The notes under the pieces were generated by a model. The model was given only the letters and a program-made list of their open reading frames with translations, did no database searches and was not told the DNA's origin. Below, one piece after another: positions 1-64,000 of a DNA stretch of 64,000 nt (positions are counted from its first letter, which is position 1; each line of letters starts with the position of its first letter). A program made the position numbers and the translations under genes. The stretch is from Diplonema japonicum (lineage: Eukaryota; Protista; Euglenozoa: Diplonemea). The DNA is taken from contig OZ025711.1 of NCBI GenBank assembly GCA_964019335.1, forward strand, positions 124,001-188,000, in the 5' to 3' direction.

Positions 1-574
1 GCTGTTGCTGGGGCGGTGGTGGTGATTGTTGCTGAGGCTGAGCTGGATGAGGGGGGGACTCTTCTTCGACGGGAGGCTCGCGTGTGGCCATCACCATACC
101 GGTGATGGGGTTGATCATCTGCGGCCTGGGCTCTCTCGATGCAGCGGCACCTTGCATTTGGGAGTACTGGTGGTCAGGATACTGCTGGTCGTATCCGTAA
201 GGCTGCTGGTTGTGAGCATGCTGGTGCTGGTGCTGGTGTTGGTGTTGGTGTTGGTGCTGGTGCTGGTGTTGATGTTGGTGGTGATGGTGGTGATGGTGCA
301 TTGGAGACCCATGTTGCGGGAGGGACATGTTTTGGTACATCATGTGCTGGTGGTGCTGGTGGTGGTGTTGGTGCTGAGGCTGGTGTTGGTGCTGGTGTTG
401 GTGAGGCTGTTGGTGAGGCTGTGGGTACTGGTGCTGGTGCTGGTGTTGGTGCTGATGCTGGTGCTGGTGCTGGTGCTGGTGCTGGTGCTGGTGTTGTTGG
501 TGGATCTGCTGGTGGTGCTGATGCTGGTGGTGCTGGTGCTGGTGCTGGTGCTGGTTTGCGTAAGGGTAACTCAT
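1..574 (-). CDS. His/Gln-rich low-complexity protein, N-terminal part (runs off the window start)
   Basis: ATG at 574 opens a stop-free minus-strand frame to the window edge: MSYPYANQHQHQHQHHQHQHHQQIHQQ...HMMYQNMSLPQHGSPMHHHHHHHQHQ...QQPYGYDQQYPDHQYSQMQGAAASREPRPQMINPITGMVMATREPPVEEESPPHPAQPQQQSPPPPQQQ. It is missing from the ORF track because it has no stop in the window. Same strand as the neighbouring genes. Confidence 0.8.
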   Translation of the reverse strand, partial: MSYPYANQHQHQHQHHQHQHHQQIHQQHQHQHQHQHQHQHQHQHQHQHQYPQPHQQPHQHQHQHQPQHQHHHQHHQHMMYQNMSLPQHGSPMHHHHHHHQHQHQHQHQHQHQHQHQHQHAHNQQPYGYDQQYPDHQYSQMQGAAASREPRPQMINPITGMVMATREPPVEEESPPHPAQPQQQSPPPPQQQ

Positions 575-881
575 TTCACCGGCTTCTCACCCTTAGGGCC
601 CAAGTGCTTAAAGCACGACGTAGTAGCTCAAGAGAAAACCTGTTTCAGATGCTTACAGCTCTGCGACCATGTGCAGGGGTATGTGTGGTGTGTTTCTGTT
701 GGAAAGGTATTATTAAAAATATTTTTAGTTGTAAAACGTTTCTTTGACCTTGTAGGCAAGAAAAGAATATCGTTTGACGGCTAACCAAGCTGCTTGCAAT
801 TGCCTACGGCGGCATGCCTGCCCATGATGTCACCGTCAGTGGAGTTCAATCCTTTCATTCGGTAACAACTGGATCAGGGCT

Positions 882-1976
882 AATGTGGAAACGTTCGTAT
901 CATTCAATTGTCAAACTCGAAAGATGGTGATTTAGTTTTTGTTTGTCATCACTTGTGTCATCATAGGGCGGGTGTGGGTTTAAGTAGGTATGGGAAGAAA
1001 AAGATGATCAGGCCTGTTGAGTTTGACATAATTTTTGTGGTTTAGCTCCACACGGAGGTCAGTGACAGTGATCTCCATAAAGCTGAAACAATTTCATGCA
1101 TCATGTGTAGTTTGCAAAAGGAAAACAAAAAGACATTCACAACCATAAAAAGCCTCCCTCTGGGGTTTAAAGAAAAGCATTGGGTGTGTTCACAAAGAGA
1201 CCTTCACTATATCACTTGTGTCATCACAGGGCGGGTGTCCCTCCCTCGTGTCCACAGTCCATCAGCAGCTTATGTGGAAACGTTCGTATCATTCAATTGT
1301 CAAACTCGAAAGATGGTGATTTAGTTTTTGTTTGTCATCACTTGTGGTTTCTGAGTTTCAACTGCTCTTCTTTAGCCAAATAAAAAAAGGGCGGTGTTTT
1401 TGATCAGGCCTGTTGAGTTTGACATAATTTTTGTGGTTTAGCTCCACACGGAGGTCAGTGACAGTGATCTCCATAAAGCCGAAACAATTTCATGCATCAT
1501 GTGTAGTTTGTTAAAGGAAAAACAAAAAAAGCCACAAAAAGCATCCCTCTGGGGTTTAAAGAAAAGCATTGGGTGTGTTCACAAAGAGACTTTCACTATA
1601 TCACTTGTGTCATCATAGGGGTACCGGTTTCAGGTGTGTCACACAGGTGATGTATTACACATGGTTGTCCCACGCCGCGTCAGGGCCTGAAGGCTGCACA
1701 GCTGGGTTAGAATATGTGTACCGCAGCAAGGGGCTTGCACCCCCTGTTGGCTTGCTTTACGAGCCGATCAGCGGGGAGCTGTGCACCATCAGCAAGGTGC
1801 CTCCCATCCAAGTGTCGGTCGATGTTTGGGGATGTGATGTGTTTGGTTTCTTTTCCTTTTGGGTTTTGATCAGGCCTGTTGAGTTTGACATAATTTTTGT
1901 GGTTTAGCTCCACACGGAGGTCAGTGACAGTGATCTCCATAAAGCCGAAACAATTTCATGCATCATGTGTAGTTTG
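882..1976. repeat. Locally duplicated mosaic repeat: ~110-bp unit x3 plus two ~70-bp units x2
   Basis: tgatcaggcctgttgagtttgac...catcatgtgtagtttg at 1005-1114, 1401-1510 and 1867-1976. atgtggaaacgttcg...catcacttgtg at ~882-957 and ~1272-1346. ccctctggggtttaaag...tgtcatca at ~1157-1226 and ~1545-1615. Confidence 0.85.
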
Positions 1977-2478
1977 CAAAGGAAACCTAAGGAAAAAACA
2001 CACTTCTGCAATTGCAATGTGGACCCAAGGAAAAACAGGCGATTAAGGGCAAATCCCACCCTTTAAAAAAAGTTCTAGGCACATTAAGTAGATCTGTCAT
2101 GCAACAGCTGTAAGGATTACGTGTAACAACCAGCCACGGTGTGAACACTAGCAAAGAACAAAATAATAATAGAAACAAAGCCCCAGACAACAGCGCGGGT
2201 TGGGTCGTATGATCAGGAGGGGTGGGGAGGGGAGGCCCAAAGGGAAGAAAAGATAAATGAAAAATCCACTTGAAATAAGAAAAATGCTGGGATCAGAAAA
2301 AAAGGGAGGTGCTGTTGCAAAAAAAAAGAAGAAAAAAAAAGTTGGGAAGAGGGTCTGGGGAGATGTGAAGTAAAAAAACGGGGGGAAAGGGGGAGAAGAA
2401 GAAAAAAGGGGAATAAAAAAAAAAACGTTTACCCGCCCAAATAACAGCTTTTCTCTTCTTTCCTTCTGAAAGAAGAAA

Positions 2479-2514
<36 letters not shown>

Positions 2515-2632
2515 ACCAGATCCAATAACAAATAAAAAAATAAAAAAAAGGACCCCAAAGAAAAAAAGTAAAATCAAAAAGAGAAGAAAAAAAAAAACGA
2601 CTCCCTAACCTCGTTAACTATATGATCCCTTC

Positions 2633-4400
<1,768 letters not shown>

Positions 4401-4492
4401 TTTAAAGAGGTGACTTTGAAGTTCTCCTGTGATGTTGAAGTAAGAGGTCGAAGTACCAATAAATACAACAATAACTTATTACTAGAATTAGA

Positions 4493-4909
4493 TCAAAGAG
4501 TAAACCCAGAGACATCCTTCGAAAGAGGATACAAGCATGCGATACCGCCTGCCTTGTCATAGAAGCTTCTGGTGACGTCCTTTCTGCAGTAGGGGGGGAG
4601 GATGCCGTGTGCGGGTTTGGGAGAAGACCTTGCCCTGACTGAGCGGCGTCCACAGGGCACGCCCCAACCAATGGGGTGGACCTTCATCTCACCGGGGGGC
4701 TCTTTCCTCCTGGCCGAGGTGGCACGGGGTCTACTGCGGGTTTTTTCCTTAACTACCACTTTCAGGTCATGCTGTCTCTTTCTCTCGTGTTCGTGCTTGT
4801 GTCGCGACTCCTGTTTGAAAACCTCTCGTAAGAGAGATTGCGACGGCACCGTGTGCCCCCCACATTGCAACATATTCAAACCTCTGAATGCGTGTTGGCA
4901 ACGAAACAT
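4493..4909 (-). CDS. Small basic hypothetical protein (138 aa)
   Basis: ATG-initiated ORF on the cluster strand. It fills the PFR-ATP2 interval, lacks the homopolymer runs typical of local non-coding DNA, and has a CTCTCTCAG candidate acceptor just upstream. No recognisable domain. Confidence 0.4.
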   Translation of the reverse strand: MFRCQHAFRGLNMLQCGGHTVPSQSLLREVFKQESRHKHEHERKRQHDLKVVVKEKTRSRPRATSARRKEPPGEMKVHPIGWGVPCGRRSVRARSSPKPAHGILPPYCRKDVTRSFYDKAGGIACLYPLSKDVSGFTL

Positions 4910-5042
4910 GTAAATAGACAGATGGCTTAATTAGAACAAATCTGAGAGAGGGATTAAGTACTGCCTGCAGTCATCAGGGTTCAGGAAGACGTCTTTTCTT
5001 TTTCTCTTCTTCTCCATATTTACATTAGTGTTGTTAGATTGC

Positions 5043-6884
5043 TTAATTTGTTATCCGCAGCTGCTCAAGGGTACGCTTGTCGCCTTCCAGATCGCCGTCC
5101 TCGCCGCTGACCAGTTGTTGGTAAGCAATCAGTTTGTGCTTCCGCGACTCGTTCATTTTAGACAAGGTCTCGACTGGATGCTCGAAAGGGCGGCCTGCCT
5201 CGATGAGTGCCTGCTGGGTTGGTTTGAAGGCTTCGATGTATTGCACTGACTTTTCCTGCAGCAGGTCAACCTGTTTCGCGAGCTCTTCCTTATTCTTGAC
5301 GAGGTCCTTCTTCATCTGCGAGAACTCTCTTGCCTTGGGGTTGAGTGACTCCATGTGCATTTCTTGCTGCATGTGCGCCACCTGTATTTTCTCTTCCAGC
5401 GCAGTGATGTTAGCCTCCTTTTTGTACTGCAGGTCGCCTATGGTGAGGTACATGCTTCGGAAGTGTTCGAGGTAGTCGTGGTGCACCTCCAGCTGCAGCT
5501 CTTCGATCTCGCGCTCCGTCTCACGCATCTTCTTCTCGATGGCGTTGCAGTGCGAGCTGATAAACTCGTCGAGGCTGTCGGTGATCTCCTCGGCCAGCTC
5601 ACAGTTGTGGATAGTGACCTCCAGCAGGGTCTTGTGCTGCATAGTGAACTGCGTGAAGTGCTGGTATTCCACCTTCCGCTTCTCCTCTTGTTCGAGGGTC
5701 TTGATGAGTGTCTTCGTCAGCTCTACGCGCTCCCCGCTGAGCTTGGCTAGTTCCTTTTCCTGCTTTTCAATTTCCAGCCAGCATGAGCTCTGCTGCAGCA
5801 GGTTCTCCCCATAGGCGCTGTTGAGGCGTTCCACAGCGTTCTCGGAGGCCTTCGTCGAGTTGTAATCCTCGAGGTTCACTCTCTCGATCTCCGTGTTCAG
5901 TGATGTGAGGTCCACCTCACACTTCTTCTTCAGGCTTTCTTTTTCTTGCAGGATCTTGTGGATGATGGTGTTGGCCGTACTGTGCACCTCGTGCACCTTG
6001 CGCAGCGGCTGCGTGAAGATGTCGTCAGTCACGTCATCGACGATCTCGAACTTCTTCGTTGTAAGGTCTGCGAGCGCCTCTTGCATCGTGATGATGCGGT
6101 AGTACAGAGACTCTGTCTCAGACATCTCTCCGGACTCAACCGCTGCCTGCTGTTGCTCACCAACCTCTTCAATCTCGAAGCGAACACGCCTGCACTTCTC
6201 CTCCTCTTCTGTTAAGGAGTTCCTGATGTTGCCCTTCTCCATGACGTCCTTCAGCAGCCCTAGGACAGGCTTGGCCAGCGCAGCCCAGTCGCCCGACTTC
6301 AACTTACTGTCCTCCAGCAGAGTGCTGACCTTGTCGAGGATGCCTGCTCCCTGGTCAAGGACCTCGCTGAAGAATGTATCTTTGCAGTGCTTTCTAATCT
6401 CATAGAAGGCCTGCTTGAGGTCGTTGAGTGGTTCCGTGTCACAGCTGTCGTCGGGGTTCATCAGGTCGCGCACCTGCATCTCCTGTGCGCAGGACGTCAT
6501 GTAGCGTGAGATGTTGAACTTCCGCAGGTGCTGTGGTGTCAGTAAGGTGAGCGTAGCAGCATACCGAGTACGACAGGTTGTGGCGGAACTCCTTCATCAT
6601 CTCGTCGCTCTTGTTGTGCAGCCTGCAGAGCTCTGCCTTCTGCTTTGCGGTCGACGTCTGCGTGTGGACCTTGTGCGCAAGCTCCTCTGTGTCTAGCACC
6701 ATGTTCCGCAGCCTTTCGTTTTGGATCTTCTGCTTCTTGGCAGCGTCCAAGTTCGCCAGTAGCTCGTGTGTCTGTGGTGATGTGCACGTGTCCTGCTGCA
6801 TACCCGTCTGTTCGTGCCGTTGACTAGCTCATCACCACTGCGGTTGGCCATGTCGTTGGCATGCTTAGGCAGCACTGCTGTCAT
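5043..6884 (-). CDS. Paraflagellar rod (PFR/PAR) family protein; join(6884..6804,6771..6565,6530..5043), 591 aa
   Basis: DAAKKQKIQNERLR resembles the PFR N-terminal AARKQKIHNLKLK motif. The coiled-coil body carries PFR-like segments HFRSMYLTIGDLQYKKE, ESLNPKAREFS and EAFKPTQQALIEAGRPFEHPVE. Two GT-AG introns restore a frame of typical PFR length. It looks too divergent to be PFR1/PFR2 proper. Confidence 0.88.
6531..6564 (-). other. Spliceosomal intron, 34 nt, phase 0 (PFR intron 2)
   Basis: TCG|GTATGC...TACTGAC ACCACAG|CAC, with a branch-point-like CTGAC. Confidence 0.88.
6772..6803 (-). other. Spliceosomal intron, 32 nt, phase 0 (PFR intron 1)
   Basis: CGG|GTATGC...CACCACAG|ACA joins MTAVLPKH...GTNRR to THELLANLDAAKKQK. 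Confidence 0.8.
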
Positions 6885-7100
6885 CTTACTGTGTGGAGTA
6901 TCAACAGCAGGCAAGTGGTGAGGGGCAGGAACGAAAACAGGGGTAAGTAGTAAAACGGAAAAGGAAAAGGGGGAAAGGAGGGGGGGGGAAAGAAAAAAGA
7001 AGAACGGTGGGAGAGAGAAGGGAGGAGGTAATAAAGGAGAGGAAAAGGGTGGACGGATAAAGTTGGATAAAGTTAAAAAAAAGGGTGGGGAAATAAGAAC
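6885..7100 (-). promoter_or_regulatory. Putative trans-splice acceptor region (pyrimidine-rich tract plus CACACAG) for the PFR gene
   Basis: A long sense-strand pyrimidine-rich stretch is followed by CCACACAG|TAAG-ATG. Confidence 0.5.
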
Positions 7101-8569
7101 CAAAAGGGTAAGGTGCCTCTTTCATTTATTAAATGGAAAACCAGGGGGGGGGGGGGGGGGGGGCATGGGGTTGGCTCAAAGTAGCGTACACTTTCTTTAA
7201 AAATTATTTTTTTAAGTTAAAAAATCTTAGCGGGTTTTTAGTCCTCCGGGAGGGGAGGGAGGGGGAGGTCCTATGAAGGGCCATAGCATTTCTGTCCCCA
7301 GTTCTTTTTTTTTTCTTGCGTCCTTCCACTAGGTCCGCGCACATGTACCCTTGGTGCACCCTTCTTATTTCACAGTCATATCGTTAAGCTCTGATAAAAA
7401 AGAAAACAGGGGGGGGTCGAGGGGAAATAGAAGTGGGGGTAGGAGGGCGTAATGGGAAAGGAAGTATATGACAAAATAGCTCATTACAGCCCTTTATTGT
7501 CCCCCACCGGGGGAAAAGAGGAAAAAAGAGGGGGGGAACAGGAAAATTGTATTTGGGTGGTGGGGGCTTTTTTTTTTTTTTTCCTTTTTCCTTTTTTTTT
7601 TTCGTTCTTGGGGGTTTGTGTTCCTTATGTATGTGTATATCTTTGGGTGCTTGTACTTTTTTTTTTCTTTTTCTTCATTCTTCTCTTTACTCTCACTTTA
7701 TTGTGCAAAAAAAAAAACATTATTTTTCGAGTGATTGCCACTAATAGAGAAGGGGTAGGGGGGGGGCGGGGGGGGGTTCGGTTTTTTCTTTCTAAGATCA
7801 CAATATCTGAAAGTATGGGGGAGACGGGGTGGGGGATTAAGACAAATTGTATTTTTTTTTCTCCTTAGCATGCCGAGCGTTTGTTGTATTTTTAAAAACT
7901 TTTTTTAAAATTTATGTGCACTCGGAACTGAAGGCCAGTAGCAGTAGATAACAGAACTGTAATATAAAAAATAATAAATAAAAACAGAAGAAGGGGGGGG
8001 GGGGGGGGGATTTAACCCGAGGAGAAAAATTGTAGGGCGGGGTGCAGGGGGAAGAGAAAAGAGAGTTTCGAAGAGAAAAAAAATCGCGGCAGCAGGAACA
8101 GAAGGAAGATCGCCAACACAAGTTAAGCGCAAATTACTCCTTTTGGATTTCTTTTTTCTTCTTCTTTGTTAAGAATTTTCTTTTCTTTTTTTCTCGAAAA
8201 AAGACGAAAAGGGAGAGGAGAGGAGAGAATAAAGGAGAAAGTAGCAGAGTACCACCAAGCGATTGCATCACTACAGACGCAGTCCCTTCAACACTTCCTT
8301 CTTTTTTTTTCTTTCGTATAAAAGCTGGGGAACAGAAAACGCTTCTGGAGTGGAAGGGAAGGTACTAAAGTTTAACCCAAAGTGCCTCCAGATGCCATTT
8401 TCTGCTTCCCCTCTTTTCTTCCACGATATTTAAGCTCTCGGTTGCTTTTACCCCCCCCCCCCCCTAGACACAAGGAGATATATTATTATTTTTTTCTTGC
8501 AGATAAAGGAGGGTGCATGTAGCTAGGGGGGGGGACTCTGCTTATGTTTGTTTTTCTCTCTTCGTTGGT

Positions 8570-8601
<32 letters not shown>

Positions 8602-8982
8602 ATGTTTTCTTCTTTTTTTTTCTTTTTTTTTTTTCACGGTCCCCTACGAAACAATCTCCAGACTGGGAGAGTCAAAAAAAAAAAGGAATGGGGAAGAAAT
8701 GAATAAATGGAGGGGGGATCGAGTTTTGGGGCAGAACCTGTAAAGGCAACCCTCAGAGGAGAATGGCAAAAAATGATCGCCAGAGGGGGAGAGGGAGAGG
8801 GAGGAGTGGCGGGACGGGAATAATAATTTAAAAAAAAAATGTTTTGAATCGTCTCAAGAAAAAGAAGAGAAATCCAGGAGTGCAGTGGGGAGGGGGCGTT
8901 TCAAAGACATGCTCCTCCCTACCCTTCTATGCAGCTATGGTACATTGACAGGGCTGGCGGTGGTTCCTTTTTTGGTGCGATA

Positions 8983-9017
<35 letters not shown>

Positions 9018-11379
9018 AATTATCAGGGTTCTTTTTCTTTTCTTTTAGTAGACGCAAAAAAAAAAGGGGGTAAAAAAAAAAAAGAGAAAAAAAGCTGAAG
9101 AACGAAAGAAAGAAGAAAAACAAAAAAAAATAATGTAAATATCTGAATTATGTCTTCCAGCAGTTCATTTTCTCAATAACCTTGTCAGTTCACTGAAACG
9201 GACTCCTTCTCTGGTTTCAGTCCACTTTTTGCAAATGGTATTGTCTTGGCTGGAACTGGTTAAGAAGCCAAAGGTTGACCTTACTTCTTCTCTTCCCCGG
9301 AAAAGAATTAAGAGATTTACAGTACCCAGGTCTTTTTTTTGTTTTTTTTTTTTTTTTGGTTTTTTTTCTTTTTTTATGTTACACATCAGGGGGGGGGGGG
9401 GGGGGAAGCAGAAGTCACAGGGAAAGAGCAATTTTTTTTTCTTTTTTTCTTTTTGCACTCTCTTTTATTTTATTTTTTTTTGTAAAAAAATTTATTTTTT
9501 TATGTGTTCATAGCTTTTTTTTTCTTCTTTTTTTTGTTTCTTTCTTTGTTTATTGTGTACACTTCCTTTTTTTTTTTCTTTTTCTTTCATTATTTCTTCT
9601 TCTTTTTTGTGTTCTCTCTTTTTTTTTTCTTCTTTCCGCACCCCTAGATAACAAAGATAATAAAAAAAATAAATAAAATACTTCCACCGCAGTGATTGCG
9701 CATGGTTTTCTTTTTTTTCCCTTCTTTTTTTTGGGGGGAGGGGAGAGACCCTAGATGTTCAGTATGAAAATGCCGACCTTTCATTTTTCTTTTCTTTGGC
9801 CAGTGTGTGTTTTTCTTTTTCTTTTTCTTTTTTTCCCCCTCTCACCAGATCACCGGGGAACAAAAAGAAAACAGAAAAAAAAAAGAGGAAAGAACAAAAA
9901 ACAACAACCATTTTTTTTTTTTTTTTTGGAACTTATTGGGTATTAACATCAAACCCCATTTCTCTCTCTCCTTATCTCTCCCTCTTTCTTTTTTTTTTTT
10001 CTTCTTTCTTTGTTCAAAAAAAGGGGGGGTTCAAAAAAAAAGGTGAAAAAAATGTCTTTCCTGAATGAGAATGGGAGGTGCTTCTCTTCTTTCTTTTGGG
10101 GGGGGAGAGGGTAGGGAGAGAGGGCAGGGAGAGAGGGTAGGGAACGAGGGCAGGGAGAGTGGATCAGTCTTGTCGTTTACTATTCTTCTTGAAGGGAGGG
10201 GACAATGAAGGGGAAGGGGTGCTTATGTCGTTCTGAAACGTGATAATCTCACTGTGAAGACTGCCAACACAGAGGGTTAATTATCAACTCTTTTTTTTTT
10301 TTTTTCCTCTTTTGTGTGAGTTACCATTTCCCGTTATTTGTTGCACGGAAGAGAGTTCTTTTTAAAAGAGGAGAATGAAAAAAAAAAAGAGAGAGAGAAC
10401 GAGCAAAAAAATGATCTTCCTCCCTTTCCCCCTGCTATTCCTCTCCCTTCGATTTTTTTTCTTTTTTTTTTTTGTTTCTTTTATTTATTCAGTTTCTTTT
10501 GCAAACAAAGGGAGGGAGGGGGTCAGAGTGGGTGGACTTTTTCGAAAAAGGTTGGGATCTGTGTCCTTTCACTTTTTTTTTTCTTTCTTCTTTCCTTTTG
10601 CATACTTTATTCCCTCGTCTTCAGCCTTCATAGGTATCCTTCTTCGCGCTCGAGACAGGGAAGTGTTGTGCAAAGTGGTTTCGGGAAACCAAAAAAAAAG
10701 GGGATACAAAAAGGGGGAACTCGACACAGTAACGAGTCATCAGGCCCATTGTAGGAGAGCAAGAAAAAGGAGGAGAAATAGAGAAAACCGAGGTATTTAA
10801 TTTAAATACCTGGACCAGCTTTCTCGTGTTTCTCTTTGAAGGGGGGAAGGGTTTTTTTTAAGATAAAAAAAAAATCTTTCTCACATCCTTACTTTCTTCA
10901 CCTGTGGTGAAGAATGGTGTGCTTTACTTCAACAAAGGCTGTGGTTCTTGGTGGAAGCAGCCATGGCGAGGGGGAACACACCAACACCAGCAACAGAAGA
11001 AGATAAAGAGAGAAAGAAGAAGAGGAAAAAAAAAGTTGAAAGAAAAATGGATATTTCCAAAGGAGCAGGGACAGGCCGAGACTTGTGTGGTATTTTTTTT
11101 GGGGGGGTGAAGGTAAGGGAAGTGAAACAAAGTTAAATGTGAAATGTATAATAAAAAAAAAAAAAAAATAAATAAAAAAAGAGAGAGAAGAGCTTTTCTT
11201 CCCTTATCACGTCAGCCTGGTGTTTTGCCTTAAACAATGGAGGGAAGATTAAAAGGGAGGGGGATAAACACGGGAGACTGATTTTGTCGAAATCATGTAT
11301 TCTACTTGCTGCATCGTGGAGTAGCCTGAAGCGCGCTGATGAAAAGGAACATACCAGCTAGGCCATTGGAACTAACATT

Positions 11380-11410
<31 letters not shown>

Positions 11411-12829
11411 CCCCCTCCAAAATTTAACCCTTATGCAACCCCGCAGTTAAAATCAAAACAAAACAAAAAATCAGTCCGACGCCCCAGTACAGAAGACGGC
11501 AGTAAAGAGTTCACCTTATCTTACCTTCCTTGCATAAGCAAGGCAAGTAACCTGCATAAGGGTTATTTTTTAAAAAACTTTTTTTTTTCCCTCTACCATA
11601 TGATTACGTGCAGTTGCCTTTTTTTTTATTTTCGGAAGAAAAAAAAGGGGGAAGGGGAGCAGGGAGGCTATTGATTGTAGCCAGCTATCGGATTGAGTGT
11701 TGTGGAAAAAAAAAGAAGGAGAAGAAACAAGAATGAAAGACAAGAAAGATAGCAGCCAGCTCTGCAAAAGCTGCACTCAATGGGGCCGCTTGGGCCATGA
11801 ATCATGTGTTGCTCCTTTTCTTTTGCTTGTTTTTATGACTGTCGGTGAAGCCACTGGCAACTGCGCCAAGCGCATACCGAATGGACAGCAGTCACGAAGT
11901 GACAACCGCTACTGATACCATCAGCATGCTATGGCTTAAAGATTTTTTTTTTCTTTTTTTTTTTTCGGGAGGTAAGAGGGGCTTTGGGCTTTCGGAAAAA
12001 AAAAAAGAAAACGAAAAAAAAGGGAGGGAAAAGGGAATGAAAAAAAGGGGGGGGGGGGATCCACTTTTTCTTTCTTTTTGATTGTTTTGAAAGATCGACA
12101 TGACTGAGGGAGAGGGGTAGGGAGGGTAGGGAGGGGAGGGAGTGGGTAGGAAAAGAGAGGGAATGGGTTTCAGGCGGAAGACTTGGGGAGGGGAAAAAAA
12201 AGGGGGGGGGAGAAAGGGATAGGAACGTCAGGAGAAAAAAAGATAGTCAGAAATACCAACAGACGGAAAGTGCAAGTACAGGCTAGCGTGCAAATCACTT
12301 TTCTTCAAGGGTCAGAAAGCTTGGCACCTCAGACGTGTGGCGAATAGTCAGACCCCCAGGTGGCCGTTGCCTTGTCTCTGTGTGAAAAAAAGGCTGGTTG
12401 TACATGTGCCTAAGTGTTTTCAATTGGGCTTGCAACGCTATTACTCATAGTTAGTTCTCACTAATTGTCACCGGATGTTACTTAGGTCAGATGACCGCTC
12501 AAAAAAAAAAAAGGTTCCGTTAAAAAGTGAAAACCGGCCCCCGATATAAATAAGGCCCGGTCACCCTTGGGGTCCACCACTTGGAGTCGTCTGGAAAGAG
12601 TATCAATAAAAAAAAAAGAAGAAAAAAATAAAAATAAGGTTCCGTTCCAATAGTGGAGAGATAGATTTTTTTTTTTTTTTTTTTTTTTTTTGATTCTTCT
12701 TTTTTTAATATTATTTTGTTTAAAAATATTATGTACTTTTTTTTTTCGTTTTCTTTTTTCTTTTCTTTCGCTCCCTGCGTGCTGCCTGTGCACAGGTACC
12801 TTTCCTCTGGTCCGCGCGTGTCATCATTG

Positions 12830-14112
12830 TCAGGACTCGGTGAAGTTGATAAGCGTCTCCGGGAACTCGTCCGGATTAAGCTCCAGACCATTCTCAATAA
12901 CGTAGCGCTTGAGGCATTGCTGGAGGGAAAGGGGGCCTAGGTGCACCTCTACGTAGTCATTGACATAACCATTACCTTCAACACACCCGCCAAAGGTGAG
13001 GATGGTGTTGCCCCACCTGACTGTTGTGGGCCTTGTGCGGCCACCGAAACAAAAATTATCAATTTTACTCCACTCCATCTTCCGTAAGTCCAGCTGGTGG
13101 GAATCGTCAAGGTAAGCAAAGCTGCCGCCCGTGAAGACGGCGAAGACACCATTGTGGCAGATCGCAGTGCTGCACATCCGCGGGGAGGGTGTCGGTCCAC
13201 TGGCAACGATTTGCCGGCAGACAAATCGCTGCAAGTTGATTTCGAAGATATCATTTAAAAACCCGTTCTTTGTGATGGCCCTTCCACCGAAGATGATCAT
13301 CTTGTTCTCGTGCAGGGCCGAGACATGGTACATCCGTTCCTGTGGGATGTGCCCTGTGTACCTCCGCGAGACCCACTTCTTGATGACGTAGTTGAACTCC
13401 CAGAGATCGTTGTTGAGCGTCAGGTCGTCTTGCCCGCCACCGAAGATGAACATTGAGTTCTTGTACGCGACGGAGGTGTGCCCCTTGCGCTTGGTGGGGA
13501 TGTAACCACCCTTGGTCCGCATCAGCTGCCATCGGTAGGTCTTCAGATCGAGAACCCACAAGTCGTTGAGCCACCTGGAGTGTGCACCTGTAGTCGGGTG
13601 CTCTGCCACCCCTCCAAACATGAACATCGACTTGTTGTTTACAACAACTGCCGTGTGTCCTGCTCTTGCCTTTGGCTTGTCAAAGGCACCGCATGGTACC
13701 TCAGCTCCACACTCCCTCCATGTCTTTGCTATAAAATTGTAAACCCACAGTTCATTGTTGCACCTTGCATTCCTGCCCCCGAAGACCACCATGCTGTTCT
13801 CGTGGACTATTGCCGTGTGGCCGAACCTCGGGCTAGGCGCGGGTCCTGATTCTTTACTCGAACCAACACCCTCAACTTGCTGGGTGAAAAGCCGGCCTTC
13901 TTCTTCTTCTTTCTTTTCAGCTGGTTCCTGTGCGGGGTTGTCTTTGAAAGCTGCATACCTTCTCTGCTGCTCTCGGCACCATGCATTGGACAGCGGGCGA
14001 CATCACCTTGTTCACGTCACTACCCTCAAGTGTCCAGTCCTGCACCATGTGCCCTCCTGTCAAGGACTCGATCGTCGGTGATGTTGGTATCGCTTGCATC
14101 ATTACCTGACTC

Positions 14113-14117
<5 letters not shown>
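12830..14117 (-). CDS. Kelch-repeat beta-propeller protein; join(14117..13959,13927..12830), 418 aa
   Basis: Repeated R-x-GHT...F-GG...N-D/E-L-W kelch blades (PRFGHTAIV, ARAGHTAVV, KRKGHTSVA, ERMYHVSAL, PRMCSTAIC). The frame extends upstream of the ORF-track start, and a 31-nt intron links it to the ATG at 14117. Confidence 0.9.
13928..13958 (-). other. Spliceosomal intron, 31 nt, phase 0 (kelch gene)
   Basis: AAG|GTATGC...CCGCACAG|GAA joins VPRAAEK to EPAEKKEEEE. Confidence 0.83.
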
Positions 14118-14147
<30 letters not shown>

Positions 14148-15494
14148 GTTGCTTCCTTGGTGTCTTCGCTACACCCTGGTGTACTGTGGGGTTTTTTTTT
14201 TTTTGAATGTGGACTTACAAATATAAAAATGTCAAATAGAGAAAGTGTGCAAAATGTATCTCATCCGCATCCAAGGCGGATCTACGTCAACTCTCGCCAA
14301 AACCCTTCCAATGTTTCATCTCTAGGCTCACACACTTGTCTATAAAGATGAACTCGTACCGCTTCAACTTAGCAAACATGTCTTGAAACTCTTCCTTGGC
14401 CCTATCGCAACAAAGGCGGCTGCGGACTTCGTTTATCTCAGGTGTAAAGAATATTTCTGTGTTATCCCCACCACAAAGGAGGAGGGGAAAGGAGGATAAA
14501 CCCAACTCACAGCCTTCACATGGCACCTCCTGTAAGTAAGCTTTGGCTGAAACCAATGTGAGCTGGTAAACAAAGAACAAAAAAACACAAGGGTGAGAAG
14601 GGTTGGTTTTAAATGTGAGAAGAGTAACAGAGGGAAGCCAAAGAGAGCAGTAAAAAAGTGAATTGACAAAGGGGAAAAAGGGAGGAATAGCAGACAAAAG
14701 GGAAAAGAAATATGCAAGTATACACACAGCGGTAGGGACAAGCCAAGCCCAAAGCATAGAATAACCCTACACTGCCCAACATCAACACTTAGGCTCTGCC
14801 AAAGGCAGACCAGGAATCATTAGCATTTATCAGTGTTTTATGAGGAAAAGGGGGGGGGGGGAGAAAGAAATAAAAAACCCACTTCCATTTTTTGGCAAAT
14901 ACTTGTAGATAAAGGACCCACAATTTTGTGGTATGAGTACATGGAAGGATCCACCACCACCAGGCCAGACCGGTAGGGGTCTGAGGGTAGAAAAAACGAC
15001 CAGTCTGAGGGGTCTGAGGGGTCTGGCCGGTCCAGCCCACAAACCACCCCAACACCGCGAATTTTCGACCACACCATGTGGTGTGTTGTGACATATTTTA
15101 CACCATATTTCGCATACCTGACGTTCCACACGATGTATGCAACACAGGGTGCACAACACGGCACGTGTTTCATAACATGTACCACTATGCTGCACAGGGA
15201 AAAGCAGGCGTCACAACATGCACCTCTGGTGCACAAAAAAAAAGGAAAAGAAAAAAATGATCTCCTATATATTATTTCAGATGGTGGGGACATGGAATGG
15301 GATGAGCAGGACAAATGAAAAAATAATAAGAAAAGGAAAAATAAATGAGAAAGAAAAAAAAGAGAACATGTGTAAGATTAAAAGAAAAAAAAAAGAAAAA
15401 AAGGGAAAAGAAGAGCACCATGAAAGAAGAAAGAAGGAAAAAAGTTTGTGAGCAGCAGCCTTATTTAATCCCGTTTACCCCAACAACCCAACAC

Positions 15495-18400
15495 GAGTTG
15501 TAGCTTCTTCTGTGTTCCACGTCGTGTCCTTAATGCATGTGGTGTACAGCTCAACCCCAGCCGGAGCATCCCAGGTAACCAAGATGCTGCACTTGTGCAG
15601 TTTGTTGTCTGTTCGTCACCCTGAGCATCTGCGTTACACACCAGTGCTACCGGTGATGACCAACGAGGAGGTCAACAGTGAACAACATCTGATGTTTTTC
15701 TTATATTTTCATGTTATCTCCACCACCTGAAAAAAGAAAACTCGATGATTTAAAGGAAGCCGGTGGGGGCACCCTGCACAAGCACCATTTACTTGATTAC
15801 AGGGGGTGCACCTCAGCCTAGCTGTAGCTTCTTCTGCGTTCTGCATCGTGTCCTTAATGCGTGCGGTGTGCAGCTCAACCCCAGCAGTGTTGTTATGAGA
15901 ATGGGTTGCCCCCCCGAGATTTTCAGGGGGCACAGGGGGGCAAATCTGGGGGGTGGGGGGGGGGGGGGCAAAAGAAATTTTTTTCCACCCAAAAAAAGTT
16001 GTCAAAGACACCTAAAAATTGATTTTATTTCCAAAAAAAAATTTTTTTTTCTCAAAAGTACCTATCCTAGGCCTTATTAGAGGCTTTTAGTGAAGTGGGG
16101 TGAAAGTGAGAAGTTTGGGGGTCAAAAAAAAAGGTGCCCAAAAAAAATTATTTTTCACATGAACAAGTGGTCAAAAACACCTGAAAAGTGGTTTTTTATC
16201 TCAGAAAAATTGATTTTTTTTCCATAAGGGTACTATATCAGGCCTGGTAATGGTCTATCTGTTGGTTTTCTCTCCTTTATAACTTACCCTTCTCATTCTT
16301 TGTATTTACCCCCTGTTTTTTTACTGTACTTTATTGGGTGCATGGGGTGCTGGAAAAAAAAAAAAAAAAAAAAAATAGTGTCCAAAAAAATTGTTTTTCC
16401 TCCCAAAAAAAGTGGCCAAAAACACCCTTAAATTGATTTTTTCTTATAGGTTCAGAAAAAAACTAAAGAATAATTCAAATGTGTGAAATTGTGTGTTTCC
16501 TGAAAAGTGAGTTATAAGGTGCTAGAATGATATAAATCTTAAATTTTCAGAAGAAAGTTGATTTCTTGAAGGAAAAAAAAAATTCGATTAGGTAACCACA
16601 GCTGGGAAACCTACTTCAAGGAGCATTTTGCTTATCATCACTTTTTTTTCAAATATTTTTGGACAATGATTTTTTTTTTTCCTTTTTTTTTTTTTTTTTT
16701 TCTTCTTCTTCTTCTTCTTTGTATCACAGACATGCACAGCTCCATCAAGCCATTTGCACCTATCTACTCTAGTGCACTGCAGCTGCAGGTATGTACATAT
16801 GTCCAGAAATGTTGTATTTGGATGTAACCCAGCTGTGGTGATCAATGTGGAACGCAGAAGAAGCTACAACCCAGCTGTGGTGAGAGATATATGAGTTAAA
16901 GGACCTGCACAAGACTATTACAGGGGGTACACCACAGCTTCTTCTGCATTCCATGTTGTGTCCTTAATGTGTGTGGTGTTCAGCTCAACCCCAGCCAGGG
17001 CATCCTGGGTAACCAGATTCTGCTCATGCAGGGGTGGGTCATTCCATTCCCTTCCACCAAACTGAAAAGTTGGAGCTTGGTAGAACAGCAGAACCAGTGG
17101 AACCAGAACTTGGTGGAACAGGGAATTCCTTACCTTTTTTTTTTTTCCTCTTTGCATCATCAAGGTTGAAAGTGGTGACTATATCACCACAACACTGACA
17201 GCACAATATTCCATGTTGTGTCCTTAATGTGTGCAGTGTGCAGCTCAACACCAGCCATGGCCCTGGTAACCAAGATTCTGGGCCTGTGTAGTTTGCTGCC
17301 AGTTCATCACCCTGAGCATCTGCAATATGTTCCTCCACTCAGGCACAATCAGTGATGACCAACATGGAGGTCAACAGCAAACAACACATCTGATGTACTT
17401 CTTATATTTCCATATTTCTGTGATCCCCACCACCAAATAACATGAAAGAGGTAAAGGAGACCAGTGACAGGGGGTGCACCTTGGCCGCTGCTGTGTTCTG
17501 TGTCGTGTCCTTAATGCATGCAGTGTGCAGCTCAACCCCAGCTGGTGCCCTAAGTAGTTTACTCACCCTGAGCATCTGCAATTTGTTCTTCCACTCAGGG
17601 TGCTACAGGTGATGACCAGCCAAGTGGATGGAGGAAATGCCTGTTCATCGTGTTGGCGGTGTGCACAAGAACTGTTAACTTGATACAGGGGGGCACTGCA
17701 GCTGAGTTGTAGCTTCTTCTGTGTTCTGTGTTGTGTTCTTAATGTGTGCAGTGTGCAGCTTAACCCCAGCCATAGCAACCCGGGGTAACCAAGATTCTGT
17801 GCTCATGCAGTTTGCTGCCAATTCATCACCCTGAGCATCTGCATTATGTTCTCCACTTGGGCACTACTGGTGATGACCAACATGGAGGTCAACAGCAAAC
17901 AACACATCTGATGTACTTCTTATATTTCTATGTTATCCCCACCACCTGAATGATATATATATGAGTTAAAAGAGGCCGGTGTTGGTGGCGCCCTGCACAA
18001 GAACTGTCTGCTTGATTACAGGGGCACACTGCAACTGAGTTGTAGCTTCTTCTGCATTCCGTGTCATGTCTTTAATGTGTGTGGTGTAGTTTGCTGCCTG
18101 TTTGTCACCCTAAGCATCTGCATTATGTTCTTCCACTCGGGAGCTACCGGTGATGACTGATGAGGAGGTCAACAGTGAACAACACATCTGATGTTTTTTC
18201 ATTCTATCCCCACCACCTTTGGAATAATATACAAGAGTTAAAGGAGGCCAGTGTTGGCAGTGCCCTGCACAAGAACTGTCTACTTGATTACAGGGGGTGC
18301 ACCACAGCCGGGTTGTAGCTTCTTCTGCATTCTGCATCGTGTCCTTAATCACTGTGGCCGAGTTGTAGCTTCTTCTGTGCTCCGTGTCATGTCCTTAATG

Positions 18401-18560
18401 TGTGTGGGGTTCAGCTCAACCCTAGCCGGGGTGCCCTGGGTAACCAAGATTCTGCACTTGTGTGGTTTGCTCGGTGATGACCAATGAGGAGGTCAACAGT
18501 AAACAACACATCTGATGTTTTTCTTATATTTTCATGTTATCCCCACCACCTGAAAAGAAG

Positions 18561-18598
<38 letters not shown>

Positions 18599-21449
18599 AA
18601 CTCGGTTGAGGGTTTTATACCTAAGGTACTGAGGAGGGTGAACGAGGGGCTGAAGGCCACACCACAGCAGAAAGGTTTGATCAAGAGATAGATTGAGACT
18701 CTTCAGGCATCCTGCCACATACTGCAGGTACCCTTAAATGTCTCTTTTCTTTTTCTTTTTTTTTTTCTTTTATTAAGGTGGTGGGGATAACATGGAAATA
18801 TAAGAAGTACATCAGATGTGTTGTTTGCTGTTGACCTCCACGTCAGTCATCACCGGTAGTGCCCGAGTGGAAGAGCATAACGCAGATGCTCAGGGTGACA
18901 AACAGGCAGCAAACTGCATGAGCACAGAATCTTGGTTACCCAGGATGCCCCGGCTAGGGTTGAGCACACCACACGCATTAAGGACACGACGCGGAATGCA
19001 GAAGAAGCTACAACTTGGCCGAGGAGCACCCCCTGTAATCAAGTAGGTAGTTCTTGCTTCATTGCACGCTTAATGCCACCTAGTGTTGCAATCAAAGCCC
19101 CATTTTTTTTTTTTCTTCGTTTCTCGTTGTTTTTGTTGTTGTTGTCATCTCTCAGTACCTGTGTAACATCTTTTCTTGTAGACATCTGTTTATATGTTTG
19201 AACTCTGCAGCAAAAAAAGGGGGGGATGTGGTGTTGTGGTTGTATCTTGTACAGTCTGGTTCAGTCCAGTCCAGTCCAGTCTGGTCCGGTCCGGTCCGGT
19301 CCAGTCTGGTCAGTCCAGTCAGTCCAGCATAATTGGGTCGAAATTCACGCCGGATCCGGTCCGGTCCAGTCCAGTCTGGTCTAGTCCTAATTAGGATTCA
19401 CCCATCACTGCCAGACTGACTGGACTCAAAAATTTTCTGCAATTTTTGACACACCTGCAAACACTTTTTTTTTCAAATATTTTTGGACAATGATTTTTTT
19501 TTCCTTTTTTTTTTCTTCTTCTTCTTCTTCTTTGTACCACAGACATGCACAGCTCCATCAAGCCATTTGCACCTATCTACTCTAGTGCACTGCAGCTGCA
19601 GGTATGTACATATGTCCGGAAATGTTGTATTTGGATGTAACCCGGCTGTGGTGATCGACGTGGAACGCAGAAGAAGCTACAACCCGGCCGCGGTGAGAGA
19701 TATATGAGTTAAAAGACCTGCACAAGACTACTTGATTACAGGGGGTACACCACAGCCGAGTTGTAGCTTCTTCTGCGTTCTGCATCGTGTCCTTAATGTG
19801 TGCAGTGTTCAGCTCAACCCCAGCCGGGGCGTCCTGGGTAACCAGATTCTGCTTGTGCAGGGGTGGGTCGTTCCGTTCCCTTCTGCCAAACTGAAAAGTC
19901 GGAGCTTGGTGGAATGGCAGAACCAGCGGAACCGGAACTTGGTGGAACAGGGAATTCCTTACCTTTTTTTTTTTTTTTTTTTTTTTCCTATTGTCCTTAA
20001 TCACTGCAGCCGGGTTGTAGCTTCTTCTGCGTTCCGCGTCGTGTCCTCAATGTGTGCAGTGTTCAGCTCAACCCCAGCCAGGGCGTCCCGGGTAACCAGA
20101 TTCTGCTCATGCAGGGGTGGGTCGTTTTGTTCCCTTCCACCAAACTGAAAAGTCGGAACTTGGTGGAATGGTGGAACCGGAACTTGGCAGACAGGGAATT
20201 CCTAACCTATTTTTTTTTTTTTTTTCCCCTTTCCCCCCCCCTTCTTTTTTTTTTTCCTCTTTGCATCATCAAGGTTGAAAGTGGTGACTATATCACCACA
20301 ACACTGACAGCACAATATTCCATGTTGTGTCCTTAATGTGTGCAGTGCAGCTCAACACCAGAGCATCTGGAATACGTTCCTCCACTCGGGCGCTACCAGT
20401 GATGGCCGACGTGGAGGTCAACAGCAAACAACACATCTGATGTACTTCTTATATTTCTATGTTATCTCCACCACCTGAATGATATATTTATGAGTTAAAA
20501 GAGGCCGGTGTTGGTGGCGCCCTGCACAAGAACTGTCTACTTGATTACAGGGGGCACACCGCAACCGAGTTGTAGCTTCTTCTGCATTCCGTGTCATGTC
20601 TTTAATGTGTGTGGTGTACAGCTCAACCCCAGCCGGAGTGTCCCAGGTAACCAAGATTCGGTGCTTGTGCAGTTTGCTGCCTGTTTGTCACCCTGAGCAT
20701 CTGCATTATGTTCTTCCACTCGGGAGCTACCGGTGATGACCGATGAGGAGGTCAACAGCGAACAACACATCTGATGTTTTTTCATGCTATCCCCACCACC
20801 TTTGAAATAATATACAAGAGTTAAAGGAGGCCGGTGTTGGCAGTGCCCTGCACAAGAACTGTCTACTTGATTACAGGGGGTGCACCACAGCCGGGTTGTA
20901 GCTTCTTCTGCATTCTGCATCGTGTCCTTAATCACCGCGGCCGAGTTGTAGCTTCTTCTGTGTTCTGTGTCGTGTCCTTAATGTGTGCGGTGTTCAGCTC
21001 AATCCTAGCCGGGGCGCCCCGGGTAACCAAGATTCTGCACTCATGCGGTTTACTTGGTGATGACTGATGAGGAGGTCAACAGCAAACACATCTGATGTTT
21101 TTCTTATATTTTCATGTTATCCCCACCACCTGAAAAAGAAGATAAAGGTTTTTTTTTTTTTTTTTTTTTTTCTTCGTTTCTCGTTGTTGTTGTTGTTGTC
21201 GTCTCAGTACCTGTGTAACATCTTTTCTTGTAGACATCTGTTTATACGTTTGAACTCTGCAGCAAAAAAAAAGGGGGGATGTGGTGTTGTGGTTGTATCT
21301 TGTCCGGTCCAGTCCGGTCAGTCCGGTCAGTCTGGCGTAATTGGGTCGAAATTCACGCCGGATCCGGTCCAGTCCGGTCTAGTCCTAATTAGGATTCACC
21401 CATCACTGGACTGGGGGTGGTATGCAGCTTTCCAGCTGGGGGAGTCTGG

Positions 21450-21489
<40 letters not shown>

Positions 21490-21950
21490 CATGGGTAATT
21501 TGTTCTGTGTTTCGTGTTGTTCCATTTTTGTTCCGTCTTGTCCCTGGAACTAGTAGCCCACACTACTTGTCCCAGAACTAGCAGCCCAACACTGTATGAA
21601 CTAGAAACCATCGTTTTGAGAGGAAGCACTGACAATTTTAACATAATCTTAAAGGCTAAGATACCAGTGTTGGGGTAAGTGTAATATGCATTAAAAAAAA
21701 AAAGAGGTAAAGGTCACCCACCTCCTGTATAACTACTTTAGTACAACTAAAAAGGAAAGAGAGTTTTTAATTTTCTTTTTGAAATATGATCAACATTAGT
21801 AGTGTAATTTTCCCTTCGAACTTTATCAACCAATGTGTTATTTGATGAATTGTCCCCTTTTTCCCCTCTTCTTTTGTTTTATTTTATTTTTTTGATTTTT
21901 TTGGTGGGGATAACATGGAAATATAAGAAGTATATCAGATGTGTTGTTCA
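15495..21950. repeat. Complex ~330-bp repeat family (more than 10 full or partial copies, some inverted) with a ~2.6-2.8 kb higher-order duplication
   Basis: Recurring block gttgtagcttcttctg...gtccttaatg...cagctcaaccccagcc...ggtaaccaagattc...caccctgagcatctgc...ggaggtcaacag...catctgatg...gttatccccaccacc...cctgcacaagaactgtctacttgattacagggg. Inverted copies lie at ~18775-19050 and ~21900-21950. Segment ~16640-18560 recurs at ~19460-21130, and ~19110-19410 recurs at ~21170-21408. Confidence 0.92.
19401..21674. mobile_element. Possible hAT-like non-autonomous transposon termini (relics)
   Basis: CCCATCACTG at 19401-19410 and 21399-21408 follows (GTCCA/GTCCG)n subterminal-like repeats. CCCAACACTG is at 21585-21594 and CAGTGTTGGG at 21665-21674. 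No transposase and no matching 8-bp TSD were identified. Confidence 0.3.
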
Positions 21951-22814
21951 CAAGTTCACAACTAGTCCACAAGTCCGGAAACTCAAGAATCTTCTTTTCC
22001 TGAGTCCAAGGTGGATAACGGTACCTCCCCTAGCGGGTTGCTCCTCATGTTGGAGTGGTGGGTGACGCCTCACCTGAGACAAGACTATGTAAAGGTGTTG
22101 GCCGGCCTTGAGCCATTGCACTCCCCAACGGTAGTCGTGATATCATCACCCTGACATGAAACCCCCTTTTAAACTGTCGGGCCAGTGTTGCTGCGGTTAA
22201 CGCCCTCAGGGCCCACAGTAAACACCGTCACACCGCTGGGTCAAGGTGTGCAGCCTGTAAAGGACGTCGCTGGCTTACTCCAAGGTACCTATATTTCAAA
22301 ACCTAGAGTAATGGTGACACTCCCACCGGCGCGGTGAGATGGAAAACTGTGCACTCCCCACCCACTCACTCCCACCCAAGTCACTATTAGCTAACACAAA
22401 TCAAGCAAAGTAGTGGCATGTGCGTGCATTCGAGACGTATAAAAGGGAGGCCAGTTCTCTCAGGCGGAATTCGTCAACATGGCAGGCCAAAGACATCAGT
22501 AACTACAAATGCAGCGGTGTACCGTGTACCGTATCGTATTGGTGATGTTAGCTATTTGTTCGAACAGATGAATGACTCAACGCGACACAACGATGACGCA
22601 AAGCAACGCGATGACAACGTAACATGACGCAATGCACTGCACAACGACACAACACCTGTACCAAAACTCTCGTCAAATGAATGCTAACTGTTATTATTCT
22701 TTTCGTTTTTTTCTCTAAAATTCAATACACATCATTCAGGAAACAAAAAGAAAAAAAAAGAAGGAAAGAGTAAAAAAAAAATTTCCTTCATTAGGAGTGC
22801 GCACAGCTCCTAAG

Positions 22815-25800
22815 ATGCATCGCCCGTTGATGATGCTGTCGCTAACGGCGTCGTGCTATGCCACCTTCTACAACCAGGGTGTGCCGATGACGCCATTTCC
22901 AGACGTGAAGTGCTCGGACATCACTTTCACGCCTGGTGCAGGGTGTAACTGCAACACGCAGATCAGCGGCTCGGTGGTGGACGTGGAGGATGGCTTCGAC
23001 CCTGCCACGGACACGCTCACCTGCGGGGCGTGTGCCGGGCTGGGGATCACCCCCAACTTTGACACCACAACAGGCATCTTGCAGATGTCTGGTACCGCCA
23101 CGATCGACGAGTACGCACAGGCCATCGCCACCGTGACCTTCACGTCGACGTCGGGAGCTGGAACCTCCCGTCGCCTGACCTACAACTTCGGTCACGCCAT
23201 GTACTCCACGCACACGGGGCACTTCTACGAGTACTACCCGAAGAACAGCGTGAATTGCAACACAGGGGGTTTCTGCCACTGGGACGACGCACAGTCCGAG
23301 TGTGCCGACAAATCGAAGGACATCCTCGGCCTTGCAGGCTACCTCGTCACCATCACCTCGCAGGACGAGCAGGACGTCGCCTCGGCGAAGCTGCACGGAG
23401 AGGGTTGGATCGGTTCAGCAGACATCGCGAAGGAAGGGGAGTGGCGCTGGCTGACCGGCCCTGAAGGGTGCCCCCCTTACAACCTTGCTCTGACAGGCGC
23501 TGCAAGGACCGCTTGTGACATGGGCTACCCCCTTCCTGAGAACAAGAACCCGTGCACCGGACCCGACTGCGGGCAGGGGCAGCTCATCGGGACCGGCAAG
23601 GGGTCAAGCTTCAAGACCGCTCCGGGAGCTTACGAGAACTGGGAGTCCGGTGAGCCGAACGAGTACTCTAAGGACTGCTCGCCAGCGACGTGCTCGACGA
23701 CTGGAGAAGACTACGGACACTACTACGGGAACGGAAGGTGGAACGACTACCCGAACGGACACAACCGCATCGAAGGCTACGTGTGCGAGTGGGGTGGTGT
23801 GGGGGAACTCTGCATGAACAAGGACGACGTGTTCGGTTCGCAGATTGTGGTGGCTGGATGCGACTCCTACAAGAACCGAGGGGCATGCGAAGCCCGCCTC
23901 CCCGCCGACTCCTGCAAGTGGGACACAACACAGAGCCCCGCGAAGTGTGTGGAGGTCGGGTGCCACCGCTACGGGGACGAAACGACCTGCGAAGGCGACG
24001 TGACGTGCGACTGGGACACGACGAAGAGCCCACCTGAGTGCGTGGACAACTACTGCGCGGTGACGCACCTCACGGAAGCGGACTGCAACGCTGACAATAC
24101 CGCCGACGGTCCGTGCTACTGGAACACCAACATTGCAGGGGACAAGAAGTGCCAGACCCTCGTCTGCGCCGACGTGACCGACAAGTGCAAGTGCATCCAG
24201 TCCTCCCCCCAGTGCCAGTGGGACTCCTCGAGGGGGGGCTGCCACAACCCCAGCATTACAAAAACCGCAGTCTGTGGGGACCTGACCACGGAAACTTCGT
24301 GCATGGCCGATACCACCTGCAACTGGGACTCCTCGAAAACTCCATTGTGTCAGCTGTCCGAGTGCTACCCGCTCTGCACACAGCAGACCTGCGTCGCGAA
24401 GGCCGGATGTGCCTGGGACGGAAACGACTGCCGTAGGGAGCCCCCTGGCTGCGCTGCGCACACAGACGTCGCTGCATGCCAGCAGGATGAGAAGTGCCTG
24501 TGGAACGTGATGTGGAGCACCGCGAACACGTGCGTGGAGAACCCATGTAGGACGCACACCGACCAGCAGTCGTGCACCGCAGTCGCGGTGGAGATGCCCT
24601 CTCCGTGCACACCGCCCGCTGGGAACCCCGATTACTGCTTCCTCAATGTGTGCGACTTCGACTCCACGAAGACGCCCACCTGCTACCCGAAGAAGTGTTT
24701 GCAGACCTCTGAAGGGAAGTGTTTGGCCGAGTCTGGGTGCCAGTGGGTCCCCCTTCAGACCCCTCCCCCTGCTGGCCCTCCGTCGACCCTTGTTGAGTAC
24801 TGCACGGAAGAAAAATGCAAGCACACCACGGTGCAACTGTGCGAGAACGACCCTTACTGCAAGTGGGACGACCAGAGGACGACCTGCGTGGAAGCGCCCT
24901 GCCCCAAGCACCCCGACGAACTCACGTGTGACCAAGACAAGGTGTGTCACTGGGACGCTTCAATCAACCCTCCGATCTGTACCCCGACGGAGTGCGGTGT
25001 GCACACGACGCAAGGAACATGCGAAACGAACACGAACTGTATGTGGGACGGAAGCTCTACCCCCGCTCACTGCAAAGCCGCCACTTGTGAGAAGTACAAC
25101 ACACCCAAGAAGAAGTGTGGGTGCGTGGCTGACCCCGAGTGCTCGTGGGTTGTGGACACGACTGGCTCGGGCAACGACCACTGCGCGAAGACCTCTTACT
25201 CCACGTGCCCCGATCTGGATGTTGCTTTTGTGCTTGACGGATCTGGCTCAATGTCGAGGTCCTTTGGGAACCACCCGCACGGCTTCTATGGGCTGCTGGA
25301 GACATTGAGGGATTGGGTGAAGACGCTTCCCCTCACGGGGGAGGACCACACGGTTGGTGGCGCATCGAATGTGAAGGGCGGTGGATTCCGTCTCACTTTT
25401 ATCCAGTTCTCGAGGGCAGAGGCGACGCCTGCGATGGACCATCCCACGGGCTGCGCAGTGGGCAAGTGCACGGACGGTCTCCTCTCTGGTAACCTCAATG
25501 AGCTGATGGGAGACATCGACTGGCATGAGGCGAACTACCAGTCGCACTGGACTTACCTCCACGATGCTCTTTTGGACGTGGCGGACCACACCTTCCTCCC
25601 CAGCCAGTCCCCTTCACACAGGAAGCACGTGGTAATAATTATCGCTGACGGTGGTCTCACTGACTACGACGGTGACGCGTGCAGTGGTACCTCCTGTGGA
25701 CGATGCCCCAGCGGCTGCGACTCGCAGTGGAAGCCCACCTACCCCGGAATGCTGGACGACGCGCAGCAGAAGCTCCGTGACGAGGATGTGGTGGTGTTCG

Positions 25801-28800
25801 GGATCGTGATGAGGAGGTTCTCCTACCACACCTTCCAGGACGACAATGCGGAGGCGAAGTTGAAGCCTCTGGTGACAGACCCGAAGGACGACCACTTCAT
25901 GAACCTCATGCTGGACGAGATTCCGGGGCAGGTGCTGGAGCCCTTCTGCGACCCCAACTCGAAGTTCGGAAAAACCCTGATCCCCCCGGTTGACGCGAAG
26001 CATTACCAATGCTCAACGTGGGGCTTCAAGGACGAGTGCAACGCCGACTCGCTGTGCGAGTGGAAGACCCCGAGGCTGGCAAGTTGTCCTGCGGCAACAG
26101 GGTGCCCCGAGCTGAACTGTCAGGGAATCCCGCAGCAGTACAAGGGGCTTTATGACTGCAGCAAGTGCAAGCTTCAGAGGGCAACCGTCATCTGCGGGGC
26201 TTCTGTCCAGTCGTCGATCGACGGGACGTGCGAGGAGACCCACTGCGCGAAATGCTGCGACAAGAAATGCTGTGACGCCGATGCGGCATGCGGCTGGAAG
26301 ACCCCCGGCGAGACATGCGAGAGGAAAGTGTGCGAGTACACGGACCAAAATGCCTGTGAGAACGACCCCGACCTGCTGTGCAAGTGGGACGGCAGCAAGT
26401 GCGACCCGAAGCCCTGCGGCTCGATCTTTGTGCAGGAGAAATGTCTGAACAGCACGAACAACTGCCAGTGGGACACCTCGCTCGACCCCCCTGTCTGCAA
26501 ACAGATCCCCACCTGTGACACCAAGACCGATCCCGCTGTGTGCAAGAACGACCCGAGCTGCGAGTGGGACTGCAACAGCACGACCTGTAGGGACACGAAG
26601 TGCTCATACCCTGATTCCGGGACCTGCTCTGTAGACTCGGATTGCGAGTGGCTGGGAACCATGTGCAAGGAGAAGAAGTGCACACCCGCGAAGGCGCAGG
26701 TGGATTGCAAGGACTGCGACAACTGCGTGTGGGACCCCGCATCCTCGACATGCACCGAGGACAAGTGTAAGCCCCTGAACCAGGCAGACTGCGGAAACAG
26801 CGACGTGTGCCACTGGGACAACAACGAATGCGTGACTGACTACTGTCCGCAGTACAAGGACGACGAGGTGAAGTGCGACCACGACCCCAGGTGCCACTGG
26901 GACTCGGTCACGACTCCGCCGACCTGCCAGCCCACCACCTGCACGAAGAACCACAACACGCAGTACCCTGGCCTTGGAGATGCGCCCTCGAAGATGGGGA
27001 CCATCGACGATGCTGCGTGCATGAGCGACCCTGCCTGCAAAACCGGCACTGACTCGAAGGGACCGTACTGTGCCCCTGCAAGCTGCTCCGACCACACGAA
27101 GAACTGCGACTGTGTTCGTGACACGAACTGCTACTGGGACCCTGCTGTGACCGCCCCTGCCGCCAAGTGCAAGGACACCAAGGTCTCCAGCTGTCCTGAC
27201 CTCGACGTGGTCTTCGTGCTCGACGGCTCTGGTTCCATGGGGGCAAGGTTCGGGACGCACCCCCACGGATACTATGCGATGCTCGAGATGCTGAGAGACT
27301 GGGTGAGGACACTACCCCTCACCGGAGAGGACAACACTGTTGGGATCAACTCCGCGGTCAAGGGTGGGACTTTCCGTATCGCCTTCGTGCAATTCTCCAT
27401 CGAGAACGAGTACTGGGTGTGCAAGAACGGAGCAGACGGCTGTGACAGGTGGAAGAACTGGGGAAGCTGTACCCAGCCGCGGCTCCCTGCAGGAAGGATC
27501 TGCTCGAACGGACAGCTTACTGGTGACCTGAATGAGCTGGAGAACGATCTTGACTGGCATGAGGCCAACTACATGGGCTCCCTCACCTACATGGCGGCAG
27601 CCCTTGATGATGCGGTCGACATCTTCCACGGCTCTCCCGCGCACCGTGCACACGTCCTTGTCATTATCACGGACGGGCAGATGAACCCTTTGGAACCCCA
27701 GAAGAGCCAAGAGATCCCTGCTATCAGGCAGAAACTCGACGCTGAGGGAGTCGTAACCTTTGGCGTGGTTGTGAGGAAGACCGCTGCCCACACAAAGGCT
27801 GACATCGATGCTGAGGAGACCCTGAAGCCGGTAACCTCCGACGCCCACGACGACCATTTCGTGAACGTGCCGTTGGACGACATGCTCACGGAGGTGTTCA
27901 ACGACTTCTGCGACCCTGCGGGGAGATTCGGGTCCGCTATCAGGCAGCAAGCCCAGAACCAGAACAGCGCGAACAACACAGCCCCCCCGGCTCAGTCCTC
28001 CGCTGTCCCCTGCTCGAAGTGGGGCGTAAAACTCGAGTGCAGGTCTGACCAGGCGTGTAACTGGAAGGCCCCTGCCCCTACTTCGTGTCCGGGCAACGGG
28101 TGCACGAACCTCAACTGCCTTGAGCTCCCTGCTGCCCAGGTTTCTGCAGGGATGACCTGCGCAAACTGCAAGCTGTCTGGTGGTGCAGTCTCCTGCACCG
28201 CGGGATCGAGCAACCCCGTGGGGAGTGGCTACTGCGGTGCCACCGTTTGCGAAGAGCACTGCGAAGAGGTTCCTTGCGAGCAGGACACGGCAAACGACTG
28301 CTTCTGGGACACTGATAAGTGTCAGAGGAAGGTTTGCAACTACCCTGACAAGAACGCGTGCGAGACAGACCCTGATGACATGTGCATGTGGGACACTACG
28401 GCAACCCCAGCGACTTGTGTCCCCAAGAAATGCCTGCACTTTACGCAGGGGACCTGTGACGTGGACGGCGACTGCCAATGGGACCCCGCCACACTTAAGT
28501 GCAAAGAGAAGGACCCGGACTGCACGACGATCACGGACAAGCTTGACTGCTTGAACCACGTGAGCGATGCCTGCGACTGGAAGTGCGACACCAACACCTG
28601 TGCGCAGAAAGTGTGTAGGGAGACGACCGATACAACCTGCAAAAATAGCGCTGATGGTTGCGAATGGGACGCAGGCAGCAAGGTGTGCCACAAGCAGCAC
28701 TGTGTCGGTGCGAACACGGAGAATGCGTGCATCTCCAACAGCGCCTGCAAGTGGACCGCGGCAACCTCCACCTGTGAGGAGTCGAAGTGCTACAAGCACG

Positions 28801-31800
28801 CGACGGAAGCGATCTGCGACCACGACACGGACTGCCACTGGGACCCCACGGGGTGCGAGGGCTGCAAGGAAAAGTACTGCTACAAGACGTTCACCGACGA
28901 CGCGAGCTGCAATGCCGACCCGAAGGGGACGTGCATGTGGGACTCCGCGAACAACAAGTGTGTAGACAAGACGTGCGACTCATACAACAATCCTGCGATG
29001 GGCCCCGACAGGATGTGCGACTGCCAAGCGGACTCGAGGTGCGTGGTGGACCGCTCTGTGCCTACCGCCCCTGTGTGCAGGGACCAGCACTTCACGCAGT
29101 GCCCGGACCTGGACGTGGTGGTGGCCTTCGACGGGTCAACATCGATGAACAACAGGTTCGGGACGCACCCCAACGGCTTCGAGGGGCTCATGGAGGCCCT
29201 AAGGGACTGGGTGCAGGCGCTCCCCCTCACTGGGGAAGCGGCCGGCGTGACCTCGACCGACACCAACGGAAGGGTGAGGGTTGGGTTCAGCGAGTGGGAC
29301 CAAGGAGTGAGGCTGGCGGAGTGCCCCGCCTGCGCTTGCAGCCCTGCTGTGGGCTCAGATGGCGACGGCATCCCCACCACGAGCAGCATGAACACGAAGG
29401 GGAAAACCCCTCCCCGCCCCGCCGACAAATGCGGGAAGCTCACCGGTAACAAAGCGCAGCTCCTTGCTGACTTGGACTGGCACGAGGGCGAGAAGCGCCG
29501 ACCGCAGACGCTGGTGAAGGAGGCAGAGGAGTTTGCAGGGGAGACCTTCAAGTCTTCCCCCGCTTACAGGAAGAAGATCCTCCTCATCTTCACAGATGGC
29601 ATGATCCAGGACAGGTCCTCCCTGGGGCCCGCTGGTGCTATTCTTGCTGCAGAGGGTGTACAGACCTTCGGGATTGTGCTGACAAGGGGTAACCCCAACT
29701 TCCTGGACCAGAGGAACCTAGACGCTCTCAAGGAAATCGTCACCGACCCGAAGGACAGCCATGCCCTGATGATGCAGATCGACGAAGCTCACAAGGTGCT
29801 TGATGACTTCTGCGACCCGAACAGCGTGTTCGGAGCACTCATCACCAGTGGCTCCACCACGAAGCCCAACACGGAGCCTCCCTGTGACTCTATCCAGAGT
29901 ATCCCTGACTGCACGGCACGTGCGACTTGCCAGTGGAATTCGATCACTGTGGCCTGCGAGGACCACCCCTGCTTCAAGCACTGTGGTGAGACAGACTGTG
30001 TTGCGGACACGACGAACAAGTGCAAGTTTAACAACGGGACTCTGCAATGTGAGAAGACTGTGTGCAAGGACCACCTCAACCAAAAGGAGTGCGTTGACAA
30101 CGATTGCAAATGGGACGCTGCAAAGAATCCCAGGTGCGACGAAGGCCCTTGCCAGGCAACGGACCAAGCAGCATGCAACAACCTTGGAAAGCAGTGCACT
30201 TGGGACACGACGATCCAACCCGACCCGAAGTGTGTGGAAACTCCTTGCTACTACGACAACCAGACAACATGCGAGGTAGACACTGACTGCGAATGGGATG
30301 CTGCGTGCCCTGACGCTGCAGACCAGAAGTGCGTGCCGAAGAGGTGCTCTCAGCCTGACCACCAATCGCAGGCGGGGTGCGTAAAGGACACTTGGTGCGT
30401 GTGGACGAGCTCCCTCACTTGCGAGCTCGGGAAGTGTGCGAAGTACCCGACTGAGAAGTGCTGCGACCACGACGACAACTGCCACTGGGACATCACCTCC
30501 AGCCCTCCTGTGTGCGGAGAGAAGTACTGCCCCAAAACCTACCCGACCCAGGCTACGAAGGACCAGTGTGACGCCGACAGCAAGTGCATGTGGGACTCCG
30601 GTAAGCAGGCGTGTGTGGAGGAGGATTGCAGCAAGCTGGACAAGTGCCCGTGCAGGGCACACCCCGACTGCTACTGGGACGCTGCTCACAACAAGTGCAC
30701 GGACGCGAAGTACGGTGAGTGCCCTACGATGGACGTGATCATGCTGATGGATGGGTCTGGCTCGATGGATGCCTGGTTCGGGAATCACCCGCACGGCTTC
30801 TACGGGCTGATTGAGATCCTGAGGGACTGGGCAAAGACCCTCCCCCTCACAGGAGAGCTGGCGGGGACCAACACTGGTCCTGGTCCTGCCAAGGGCGGTC
30901 TCAGGCTTGGGTTCGTGCAGTTCTCTGGCAGCAACCCCTGGTGGTGGTTCTCTGGGACACCGAAGGCGATCCAAACCCCATCGGGTACGGGTTCTAGTGG
31001 GCACCTGTCGGGTGACCTAACTCAGATCAACCAAGATTTGGACTGGCACGAGGCCAACTACATGGGGGACGGCACCATGATCGAGAAGGGGTTGACGATG
31101 GTGGGAGACATGTTCGATGCCTCGCATCAGCACGCTGTACGCCCCAGGATCCTCATCATCTTCACGGATGGGAAGATCTACGACCCTAACTCCTTGGGTC
31201 CCGCAAGGACAGTGCTGGACCAGGAGGATGTGCAAACCTTCGGTATTGTGATAAGGAAGCAGCAGGCGCACACTAAGGCTGATGTCGACGCAGAGGCCAC
31301 GCTTAAGCCCATCACCTCGGACCCGCATGATGACCATTTCCAGAACCTCATGCTGGACGAGATCTCGACCAAAGTGCTGGGCGACATTTGCGACCCCAAC
31401 GGGAAGTTCGGACACCTCATCGTGAAGAACTCTCCCTCGACGCAGGCCGGTGTGCACGCTCCGTGCCCCAACCACGCCGACTCGCACCTCTGCAACGCCG
31501 ATCCCGGTTGCGAGTGGCACGCCGCAAGCAACGAGTGCCAGGACTCCCCGTGCATTGCGCACTGTGACGAGCAGTCGTGCATCAAGGACACGGCGAACCT
31601 GTGTAAGTGGAACGGGACGGAGTGCTGGAAGGAGACAAAGTGTGCCTACACAGACCAGACTCAGTGCGTGAACTCTCCGGACCTCTGCGTGTGGGACAAC
31701 GGGGTGTGCGTGCTGCCCCCTTGTACCCCGAACAAGAACCAAGCCGACTGCGAAGCTGACAAGGACGGCTGTGCCTGGGTAAACCAGAACGGGCAGGACG

Positions 31801-34800
31801 TGTGCATTGTGGAGCCCTGCTCGTCGACCTACCAGTCTGTGTGCAGCTCCGACCCGGCATGCAAGTGGGACTACCCTCTGTGCGGGAACACCACGCAGCT
31901 GCAGTGCATGCCCAAGGGCTGTGACTACTTTGCCGCGAAGGGGGACTGCGACGCCGATGTGCACTGCGTGTGGGACGCCGCGGCCTCCACCTGCAAGGAC
32001 CGGGTGTGCGCGCAGTTCAGGGACGAGAGGTGCTGCGACAAGGACCCGATTTGCAAGTGGGATGCAACTACCGCCCCCGCGGTCTGCTCGCAGAAGAAGT
32101 GTCCGGCGATCCAGAAGCAGCCGAAGTGCGACGAGCAGAGCGACTGCATGTGGAATTCAACAACGAACAAATGCGTGGACTTGGACTGCAGCAAGTTCCC
32201 TGACATGTGCCCGTGCAACCAGCACGACAAGTGCTACTGGAAACCCGGTGCAGGTTTCGCTGGGACCGGTGCCTGCGTGGCGATTGAGTTCGGCGAATGC
32301 CCCACCCTCGACATCGTGCTGGTGCTGGACGGGTCAGGCTCCATGTCTGCGAAGTTCGGGAACCACCCTCACGGCTTTGACGCTTTGATGGAGATGATGA
32401 GGGACTGGATCGAGACCCTGCCCTTGAACGGGGAAGACGCCTCTGTGGGGATCAAGTCGAAGAAAGACAACGGCGGAGTGCGCGTGGGTATTGTCCAGTT
32501 CTCTGGATGGAACAATTGGAGGAGCGAAGCCAGGAAGACCCCTGGTGGGAAGGGATCTGGCGGAAGACTCACTGGTAAGCTGCAACAGCTGGAAGACGAC
32601 GTGGACTGGCACGAGGACAACTACATGGGTGACGGGACCATGATTGAAGAGGGTCTCACGATGGCGGCCGACATGTTCCACGCTTCGCCTGTGGACGGGA
32701 GGCAGAGAGTGCTCTTTATCTTCACAGACGGGCAGATCTACGACCCGAACTCCCTTTCTGGTGCGAGGGCGGAGCTAGACAAGGAGGGTGTGCAGGTGTT
32801 CGGTATCGTGGTGAGGAAGGCCACCAAGCACACGAAGGCGGATCTTGACGCTGAGAAAACGCTGAAGCCGATTACCTCTGACCCGCACGACGACCACTTC
32901 AAGAACGTCATGATCGACGAGGTGCCCGACCTCATGAAGGGGATCTGCGACCCGAACGGCCCTTGGGGACACCTCATCGTGAAGGACCCTCCTCAGCCTT
33001 CGAGCGGCGTGCACCTTCCGTGTCCAGACTACCAAACCCAAGGGACCTGCAAGAAGGATCCCGGGTGTATCTGGTCTGACGTTGGTTCTGTGTGCCTGAA
33101 CTCCCCATGTCTGCTGCACTGCAACGGCTCGGCGTGCCAGGGTGACCCGAGCAACAACTGCACCTGGGTGAACGGCAGCATCTGCACGAACGCCCCAGAC
33201 CCCACATGCGACTGCGCATACACCACCGGGGACCCCGTGTACAACGAGAAGATGTGCAAGGCAGACGCCATGTGCGTGTGGGACGCTGCGAACAGCGTGT
33301 GCCAGCATGACGAGTGCGCGGCGGGGCAACCCGGGAACCTTACCTGCGGTGCTGTGAACCAGCTCTGCATGGACCCCACCCCTGCACCGTGCACGGACGA
33401 CTACTACTGCGACTGTGTGCCACCCGCGACGAGGGACCCGAAGACGCAGCCCGGACAGGTGGCGGCGGTGTGCGTTCTCGACGAGTGCGCTGTTGATTGC
33501 CCCACCTGCGCTGGGACAACGTGCAGCGACAAGAACCAGGACTGCTTTGACCCCACCCCCACCGTGACCAGCTTGAGCGACTGGACCTGCACCTGTAAGC
33601 CGCCCTACACGGGTGTGGCAGTGGCGAACGCCGCTGTCTGCCAGGTCGACGAGTGCAAGGACCAGACCTGCAGCACCTGCGCAAAAACCACCTGCAGCGA
33701 CAAGAACCAGATTTGCCACGACCCGGACACCACGGTGTTGAGCGACTGGACCTGCACGTGTCCCCCGCCCTCGAACCAGAGCGCCGTAGCCGCCGCTGTG
33801 GTCAGTTGCGACTTCGACGAGTGCACCATCCACAAGGACACCTGCGAGAACGCAGACCAAACTTGCCACGACCCCGACCAGTCTGTGACCGGGGACTGGA
33901 CCTGCACCTGCAAGGCGCCTTCGAATGGCACCGCCACCGCGCAGGTTGCTTGGTGTGAACTCGACGAGTGCGTGAAGACCTGCCCGAGCTGTGCAAACAC
34001 GACCTGCACGGGAGAAAACCAGCTTTGCGACGACCCCAACAAGGCATCGCACTCCACTGGGGACTGGACCTGCACGTGTCAGAACCCCTTCACGGGCTCG
34101 GCCACCGCCGCCGCCGCGATCTGCAAGCTGGACGAATGCTCTGCCCTGTGTACTGGGACCACCTGTGCCAACGCAACGTGTTCGAACGTGAACCAGACCT
34201 GCCATGACCCCGACTTCACGAAGCTGGGGGACTGGACGTGCAACTGCCCTCCACCCTCGAAGCAGCCGCCCTCGCCGCAGCAGCCGGTGATGGGGTGCGA
34301 GGTGAACGAGTGTGACCTGCACAAGGTGGTGTGCGAGAACCAGGGCCAGATCTGTGAGGACCCCGACCAGCTGGTCGCTGATGACTGGAAGTGCAAATGC
34401 GTGCCCCCCATGAATGGGACCGCCACGGCCCAGGCTGCGGACTGCACGATCGACGAGTGTGTGGCAAGCTGCGCTACTTGTGCGAACGATACCTGCAGCA
34501 GCGAGGGCCAGACTTGCGAGGACCCGGACATCTCGATGCACTCCACAGCCGACTGGACCTGCACATGCCCGCCCCCTTTCACCGGGGTGGCCATTGCGAA
34601 CTCTGCGACCTGCCTTCTCGACGAGTGCGCGGCCAACTGCAGCGAACCGTCATGCGCAGGTACCACCTGCAGCGCGAAGAACCAGACTTGCCACGACCCC
34701 GACACCTCAACGCTGAACGACTGGACCTGTACCTGCCCCCCTCCATCGCAGCAGCCACCTGTTGTAGGAGCGCCTGTGACGGGCTGCGAGGAGAACGAGT

Positions 34801-37800
34801 GCGACAAGATGAAGCAGATTTGCGAGAACGTCGGGCAGACCTGTGACGATCCCGACCAGCTCACCCCCAACGACTGGGAGTGCAAGTGCACACCGCCGAT
34901 GAACGGTACTGGGGTTGCCAAGCCCGCAGAGTGCACCCTTGACGAGTGTGCTGCTGACTGTGTTGGCCCGACCTGTGCGAACACCACCTGCTCGGATGCC
35001 AACCAGGTCTGCAATGACCCCGACACCGCTGTTCACTCCACCGGTGACTGGACCTGCACGTGCCCGTCTCCGTATGCTGGTGTGGCCATTGGGAGCGCCG
35101 CCGTCTGCCGCATCGACGAGTGCGTGGAGACCTGTCCGACCTGCGCGGACAACGCTTGCTCGAATGCTACGCAAATCTGCAATGATCCCGACACGAGCAA
35201 GCTCAGCGACTGGACCTGCTCGTGCCCTCCTCCTGCCCAGAAGCCGTCTCAAGTGGGGGGTCCTGTGACCCCCTCGTGCGACGTTGACGAGTGCGACTTG
35301 CACAAAGACACCTGCGAGTCGCAGCAGCAGACCTGCTTCGACCCGGACCAGGCTAAGGCCGGCGACTGGCAGTGCAAGTGCACACCCCCAATGAACGGGA
35401 CTGCCACAGCGCAACCTGCGGAGTGCACGATCGATGAGTGCGTGGTGAGCTGCGCCACTTGTGCGAACGACACCTGCAGCAGCAAGAGCCAGACCTGTGA
35501 GGACCCGGACACTTCGATGCATTCCACCAGCGACTGGACCTGCACCTGCCCGCCGCCGACCACGGGCAAGGCTGTGGCCAACTCTGCCGAGTGTGTGATC
35601 GATGAGTGCGTAGAGACCTGCCCTACGTGTTCCAACGGAGTCTGCTCCGCGGAGGGCCAAACCTGCCATGACCCCAACGTGGCGGCGAACAGCACAGGCA
35701 ACTGGATCTGTACGTGCCCGCCTCCTTCCACGGGCTTCGCGACCGGGAAGGCCGCGACACCTTGTGTTGTTGACGAGTGCAAGGACCCCGACAACGAGAA
35801 GAAGTGTGCGGACGCCGGTCAGGAGTGCGTGGACCCCAACCCCTCATTGGGCAGCCGCAATGACTGGGAGTGCCACTGCATCGTCCCACCCGCCATCAAG
35901 ACCGCATCGGCGGTGATGAACCCTGCTGAGTGCGAATACCCTGGTGAGTGCAAGACGGACCCGGAGGCCAAGAAGTGCGTTGCGGCCGGCCACATCTGCG
36001 ACGACCCCAACACCGACCCTATGTCCACAGGAGACTGGGTCTGCATGTGCCCTCCTCCTTCGACCGGCACCAACGTGACCGCCACCACTCCCGGCGGTGT
36101 CGCTGGGATGGTGTGCGAGACGGACGAGTGCGTGGTAGTCTGCCCGACCTGCGCGCAGACCGCGGGCAGCCCCACGAACCTCTGCACCGCCGAGGGGCAA
36201 GAGTGCAGGGACCCCGACAAAACAAAGTACGGCGACTGGCAGTGCGAGTGCCCGACACCGTGGACCGGGACCCCTGTCACAGGCGGTGCCGCGAACTGCT
36301 CTCTCGATGAGTGCGTTGCCACCTGCCCATCGTGCTCGAAGGGGGCGTGCTCGGACGAGGGGCAAACCTGCAAGGACACCAACACCGGTGTGCACGACCT
36401 GAACGACTGGATCTGCACGTGTCCCCCGCCTGGTGTGGGGAGCGCGACGGCGAAGCCGGCGACCTGCGTCTGTGACGAATGCAAGGAGGCGGACCAGAAG
36501 TGTTCCGCGGCCGGACAGATCTGCTTCGACCCGAACACCGCCTGCGACAGCACGAAGGACTACACCTGCGAATGCAAAGCCCCCTACAGCGGGACGGCCA
36601 CCGCCCAGGCGGCCACTTGCGAGGTCAACGAGTGCAAGGAGAAAAACGCCACATGCACGGCTGTGGGCCAGATCTGCAACGACCCCGACCTGACCAAGCT
36701 CGACGACTGGGAGTGCAAGTGCCCGCCCCCCAGCACCGGGATGGCGGTGGGACAGGCAGCGTCCACCTGCAAGCTCGACGAGTGCGTTGAGACGTGCCCC
36801 ACGTGTGCGGGAACGACGTGCTCCGACGCGGACCAGACCTGCACGGACCCCAACACGGACGCCTCGAGCACGGGCGACTGGATCTGCACCTGCAAGCCCC
36901 CTGCAGCGAACAACTCTGCAACGGGGAAACCTGCGGTCTGCATCTGCGACGAGTGTGTCGGAGACACCCTTTGCGCTGGTGCGAACCAGTCTTGCTACGA
37001 CGCGAACACCGCATGCAACACGCCGTCGGACTTTGTTTGCGAGTGCGAGCCCCCGATGATCGGGAACGCCACCGGATCTGTCGCTATGTGCTCCCTCGAT
37101 GAGTGCGAGATTAACAGCGCTACGTGCATTGCACAGGGACAGGAGTGCAACGACCCTGACCACACGAAGGCCGGGGACTGGGAGTGCAAGTGCAAACCGC
37201 CGAGCGTCGGGAACGCGACGGCGCAGGCTGCGGAGTGCGTGTACGACGAGTGCAAGATCCAAGACTGCCCGACGTGCGCGAACAACACCTGTGGGTTGCA
37301 GGACTGCGAGGACATGAACACCAGCCCCACGAGCACCAGCGACTGGGTTTGCAAGTGCCCTCCTCCGTCGAACCACACAGCCACGGGGAAAATGGCAGTG
37401 TGCGACCTCGATGAGTGCAAGGATCCTGTGAATGCCGGGAAGTGCACAGAGGCGTGTGTGCCTGGGACCCTGGACTGCGGGCAGACCTGCTACGACCCGA
37501 ACCCCACGACCGTGAGCACAGGGGACTGGGAGTGCTTGTGCCCTCCCCCAGCGACCGGAAAGATGGTTGCTGGCCCTGTGGTGCACTGCACCTACAACGA
37601 GTGTGACGAGAAGGAAACTGTCTGTGCGGCGGAGGGACAGGAGTGCGAGGACACAAACCAGCAGACGCTGAACGACTGGGTTTGCGAGTGCCTGCCCCCT
37701 GCAACGGGGAACGCTACCGTGCGACCGGCGAGGTGTCTGCTTGACGAGTGCAAGGTCCAGAACTGCCCCACGTGCGCGAACGACACCTGTAAAAGTGTCG

Positions 37801-40800
37801 GACAGGAGTGCGAGGACCCCGACACGACTGCCACCAGCACCGGCGACTGGGTCTGCAAGTGCCCGCCGCCCTCGACCCACCAGGCGACGGCGAAGCCCGC
37901 AGTTTGCGAGATCGACGAGTGTGACGAGCCGCAGAACAACTGCACCGCAAACTGCGTTGCCCCGAATACCCCGAACTGCGAACAAACCTGCTTCGACCCG
38001 GACACCTCGCCTACCAGCCTCGGAGATTGGACCTGCAGCTGCCCCCCCCCCACTAAGGGGAAGGTTGTGGCTCATGCAGCGATGTGCACCGTCGACGAGT
38101 GCGTCGAGCACGGTGCAACCTGTACCGCCGAAGGGCAGACATGCACGGACCTCAACACCAGCAGGCTAAACGACTGGGAGTGCGTGTGCACGGACCCTGC
38201 GAAGGGGTCGGCGGTCGCACAGAAGGCAACCTGCGTGCTCGACGAGTGCGTTGAAGACTGCGACACCTGCTCGAAGAACACCTGCAAGGACGCTGGGCAG
38301 ACCTGCGAGGACCCGAATACGTCAGAGTCGAGCAAGAGCGACTGGATCTGCAAGTGCCCGTCGCCCTCGAAGAACACAGCGACCGGGAAGCCCGCGACCT
38401 GCGAGGTGGACGAGTGCAAGGAGAACGGATGGAAGTGCACCGCCGACTGCAAGGGGGCGTTGAACTGCGCCCAACTATGCTTCGACCCGAACACCAACTC
38501 CACGAGCCTGGATGACTGGAAGTGCGTGTGCCAGCCTCCGTCGACGGACTCGGCTGTGACGAAGGCTGCGGTCTGCACCGTTGAGCCGTGCATCCACGAT
38601 AACGAGCCTGCCTGTGAGCAGGACCCCGATGGCTGTGAGTGGTCGCTGCTCCCGACGCCCGTCTGCAAGCCGATCCCCTGCCAGCACACTAAGGAGGTAG
38701 ACTGCAAGTCGGAGACCGGCTGCGAGTGGCTCGTCTACTCGGGGGCGTCAACGAACGCTGGAACGGGGGCTGTCTCCTACGAGGTGCTGGTGCCCGTGAA
38801 GCCGTTCCCCGCTGCGACGTGCGACGCCAGCTGCTCATGCACTGCGCAGAACGCGGTGTTTGTCCGCATCGAGGGCGGCTACGTGAATGGGAAGGACTCT
38901 CTCGCCTGCGGTGGCTGCGCTGCTGCGGGCGTGACTGTGAACTGGCAGGCAGCGGAGGGTTCCCTGACGGTGAGCGGCGGGTCCGGGGTGAGTGGCGACA
39001 AGCTCGCGGAAATCGTGGCCAGCATCGAGTTCACCACCTCGTCGACAGACGGCGGGAAGAGGAGCCTTACTTGGAACTTCGGAACGACCCAGAACACGGC
39101 GGCTGCGGCGACCGCCTGCGGCGGGATGGTGGACCTCGTGGGGGGCGTGTGCGTGACTGAGAAGTGTGACTACGACACCGACGCGAAGTGTGAGGCGGAC
39201 CCGTTCTGCGACTGGGTTGGCGGGACGACCGACCCCTGTGTGATCGCCCCGTGTGTGCTGTACCCGAACGAGAAGGAGTGCTCGAAGGACCCGGACTGCC
39301 GCTTCGACGTGAGCAGCTCGCCCGCCATGTGCAAGGAGAAGCCGTGCAGGGCCTTCAAGGGCCCTGCGGAGTGCAACGCAGAGGACGAGTGCATGTGGAA
39401 CGCAACGCAGACGAAGTGTGTGGAGAAGGAGTGCAGCAAGTTCAACGACGACCGCTGCAAGTGCCACGCGGAGGACAGGTGCTACTGGGACGTGCGCTCC
39501 ACGGTCCCGAAGTGCGTGGAGAGCAAGTACGGGCAGTGCCCCGTGTTGGACGTGGTGATGCTGCTGGACGGGTCCGGCTCGATGAGCGAGGCCTTCGGGC
39601 GCCACCCGCACGGCTTCTACGCCATGATGGAGATGATCCGGGACTGGGTGAACACGTTGCCCCTCACGGGGGAGGACCACACAGTCGGGAAGGCGTCGAC
39701 AGCCCCGAACGGCGGACTCCGAATGGGGATCATCCAGTTCTCTGGTCCTGTCCCTGAGGCGGTGAAAACCCCTGTCGGGGTTGGGTCCTCGGGTTCCCTG
39801 ACCGGGGATTTGACGGAGCTGCAAGGGGACATCGACTGGCACGAGGCAAACTACATCCAGGGGAGCACTTTCATCGCGATGGGGCTGAACTGGGCCGGGA
39901 CCATGTTCCAGTTCTCCCCGTCCACGAGGCAGAAGGTACTCATCATCGTGACAGACGGAGCAATCAAGGACACGGCGTCCCTCGCCCCCGCGAAGGCAGT
40001 CCTCACTGCGGAAGGAGTGAAGATTTTCGGGGTGGTGCTGAGGAAAGCTGCGGCGCACACGCAAGAGGACCTGGACGCGGAGGCGGCGTTGAAGCCGATC
40101 ACCTCGGACCCGCACGACGATCACTTCATGAACGTGCTGATCGACGATATGCCGGACCAGGTCCTGAACGGGATCTGCGACCCGAACAGCAAGTGGGGAC
40201 AGCTCCTCATGCCCGGAGCGTCGAGCGAGAACCAGGCTGGGATGCACAAGCCGTGCCCGCAGCACCTGGTGCAGATGGAGTGCACAACGGACCCCGGTTG
40301 CGTGTGGAGTAGCGTAGGCCTGTCGTGCGTAGACTCCCCTTGCGTGGCGCACTGCGACAGCACGAAGTGCACGGCCGACACGGTGAACCACTGCGAGTGG
40401 AAGGTGGTGAACGGGACGACGGATCCCTCCTGCTGGGTGGAGACAATCTGCGCCTACAACGATGAGACCACGTGCGAGGCGGACGACCAGTGCGACTGGG
40501 ATGCTTCGAAGCCTGACTGCGTGGAGCGCCCGTGCAACCAGCAGACTGAGACAGAGTGCGAAGCGGACCCGAAGGGGTGCGAGTGGACGGCGGCAACGAA
40601 AACCTGTGCGGAGAAGCCGTGCAAGCACACAGTGGAAGCGGACTGCGGTGCCGATGCCCTCTGCGAGTGGGACGCCTGCGCGGGGGTCGCCGGGGGCGGT
40701 GCCTGCCAAAAGAAGAGCTGCGACCCGACGGTCTTCACGGATGAAGTATCTTGTACGAAGGACACGCGGTGCCAATGGGTGAGCGGTGTGACCGGTTTCA

Positions 40801-41728
40801 CCTGCGTGCAGGAGCTGTGCGCCATCCACTCCGGGGAGAGGTGCTGCAACACGGAGGTGGACTGCCACTGGGACATCTCTGTGTCCCCCGCGCAGTGCAG
40901 CGTGAAGCACTGTGCGAAGATGAACGCGAACCCGGCGAAGTGCGACAGCGACAGCCCGTGCGTGTACGAGGGTAGCAAGTGCGTAGAGAAGGAGTGCGGG
41001 AAGCTCGCGGAGTGCGAGTGCAGGAAGGACGCGGACTGCTACTGGAACGGGGATAAGGACTTCTGTACCCCGTTCCAGTTCGGGCAGTGCCCCACGCTGG
41101 ACCTGGTGCTCTTGTTGGACGGGTCAGGGTCGATGAGCCAGTCCTTCGGGCGCCACCCGCACGGTTTCGACGCTATTATGGAGATGGTCAGGGACTGGGT
41201 GACGACGCTGCCCTTGAGCGGGGAGAAGGGAATTGTCGGAGTAAACTCGCAGGCGAACAGCGGGAAGGTGCGTGTGGGGATCATCCAGTTTTCTGGAATA
41301 AACGCTCAAGGAGCGGACCCCGGGAGGGCGGACGCTCAGGCAACCCCCGCTGGGATCGGCTCCTCCGGGAGTCTCACCGGGGACCTCGCAGAACTGAACG
41401 CCGACATCGACTGGCAGGAGACCAACTACTACGGTGGCGGGACCATGATCGCGAAGGGGCTGACCGACGTGGCGCAGATGTTCCACGCCTCCCCGAACGA
41501 CGGGAGGCAGAGAGTGCTCATCATCATCACGGACGGGCAGGTCTTCGACCCGGACACCCAGGCCGTGCTGCAGGCGCGCGGGGAGCTCGATAAGGAGAGG
41601 GTGCAGGTGTTCGGGGTGGTGGTGAGGAAGGCTACCGCGCACACCGCGATTGACGATCTCGCGGAGCAGACCCTGAAGCCAATGGTGTCGGTGCCGAAGG
41701 ACGACCACTTCCAAAACCTCATGATCGA
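22815..41728 (+). CDS. Giant secreted/surface adhesin-like protein, N-terminal part (>6300 aa), truncated by the assembly gap
   Basis: Uninterrupted 18.9-kb ORF. Signal-peptide-like MHRPLMMLSLTASCYA; Ig-like domain ~22970-23190; C-type lectin ~23217-23795 (WIG, EPN, WND); 7 vWA domains with MIDAS DxSxS starting near 25206, 27192, 29100, 30720, 32298, 39537 and 41088; many C-x5-C-x4-CxW repeats; roughly 35-40 EGF-like DEC...C.DP...DW.C.C repeats at ~33310-38580. It ends within vWA7 at the N gap. ATG 22815 is preferred over GTG 22797. Confidence 0.95.
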
Positions 41729-41928
41729 NNNNNNNNNNNNNNNNNNNNNNNNNNNNNNNNNNNNNNNNNNNNNNNNNNNNNNNNNNNNNNNNNNNNNNNN
41801 NNNNNNNNNNNNNNNNNNNNNNNNNNNNNNNNNNNNNNNNNNNNNNNNNNNNNNNNNNNNNNNNNNNNNNNNNNNNNNNNNNNNNNNNNNNNNNNNNNNN
41901 NNNNNNNNNNNNNNNNNNNNNNNNNNNN
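41729..41928. other. Assembly gap (200 N)
   Basis: Run of exactly 200 N. The true gap length and the orientation of the flanking contigs cannot be determined from this window. Confidence 1.
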
Positions 41929-42093
41929 GGGTTTTGCGGGTTTGCGGGTTTGCGGGTTTGCGGGTTTTGCGGGTTTTGCGGGTTTTGCGGGTTTTGCGGG
42001 TTTTGCGGGTTTTGCGGGTTTTGCGGGTTTTGCGGGTTTTGCGGGTTTGCGGGTTTGCGGGTTTGCGGGTTTGCGGGTTTGCGGGTTTGCGGG
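41929..42093 (+). repeat. Telomere-like tandem repeat (TTTGCGGG/TTTTGCGGG) x19, running into the gap
   Basis: Ten 9-mers and nine 8-mers in blocks of 1, 3, 9 and 6, with a sharp boundary to unique sequence at 42094. Confidence 0.95.
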
Positions 42094-44168
42094 CGACCCA
42101 GGCCCACGCCCCCAGGTGCTCCCATCTCACCCCTTCCTTGCTGTGTCCCGTCCGTCTGCGGTGCCTCCTTGTGCCGGTTGCAGCCCCAGGTGCCGGGATT
42201 CTGGGTGCCAGGGGTTGGGCTCCAGGCGTTCCCACCTCGGTCCGCTTCAGCCCCATTGCAGGGTCATCTGGCTTCTGTTCCAGGGCGGCCTCGTGTTCCT
42301 CTCTGCGGGCTCTCCTCCTCCCTTCTTTCCTCGCACGACGGTGCCTTTTCTTCTCCTGTCTGGCAGCCTCCCTCGCCCCCTCCCTCGCCTTGGTCCTCTT
42401 CTCCCGACGCCTCTGAAGGGCCGCTTCGCTCCTGTGCCTCCTCCTGTTCTTCTTCCGCTTGGGCGCTGGCTTAGGTTCCCTGCCACCCATGGCAATCCAG
42501 GGGGCTCTTTTCTGTCTTCTCACAAGGGTGTGCAGTGGTGCTCTCACGTCGCTCGCAGCCTCCGCCCCAACCACACCTTGGCGGGCGGTGGGGGTGGGTG
42601 CTGGGTCCCCCTGGTTGTTTGAAAAGAAAAAAGGTTCCTCCTTGTTTGTTTTTTTTTTTTCTTTCCCTTCCACCCTCAAAAAAAGCCCCCGGCCCTTGGG
42701 GACCAGGGTGTACACCTCCGTAGAGGGTCCAGAAAAAATGGGGGGCAGAGAGGGAGGGGCACTACCTTCTCTCGGGCGTGCTGTCTCTCCCTCTGCCTTT
42801 TTTTCCTCCGAAGAGGGTCTGTTTTTCACCTCCGTGGAGGGTCCCTCTGGAGAGGGCTCTATAAAAGAAAAAGGGGGGGACGAATGGGGGGGAGGAACAC
42901 TACCCTCTCTCGGGAGTGCCACCTCTTCCCCTCTCTCTCTGTTTTCCTCCGAAGAGGGTCTGTTTTTTACCTCCGTGGAGGGTTCCTCTGGAGAGGGCTC
43001 TAAAAATGAAAAAGGGGGGGACAAATGGGGGGGAGGAGCACCACCCTCTCTCGGGAGTGCCACCTCTTCCCCTTTCTCTCTATTTTCCTCCGAAGAGGGT
43101 CTGTTTTCCTCCGAAGAGGGTTCTAAAAAAAAAAGGGGGGCGGGTGGGGCACTATCCTCTCTTGGGAGTGCCACCCCCCCTTGCCCACAAAAAAGGGGAT
43201 CTAAAAAAGGGGGTTCGTCTGTTAACCCAGGGGATGGGTCTTCCTGGGGTGTGCGGGTGAGCTTGGGGCCTACCGCACGCAGGGTGATCGACACCCTGAC
43301 ACCAGTGGACATCCCGGACGGGATGTGGTGCGTCCACTGGTGTCTCGCTTCACCTTCCAACAATGCCCATGAGAAGGGGGGCACCAGGTATTTCGCCACC
43401 CTGTCCCCCCTCCTCATGACCATTGTGGTCTCGGCTCCGTACGAGAGGACTAGGACAATCGGTCCCAGCCTCGCGTCGTCCTTGTGGGCGGCAATCCCAC
43501 AACCAGACTTGTACTTGTTGACAAGTACCTGGTTGGGGACCACCTCGAGCCCCGGCGGCGGCCACCTCCCTCACCCACCCCTCCGCCCCCCCTGGGATCC
43601 CCGTGGTGGGGCGCACCTTGGCGTTCGTCCCCTCCCACCGGTACCCGTATTGGAGGGTCTCCCTCCCTGAGTTCCCAGACAGGGCCTCCCACTTTCCTGA
43701 AAGCAGGGCTTTCGGGAAGGCAGGGGCCGGGCCCGTCCTCAACCCGGGAGGGTGTTCACCATACACCAGTACCCACCCCTTTTTTTCTCCCTCTTTTCTT
43801 CCCTCTTCAACAATAGCAGGGTCGGCTGCAGGGGTCGTGGTCGCGGCGGTCGTGGCTGCGGCAGGGGCGGCTGCGGCGGTCTCAGTTGCGGCGATCAGGG
43901 CGGCTGGGGCGTTCAGGGCGGCTGGGGCGGCCGTGGCTGTAGCAGCGGCGGTCAAAACCGCGGTCTCTGCTAGTGATTTTTTTATTTTATTTTTTTTTTC
44001 TAAAGGGGGGTGGGGGGATCTAGGGGGTGGGGGTGGGGATTCATACTGCCCAACCAGATAGTCTGGTTGGGTCGGCCCTGGCGTCGTGTGCAGCCTGGCG
44101 GCCTGTCGGGGTTCCTTCTCCCTGCGGTTTGCGCGGTCACCTCCTCTTGCGTTCCGTCTTGGATCCAT
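42094..44168 (-). pseudogene. AlkB-family 2OG-Fe(II) dioxygenase-domain ORF (~690 codons) with one frameshift near 43552
   Basis: Frame 1 gives KWEALSGNSGRETLQYGYRW...WVREVAAAG. Frame 2 gives LEVVPNQVLVNKYKSGCGIAAHKDD...LGPIVLVLSYG...FSWALLEGEARHQWTHHI...RVSITLR, i.e. an intact HxD...H triad and RxSxTxR. Removing one G from GCC-GGGG-CTC fuses the frames. The domain is flanked by an Ala/Thr-rich N-terminus, Pro/Glu/Ser repeats and an Arg/Lys-rich region. Confidence 0.85.
42760..43180 (-). repeat. ~141-bp (47-codon) coding tandem repeat, about 3 copies
   Basis: EVALPREG..PPP...PPFSF.EPSPE.PSTEVKNRPSSEE units; ttttcctccgaagagggtctg recurs at ~42802, ~42942 and ~43083. Confidence 0.85.
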
Positions 44169-44340
44169 TTTTTATTTTTTTTATTTTTTTTTAAAGTGTG
44201 TGTTGGGGGAGGGGATCCTTTCGGTAAGCGGCGGGCAGGCCGACAGGCAAAACAACCCCCCCGGACGACGGCGACGACGGACGACGGACGCAGCAGCAAA
44301 CCCAGGCAGAGGCGGCAGGCACCAGCAGAACACGAACGAC

Positions 44341-44378
44341 CAATAAAGTACAGAAACTGTAGCTTTAGAATCGTTGGT
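44341..44378 (-). other. Spliced-leader (mini-exon) sequence embedded in genomic DNA
   Basis: The minus strand reads ACCAACGATTCTAAAGCTACAGTTTCTGTACTTTATTG (38 nt). It has the euglenozoan-conserved 3' half ACAGTTTCTGTACT(T/A)TATTG. It differs from the Diplonema SL as I recall it (AACCAACGATTTAAAAGCTACAGTTTCTGTACTTTATTG) by 2 substitutions and a missing first A. Confidence 0.93.
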
Positions 44379-44402
44379 GGGGGGGGGGGGGGGGGGGGGG
44401 GG

Positions 44403-45071
44403 ACCGCGCCCGAGCCCCTCGAGATTGATTCGCCGGAGGTCAGTGGGAACAGGGGTCTGGCGAGGAAGAGGGTGCCCTCGAATGAGGCTCAGTCCGCCCA
44501 GCGGACCCCAAAAGTGAAGAAGGGTCGCGGCCAGCTGGACGTAAGAGAGTCGAGCCTGGCCGCTGGCATGCGCGTGCTGTTCGGAGCGGTTCCGCCCCCT
44601 TCCCTGACCCCCTTGGCCGTGGGTAGCAGGCCGCCGCAGGAGGAAGGCGAAACGGCGCAATCTCCCATTCCGGGGGCGAGCGGTGCAGGGCTCTACTCTC
44701 CAGAGGCGAGGTTCCCGGAGGCGCCCGTGGTGTCCATGGCCGCGGACCTGTGCGAGTCGGACGGGATGGAGGCACATTCGGCCCCCTCCGGTGTGGACAG
44801 AGAGCCTTCGCCCGCTCGTCCGTCGCAGTCTCCCGTGCTGGGGGCTGAAGGCGGGGGGCGCCTCTCTCCGGAGGTCAGTACCCCAGAAACCTCCAACCCC
44901 GATGTCCGGGTAGAGGGCGGGGAAAAGGTCGCCAGAAAAAGGGTACCTTCCCACGAGACCCAGTCGGCCCAACGCGCCGCTAAGGTCGGGAAGGGCCCTG
45001 TCCAACGAGATGTGAGGGGGCCCCAGGGTGGTCGATCCACCCCCCTGGGCTCGCAAGGGCCCAGGGCTTGA
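44403..45071 (+). pseudogene. 5'-truncated coding fragment (Pro/Ser/Glu-rich, internally duplicated motif)
   Basis: The frame is open from the G24 tract to TGA 45071. The duplicated motif RKRVPSNEAQSAQR / RKRVPSHETQSAQR differs mostly at third codon positions. Confidence 0.55.
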
Positions 45072-45252
45072 GCAGCCAACATTAAGGGTTCCTGAGGGAA
45101 GCCCTCTTTAGAATTCCCCCCCCCTTTTTTTTTTTTTTTTTTTTGCAAGAACGAGTCTTTGACTTGTCTAAACAAAAGGGGAACGTTGGCAACGTGTTTC
45201 GGGTTGACAAACTTCTCCAGGTTTTACCCGGCACGTACAAACAACGGCCAGT

Positions 45253-45291
<39 letters not shown>

Positions 45292-46568
45292 CCATTACAA
45301 CAAAACGACAAAGGGGAAAAAAAAAAAAAAAGAAAGTTAGCAAAAGAAAAAAAAAAGGGGACCGGGAGTTTTCCCCCTGAAGTTCCTTTGTTAAAACATG
45401 TTTGCTGTTGGGTTTCCGTTTCTTTTCTTTTTGGTTTAACTAGGAGTTTTCCTTCTACAGCTTGTTTGCTGATGGTTTTGAGTTGATTCTTTTTTATTTT
45501 TTATCTTATGGTTTAACTAGAAGTTTTCCTTCTACAGCTTGTTCGCTGACGGGTGGGTTTATCAGGCGGGCTTCCATAGCTGGTGACCTATGGAAGCCTT
45601 CCCAAATTTTTTCTTTTTTTCAGGCCGGGCTGGGGAAGGACGGCAAGACCACCAACGGAGGAGAAACCGCTGCAGAAAGGGGAAAGGTGCAGGAAGACGA
45701 AGAGGACGAGAGGGCGTCTCACAAAGACTCCCTTCAATTCATATATCTTTTATTTTCTTTTTATTTTTCTTTTCTTTATTTTCTTTCTCCCAACCCTACC
45801 CCCCCTCGAAAAAAAAAAAGAAAAGAAAAGAAAAGATTCATTCCTCCCTAGTTTATTATATTTTGCATCAGGTTCGCCGAGAAAATAAAAGGAAAAACAA
45901 GGAAAGAGAACGGCAACCAAATTTTAAATTTTTATTTTATCATCAAAGGAGGTTTGAAAAAGAGAAAAATTAAAGAGAAGAAAGAGACCTTTTTCTCCTC
46001 TATCGATAAGTGATTCACGAACTCGAATCTTTATCACCACTTTTTTGTGCATGCCAGATTTTTTTTTTTCTCCCGCCTTGTTAGAGAAGTTTTAATTTAC
46101 TAGTAAAAAAATAAAAAAAGTGAAAAGAGGAGTAGAAGACGATCCGGTGGGGGGCATGGGAACCATAAACCGTGTCTTCCATCGCGATCGGCAAGGCGGG
46201 GGCTTTTCCGTCCCATGGGTGAAAAGAGGCGGATAAAATCACTATTCCGGACCCCCCCCCAACACTGAGCATGCACTTTTTCCCCATACATACCTCTCTC
46301 GTTTATCAAAATATCACCATTTTTACGGCGGACGCCAAGAAAAAAAGCCAAGGAGAAGGAGTTTAGGGAGTAATTGAAAGACCTACGGCCCCAAAGAAGG
46401 CGGTGAAAACAGCCATGGTGGGCCAGCCCTGGCAGACAGGGAGCCTGAACACCAAGAACACCGCGGAGCCAAATTTGCATCCGGAATTTTCGGTTTTCAA
46501 ACTTACAAAAACCCCCTGTAGGCATCTGCGTCCGTCCAGCCCCATTTTGGCACCCCTTTTGGGTGCGG

Positions 46569-46600
<32 letters not shown>

Positions 46601-46620
46601 AAAAAGAAAAAAAAAAAAAA

Positions 46621-46860
46621 GGAAAACTACAGTGACCACAACGTTGAGAAAGTAGCACTAGTTGGTGCTGTAATGGAAGAGTGGAACGGGCGCGAGGACA
46701 GGCTCATGCGAACACTCGAAAAGAAGTACAACACGAGATTCTTCCAAGACCGTGGCCTTCTATCCATGCCATATGCACGGGCAGCGTCGAGCTCCCAGAT
46801 GCACACTCCGATGCGACTCCGCGAACCGGAGACCTTACTGGACAAAACAGAGGCTTTTAT
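46621..46860 (+). pseudogene. Gene fragment with a small protist helical-domain-like motif, between poly(A) runs
   Basis: YSDHNVEKVALVGAVMEEWNGREDRLMRTLEKKY resembles the Y..NP.K...V..I...Y.GRE..L...L..KY motif I recall from protist proteins. It has no start codon of its own upstream of the motif and is bounded by A tracts at 46569-46620 and 46862-46880. Confidence 0.4.
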
Positions 46861-46891
46861 CAAAAAAAAAAAAAAAAAAATCTAAGTGGTT

Positions 46892-47518
46892 CTATCTGGC
46901 CTGGCCGTTGTAGCACCTGTTCCCTATTCTTTTATTTTTCCCTTTTTTTTTTCTCAGAAAATTCAACCCGGGGGGGTGCTCACCATCTTTCAGTATCCAC
47001 CCTTCCCCCTTTTTCTTCTTTTTTTTTTCCTCTTCAACTATGGCAGGGTCGGCTGCGGAGGTCGGGCTTGCGGCAGGGGCGGCTGCGGCGGTCTCAGTTG
47101 CGGCAGGGGCGGCTGCAGCGTTCAAGGCGGCAGGGGCGGCTGCGGCGATCGTGGTTGTGTCGGTCGTGGCTGCGGCAGGGGCGGCTGCGGCGTTTGGGGC
47201 GGCAGGGTCGGCTGCGGCGTTCAGTGCGGCTGGGGCTGCTGCAGCAGTCGTGCTTGCGGCCGGGGCGGCCGTGGCTGTAGCAGGGGCTGCTGCTCCCTTG
47301 GTTGTGGCGGTCAAAACCGCGGTCTCTACTTGTGATTTTTTTTTTTTATTATTTTTTTTTTCTAAAGGGGGGTGGGGGGATCTAGGGGGTGGGGATTCAT
47401 ACTGCCCAACCAGATTGCCTGGTTGGGTGGGTCTCGGTGCCGTGCACTGCGGGCTGCGGGCTTGCTCCTGCGGGCTGCGGCTGCGGTCACCTCCTCCTGC
47501 GAGTCGTCTTGGATCCAT
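46892..47518 (-). pseudogene. Truncated second copy of the AlkB-element ORF N-terminus
   Basis: MDPRR..GGDR...PTQP..LVGQYESPPP.RSPHPPLEKKN..KKS..ETAVLTA...AADPAIVEE...GW....GEHPPGL aligns with 44168-43739. Homology stops at ~46963, just before the AlkB domain. Confidence 0.85.
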
Positions 47519-48223
47519 TTTTTTTTTTGTTTTACCACCAATGCTCCATACGCCCCCTGTTGCCAGTTCGCCAGATGAGCATACTGCAGGGACTTCCACT
47601 CATCCGTTGCCCGGTGGGTACCACGAGGAGGTCAGCAACAATTCTATACTTTTGGCCACGTTGGGCCTGTTCTACATTTAGTATAGTCCCACCTGGAATC
47701 GGGGGGGGGGGGGGGGGGGGGGGGGGTGTTTGGCTGCAGCGGAAGGCTGCTCGGCAAGCTCATCGGTGTCACCACGCCTGCTCCAGCCGTCGGGACGAAG
47801 GGCACCAGACTGTGTTTTTCTGCTAGTATTGCAGCACCACCTCTGGCTGGCATTTTATTTTGAATACTCGCCTGTATTGGCCTCCGAGCTGCGATAGCAA
47901 AAAAAAAAAAGAGGGGGGGAAAGGAAAAAACAGGAAGTCAGACAAAATAAAGGAAGTCAGGTATTAAAACTCAAAACTCAGCAGTAGCGAGGATGGAAAA
48001 AAAAGAGAGAGGTAGACAAAGGATTAAGATAGGGAAGAGTGGGAAAAGACAAGTAAAACTGGTGTGGTAGACCGGTTGGTGTTGATGGCAGTTATGATGC
48101 CAGTTAATATGGTGGACAGAGAAGACAACACAGCACACCAGTGAGCAGCCAGGACAGAAAAACAAGAGGAATAAAGATGAATTGCGGAATTGGGAAGGAA
48201 GACAGTTTGTGCTATTATATGTT

Positions 48224-49627
48224 CTACTTGAGCAGTTGGCACCTAGGAGGGTAGTTGCAGACAGCCAGACAGTTTGCCTTGAAGGAAGATTGCTTGTAGC
48301 AGCGTGTGCCTGGGGTGCAGCAGTGTGGGTTGTACAGGCACTCCCTTTGCAACGGAATATTGAAGTGGCACCCGGGTTTGGGCTCCGTGGGGACGGGAGT
48401 TGGTGGCAGTGTCGGCACAGGAGCGTCTGTGGGCTCCAAAGTGGGTGCCGCTGTAGGAGGGGCTGTGTGAGGGGCGAAGGTCTGCAGTGTGTACGAGCTG
48501 GGGATGCCGTCAACAGAACAACCCTTGATATGCTGCACCTGCCTTCCCACCTCACGGCCCCATACCCCGCCCTCGTCTTCGCCCACCCAGTAGGCAGCAC
48601 CCCCGTTGCAAGGGTAGGCCACCTGCAGCTCCTTCATCACAGCAGCAGCAGCAACGGCATCAGTGTTCGAGTCTGCAGTCGAGCAGCCAGAAATGCAGAA
48701 GCCGAACACCAGCTTTGTACTGTCACCACCGAAGGATTCCTCCACAAGTGTGCCAAAGTGCTGTAACGCGGAACTGTGCACCCCGCCCCTGATCCCATCC
48801 AACCCGGGACGCGTCACACCGTCGAAGTACTGTGCGACAAGGAAGTCGATGGAGTGCCCCACCACCTCCATGATGCTGTGGTACCACGTTCCCTTTACCA
48901 AGTCAGTGTCGCGTCCGATGTGCCCAATCAGTGCGTAGGCGGGGAACTCGGAGCGCAGCTGCTGCGTAACGTTGACGTAAAAGGTTTTCACGGCGGTTAG
49001 CTCCGCCGCATCCCCAGGGCTGTGCTCAAAGAGGAAGGCCACCCCGTCCATCCCAAGGGACAGGCGGAGGCTGCTGAGCTGCTTCGAGACATGTTGTTCC
49101 CTGCCGTAGCATGAACTCCAGCAGCCGTCCCACCCTGACCCGCCAAAGGACAGCATCACTTTCTTGCCCTGTTCCCTCCACTTGGCGACTTCACATGGGG
49201 ACGTGGCAAACTCGATGGTGCAGTCTGCGCTACACACACGCGCACCCTGCGCATCTGTGGTATACACGGTGACGGGGGGGAGCACGATGTGGGTTGATGC
49301 GTTCGTCTGCTCCTTCGACGGACACCCTTCTCCTTCTCGCAACACTGCCACCAAGCGGCTGTCAGCAGTCTCGTCCTCAAGCAAGGGACCACTGTTGGAA
49401 CTGCCACCGCCTCCAAGTACCGCCCCTAAGACACCCCCCAGCACAGCGAGAAGTACCAGTGTCACTGCAATCCCCACGAGCAGCGGTCTTTCCCTCATCC
49501 TTGCCAGCAGGCCGCGATCGTTGTTGCAGGCATCCTTCTCAACGGATTTAAAGGGGAGTTGCACCTCTTGGTCGAACTCACGATGCCCAAAGTGCTTGCA
49601 GTCTTTGGGGGTACTAGCGACAGACAT
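48224..49627 (-). CDS. GH18 chitinase-like type II membrane protein with a C-terminal CBM1-like Cys domain (467 aa)
   Basis: N-terminal TM helix LLVGIAVTLVLLAVLGGVLGAVL. GH18 motifs KKVMLSFGG, MDGVAFLFE (degenerate DxxDxDxE), DFLVAQYFDG, KLVFGF and GGAAYW. Pro/Thr linker, then CCTPGTRCYKQSSFKANCL. Confidence 0.82.
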   Translation of the reverse strand: MSVASTPKDCKHFGHREFDQEVQLPFKSVEKDACNNDRGLLARMRERPLLVGIAVTLVLLAVLGGVLGAVLGGGGSSNSGPLLEDETADSRLVAVLREGEGCPSKEQTNASTHIVLPPVTVYTTDAQGARVCSADCTIEFATSPCEVAKWREQGKKVMLSFGGSGWDGCWSSCYGREQHVSKQLSSLRLSLGMDGVAFLFEHSPGDAAELTAVKTFYVNVTQQLRSEFPAYALIGHIGRDTDLVKGTWYHSIMEVVGHSIDFLVAQYFDGVTRPGLDGIRGGVHSSALQHFGTLVEESFGGDSTKLVFGFCISGCSTADSNTDAVAAAAVMKELQVAYPCNGGAAYWVGEDEGGVWGREVGRQVQHIKGCSVDGIPSSYTLQTFAPHTAPPTAAPTLEPTDAPVPTLPPTPVPTEPKPGCHFNIPLQRECLYNPHCCTPGTRCYKQSSFKANCLAVCNYPPRCQLLK

Positions 49628-50885
49628 TTTGTTCGTCGTGTGTAGTAAGCTGAAGTTTTATCAGAAAAGGAAATTTAAGCTAATGAGTGAAGAGAGGAGA
49701 GAGAAAATCAGAAAAAGGGGAAAACATGGAGCAGGGGAACAGGGATGGCGAAAAGAAACACGAAGGAACTTCCCCCGCGTACCCCTCCAGAGGGTCAAGA
49801 AGAAAGCCGTAACATTAGAAAAAGAAGGCAAAAAGGCACAACCTACAAAGAAGGACGAGAGCCTGGAACACTCTCTTATTTCTTCAAGGTTTGCCCTGCA
49901 CCTCCTGTTTTCTTCTTGTGTATCCTCGGCTTTCATAGTCTTCCCTTGGGTAGGGGACACAGGGGGCTTTGCGCTTTGTCCTCTTGAGTTTCATTCATTG
50001 TTCAAAAGGTTTTTGGTGGTTGTTTGCTATTTCAACAAAAAAACAGCAACTTCCAAAAGGGTCGTGTGTGAGGGGGTGAAATACAAAAGACACGATAGTT
50101 AAAAGGCCACTTTCAAAGACGGGCCGCACAATAAAATAGAATAAAATGGGGGGGGGGGGGAAATACCTCTAACCTTAGACACAAGGCTGGTGCTGCACTG
50201 TGATTCAATGCAAAAAAAGAAAAAGGGGAGAGGGGGAGCTTCACGTGTTGATCAAACTTAATTGGATACGAGAAGAATATTTCGAGGTAGGAAGGATAAG
50301 CTGCAAGAGTAAAAATAAAAAAATAAAAGGTTGCAAGAAGAAAAAAAAAGACATTGAAGGTTCCAATTCAAAAGTGTTCGCACTTGTACCCTTTTTTGTA
50401 AATTCTATTATTATAGAGTCTGAACCGGACCTCATTCTTGCTGCCCAAAAAGCTACTTCAGCTTTGTGCTTGGTCAGTCAATTGTGGTCGTGTCCTCGAC
50501 TCGATTGGTATACTACTGGTAAAAGTGCTGGGAGGAGGAAGTGGGGAAAGGAAGTTACAAATCAATTCCGCAAAAATAATTGCGAGAAAGACAATCAAGA
50601 AGGAAAAGGCTTGTGGGGGCACGAGTAAAAAAAAAGAAGGCGTCCAGATTGCAAATGTGGAAGCCCGTGAGAGGGATGGTAAGAACAAGAGGTTTACTAC
50701 AAAAAATATTATTTTCTGAGTTAACGCGATCGGTTGGTTTTTTTCTCTTTTTTTTTCATCTTGCCCCTGGCGTTTTGCCATCTTTTCTTGTCATAAAAAA
50801 AAATATTATAAAATTGAAAGGGGGGGAATGGGGTGAATTTGTTTCCGTGGGGAAAGGGGAGGGAAAGAACACTCAATCTTTGTGC

Positions 50886-53800
50886 TCAGTTGACCTTGTC
50901 CTCGTCTCTGAGCATGGTGCGGTTCCCGTCCTCCATTTCGAAGTCATCGAACTTCTTGTTGTTGGACTTGTCGTCCAGCTCACCCTTCTGCTTCTGGCTC
51001 TTGATGAGGGCGAAAACAAGGAAGGCAATGAGGGCCACAATCACGATCCACAGCACAAGGATCAAGGCGGCTGGGAGACATGCTTCGCCCAGCTTCAGCC
51101 CTTCGCAGCACTCCTCGCCGCCGCCTCCATTGCCACCCTTCTCTGTGATGAGACCGGTGTCTGCATCTGGCTCGGCAGTCACCTTGATGGTGTCCTTCCT
51201 GTTCCCGTCACGGTCGTGTGTCACAAGCGGCTTGAAGCTGGTCCCGTCAAACCAGCACACCGTGTACTCGTTCTCGCTCTTTGCCGCCTCGAAGGTCGCC
51301 TTCATGTCCACCAGCAGCTCCATCTCTGACACGGGTTCCACCAACGACATGTTCTGCTGCACCGACTTCATGCAGCTGCCTGCGCCGATCATCAGCGCCT
51401 TGTTGGTCTCCGTCTCCGTGCACTGTGCCAGCTTGCAGTCCTCGACAGGGTCCCCAGTAGTCGCGTTCACCACACGTACCACACGATCCTTCGTGCTGCT
51501 CGCGTTGAAGCACCCGTGGATGATCAGGCTGAACTTCTGGTCCTTCAGTGGCTGATTTGGGTACGCCGTGTACCAGTAAGGGGCCGCGTCCGCACACCCT
51601 CGGAGGCTGCAGTCTGCACCGATCCACCCGCCGTCGCACACGCACAGGTTGTCCTCTCCACACTTCCCGTGGTTCGAACAGGTCCCTTCCCTGCTGCACA
51701 GCGTACACGTCTCCCTGTCGCTCGACTCGTCAAAGCCACACAAGTTGCACTCGGGACCCGACCACCCAGGCTTGCATTTGCAGCACCCCTTGTTGTCCGT
51801 GCCGCACTTCCCGTGGTTCGGGTTCACGATGCACTCCCCGCTTTTCTGCCCAGGGGCTGCCTCTGCGTCCTTCGCCTCCACCCATTTGCACTTGTTTTTC
51901 TCAGAGCCGGTCCCCGCCACACAGGAGTCCTTGCTGTCTCGGATGATGCACGCTCCAGGGTTCTTGGGCACGCACTTGCTCTCATCGGGCAACCACGCGC
52001 ACCCACCGATTCTGCTGTCGCTGTCACAGGGCTGCTCCAACGTGTGCACTGCACAACCCAGTTTCACGCACTTGTTGTCCACCCAGCCGCACCCTGCTTG
52101 TTTCGTGCACACAGGCTCGGAGGTCCTGACAAGACACTCCTCTGCGCACACTGCTTCTCCGCCAGTCCCCATGTCGTCTCCAGTGAACCAGTCGCAGTCT
52201 TCACCAGGATTGCCGAAGCACATCACGCTGCTGGTATGGCGAGCGCAGCCCTTCGCCTGCTCGCACGTAGTGCCGTTCCACGCGCACTGCGCACCGCTCG
52301 CGTCCGTGTTCCTGTCACAAATGACCTCAACAAGGTACTTTGCGCAGCCGCTCTTGTCCACGCACGTGTTATCTTTCCATTGGCACGCAACATCGTCGTT
52401 GCAGTTAGCCTGTGCCGAAGCTGCCTCGGCGTTGTACGAAGCACAACCGTCGACCTCCACGCACTTGCCGTCCGTGGTGTTCCACTTGCAAGCACCACCC
52501 GCCTCCGGTGCTTCGCACGCTGCCGCGTCCGTGTAATACGCACAGTTCTTCTCCACGCACACTTTCTCCACGGTGTCCCACCTGCACTCATCATCTGGGG
52601 TGCAGGTCTTCTCGGCAATGTGCACGGCACACCCAGTCTTGTCCTCGCACTGCGAGGTGGCAGTGTTCCAAGCGCACTCCCCGTCGGCATTGCACTCCGG
52701 GAGGGAAGTGTACACCACACAGCCGTGCCTCTCCTTGCACTCGTTGTCGCTGCTATCCCACTTGCAGTTCGTGTCAGCAACGCACATGTCCTCGGTGAAC
52801 TTGGCGGGGCAGCCGACTTCAGGCTTGCACTCCTCCACACCGGTAACGCCGGTGGCCCACCTGCAGCCTTGTACCGTGTCGCAGCTGTCCTTCACGGTGT
52901 AAGCACACACCTTCCTGGAGCACGAGGCCCCATCCCAGCCACACATGTTCGCGACGTCCGCCTCGCATGCCGCTTGGGCACAGTGCTGCACACACGGGCT
53001 CGCAGCGCACGCGCTCTTCACCATGCTCCACATGCAAGAGCTGTCAGCCTCGCAGCCTGCCGGCATCGTCCACTCTGAGCAGCTGCTCTTGTGCACAGAC
53101 TCCCCGTGCTTGGAAAGGAAGTAGCCGAAAGTGCTGTTCTCGTTGCAGAGGTTCGTGAGGACCTCTTCCAGCTCCTCCATCATCACATCTTGCACGTGGC
53201 TGTTCGATGGGCTTGTCACGAAAGCCTCCATCTTCGCAGTGTCTTTCTCGTCCTGCGTGCTAGACGTGCTGTACAGCCTGACGTGAACAGCGAACACTTG
53301 CACCTTCTGCTGCTCCAGGAGCCCGGACACCGTTACCATCGAGCTGGCTTCCGCGTCTGGGATGTCTCCGTCGGCGACCACCAGCAACACCTTCTTCCTG
53401 TCTGCAGGCGAGGCATCAAACATCTTCGCAGCCATCTCCATCGCCTGCGTGAGGAACGAAGCATCGGTTGCGTGCGACGTGAACTGGTCCTCGTGCCAGT
53501 GCACATCTGCGTCGACTTCTGCAAGCACACCAGACAACCTGCCCTCAGTGCCGGTTCCAGCAGGAGCCTTCATTGCTTCTCCCCGCGCGGAGAACTGCAC
53601 CATACCAACACGGAAGCCTGAGGCCAACGACGCGTCGCTCGCCACACCTGCTGCCTCTCCCGACAGCGGCAGGGTCTTCGCAAGGTCCAGCACCATTTCC
53701 GTCACCGCGAAGAAGCCGTGTGGGTGGCGCCCGAAGCGCTCGCCCATGCTGAGGGACCCGTCGATCGCGACCACAAGGTCCACGGCAGGGCAGTTCGCAA

Positions 53801-56800
53801 ACATCGACGCCGCACACTTCAAGGTTTTTGCGTCCCACATGCACCCGGGCGTCTGGCCGCACGAACACGGCGCTGTCTCGCCCTTGCAGAGGAGCACACC
53901 CTCGTCGCACTTCATCTTAGTCTTGTCCCAGGCACAGCCGTCCGTGGCGCCCTTGTCTGCTGCCTCACAATCTGCCTCCGTTCCATACTTCCTGCACACC
54001 TTCACGCCGCAGTGGGCGGGTGAGTGCGCAGTCTTCCATTCACAGTCTCCGCTAACGTCCGTGTTGCATTCCTTCTCGTTCGTCTGGGCAACGCACCCGT
54101 TTACCACCGTGCAGACACCGCCCTCCCATTTGCAGTCGAACGAGTGCTTCTCACACTCTGTCTGCATCGTGTACGGTACGCACGGCTTCTCCACGCACTG
54201 ATCGATCGCACCGTCCCACTGACAGTTCGTCTTCACATCGCACGGCATCTGCGTCTTGTCATTGCACTCCTTGATCTTGCAGATGGAGGTCACGTCGTCC
54301 CACTCGCACCCGTGGGGGTCTGCCACGCAACCGTCCTCTGAGGTTGCCGTACACGGCATCACCACACAGGTCGCTGTGGTGGACCAGAAGCACTCCGCCG
54401 CCCTGCATGCATTCTCCGTCGTCTGCGTGCACTCTACGGTCCTCCCGCAGCCCCCGTCGGCCCACGCGCACGCCTTGTCCTGTTCGTCCTTGTTCGCCTC
54501 GCAGATCGCCTGCGAGCAGTGCTTGTGGCACGAGCTCCACTGGCACGCCACGTCAACATCGTTCCAGACGCACAGCCCGTCCTTCCAGCAGGTTGCCGCC
54601 TCGTTGTACGAACCACACGGCACGTGCCCAGCCCCCGTCGCCCCCTGGTAGGCCAGGATGATTTCCCCGAACTTGCTGTTCGGGTTGCAGAAATCCTTCA
54701 GCACAGTGTTCGAGAAGTCGTCCAGCGGGATGTTCATGTAGTGGTCCTCCCTCGGCTCCGACACGATGGTCGAGAGCACCTGCTCCGCATCGATGTCCGT
54801 CTGCGTGTGCTGGGAAAATCTCCTAAGCACCACACCGAAGGTCTGCACACCCTGCCCGTCTAACACGGCCCGTGCCGCGCTCAGCTGCGAGGCGTCGTGG
54901 ATCTTTCCGTCCGTCAGGATGAGCAGGATCCTTGCCCTGCCGCTGGCGGCCGCCGACTGGAACATCAACCCCGCGTAATTCAGGGCTTCCGAAATGTAGG
55001 TCTGCTGCATGGCATAGTTGGTCTCGTGCCAATCAAGGTCCACTTGCAGCTCTGCAAGGTTCCCAGAGAAGCGGCCACCTGTGCCTGTTCCGGGCGGTGT
55101 CTTCAGGGCGCCGTTGGAAGGTGAGAACTGGATAAGGCCGACCCTCACACCAGGGGCCGGCGCTGTCGCAGTCCCCGCGGGCTCATTCGTGAGGGGAAGG
55201 GTCTTGAACCAGTCCCTCAGAGACTCGATCATGGCGTAGAAGCCGTGCGGGTGGCGCCCGAAGGACTGGCTCATCGAACCAGACCCGTCGAACACAACGG
55301 CGACGTCCATCGAGGGGCAACCACCGAAGTCCACGTTCTTGCAGACTGTGCTCTGCTTGTCCCACGTGCAGAACTCCCTCTCGTTGCACGCGCACTGGTC
55401 CGCAAGGTCCGAGCACACCACTTCCTTGCAGAGGTTGTCACTGCTGCTCCAAGCACACTTCGTGTCGTCGTTGCACAAGCCCTCCGACTTCATTTTCCTG
55501 CAGTACTTCTCGCTGCAGATGGTTGGGGACTCGCTAACGTCCCAGTGGCAGGCCTCGTCATGGTCGCAGGTCTTCTCATCCAGGTGCTGCACGCACGGCT
55601 TCGTCGTGCACTTGTTCGCCTCCCACTGGCACCTCCTGTTGTCCTTCAAACACTCCGTGGGGTTGGTGGTGGTACAAGGCTCCTCCACACACGAAACCCA
55701 CGCCTGCGTTCCCACAACCGCGGCATCCCACGTGCACGTAGGGTCCAGGTTGCAAGCCTCTTTAACGGTGTACGTGCACGGGCGCGGCAAACAGTGGTCC
55801 TTCTGGCTGTCCCAAATGCAGCCCACTGGGTCGCTCAAACAGCCGGATTCCGCTTGGTGTTGGCACTCCTTCTCCACACACACAGAGCTTGTTGCCTTCC
55901 ACTCGCAACCAGGGTCAGCCGCGCACTCCGAGATCGGGTGGTCGCAGATGGGCTTCTTGTAGCAGATCTTCTCGGTGGCATCCCACTCGCAAAGGTTCGA
56001 AGAGTCTGCCTTGCAGACATCTTCGTCGCAGTGGCGGACGCACGCCGAGTCGGAGCACACCAGGAGGGAAGCACTCCACCTGCAAGCCGCGTCCTTGTTG
56101 CAGACGTTCTTCTCGAAGTACATGGGGCAAGGCTGCTTCGGTTTCAAGGCACCCGCACCTCCCTCAGCCGACGCAATCAGGCGCCCGAATTGCTGCGAGG
56201 GGTCACACAGGGTGTCCAGAATGGTCTTCAGGTCCTCGATCTGGGCGTCCAAGAAGTGCTCATCCCTCACGTTGCTCAGCACGTTCAGCATCGCGTCCCT
56301 CGCGTCGCCTGCCGTCGAGGGGAAGGCAGCAGCGGGGCGCAGCAGCACGCCGAATACCTTCACACCAGCACCAAACAGGGAGCTCACAGCAGCGTTTGCC
56401 TCAGCCCTCCCAGCATCCATGATGATGCTGTCGGAGATCACGATGAGCACCTTCTTCCTGTCGGGCCTGGTAAACATCGCCTGCGCCAACTGCAGAGCCC
56501 CTGCAATATACGCATCACTGGTGTCAATCATCTTTGCCTCTTGGTAGTCCAGGTCTGCCTCAAGCTCAGACAGCATACCGGTGACGTGACCGCCGCTCCC
56601 CACTGTGGGGCCGGTCTTCGTGGCACGGCCCTGGGCAGCAAACTGCACAACACCCAAGCGCACACCGCCACCCACTTTCACAGATGCTGCGATCTTCCCG
56701 GTGTCCCCAGACAGGGGGAGCGTTTTGGCCCAGTCCCTAAGGAACTCCATCACCGCCTGGTAGCCGCTGCCGTGGCGCCCGAAGGCGCTCTTCATGGAGG

Positions 56801-59800
56801 TCGTTCCGTCCACCAGCACCACCACGTCCATCAAGGGGCAACCACCAAAGGAACCAGACACGCAAGCACCACCATTCACATTGAAGGATGTATCCCAGTA
56901 GCAGCCTAGGTCCTTGTTGCAGGGACACGGGGTCGTGATTTCGGAGCAGTCCTTGTCTGCACACTTGTTGTTCGCCACGTCCCAGCTGCAGCGGAGCTCT
57001 GGGTCCGTCTCGCACGCCCCCTCAGAGGTGTACTTCAAGCACACCTTCACGTCGCACTTGGAAGGCGACTCACTCACATCCCAGTGGCAGTCCTTGTCGT
57101 GGTCACAAGTCTGTTCATCGTCGTGCTGCCTGCACTTCTTAAACTTACAGACAGTATCCCACTCACACGCGTCGTCAACAACACACGTTGTCTCATCCAT
57201 GGCAGTGCACCTCTTCTTCTTGCAATGATCAACAGACCATTCGCAGACCTCTGGAGCTGCCACGCACTCTTGCTCCGTAGAGTACGTGCACTCTTTCTTG
57301 GTGCACTCCGAGGTCTTTGAGTTCCATTCACACACGTTGGGGTCCGTGATGCAACTGTCCTCTGCATGGTGGCCCACGCAAGGCTTCTCTACGCAGCGGT
57401 AGACGTTCACATCCACCATCACCCATGCGCAGCCACCGTTCTCCGTCACAGCGTCGCAAGTAGGCTGTGTCTGTTGGCCGGGGCAAGTCGGAGGCTTCTT
57501 GAAGCACGAGCCCTCCTGGGTCCACTCGCACGCTGTGTCGGCAGTGCACGCGGTCTGGTCGCAACCGTGCGACCTGCACGGGTGCGCGGTACACTGCAAC
57601 AGAGACTCAGACCACACGCAACCAGTGTCAGCCCGGCAGTTTCCTACGACTGAGTATGTGGAACACGGCTGGTTAGCGCCAGACGCAGGGGTCATATCCT
57701 TGAGCATAGCTGCCCCGAATGTCTTTGTCCTGTCACACAAGGCAGAGAGGACCTTTTCGTTGAGCTCGTCGATCTCGAGGTCCAAGAAGTGCTCGGCGTG
57801 GGTAACAGAGACCAAGGCCTTCATCTGGTTCGCAGCAGCGTTGTCCTCGGTGGTCCTTGTGCTGAGGCGGCGTACTGTCGCACCGAACACCTGGACAGTC
57901 GGGTCAAGCGTGGCCATCGCAAGCTTCAGCTTGTCCTCGTCAGATACCTTCCCGCTGGTAAGCATCAGCACCACCTGCTTCCTCGTCGTGGGGCTCTGGC
58001 TCGAGAGTACCGTTTCGGCATGGGTCGCTGCCTTCTCCATGAAGCGACCGTTCCCTCCGAGCATGTTGGCCGAGTGGAAGGCCAGGTCACCGAGGAGCTG
58101 GTTCAGGTCACCAGACAACAAACCAGCTGCGGAGGGTGTCGCGGGGTTCGTCGGACTCGTCACCAGCATTGGCTGCACGCTAGGGCCGATCTGAACGAAA
58201 GCAACTCTGGTGCCCGCAGTCTTTGCAGATGTCTTTGGCACGATGTACGAGTCCCCGTTCAAGGGAAGGCTCCTCACCCAATCTTTCAGCATCTCCATCA
58301 GCGCGTCGAAGCCGTTGGGGTGGCGTCCGAAGCCCCCCTGCATGGAGTCCGTACCATCGAACATGACCACGATGTCGAGTGGTGGGCAAGCACCGAAGGC
58401 TGCCTCCACGCACGACTTCCTCGACTCCACCCAGAAGCAGCTGGGGTCTGCTGCGCAATCGCAAGGTTTTCCGTTGTTTCTCATGCAAGTCGAGGGCACG
58501 CAGGTGCTACCGTCCCAGTCACATGCGGCGTCAGAGTTACAGCCAGCCTCGTCAGTCCACCTCGAGCAGTAGGTCTCCTTGCAGTAGGAGGGCGACGCGT
58601 TTACTTCCCACTCACACCCGGCCTCCGAGATGCACGACCCTTCCTCCAGGTGTTCCGCACACCTTTTCTTTTCACACTTCGTTGCCTTCCAGTCGCACTT
58701 CATATCATCCGTGCACTCCTTCTCAGCTGTGTATGTGCACACCTTGGGCCCGCACACCGAAGAGGTCGGGTCCCAGTCGCATTCTTCGTCGTCAATGCAG
58801 TCCACACTCGTGGTGTGCAGGCATTTCTTCACAGTGCACTTATCCGAAGTCCACTCGCAGCCAACAAGGTCCGACACGCATGCGGGCTCGGTGTGGTGCT
58901 GGCACGGTGTGGGCTCACACCTGTCGTTCGTCCACATGCACTCGTAGTCTGCCATGCACCCCTGCTCGTCCACGTAGGCACAGATCTTCTCCTTCGTGCA
59001 AGTCGAGTCGCCGGTCACATTGAACTGGCAACGGTTCGCAGGGTCCGAGAGGTCCTCGCACAGATTCTTCGAACAGTACTGCAGGCATGGCGTCACCGTG
59101 CACGCCACCAACCCGTCGTTCCAGGCGCACCCAGAATCGCGGTTGCACTCAGGAGAGCTGCTGTGGAATGAACAAGGAAGGTGAGAGTCGGTGGTCTTGA
59201 GATCTACCAGCCAGCTTCCCCACGCTGTGCTCGGGTTGCACCACTTGTCGAATACTTCTTCCTTCAGGTTGTCAATGGCAATGTTCTTGAAGTGTGCATC
59301 CGTCGGCTCTGTCACGATGGGCTTCAAGGAGGCTTCAGCGTCATTGTCCAGAGTCGCGTGCGAGTCACTCCTCCTCACCACAATCCCGACCAGGTGTGCA
59401 CCGATAGCCTGAATCTTTCCAAGAGGACCGGAGAGCATGCTTTCGTCCATCACAGGGCTGCCCAAGAGCACCAACACGATCTTTTTCCTTCCATCCACAG
59501 GGTAGAGAGGGCCAGAGAGCTGACCAACGGCCATGTCAAGGGCTTCATTTAAGAAAGTGTCCTTTGCCACGTGGTTGTGCTCTTGGAAGGACAGGTCTTG
59601 CCTCAATTCCGGAACATAGCCAGAAAGCCTCCCTTTCGCGCCGTCGGCCGACACGAGGGCGGAGTTAGTACCCGCCAGGTTCTTGTCACCGCTGAACTGC
59701 ACGATGGATATCCTTGCAGACCCGGAGGGGTACTTCGTGGGATCCTTCCCTGCTGCACCAAGGTCACCAGCGAGGGGCAGCAAGGACACCCAGTCCTTCA

Positions 59801-62800
59801 GCATCTCGATGAGGGCGTAGTAGCCATTCGGGTGGCGCCCGAAGGACTGCGTCATCGAAGCGGACCCGTCCAGAAGCACCACAATGTCCATGGTGGGGCA
59901 TGCGCCGTAGTGCACGTCAACGCATGTCCCGTCATGCCAGAAGCAGCTCGGGTCGGTCGTGCATTTACAGTGCTCGCCAACGTTTTCACACCTCTTGGTG
60001 TCGCACGCCCCGAAGTCCCAAGCGCAAGCAGGTTCCAGGTCACAAGTAGTCTCGTTGAATTTCGAGCAGTACTTCTCCTTGCACATACCAGGCGAAGTGG
60101 TCGGGTCCCATTCACACTGGCTCTCCGTCGCCGACGAGCACGAGAGCTCGTCCACGTAGCCCACGCATGGCTTCTCTACGCAGGTGTTGCTAGCAGTGTA
60201 GTCGCACCAGAGCTTGTTCTCGGCCGACTCGCAACAAGTCTGGTTCCCAGTAGAGCACGACACGCACCTCTTCGGCTTGCAGACGTCGCCGTTCTTCCCA
60301 GTAGTGTCCCAGACGCAGATATCAGCAAGGTCGTCACAGCCCACCTTCGTGGTCTGCCTTTGGCATGGCTCGGGTGTGCACTCCTTCTCAACAGAGTCCC
60401 ACACGCAACCCTCCGCGTCCAGGAGACACGGCTCTTCATCTTCATGCTGGCACGGCTTCTCCACGCACTTGCTGTCCTTCCACGTGCACTCAGCGTCCCT
60501 TGAGCACTCAGGATCAGCGGTGTAGCTGCAAGGCGGCTTCTTCGTGCAACCCTGAGTCGCCGTCTCGAACGTGCAGTGGTTGTCCACGTCAGCGTCACAG
60601 CTCGTCTTGTCGCAGTGATCGTAGCAGGGTGTCACACTGCAGCTCAGGGTGGTGTCCGACCACACGCAACCGGTGTTGCGGTTACACGTGATCTTCCCGT
60701 CCAGCTGCACACAGGGGACGGTGCTGTTCCCAGTGCCAGAAGAGCCACCGCCAACGGCAGACACGAACTTGCCCCACTTGCTGTTGGGGTCGCACAACCC
60801 GGTCAGCACTTCCTCCGGGATCTCGTCCATGGTGAGACTCATGAAGTGGTCGTCCTCTTTCTCGGAGACAACCGGCTTCAGGGCGGCCTCAGCCGCGTCA
60901 TCCTGAGCACTGTGCGCGTTGAACCTCCTCACAGCGATACCGAAGGTGATCACCTGCAGCTGCTGCAGTTTCGCCCTCACGGTCGTGAGGCGGTCCCCGT
61001 CCATCAGCACCCCGTCTGTGATGATGATGACGATCCTGCGGCGCCCGTCGAGGGGGGAGTCGTTTGTCAGCATGTCGGCAGCCATGTTGAGCCCCTCCTC
61101 AATGAAGGTGAGCTGCGCCATGTAGTTGTCCTCGTGCCACGTGATGTCCGACTCGAGCTGCACGAGGTCCCCACTGAGGCGGCCGCCGCTGCCCACAGCG
61201 GGCGGTGTCCTCTGCGCAGAGTTCACGACACCACCCGTCGCAGGGTTTACGGAGTTTGGTTCCCCACTGAACTGCACCAGCCCGAGTCTCACGCCGCCGG
61301 TGGACGGGGCGGAGTTCGAGCCCACGGAGGAAAGCTCCCCGCTCAGGGGCAAGGTCTTTACCCAGTCGCGGACCATCTCCATCATGGCGTAGAAGCCGTG
61401 CGGGTGGCGCCCGAAGGACTGGCTCATCGACCCTGACCCGTCCAGCACCAAAACCACGTCAAGGGTCGGGCATTTTCCGAACACCTGTTCCTCACAGCGC
61501 GCGCGGCCCCCAGCGGTCGACCAGAAGCAGGCAGCGTCTTGCTGGCACTCGCACTTCCCGGGGATCGTGTGGCAGGTCTTCTCCACGCACACTTGCTCCG
61601 CCCCGTCCCACTTGCAGCCCGTGTCCAGCCCGCAGGTCGTCTCGTTCTCGAACCTTGCACACGGCTTCAGTTGGCAGCTTCCGGGTGCCGCCGTGGTATC
61701 CCAGTGGCACTTCTTGTCGGCATCGCAAGAGCGGTCGTTGATGTACTCCACGCACGGCCTCACTACGCACTTGGAGCCAACCTCTTCCCACTGGCACAAC
61801 ACGTCGGCCTTGCACTCGTCCTTTACGGTATACGGTGTGCACTTTACAGGGGTGCACTTTGAGCTGCTGTTCCACTCGCACCCGTTGGTCGTGCACTTCG
61901 ACTCCGTGTACATCACACACGGCTTCACCCTGCATTCCGAGTTCTTCCATTCACACACGTACTCCGTGTCTGCAATACACCCGTCTTCCGAGGTGTGGTA
62001 ACAAGGCTTCACCTCGCAGCCCGAGGTCGACGCGTTCCACTGGCAACCCGTTTCCGCCGTGCACGTGGTGACGGTGTCCCCTGCACAAACTGCTTTGCGG
62101 TAGCAGGTCTCATCGCTAGAGTCCCACCCGTTCACGCACTCATTCACAACGTCCTGGTTGCAGGTCGTCTCGTTGCAGTGCATCACACACGGCGACGTCC
62201 CGCACGACAGCTGATTCCACGAGCACCCCACATCCTTCATGCAGTTCTTCTTCGTGGTGTAGGCGTTGCACGGCTGGTGTTTCCCCCCGGCCACCCCCAT
62301 CGCGATCGAGGAACCGAAGTCCGTCGCGGGGTCGCACAATTGCGTCAGCGGGCTGCTGCTCGAGGCGAGCTCGTCCATGTCCACGTTCACGAAGTGCTTG
62401 TCGTGCGGGGACGAGGTGATCGGCTTCAGTGCCTCCTCCGCGTCCGTGTCCACCTTCGTGTGCGACGCGAACCTCCTCACCACGATTCCGAACACCTCGG
62501 CACTGACAGAGTCAAGCTTTGCCTTCGCATCCTCCAGGTACGCCTGGTCCTGGAGCTGCCCGTCAGTGATGACGTACACAGCCCTCCTCCTCCCGTCAGT
62601 GGGGGAGCTCGACAGGATGCTGGCCGCCATCTGCAGACCGAGGTTCACATAGGTTCCCTTCTCCATGAAGTTCGCCTCGTGCCAGTCGAGGTCCGCAGAG
62701 AGCTCCGCGAAGTCGCCCGACAGCCTCCCAGCTGCACCGACACCGGCGGGGGTCTTGATCGCAGACCCGGCAATAGGTGTCTTCGTGAGGGGCGCTGTGG

Positions 62801-64000
62801 CAACGCCGCTGAACTGCACGAAAGCGACGCGGATCTTCCTGGAGGTAGGGTCTGTGGTCACGGGGGCCCCCGCCTTCTCCCCGCTCAAGGGCAATCCCCC
62901 TACCCACGCCCTCAGCATCTCCACCATCCCGTAGAAGCCGTGCGGGTGGCGCCCGAAGACTTGGCTCATCGATGCCGACCCGTCGAACACAACCACCAGG
63001 TCCAACGTGGGGCACGTCCCGTACTTCTGGTCCACGCAGGTCTTGTCCCCCGAGAGCCAGAAGCAGCCGGGCTCCTTGTGGCACGCGCACTGCTCCTTAA
63101 GCATCCCGCACTCCTTCTCCTTGCAGATGCTGGTTGCAGTGTCCGTCAGGCACGCGGCGTCTTGGTTGCACTCGTCCTCGTTGCAGATGCTCGTCTCCAT
63201 GTTGCAGTACTTCCTGCAGTACTTCACCTCGCAGGCACCCGGGGCGATCGCCGTGCTCCACTCGCAGCTGTCGTCTGCCATGCAGAGCTTCTCGTTCCCG
63301 TACTGCTTGCACGGGGCGGGCACACATTTGTTGTTGCTGTTCCACACGCACATCCCCGGCTCCGTTGTCTCGCACGCCGCCTGGTTCCCGTAGTTGCATT
63401 TCTTCACCTCGCACTCCACAGCATCCACGTTCCACGCGCACTCCAAGTCCAGGTTGCAACTGTCCATGTTGTCGTACACGCACGGCTTCTTCTTGCAGTC
63501 CTGCTTCACGTTGTCCCACACACACACAGCGGGGTCTGCGAGGCAGCCCTGCTCGTTGTCGTGCTTGCACTCTTTCCCGATGCACACGCTGTTCTTCCAT
63601 TCGCACTCTGCGTCGACAACGCACTCCGCTTGCCCTGGGTACTTGCACACCTCCTCCTTCCCGCAAGAGTTCACCGTTCCGTTCCACTTGCACAGGTTCA
63701 CCGTGTCGGCCGTGCACTTTGCGCTGTCGCAGTGCTCAAGGCACGGCGAGTCCGCGCACGACAGGGTCGCATCGAACCACACGCAGCCGGTATCCTTGTT
63801 GCAAGAATCCTTCATAGAGTGGAGCTGGCAGGGCTGCCTCCCCTCCGCAACCACCCCGACGTACTTGCCCCAAGCCGCATTCGGGTCGCACAACCCGTTC
63901 AGCGAGGTCGCGATCTCGTCCACCTGCACGTTCACGATGTGGCCGGTCTTGGGGTCAGACACCAGGGGTTGCAGAGTCTGCTGCGCCTTCTCGTCGAGGG
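50886..64000 (-). CDS. Giant type I membrane vWA/Cys-rich protein, C-terminal part (>4370 aa; 5' end outside the window)
   Basis: The frame is open to the window end (...LDEKAQQTLQPLVSDPK). It has one partial and 7 complete vWA domains at ~1.5-kb spacing, Cys/Trp repeats, EGF motifs (CKCKPGWSGPEC, CSNHGKC...CVCDGGWIGADC), a TM helix AALILVLWIVIVALIAFLVFALI and a ~38-aa acidic cytoplasmic tail. Confidence 0.95.
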   Translation of the reverse strand, partial: LDEKAQQTLQPLVSDPKTGHIVNVQVDEIATSLNGLCDPNAAWGKYVGVVAEGRQPCQLHSMKDSCNKDTGCVWFDATLSCADSPCLEHCDSAKCTADTVNLCKWNGTVNSCGKEEVCKYPGQAECVVDAECEWKNSVCIGKECKHDNEQGCLADPAVCVWDNVKQDCKKKPCVYDNMDSCNLDLECAWNVDAVECEVKKCNYGNQAACETTEPGMCVWNSNNKCVPAPCKQYGNEKLCMADDSCEWSTAIAPGACEVKYCRKYCNMETSICNEDECNQDAACLTDTATSICKEKECGMLKEQCACHKEPGCFWLSGDKTCVDQKYGTCPTLDLVVVFDGSASMSQVFGRHPHGFYGMVEMLRAWVGGLPLSGEKAGAPVTTDPTSRKIRVAFVQFSGVATAPLTKTPIAGSAIKTPAGVGAAGRLSGDFAELSADLDWHEANFMEKGTYVNLGLQMAASILSSSPTDGRRRAVYVITDGQLQDQAYLEDAKAKLDSVSAEVFGIVVRRFASHTKVDTDAEEALKPITSSPHDKHFVNVDMDELASSSSPLTQLCDPATDFGSSIAMGVAGGKHQPCNAYTTKKNCMKDVGCSWNQLSCGTSPCVMHCNETTCNQDVVNECVNGWDSSDETCYRKAVCAGDTVTTCTAETGCQWNASTSGCEVKPCYHTSEDGCIADTEYVCEWKNSECRVKPCVMYTESKCTTNGCEWNSSSKCTPVKCTPYTVKDECKADVLCQWEEVGSKCVVRPCVEYINDRSCDADKKCHWDTTAAPGSCQLKPCARFENETTCGLDTGCKWDGAEQVCVEKTCHTIPGKCECQQDAACFWSTAGGRARCEEQVFGKCPTLDVVLVLDGSGSMSQSFGRHPHGFYAMMEMVRDWVKTLPLSGELSSVGSNSAPSTGGVRLGLVQFSGEPNSVNPATGGVVNSAQRTPPAVGSGGRLSGDLVQLESDITWHEDNYMAQLTFIEEGLNMAADMLTNDSPLDGRRRIVIIITDGVLMDGDRLTTVRAKLQQLQVITFGIAVRRFNAHSAQDDAAEAALKPVVSEKEDDHFMSLTMDEIPEEVLTGLCDPNSKWGKFVSAVGGGSSGTGNSTVPCVQLDGKITCNRNTGCVWSDTTLSCSVTPCYDHCDKTSCDADVDNHCTFETATQGCTKKPPCSYTADPECSRDAECTWKDSKCVEKPCQHEDEEPCLLDAEGCVWDSVEKECTPEPCQRQTTKVGCDDLADICVWDTTGKNGDVCKPKRCVSCSTGNQTCCESAENKLWCDYTASNTCVEKPCVGYVDELSCSSATESQCEWDPTTSPGMCKEKYCSKFNETTCDLEPACAWDFGACDTKRCENVGEHCKCTTDPSCFWHDGTCVDVHYGACPTMDIVVLLDGSASMTQSFGRHPNGYYALIEMLKDWVSLLPLAGDLGAAGKDPTKYPSGSARISIVQFSGDKNLAGTNSALVSADGAKGRLSGYVPELRQDLSFQEHNHVAKDTFLNEALDMAVGQLSGPLYPVDGRKKIVLVLLGSPVMDESMLSGPLGKIQAIGAHLVGIVVRRSDSHATLDNDAEASLKPIVTEPTDAHFKNIAIDNLKEEVFDKWCNPSTAWGSWLVDLKTTDSHLPCSFHSSSPECNRDSGCAWNDGLVACTVTPCLQYCSKNLCEDLSDPANRCQFNVTGDSTCTKEKICAYVDEQGCMADYECMWTNDRCEPTPCQHHTEPACVSDLVGCEWTSDKCTVKKCLHTTSVDCIDDEECDWDPTSSVCGPKVCTYTAEKECTDDMKCDWKATKCEKKRCAEHLEEGSCISEAGCEWEVNASPSYCKETYCSRWTDEAGCNSDAACDWDGSTCVPSTCMRNNGKPCDCAADPSCFWVESRKSCVEAAFGACPPLDIVVMFDGTDSMQGGFGRHPNGFDALMEMLKDWVRSLPLNGDSYIVPKTSAKTAGTRVAFVQIGPSVQPMLVTSPTNPATPSAAGLLSGDLNQLLGDLAFHSANMLGGNGRFMEKAATHAETVLSSQSPTTRKQVVLMLTSGKVSDEDKLKLAMATLDPTVQVFGATVRRLSTRTTEDNAAANQMKALVSVTHAEHFLDLEIDELNEKVLSALCDRTKTFGAAMLKDMTPASGANQPCSTYSVVGNCRADTGCVWSESLLQCTAHPCRSHGCDQTACTADTACEWTQEGSCFKKPPTCPGQQTQPTCDAVTENGGCAWVMVDVNVYRCVEKPCVGHHAEDSCITDPNVCEWNSKTSECTKKECTYSTEQECVAAPEVCEWSVDHCKKKRCTAMDETTCVVDDACEWDTVCKFKKCRQHDDEQTCDHDKDCHWDVSESPSKCDVKVCLKYTSEGACETDPELRCSWDVANNKCADKDCSEITTPCPCNKDLGCYWDTSFNVNGGACVSGSFGGCPLMDVVVLVDGTTSMKSAFGRHGSGYQAVMEFLRDWAKTLPLSGDTGKIAASVKVGGGVRLGVVQFAAQGRATKTGPTVGSGGHVTGMLSELEADLDYQEAKMIDTSDAYIAGALQLAQAMFTRPDRKKVLIVISDSIIMDAGRAEANAAVSSLFGAGVKVFGVLLRPAAAFPSTAGDARDAMLNVLSNVRDEHFLDAQIEDLKTILDTLCDPSQQFGRLIASAEGGAGALKPKQPCPMYFEKNVCNKDAACRWSASLLVCSDSACVRHCDEDVCKADSSNLCEWDATEKICYKKPICDHPISECAADPGCEWKATSSVCVEKECQHQAESGCLSDPVGCIWDSQKDHCLPRPCTYTVKEACNLDPTCTWDAAVVGTQAWVSCVEEPCTTTNPTECLKDNRRCQWEANKCTTKPCVQHLDEKTCDHDEACHWDVSESPTICSEKYCRKMKSEGLCNDDTKCAWSSSDNLCKEVVCSDLADQCACNEREFCTWDKQSTVCKNVDFGGCPSMDVAVVFDGSGSMSQSFGRHPHGFYAMIESLRDWFKTLPLTNEPAGTATAPAPGVRVGLIQFSPSNGALKTPPGTGTGGRFSGNLAELQVDLDWHETNYAMQQTYISEALNYAGLMFQSAAASGRARILLILTDGKIHDASQLSAARAVLDGQGVQTFGVVLRRFSQHTQTDIDAEQVLSTIVSEPREDHYMNIPLDDFSNTVLKDFCNPNSKFGEIILAYQGATGAGHVPCGSYNEAATCWKDGLCVWNDVDVACQWSSCHKHCSQAICEANKDEQDKACAWADGGCGRTVECTQTTENACRAAECFWSTTATCVVMPCTATSEDGCVADPHGCEWDDVTSICKIKECNDKTQMPCDVKTNCQWDGAIDQCVEKPCVPYTMQTECEKHSFDCKWEGGVCTVVNGCVAQTNEKECNTDVSGDCEWKTAHSPAHCGVKVCRKYGTEADCEAADKGATDGCAWDKTKMKCDEGVLLCKGETAPCSCGQTPGCMWDAKTLKCAASMFANCPAVDLVVAIDGSLSMGERFGRHPHGFFAVTEMVLDLAKTLPLSGEAAGVASDASLASGFRVGMVQFSARGEAMKAPAGTGTEGRLSGVLAEVDADVHWHEDQFTSHATDASFLTQAMEMAAKMFDASPADRKKVLLVVADGDIPDAEASSMVTVSGLLEQQKVQVFAVHVRLYSTSSTQDEKDTAKMEAFVTSPSNSHVQDVMMEELEEVLTNLCNENSTFGYFLSKHGESVHKSSCSEWTMPAGCEADSSCMWSMVKSACAASPCVQHCAQAACEADVANMCGWDGASCSRKVCAYTVKDSCDTVQGCRWATGVTGVEECKPEVGCPAKFTEDMCVADTNCKWDSSDNECKERHGCVVYTSLPECNADGECAWNTATSQCEDKTGCAVHIAEKTCTPDDECRWDTVEKVCVEKNCAYYTDAAACEAPEAGGACKWNTTDGKCVEVDGCASYNAEAASAQANCNDDVACQWKDNTCVDKSGCAKYLVEVICDRNTDASGAQCAWNGTTCEQAKGCARHTSSVMCFGNPGEDCDWFTGDDMGTGGEAVCAEECLVRTSEPVCTKQAGCGWVDNKCVKLGCAVHTLEQPCDSDSRIGGCAWLPDESKCVPKNPGACIIRDSKDSCVAGTGSEKNKCKWVEAKDAEAAPGQKSGECIVNPNHGKCGTDNKGCCKCKPGWSGPECNLCGFDESSDRETCTLCSREGTCSNHGKCGEDNLCVCDGGWIGADCSLRGCADAAPYWYTAYPNQPLKDQKFSLIIHGCFNASSTKDRVVRVVNATTGDPVEDCKLAQCTETETNKALMIGAGSCMKSVQQNMSLVEPVSEMELLVDMKATFEAAKSENEYTVCWFDGTSFKPLVTHDRDGNRKDTIKVTAEPDADTGLITEKGGNGGGGEECCEGLKLGEACLPAALILVLWIVIVALIAFLVFALIKSQKQKGELDDKSNNKKFDDFEMEDGNRTMLRDEDKVN

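Follow-up and report, generated by a model that had tools for sequence, protein, structure and literature searches.

A spliced leader joined to an AlkB coding sequence in Diplonema japonicum: probable remnant of a telomere-associated LINE

The stretch of Diplonema japonicum DNA analyzed here (64,000 nucleotides of contig OZ025711.1, positions 124,001 to 188,000; hereafter the window) carries on its minus strand a spliced leader (SL) sequence which is joined directly to a coding sequence with an AlkB domain. How did a leader come to stand at the head of a coding segment in genomic DNA, and to what kind of unit does this segment belong? We consider it highly probable that the segment derives from a non-LTR retrotransposon (LINE) associated with the telomeres of D. 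japonicum, and that this particular copy is dead and damaged in two ways. In its full form the LINE measures about 9.6 kb and possesses an R2-type endonuclease. This level of confidence applies to the explanation as a whole, that is to the window copy, the identity of the full element and the mechanism taken together.

All features of the window copy lie on the minus strand. A run of 24 C (44402-44379) precedes the 38-nt segment ACCAACGATTCTAAAGCTACAGTTTCTGTACTTTATTG (44378-44341), which corresponds to nt 2-39 of the host SL (38 of 39 nt) and agrees at every position with the exon of the SL RNA genes that lie next to 5S rRNA. An SL 19-mer was found once in the window versus 0.01 expected occurrences. 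The leader is followed immediately by a 5' UTR of 172 nt beginning with GTCGTTCGTG (44340-44169). Within this UTR, at approximately 44219/44218, lies an AG (GAAAG|GATCCCC) at which the SL is joined in other copies. The ATG at 44168 opens a frame of 272 amino acids (43350-44168) which comprises an Ala/Pro-rich N-terminal part and the first half of the AlkB (2OG-Fe(II) oxygenase) domain before the sequence runs out of frame. The AlkB domain as such (approximately 43277-43676) is split by a frameshift and retains the HxD, H and RxSxTxR motifs. Further downstream follow 2.5 units of a 141-bp tandem repeat (42752-43107), which encode Pro/Ser/Glu-rich repeats, and a Lys/Arg-rich basic region (approximately 42290-42470). 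This layout confirms a preliminary description of the locus from its C run and leader to the UTR, the repeats and the basic region. The AlkB domain described there was also recovered, but the single intact open reading frame was not. The frame is broken because 2 nt (CA on the minus strand) are deleted at 43552-43553 relative to the copies L035 and L043 and to all contigs derived from the read runs X2, X3 and X7, every one of which inserts TG behind 43552. From the C-terminal half of AlkB through the repeats to the basic region, the coding sequence consequently stands in a different frame from the one that starts at the ATG.

The second damage concerns the 3' side. The segment from 42094 to 44378 represents the 5' 2.3 kb of the element (98.7% identity to positions 1-2223 of L035). 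It stops at 42094 by a telomere-type array of (CCCGCAAA/CCCGCAAAA)n (41929-42093, minus strand), which caps the 3'-truncated copy with 2 nt of microhomology at the junction; other copies extend 7 kb further. Either terminal breakage or erosion would have removed the distal 7 kb, after which terminal repeats may have been added to heal the end. Next to the array lies a scaffold gap of 200 N (41729-41928), which a giant plus strand gene (22797 onward) enters from the left. According to the genome note the assembly was scaffolded by Hi-C, gaps included. Frameshift, 3' truncation and subtelomeric setting had not been part of the preliminary description.

The fuller copies of this sequence, which are 97-99% identical, revealed the organization of the complete element: host SL, 172-nt UTR, one long reading frame, 3' UTR and poly(A). 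Within the frame AlkB is followed by the repeats, the basic region, a zinc finger, an OTU protease, a second zinc finger, the reverse transcriptase (RT), the CCHC/endonuclease region and a tail of about 680 amino acids. In L035 the RT domain (RVT_1, E-value 2e-16; 7e-17 in L041) and OTU share a frame of 2318 amino acids, and AlkB (PF13532, E-value 2.2e-14) sits in the preceding frame. L043 possesses a single frame of 1284 amino acids with AlkB and OTU, which stops after OTU. None of the copies seen contained an uninterrupted frame from the ATG to the end; the frame breaks of L035 lie in the repeats. Among solved structures, R2 proteins match the RT best. The predicted model of the C-terminal region (pLDDT 94.5) matched R2 proteins in complexes of target-primed reverse transcription with TM scores of 0.55-0.57 and a probability of 1.00. 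Residues C62, C67, H78, C82, H90, E111, D125, D141 and K171 are nearly invariant among 36 homologues. By these residues and this model the RT is followed by a CCHC knuckle and a PD-(D/E)XK restriction-like endonuclease (RLE), the combination that characterizes the RLE group of LINEs. Relatives of the RT-endonuclease part share 30-46% identity with it, and the named ones are "SLACS 132 kDa" models of Diplonema papillatum. The C-terminal 678 amino acids gave neither a Pfam nor an Atlas match and did not resemble the tail of D. papillatum P0292, which bears UCH.

The AlkB domain most closely resembles ALKBH6, ALKBH8, NMAD-1 and ALKBH5, and in the fold comparison ALKBH6/8 were matched at a TM score of 0.7. 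H93, D95, H145, R156 and R162 are invariant. The predicted jelly-roll fold with HxD...H as putative iron ligands and the arginine pair of RxSxTxR for 2-oxoglutarate places it in the AlkB family. An exhaustive HMMER domain search found relatives outside Diplonema at no more than about 40% identity, while a word-index protein search with the AlkB reading frame of 325 amino acids gave no match, probably due to low-complexity words that swamped the query. AlkB is kept in the LINE lineage of two Diplonema species at 39% identity. The AlkB-OTU-RT architecture is common to both species, and D. papillatum P0271 has all three domains in one frame. In this one other diplonemid genome that was checked, the family carries automatic labels only, namely "SLACS" or "tRNA methyltransferase". 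AlkB on a selfish RNA-based replicon is known from plant flexiviruses; a retrotransposon carrying AlkB was not found in the literature searched. In the LINE the domain may act on the element's own RNA or cDNA.

Do these copies carry the marks of retrotransposition? Their poly(A) tails vary from 7 to over 60 A. Nested copies show target-site duplications of 5-6 bp around 5'-truncated inserts (TCTGT in L039, GGTAGA in L044), and these duplications sit within non-SL coding sequence of the element. Variable poly(A) tails, 5' truncations and target-site duplications together show that the element spreads by target-primed reverse transcription of polyadenylated RNA. A self-comparison of L035 revealed no terminal repeats, so that LTRs are absent. 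With an encoded RT in the fuller copies (the window copy is truncated before it), a poly(A) tail, 5' truncation and target-site duplication, the element has the properties of a LINE. The proposal of an SL-carrying multicopy retroelement is thus supported by its fuller copies.

The origin of the leader was approached through a genome-wide search for the SL. An SL 24-mer was detected at 226 places versus 0 in the control, followed by at least 20 different downstream sequences and preceded by unrelated flanks. In 32 of 52 loci with unrelated upstream flanks a sharp 5' border coincides with SL nt 2. For the element itself at least 62 SL-joined 5' ends were found, with exact SL|GTCGTTCG junctions in different contexts, and an SL is joined to 76 of the 77 sequences that match the UTR start. 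The RNA template of the element demonstrably bore the SL at its 5' end, and reverse transcription runs to leader nt 2; therefore every DNA copy begins with the leader, whatever lies upstream. In some copies the SL is joined at AG acceptors further downstream, giving SL|GATCCCC after GAAAG and SL|GTAGAGCGG after CCAG. Among the three options raised initially, integration of a full-length cDNA of an SL-bearing element RNA is best supported by the border at SL nt 2 and these alternative AG junctions. The leader may first have been gained by ordinary trans-splicing of an element transcript and would now be inherited with the element.

A trans-splicing origin of the main junction, however, needs an AG before GTCGTTCG. 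No credible SL-less source locus with AG|GTCGTTCG was found in the assembly, which counts against such an origin. One AG-preceded near-match (AG|GTCGTTTG) lies at C11:439671, a tally equal to the control count. Tandem SL relics occur at 8 of the 226 loci, precisely at two SL-internal AGs: seven loci read SL+TTTCTGTACTTTATTG and one reads SL+CTACAGTTTCTGTACTTTATTG. The window copy has a single leader. A DNA-encoded leader at the 5' border together with tandem relics is the hallmark of SL-tagged retro-copies of the dinoflagellate type, and both are present in D. japonicum. In dinoflagellate DinoSL retrogenes tandem partial leaders arise from renewed trans-splicing at a leader-internal AG (PMC6050394, PMC5585692). 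There, however, the tagged units are cellular genes and relics are common, whereas in D. japonicum it is the retrotransposon itself that bears the tag (as does SL RNA), single leaders dominate and an untagged source is missing.

The run of 24 C was suspected to act, with the SL-internal CTACAG, as a new trans-splice acceptor. Tandem-SL products do exist at the eight loci, but the C run belongs to the window copy alone. The element's 5' end is joined to a multicopy subtelomeric repeat, "U" (44403-46577, plus strand; 98.8% identical to locus C24:7218-9391), which is followed by an A-run (46578-46640, plus strand). The C run was not a polypyrimidine tract already there before insertion, because the paralogous flank without an insertion reads only CCC at this position. 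From this comparison it is probably junction filler of the window copy. Homopolymer runs are found at several 5' junctions of element copies, of which the C run is one example, and they may have been added while the junction formed. As had been noted, a diverged partial copy lies 3 kb away: it is a 75% identical relative (46962-47532, minus strand) with the same ATGGATCCAAGACG reading frame start and no SL, and a second C-run marks its 5' junction (47701-47726). No read-derived contig spans the junction of flank, C run and SL; contigs break at homopolymers and repeats. The DNA reality of the junction between C run and SL rests on the HiFi assembly and on the 62 equal SL junctions in different flanks. 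Run X7, in which the depth of SL words exceeds that of the element body more than 200-fold and many sequences are joined to the SL end, looks like an RNA run by this depth pattern; its contigs cover the element body. A metagenome scan yielded mostly transcript-like contigs with the SL at the very end, L101 and L110 being the informative ones.

The positions of the copies link the element to chromosome ends. The 54 element 3' ends and the at least 62 SL-joined 5' ends are nearly all located at contig ends and point outward. Within 20 kb of a left contig end 24 of 24 SL-joined copies are on the minus strand, and all plus strand copies on contigs of known length lie within 12 kb of the right end. 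Copies sit in or next to (CCCGCAAA)n terminal repeats and inside one another, and the terminal repeat of the window copy also ends all 15 contig ends inspected. Where 3' junctions were read (a subset of the 54), the element borders on terminal repeats, further copies or unique DNA, and in no case on an SL intron. In its one orientation, its location at chromosome ends and its joining to terminal repeats the element agrees with a telomere-specific LINE. Insertion is not confined to a fixed site of the terminal repeat, as the target-site duplications in element coding sequence and the variety of sequences at the 5' junctions show. The endonuclease would nick the G-rich strand of the terminal repeat, whose T-run would prime on the poly(A). 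The 3' ends face outward because the C-rich repeat strand runs 5' to 3' outward. This orientation fits standard priming only with a G-rich repeat strand running inward, the polarity that the assembly shows and which is itself anomalous. End-primed addition as in HeT-A or MoTeR was rejected because it would place the antisense strand on the 3'-ended strand. A literature search on the 8-mer repeat and Diplonema telomeres found nothing relevant.

RLE elements at chromosome ends have precedents in MoTeR (Magnaporthe), FoTeR (Fusarium) and GilM/GilT (Giardia), which encode SLACS/CRE-like RTs (PMC7367193, PMC12857005). They likewise form end arrays of one orientation with short terminal-repeat spacers and repeat-capped truncated copies, and in MoTeRs, as here, the sense strand runs collinear with the C-rich strand of the repeat. 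The 5' end of a MoTeR lies closest to the chromosome end, and it is this 5' end that is truncated (PMC7367193), whereas the 3' ends of the Diplonema element face the chromosome end and its outermost copies are 3'-truncated. Unlike all of these elements, it has poly(A), an SL head, AlkB and OTU, and non-repeat DNA is also a target.

In SL RNA genes it is the SL exon into which SLACS, CZAR and CRE elements insert. The SL-gene specificity of these CRE-clade LINEs is documented (PMC4640811, PMC7367193), and like the present element they are euglenozoan, SL-linked and have an RT followed by a CCHC knuckle and RLE. The present element differs from them in its subtelomeric copies and in its additional AlkB and OTU domains. 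D. papillatum homologues, 46% identical in the RT region, are automatically annotated as SLACS, and this annotation is the one indication of a possible place in the CRE clade. NeSL-1/Utopia elements share the order of zinc fingers, cysteine protease, RT and RLE and the link to small RNA genes (PMC4640811), but their protease is Ulp1-like instead of OTU, they insert into SL1 or U2 genes and they lack AlkB. Could the SL of the window thus be the remnant of an SL RNA gene disrupted by a site-specific element? A GT follows the SL as in the SL gene, which together with the SLACS labels would speak for it. The exon, however, stands whole ahead of the element and is not split, and the flanks are not those of SL genes. 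True SL RNA genes share an upstream stretch of >45 nt which is absent from retro-copies, and the sequences upstream of 49 retro-copies bear no relation to it. These genes form tandem units linked to 5S rRNA, and their transcript has a GU intron (GTACCCAATC-type), an Sm-like site, a 3' hairpin and a U-run (fold z -3.5). Together with the 3' flanks and target-site duplications in non-SL sequence, these differences make such an origin very improbable. The initially considered insertion at the SL exon/intron border was rejected on the unrelated upstream flanks and the different intron of the true genes. It is still less probable that a variant functional SL RNA gene lies by chance before an unrelated AlkB gene. 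The GT after the exon and a U-rich GUUGUUUUG about 90 nt downstream would suit it, but the conserved upstream region, Sm-like site, terminal hairpin and U-run are absent, and the sequence continues into the reading frame as part of a 9.6-kb repeated unit with RT. Shuffled sequences fold as well as the 5' 210 nt (z -0.29), and the region 41900-46000, scanned against Rfam at E<=1, gave neither a ribozyme nor an SL family but chance miRNA-type matches only, in agreement with the early observation that no SL-RNA intron follows the leader. Equally hard to credit is the idea that an ordinary host AlkB gene gave rise to a processed pseudogene here, or that the locus is a cDNA or assembly chimera. A retro-copied mRNA would indeed look like SL plus intronless coding sequence, but at least 62 copies with the same junction occur in different contexts of a HiFi assembly. 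Moreover, AlkB is in frame with OTU (L043) or with OTU and RT (D. papillatum), and its relatives outside Diplonema are distant.

A different alternative concerns not the identity of the element but the way in which its head is renewed. The SL may be retained in cis as a functional module. Without any trans-splicing, transcription of the copies would start at the first leader nucleotide or processing would lead to it, their RNA would mimic a trans-spliced, cap-modified mRNA, and new copies would inherit the head. An internal promoter or start signal, or captured SL-gene transcription machinery, are possible routes. This second of the original options gains weight from the 76 SL-joined UTR starts and the absence of a credible AG source. 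Furthermore, the UTRs of families A and A' have diverged by about 20-25%, although their SL and SL|GTCGT are identical, and re-trans-splicing should leave more tandem relics than those at 8 loci. SL-complementary segments stand right after the head in several LINE families: GGTCGTT after the window head is complementary to SL nt 4-10, and another LINE family has CCAATAAAG in this place. Pr77 of trypanosomatid L1Tc/ingi elements, a short 5'-terminal LINE module which gives translatable transcripts and binds the SL-gene promoter factors TBP and SNAP50 (PMC8190864), offers a model for an SL head working in cis, although Pr77 is not leader sequence and L1Tc is an APE-type LINE. On the other side, the conserved stretch ahead of true SL RNA genes suggests an upstream rather than an internal promoter, and the 5' region has neither significant structure nor a ribozyme match. 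We regard cis maintenance as a real possibility that falls somewhat short of probable. More speculative, and on the whole unlikely, is a combination in which the leader is a heritable working part, with leader starts free of trans-splicing and host-mRNA mimicry, while AlkB acts on the element's own template and, for example, strips methyl groups from bases at the modified leader cap or close to it which would otherwise block RT. Copies do end at leader nt 2, and the chromosome ends at which all this would take place have the C-rich strand of the repeat as their 3'-ended strand.

No description of an SL-headed, AlkB-bearing LINE at chromosome ends was found in the literature searched. The element provides a euglenozoan counterpart to the dinoflagellate leader relic, borne by a retrotransposon itself, and it makes directly testable by what means mobile elements get a translatable 5' end in an organism whose mRNAs all need a trans-spliced leader. 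AlkB, with OTU, joins the accessory enzymes of LINEs, and its sequence conservation across Diplonema points to RNA or DNA base demethylation as a possible step of retrotransposition. Finally, the chromosome ends of D. japonicum are built of LINE arrays that face outward and of an 8-nt repeat whose strand polarity is unusual, which bears on telomere maintenance.

The minus strand of the window carries a homopolymer of 24 C's (44402-44379), followed by the spliced leader (SL) sequence ACCAACGATTCTAAAGCTACAGTTTCTGTACTTTATTG (44378-44341), a 172-nt 5' stretch which is GC-rich and then A-rich, and a start codon ATG at 44168. The 3' 19 nt of the SL occur once in the window, compared with 0.01 occurrences expected. 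The ATG frame encodes 272 aa and stops at 43350. A second minus-strand frame holds the C-terminal AlkB half, where PF13532 is matched at profile positions 93-194 only (E 9e-9), together with the 141-bp tandem repeats at 42752-43107 and a region rich in Lys and Arg. The frame switch is a 2-nt deletion at approximately 43552; both deleted bases are present in the copies L035 and L043, where the AlkB domain is unbroken, and in all contigs from three sequencing runs. The preliminary description thus had the C tract, the SL and the 172-nt UTR right, but not the "intronless ORF", since the deletion splits the AlkB frame. At approximately 42094 the element gives way to (CCCGCAAA/CCCGCAAAA)n and then to 200 N. 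The true 3' limit had been overlooked, as the element sequence runs on past this junction in 13 of 13 other copies. The proposed SL-carrying retroelement is a real feature, and its fuller copies encode a reverse transcriptase (RT). The window feature, which is both truncated and frameshifted, is one copy of an R2/CRE-like LINE that is headed by the leader, carries AlkB and OTU and populates chromosome ends. At window position 43907, in the Ala-rich N-terminal region, many copies have 9 bases that the window copy lacks (GTCGGCTGC, plus strand); a short repeat varies in length here without a change of frame.

The 2309-nt stretch was matched at 97–99% identity at 40 or more scored genomic places (261 candidates). 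At the left end of contig C75, the copy L035 forms a unit that begins with the leader, ends in ...CTCAAGTCCCCCTTTTTAAAAAAA and is about 9.6 kb long. It encodes first an AlkB ORF of 325 aa (HxD, H, RxSxTxR), then the repeats and the basic region. Next come two fingers, the first of them C2H2-like, with OTU (E 4e-12) between them; RVT_1 (E 2e-16) follows, and last a CCHC knuckle together with a PD-(D/E)XK-type domain. The RT matched R2 proteins by sequence, and a model of the knuckle and nuclease (pLDDT 94.5) matched only R2 retrotransposon proteins with confidence. The AlkB model matched ALKBH6, ALKBH8, NMAD-1, ALKBH5, AlkB and ALKBH2/3. In L043 a single uninterrupted frame of 1284 aa spans AlkB and OTU, and the D. 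papillatum protein P0271 holds AlkB, OTU and RT within one gene model. Both arrangements indicate that the ancestral state was one long frame.

The element moves as a LINE. Its 3' ends bear A-tails of 7 to over 60 A, and many copies are 5'-truncated. One truncated copy (L039), with a 38-A tail, is nested within another copy, and TCTGT is duplicated on both sides; a 3' stub of about 30 nt with a 34-A tail (L044) is flanked by duplicated GGTAGA. The full-length copies on contigs C75, C31 and C9 are 99.2–99.4% identical over 8 kb, yet have three different heads. Upstream of the window copy, the 2.2 kb at 44403-46577 are a multicopy repeat, 98.8% identical to positions 7218-9391 of contig C24. This uninterrupted paralogue has CCC at the position of the C tract, followed by further repeat sequence, which indicates that about 21 C's arose at the junction. 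Another run of C's (47701-47726) lies in front of a 5'-truncated, SL-less relative 3 kb away, and T-runs and A-runs precede other copies. We infer that such homopolymer runs are fillers added during joining of the cDNA end. The flanking repeat is also part of a tandem unit of 10.66 kb close to the left end of contig C24 (1-50000; L031-L033), where SL heads of the related A' family lie at 7178, 17837, 28496 and 39079.

Compared with the 39-nt leader of Diplonema, the window leader presumably has very few base differences. The SL 3' 24-mer was found at 226 genomic places, compared with 0 for a reversed control, and the 52 distinct SL loci that were read showed at least 20 different downstream sequences and unrelated upstream DNA. 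True SL RNA genes, of which the assembly contains only 9 copies, form the class continuing with GTACCCAATCTGATCC... (9 loci). They have a conserved upstream stretch, a 346–352-bp tandem spacing and an adjoining 5S rRNA gene. They comprise a 39-nt exon and an intron of about 95 nt (L028, C15:777580-780223; L011, C4:~650090). A single strand rich in U, a terminal hairpin at the 3' end and a U-run are present, and the fold is much better than that of shuffled sequences (z -3.5). None of these marks was found downstream of the window SL. The possibility that the next 70-80 nt are the SL-RNA intron, which the preliminary description had named as a refutation, is therefore removed. At C2:150571 (L004) a retro-copy of unspliced SL RNA, exon plus intron, begins at leader nt 2 behind a foreign upstream flank. 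Evidently, the LINE machinery also copies SL RNA.

In 32 of the 52 loci the retro-copies have their 5' border at leader nt 2, and an A directly precedes these borders at about the chance rate. Consequently, an RNA with the leader as its 5' end was copied almost to its end; either leader nt 1 is uncopyable or the RNA begins at nt 2. SL-headed copies also give rise to transcripts that are trans-spliced again. This follows from a subfamily with SL|GATCCCC exactly after UTR GAAAG, which has three independent flanks and shares diagnostic changes with the A-type copy L012, from another family with SL|GTAGAGCGG after CCAG, and from 8 loci in which the SL is joined to the leader part following one of its two AGs. 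The latter are the tandem-SL form that had been predicted, at leader-internal AGs. The main junction cannot be remade in this way, since TG rather than AG forms the end of the genomic leader. Among the matches to the UTR start 76 of 77 are SL-joined, and the only AG-preceded near-match (AG|GTCGTTTGTGTTCTGGAGGTAC, 2 mismatches; C11:439671-439694) equals the control count of 1. These observations leave two explanations: either the leader head is regenerated in cis, which we regard as possible but somewhat doubtful, or the assembly lacks a master copy. Partial-leader stutters were also seen, namely an SL+7 nt+SL chain (L037, rc 4434-4500), three consecutive partial leaders ahead of the terminal repeat (L024:1690-1780) and CGATTCTAAACCAACGA before the terminal repeat (L049, rc 6750-6770); they look like serial RT template jumps onto short leader-bearing RNAs. 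Other SL-headed families (L016, L023, L026, L015, L043:3789-3900) carry a segment complementary to the leader 3' end (CCAATAAAG) soon after the head, and L026 encodes an RT-like frame.

Nearly all copies are placed at contig ends and point outward. Exact SL|GTCGTTCG junctions number 62; of these, the 24 found in the first 20 kb from a left contig end are all minus-strand. Plus-strand SL-joined copies on contigs of known length are all no more than 12 kb from the right end, and the natural 3' ends (n=54) show the same placement. All 15 contig ends inspected terminate in an array of the 8-mer (CCCGCAAA)n, reading 5' to 3' outward, with CCCGCAAAA variants; TTAGGG arrays were found at none of them. 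Terminal-repeat ends were seen in L005, L012, L024 and L035-L049, and at window 41929-42093. Given this reading direction, the 3'-ended strand is C-rich, opposite to canonical telomeres. A TERT candidate (Telomerase_RBD and RVT_1) is located at C41:533974. In the outermost copies the coding sequence breaks off at arbitrary positions, and the repeat caps the break with 0–4 nt of microhomology (2 nt in the window copy). At other ends the natural A-tail is followed directly by the repeat, in a single phase (AAAAAAA|CCCGCAAA). The window copy adjoins a Hi-C scaffold gap, and the contig to the right of the gap resembles a normal left chromosome end; this scaffold join may be a Hi-C artefact. A giant plus-strand frame (22797-41728), open over more than 6300 aa, enters the 200-N gap; it contains repeated EGF-like modules rich in Cys, and VWA-like units.

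With respect to known systems, SL-gene-specific CRE-clade LINEs have the enzyme core in common with this element, but differ in insertion site. Dinoflagellate retrogenes likewise show a DNA-encoded leader and relics, but there it is cellular genes that are tagged. MoTeR and FoTeR resemble the element in their telomeric arrays and SLACS-like RT, although MoTeRs have their 5' ends outermost (PMC7367193). A literature search found no description of AlkB in a retrotransposon. The genome note on D. japonicum YPF1604 (HiFi/Hi-C) mentions neither telomeres nor leaders nor transposons (PMC13598402), and the D. papillatum genome paper mentions SLACS-like RTs, but not leader-headed elements (PMC10161547). 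The same AlkB-finger-OTU-RT order is present in D. papillatum (identity 39% for AlkB, 46% for RT) in models whose only annotation is "SLACS 132 kDa protein" or "tRNA methyltransferase". Most of the 2309-nt stretch was found in runs from three studies of one organism and from two further organisms. The element body is covered by run X7, which behaves like RNA. A groundwater metagenome contig (L110) has a leader-like head followed by an APE-RT-RNase H LINE frame, and an environmental contig of 70% GC (L101) has one ahead of an RT frame of 2965 aa, in units arranged head to tail. Judged from these sequences, SL-headed LINEs appear to extend beyond this genome and beyond one LINE clade.
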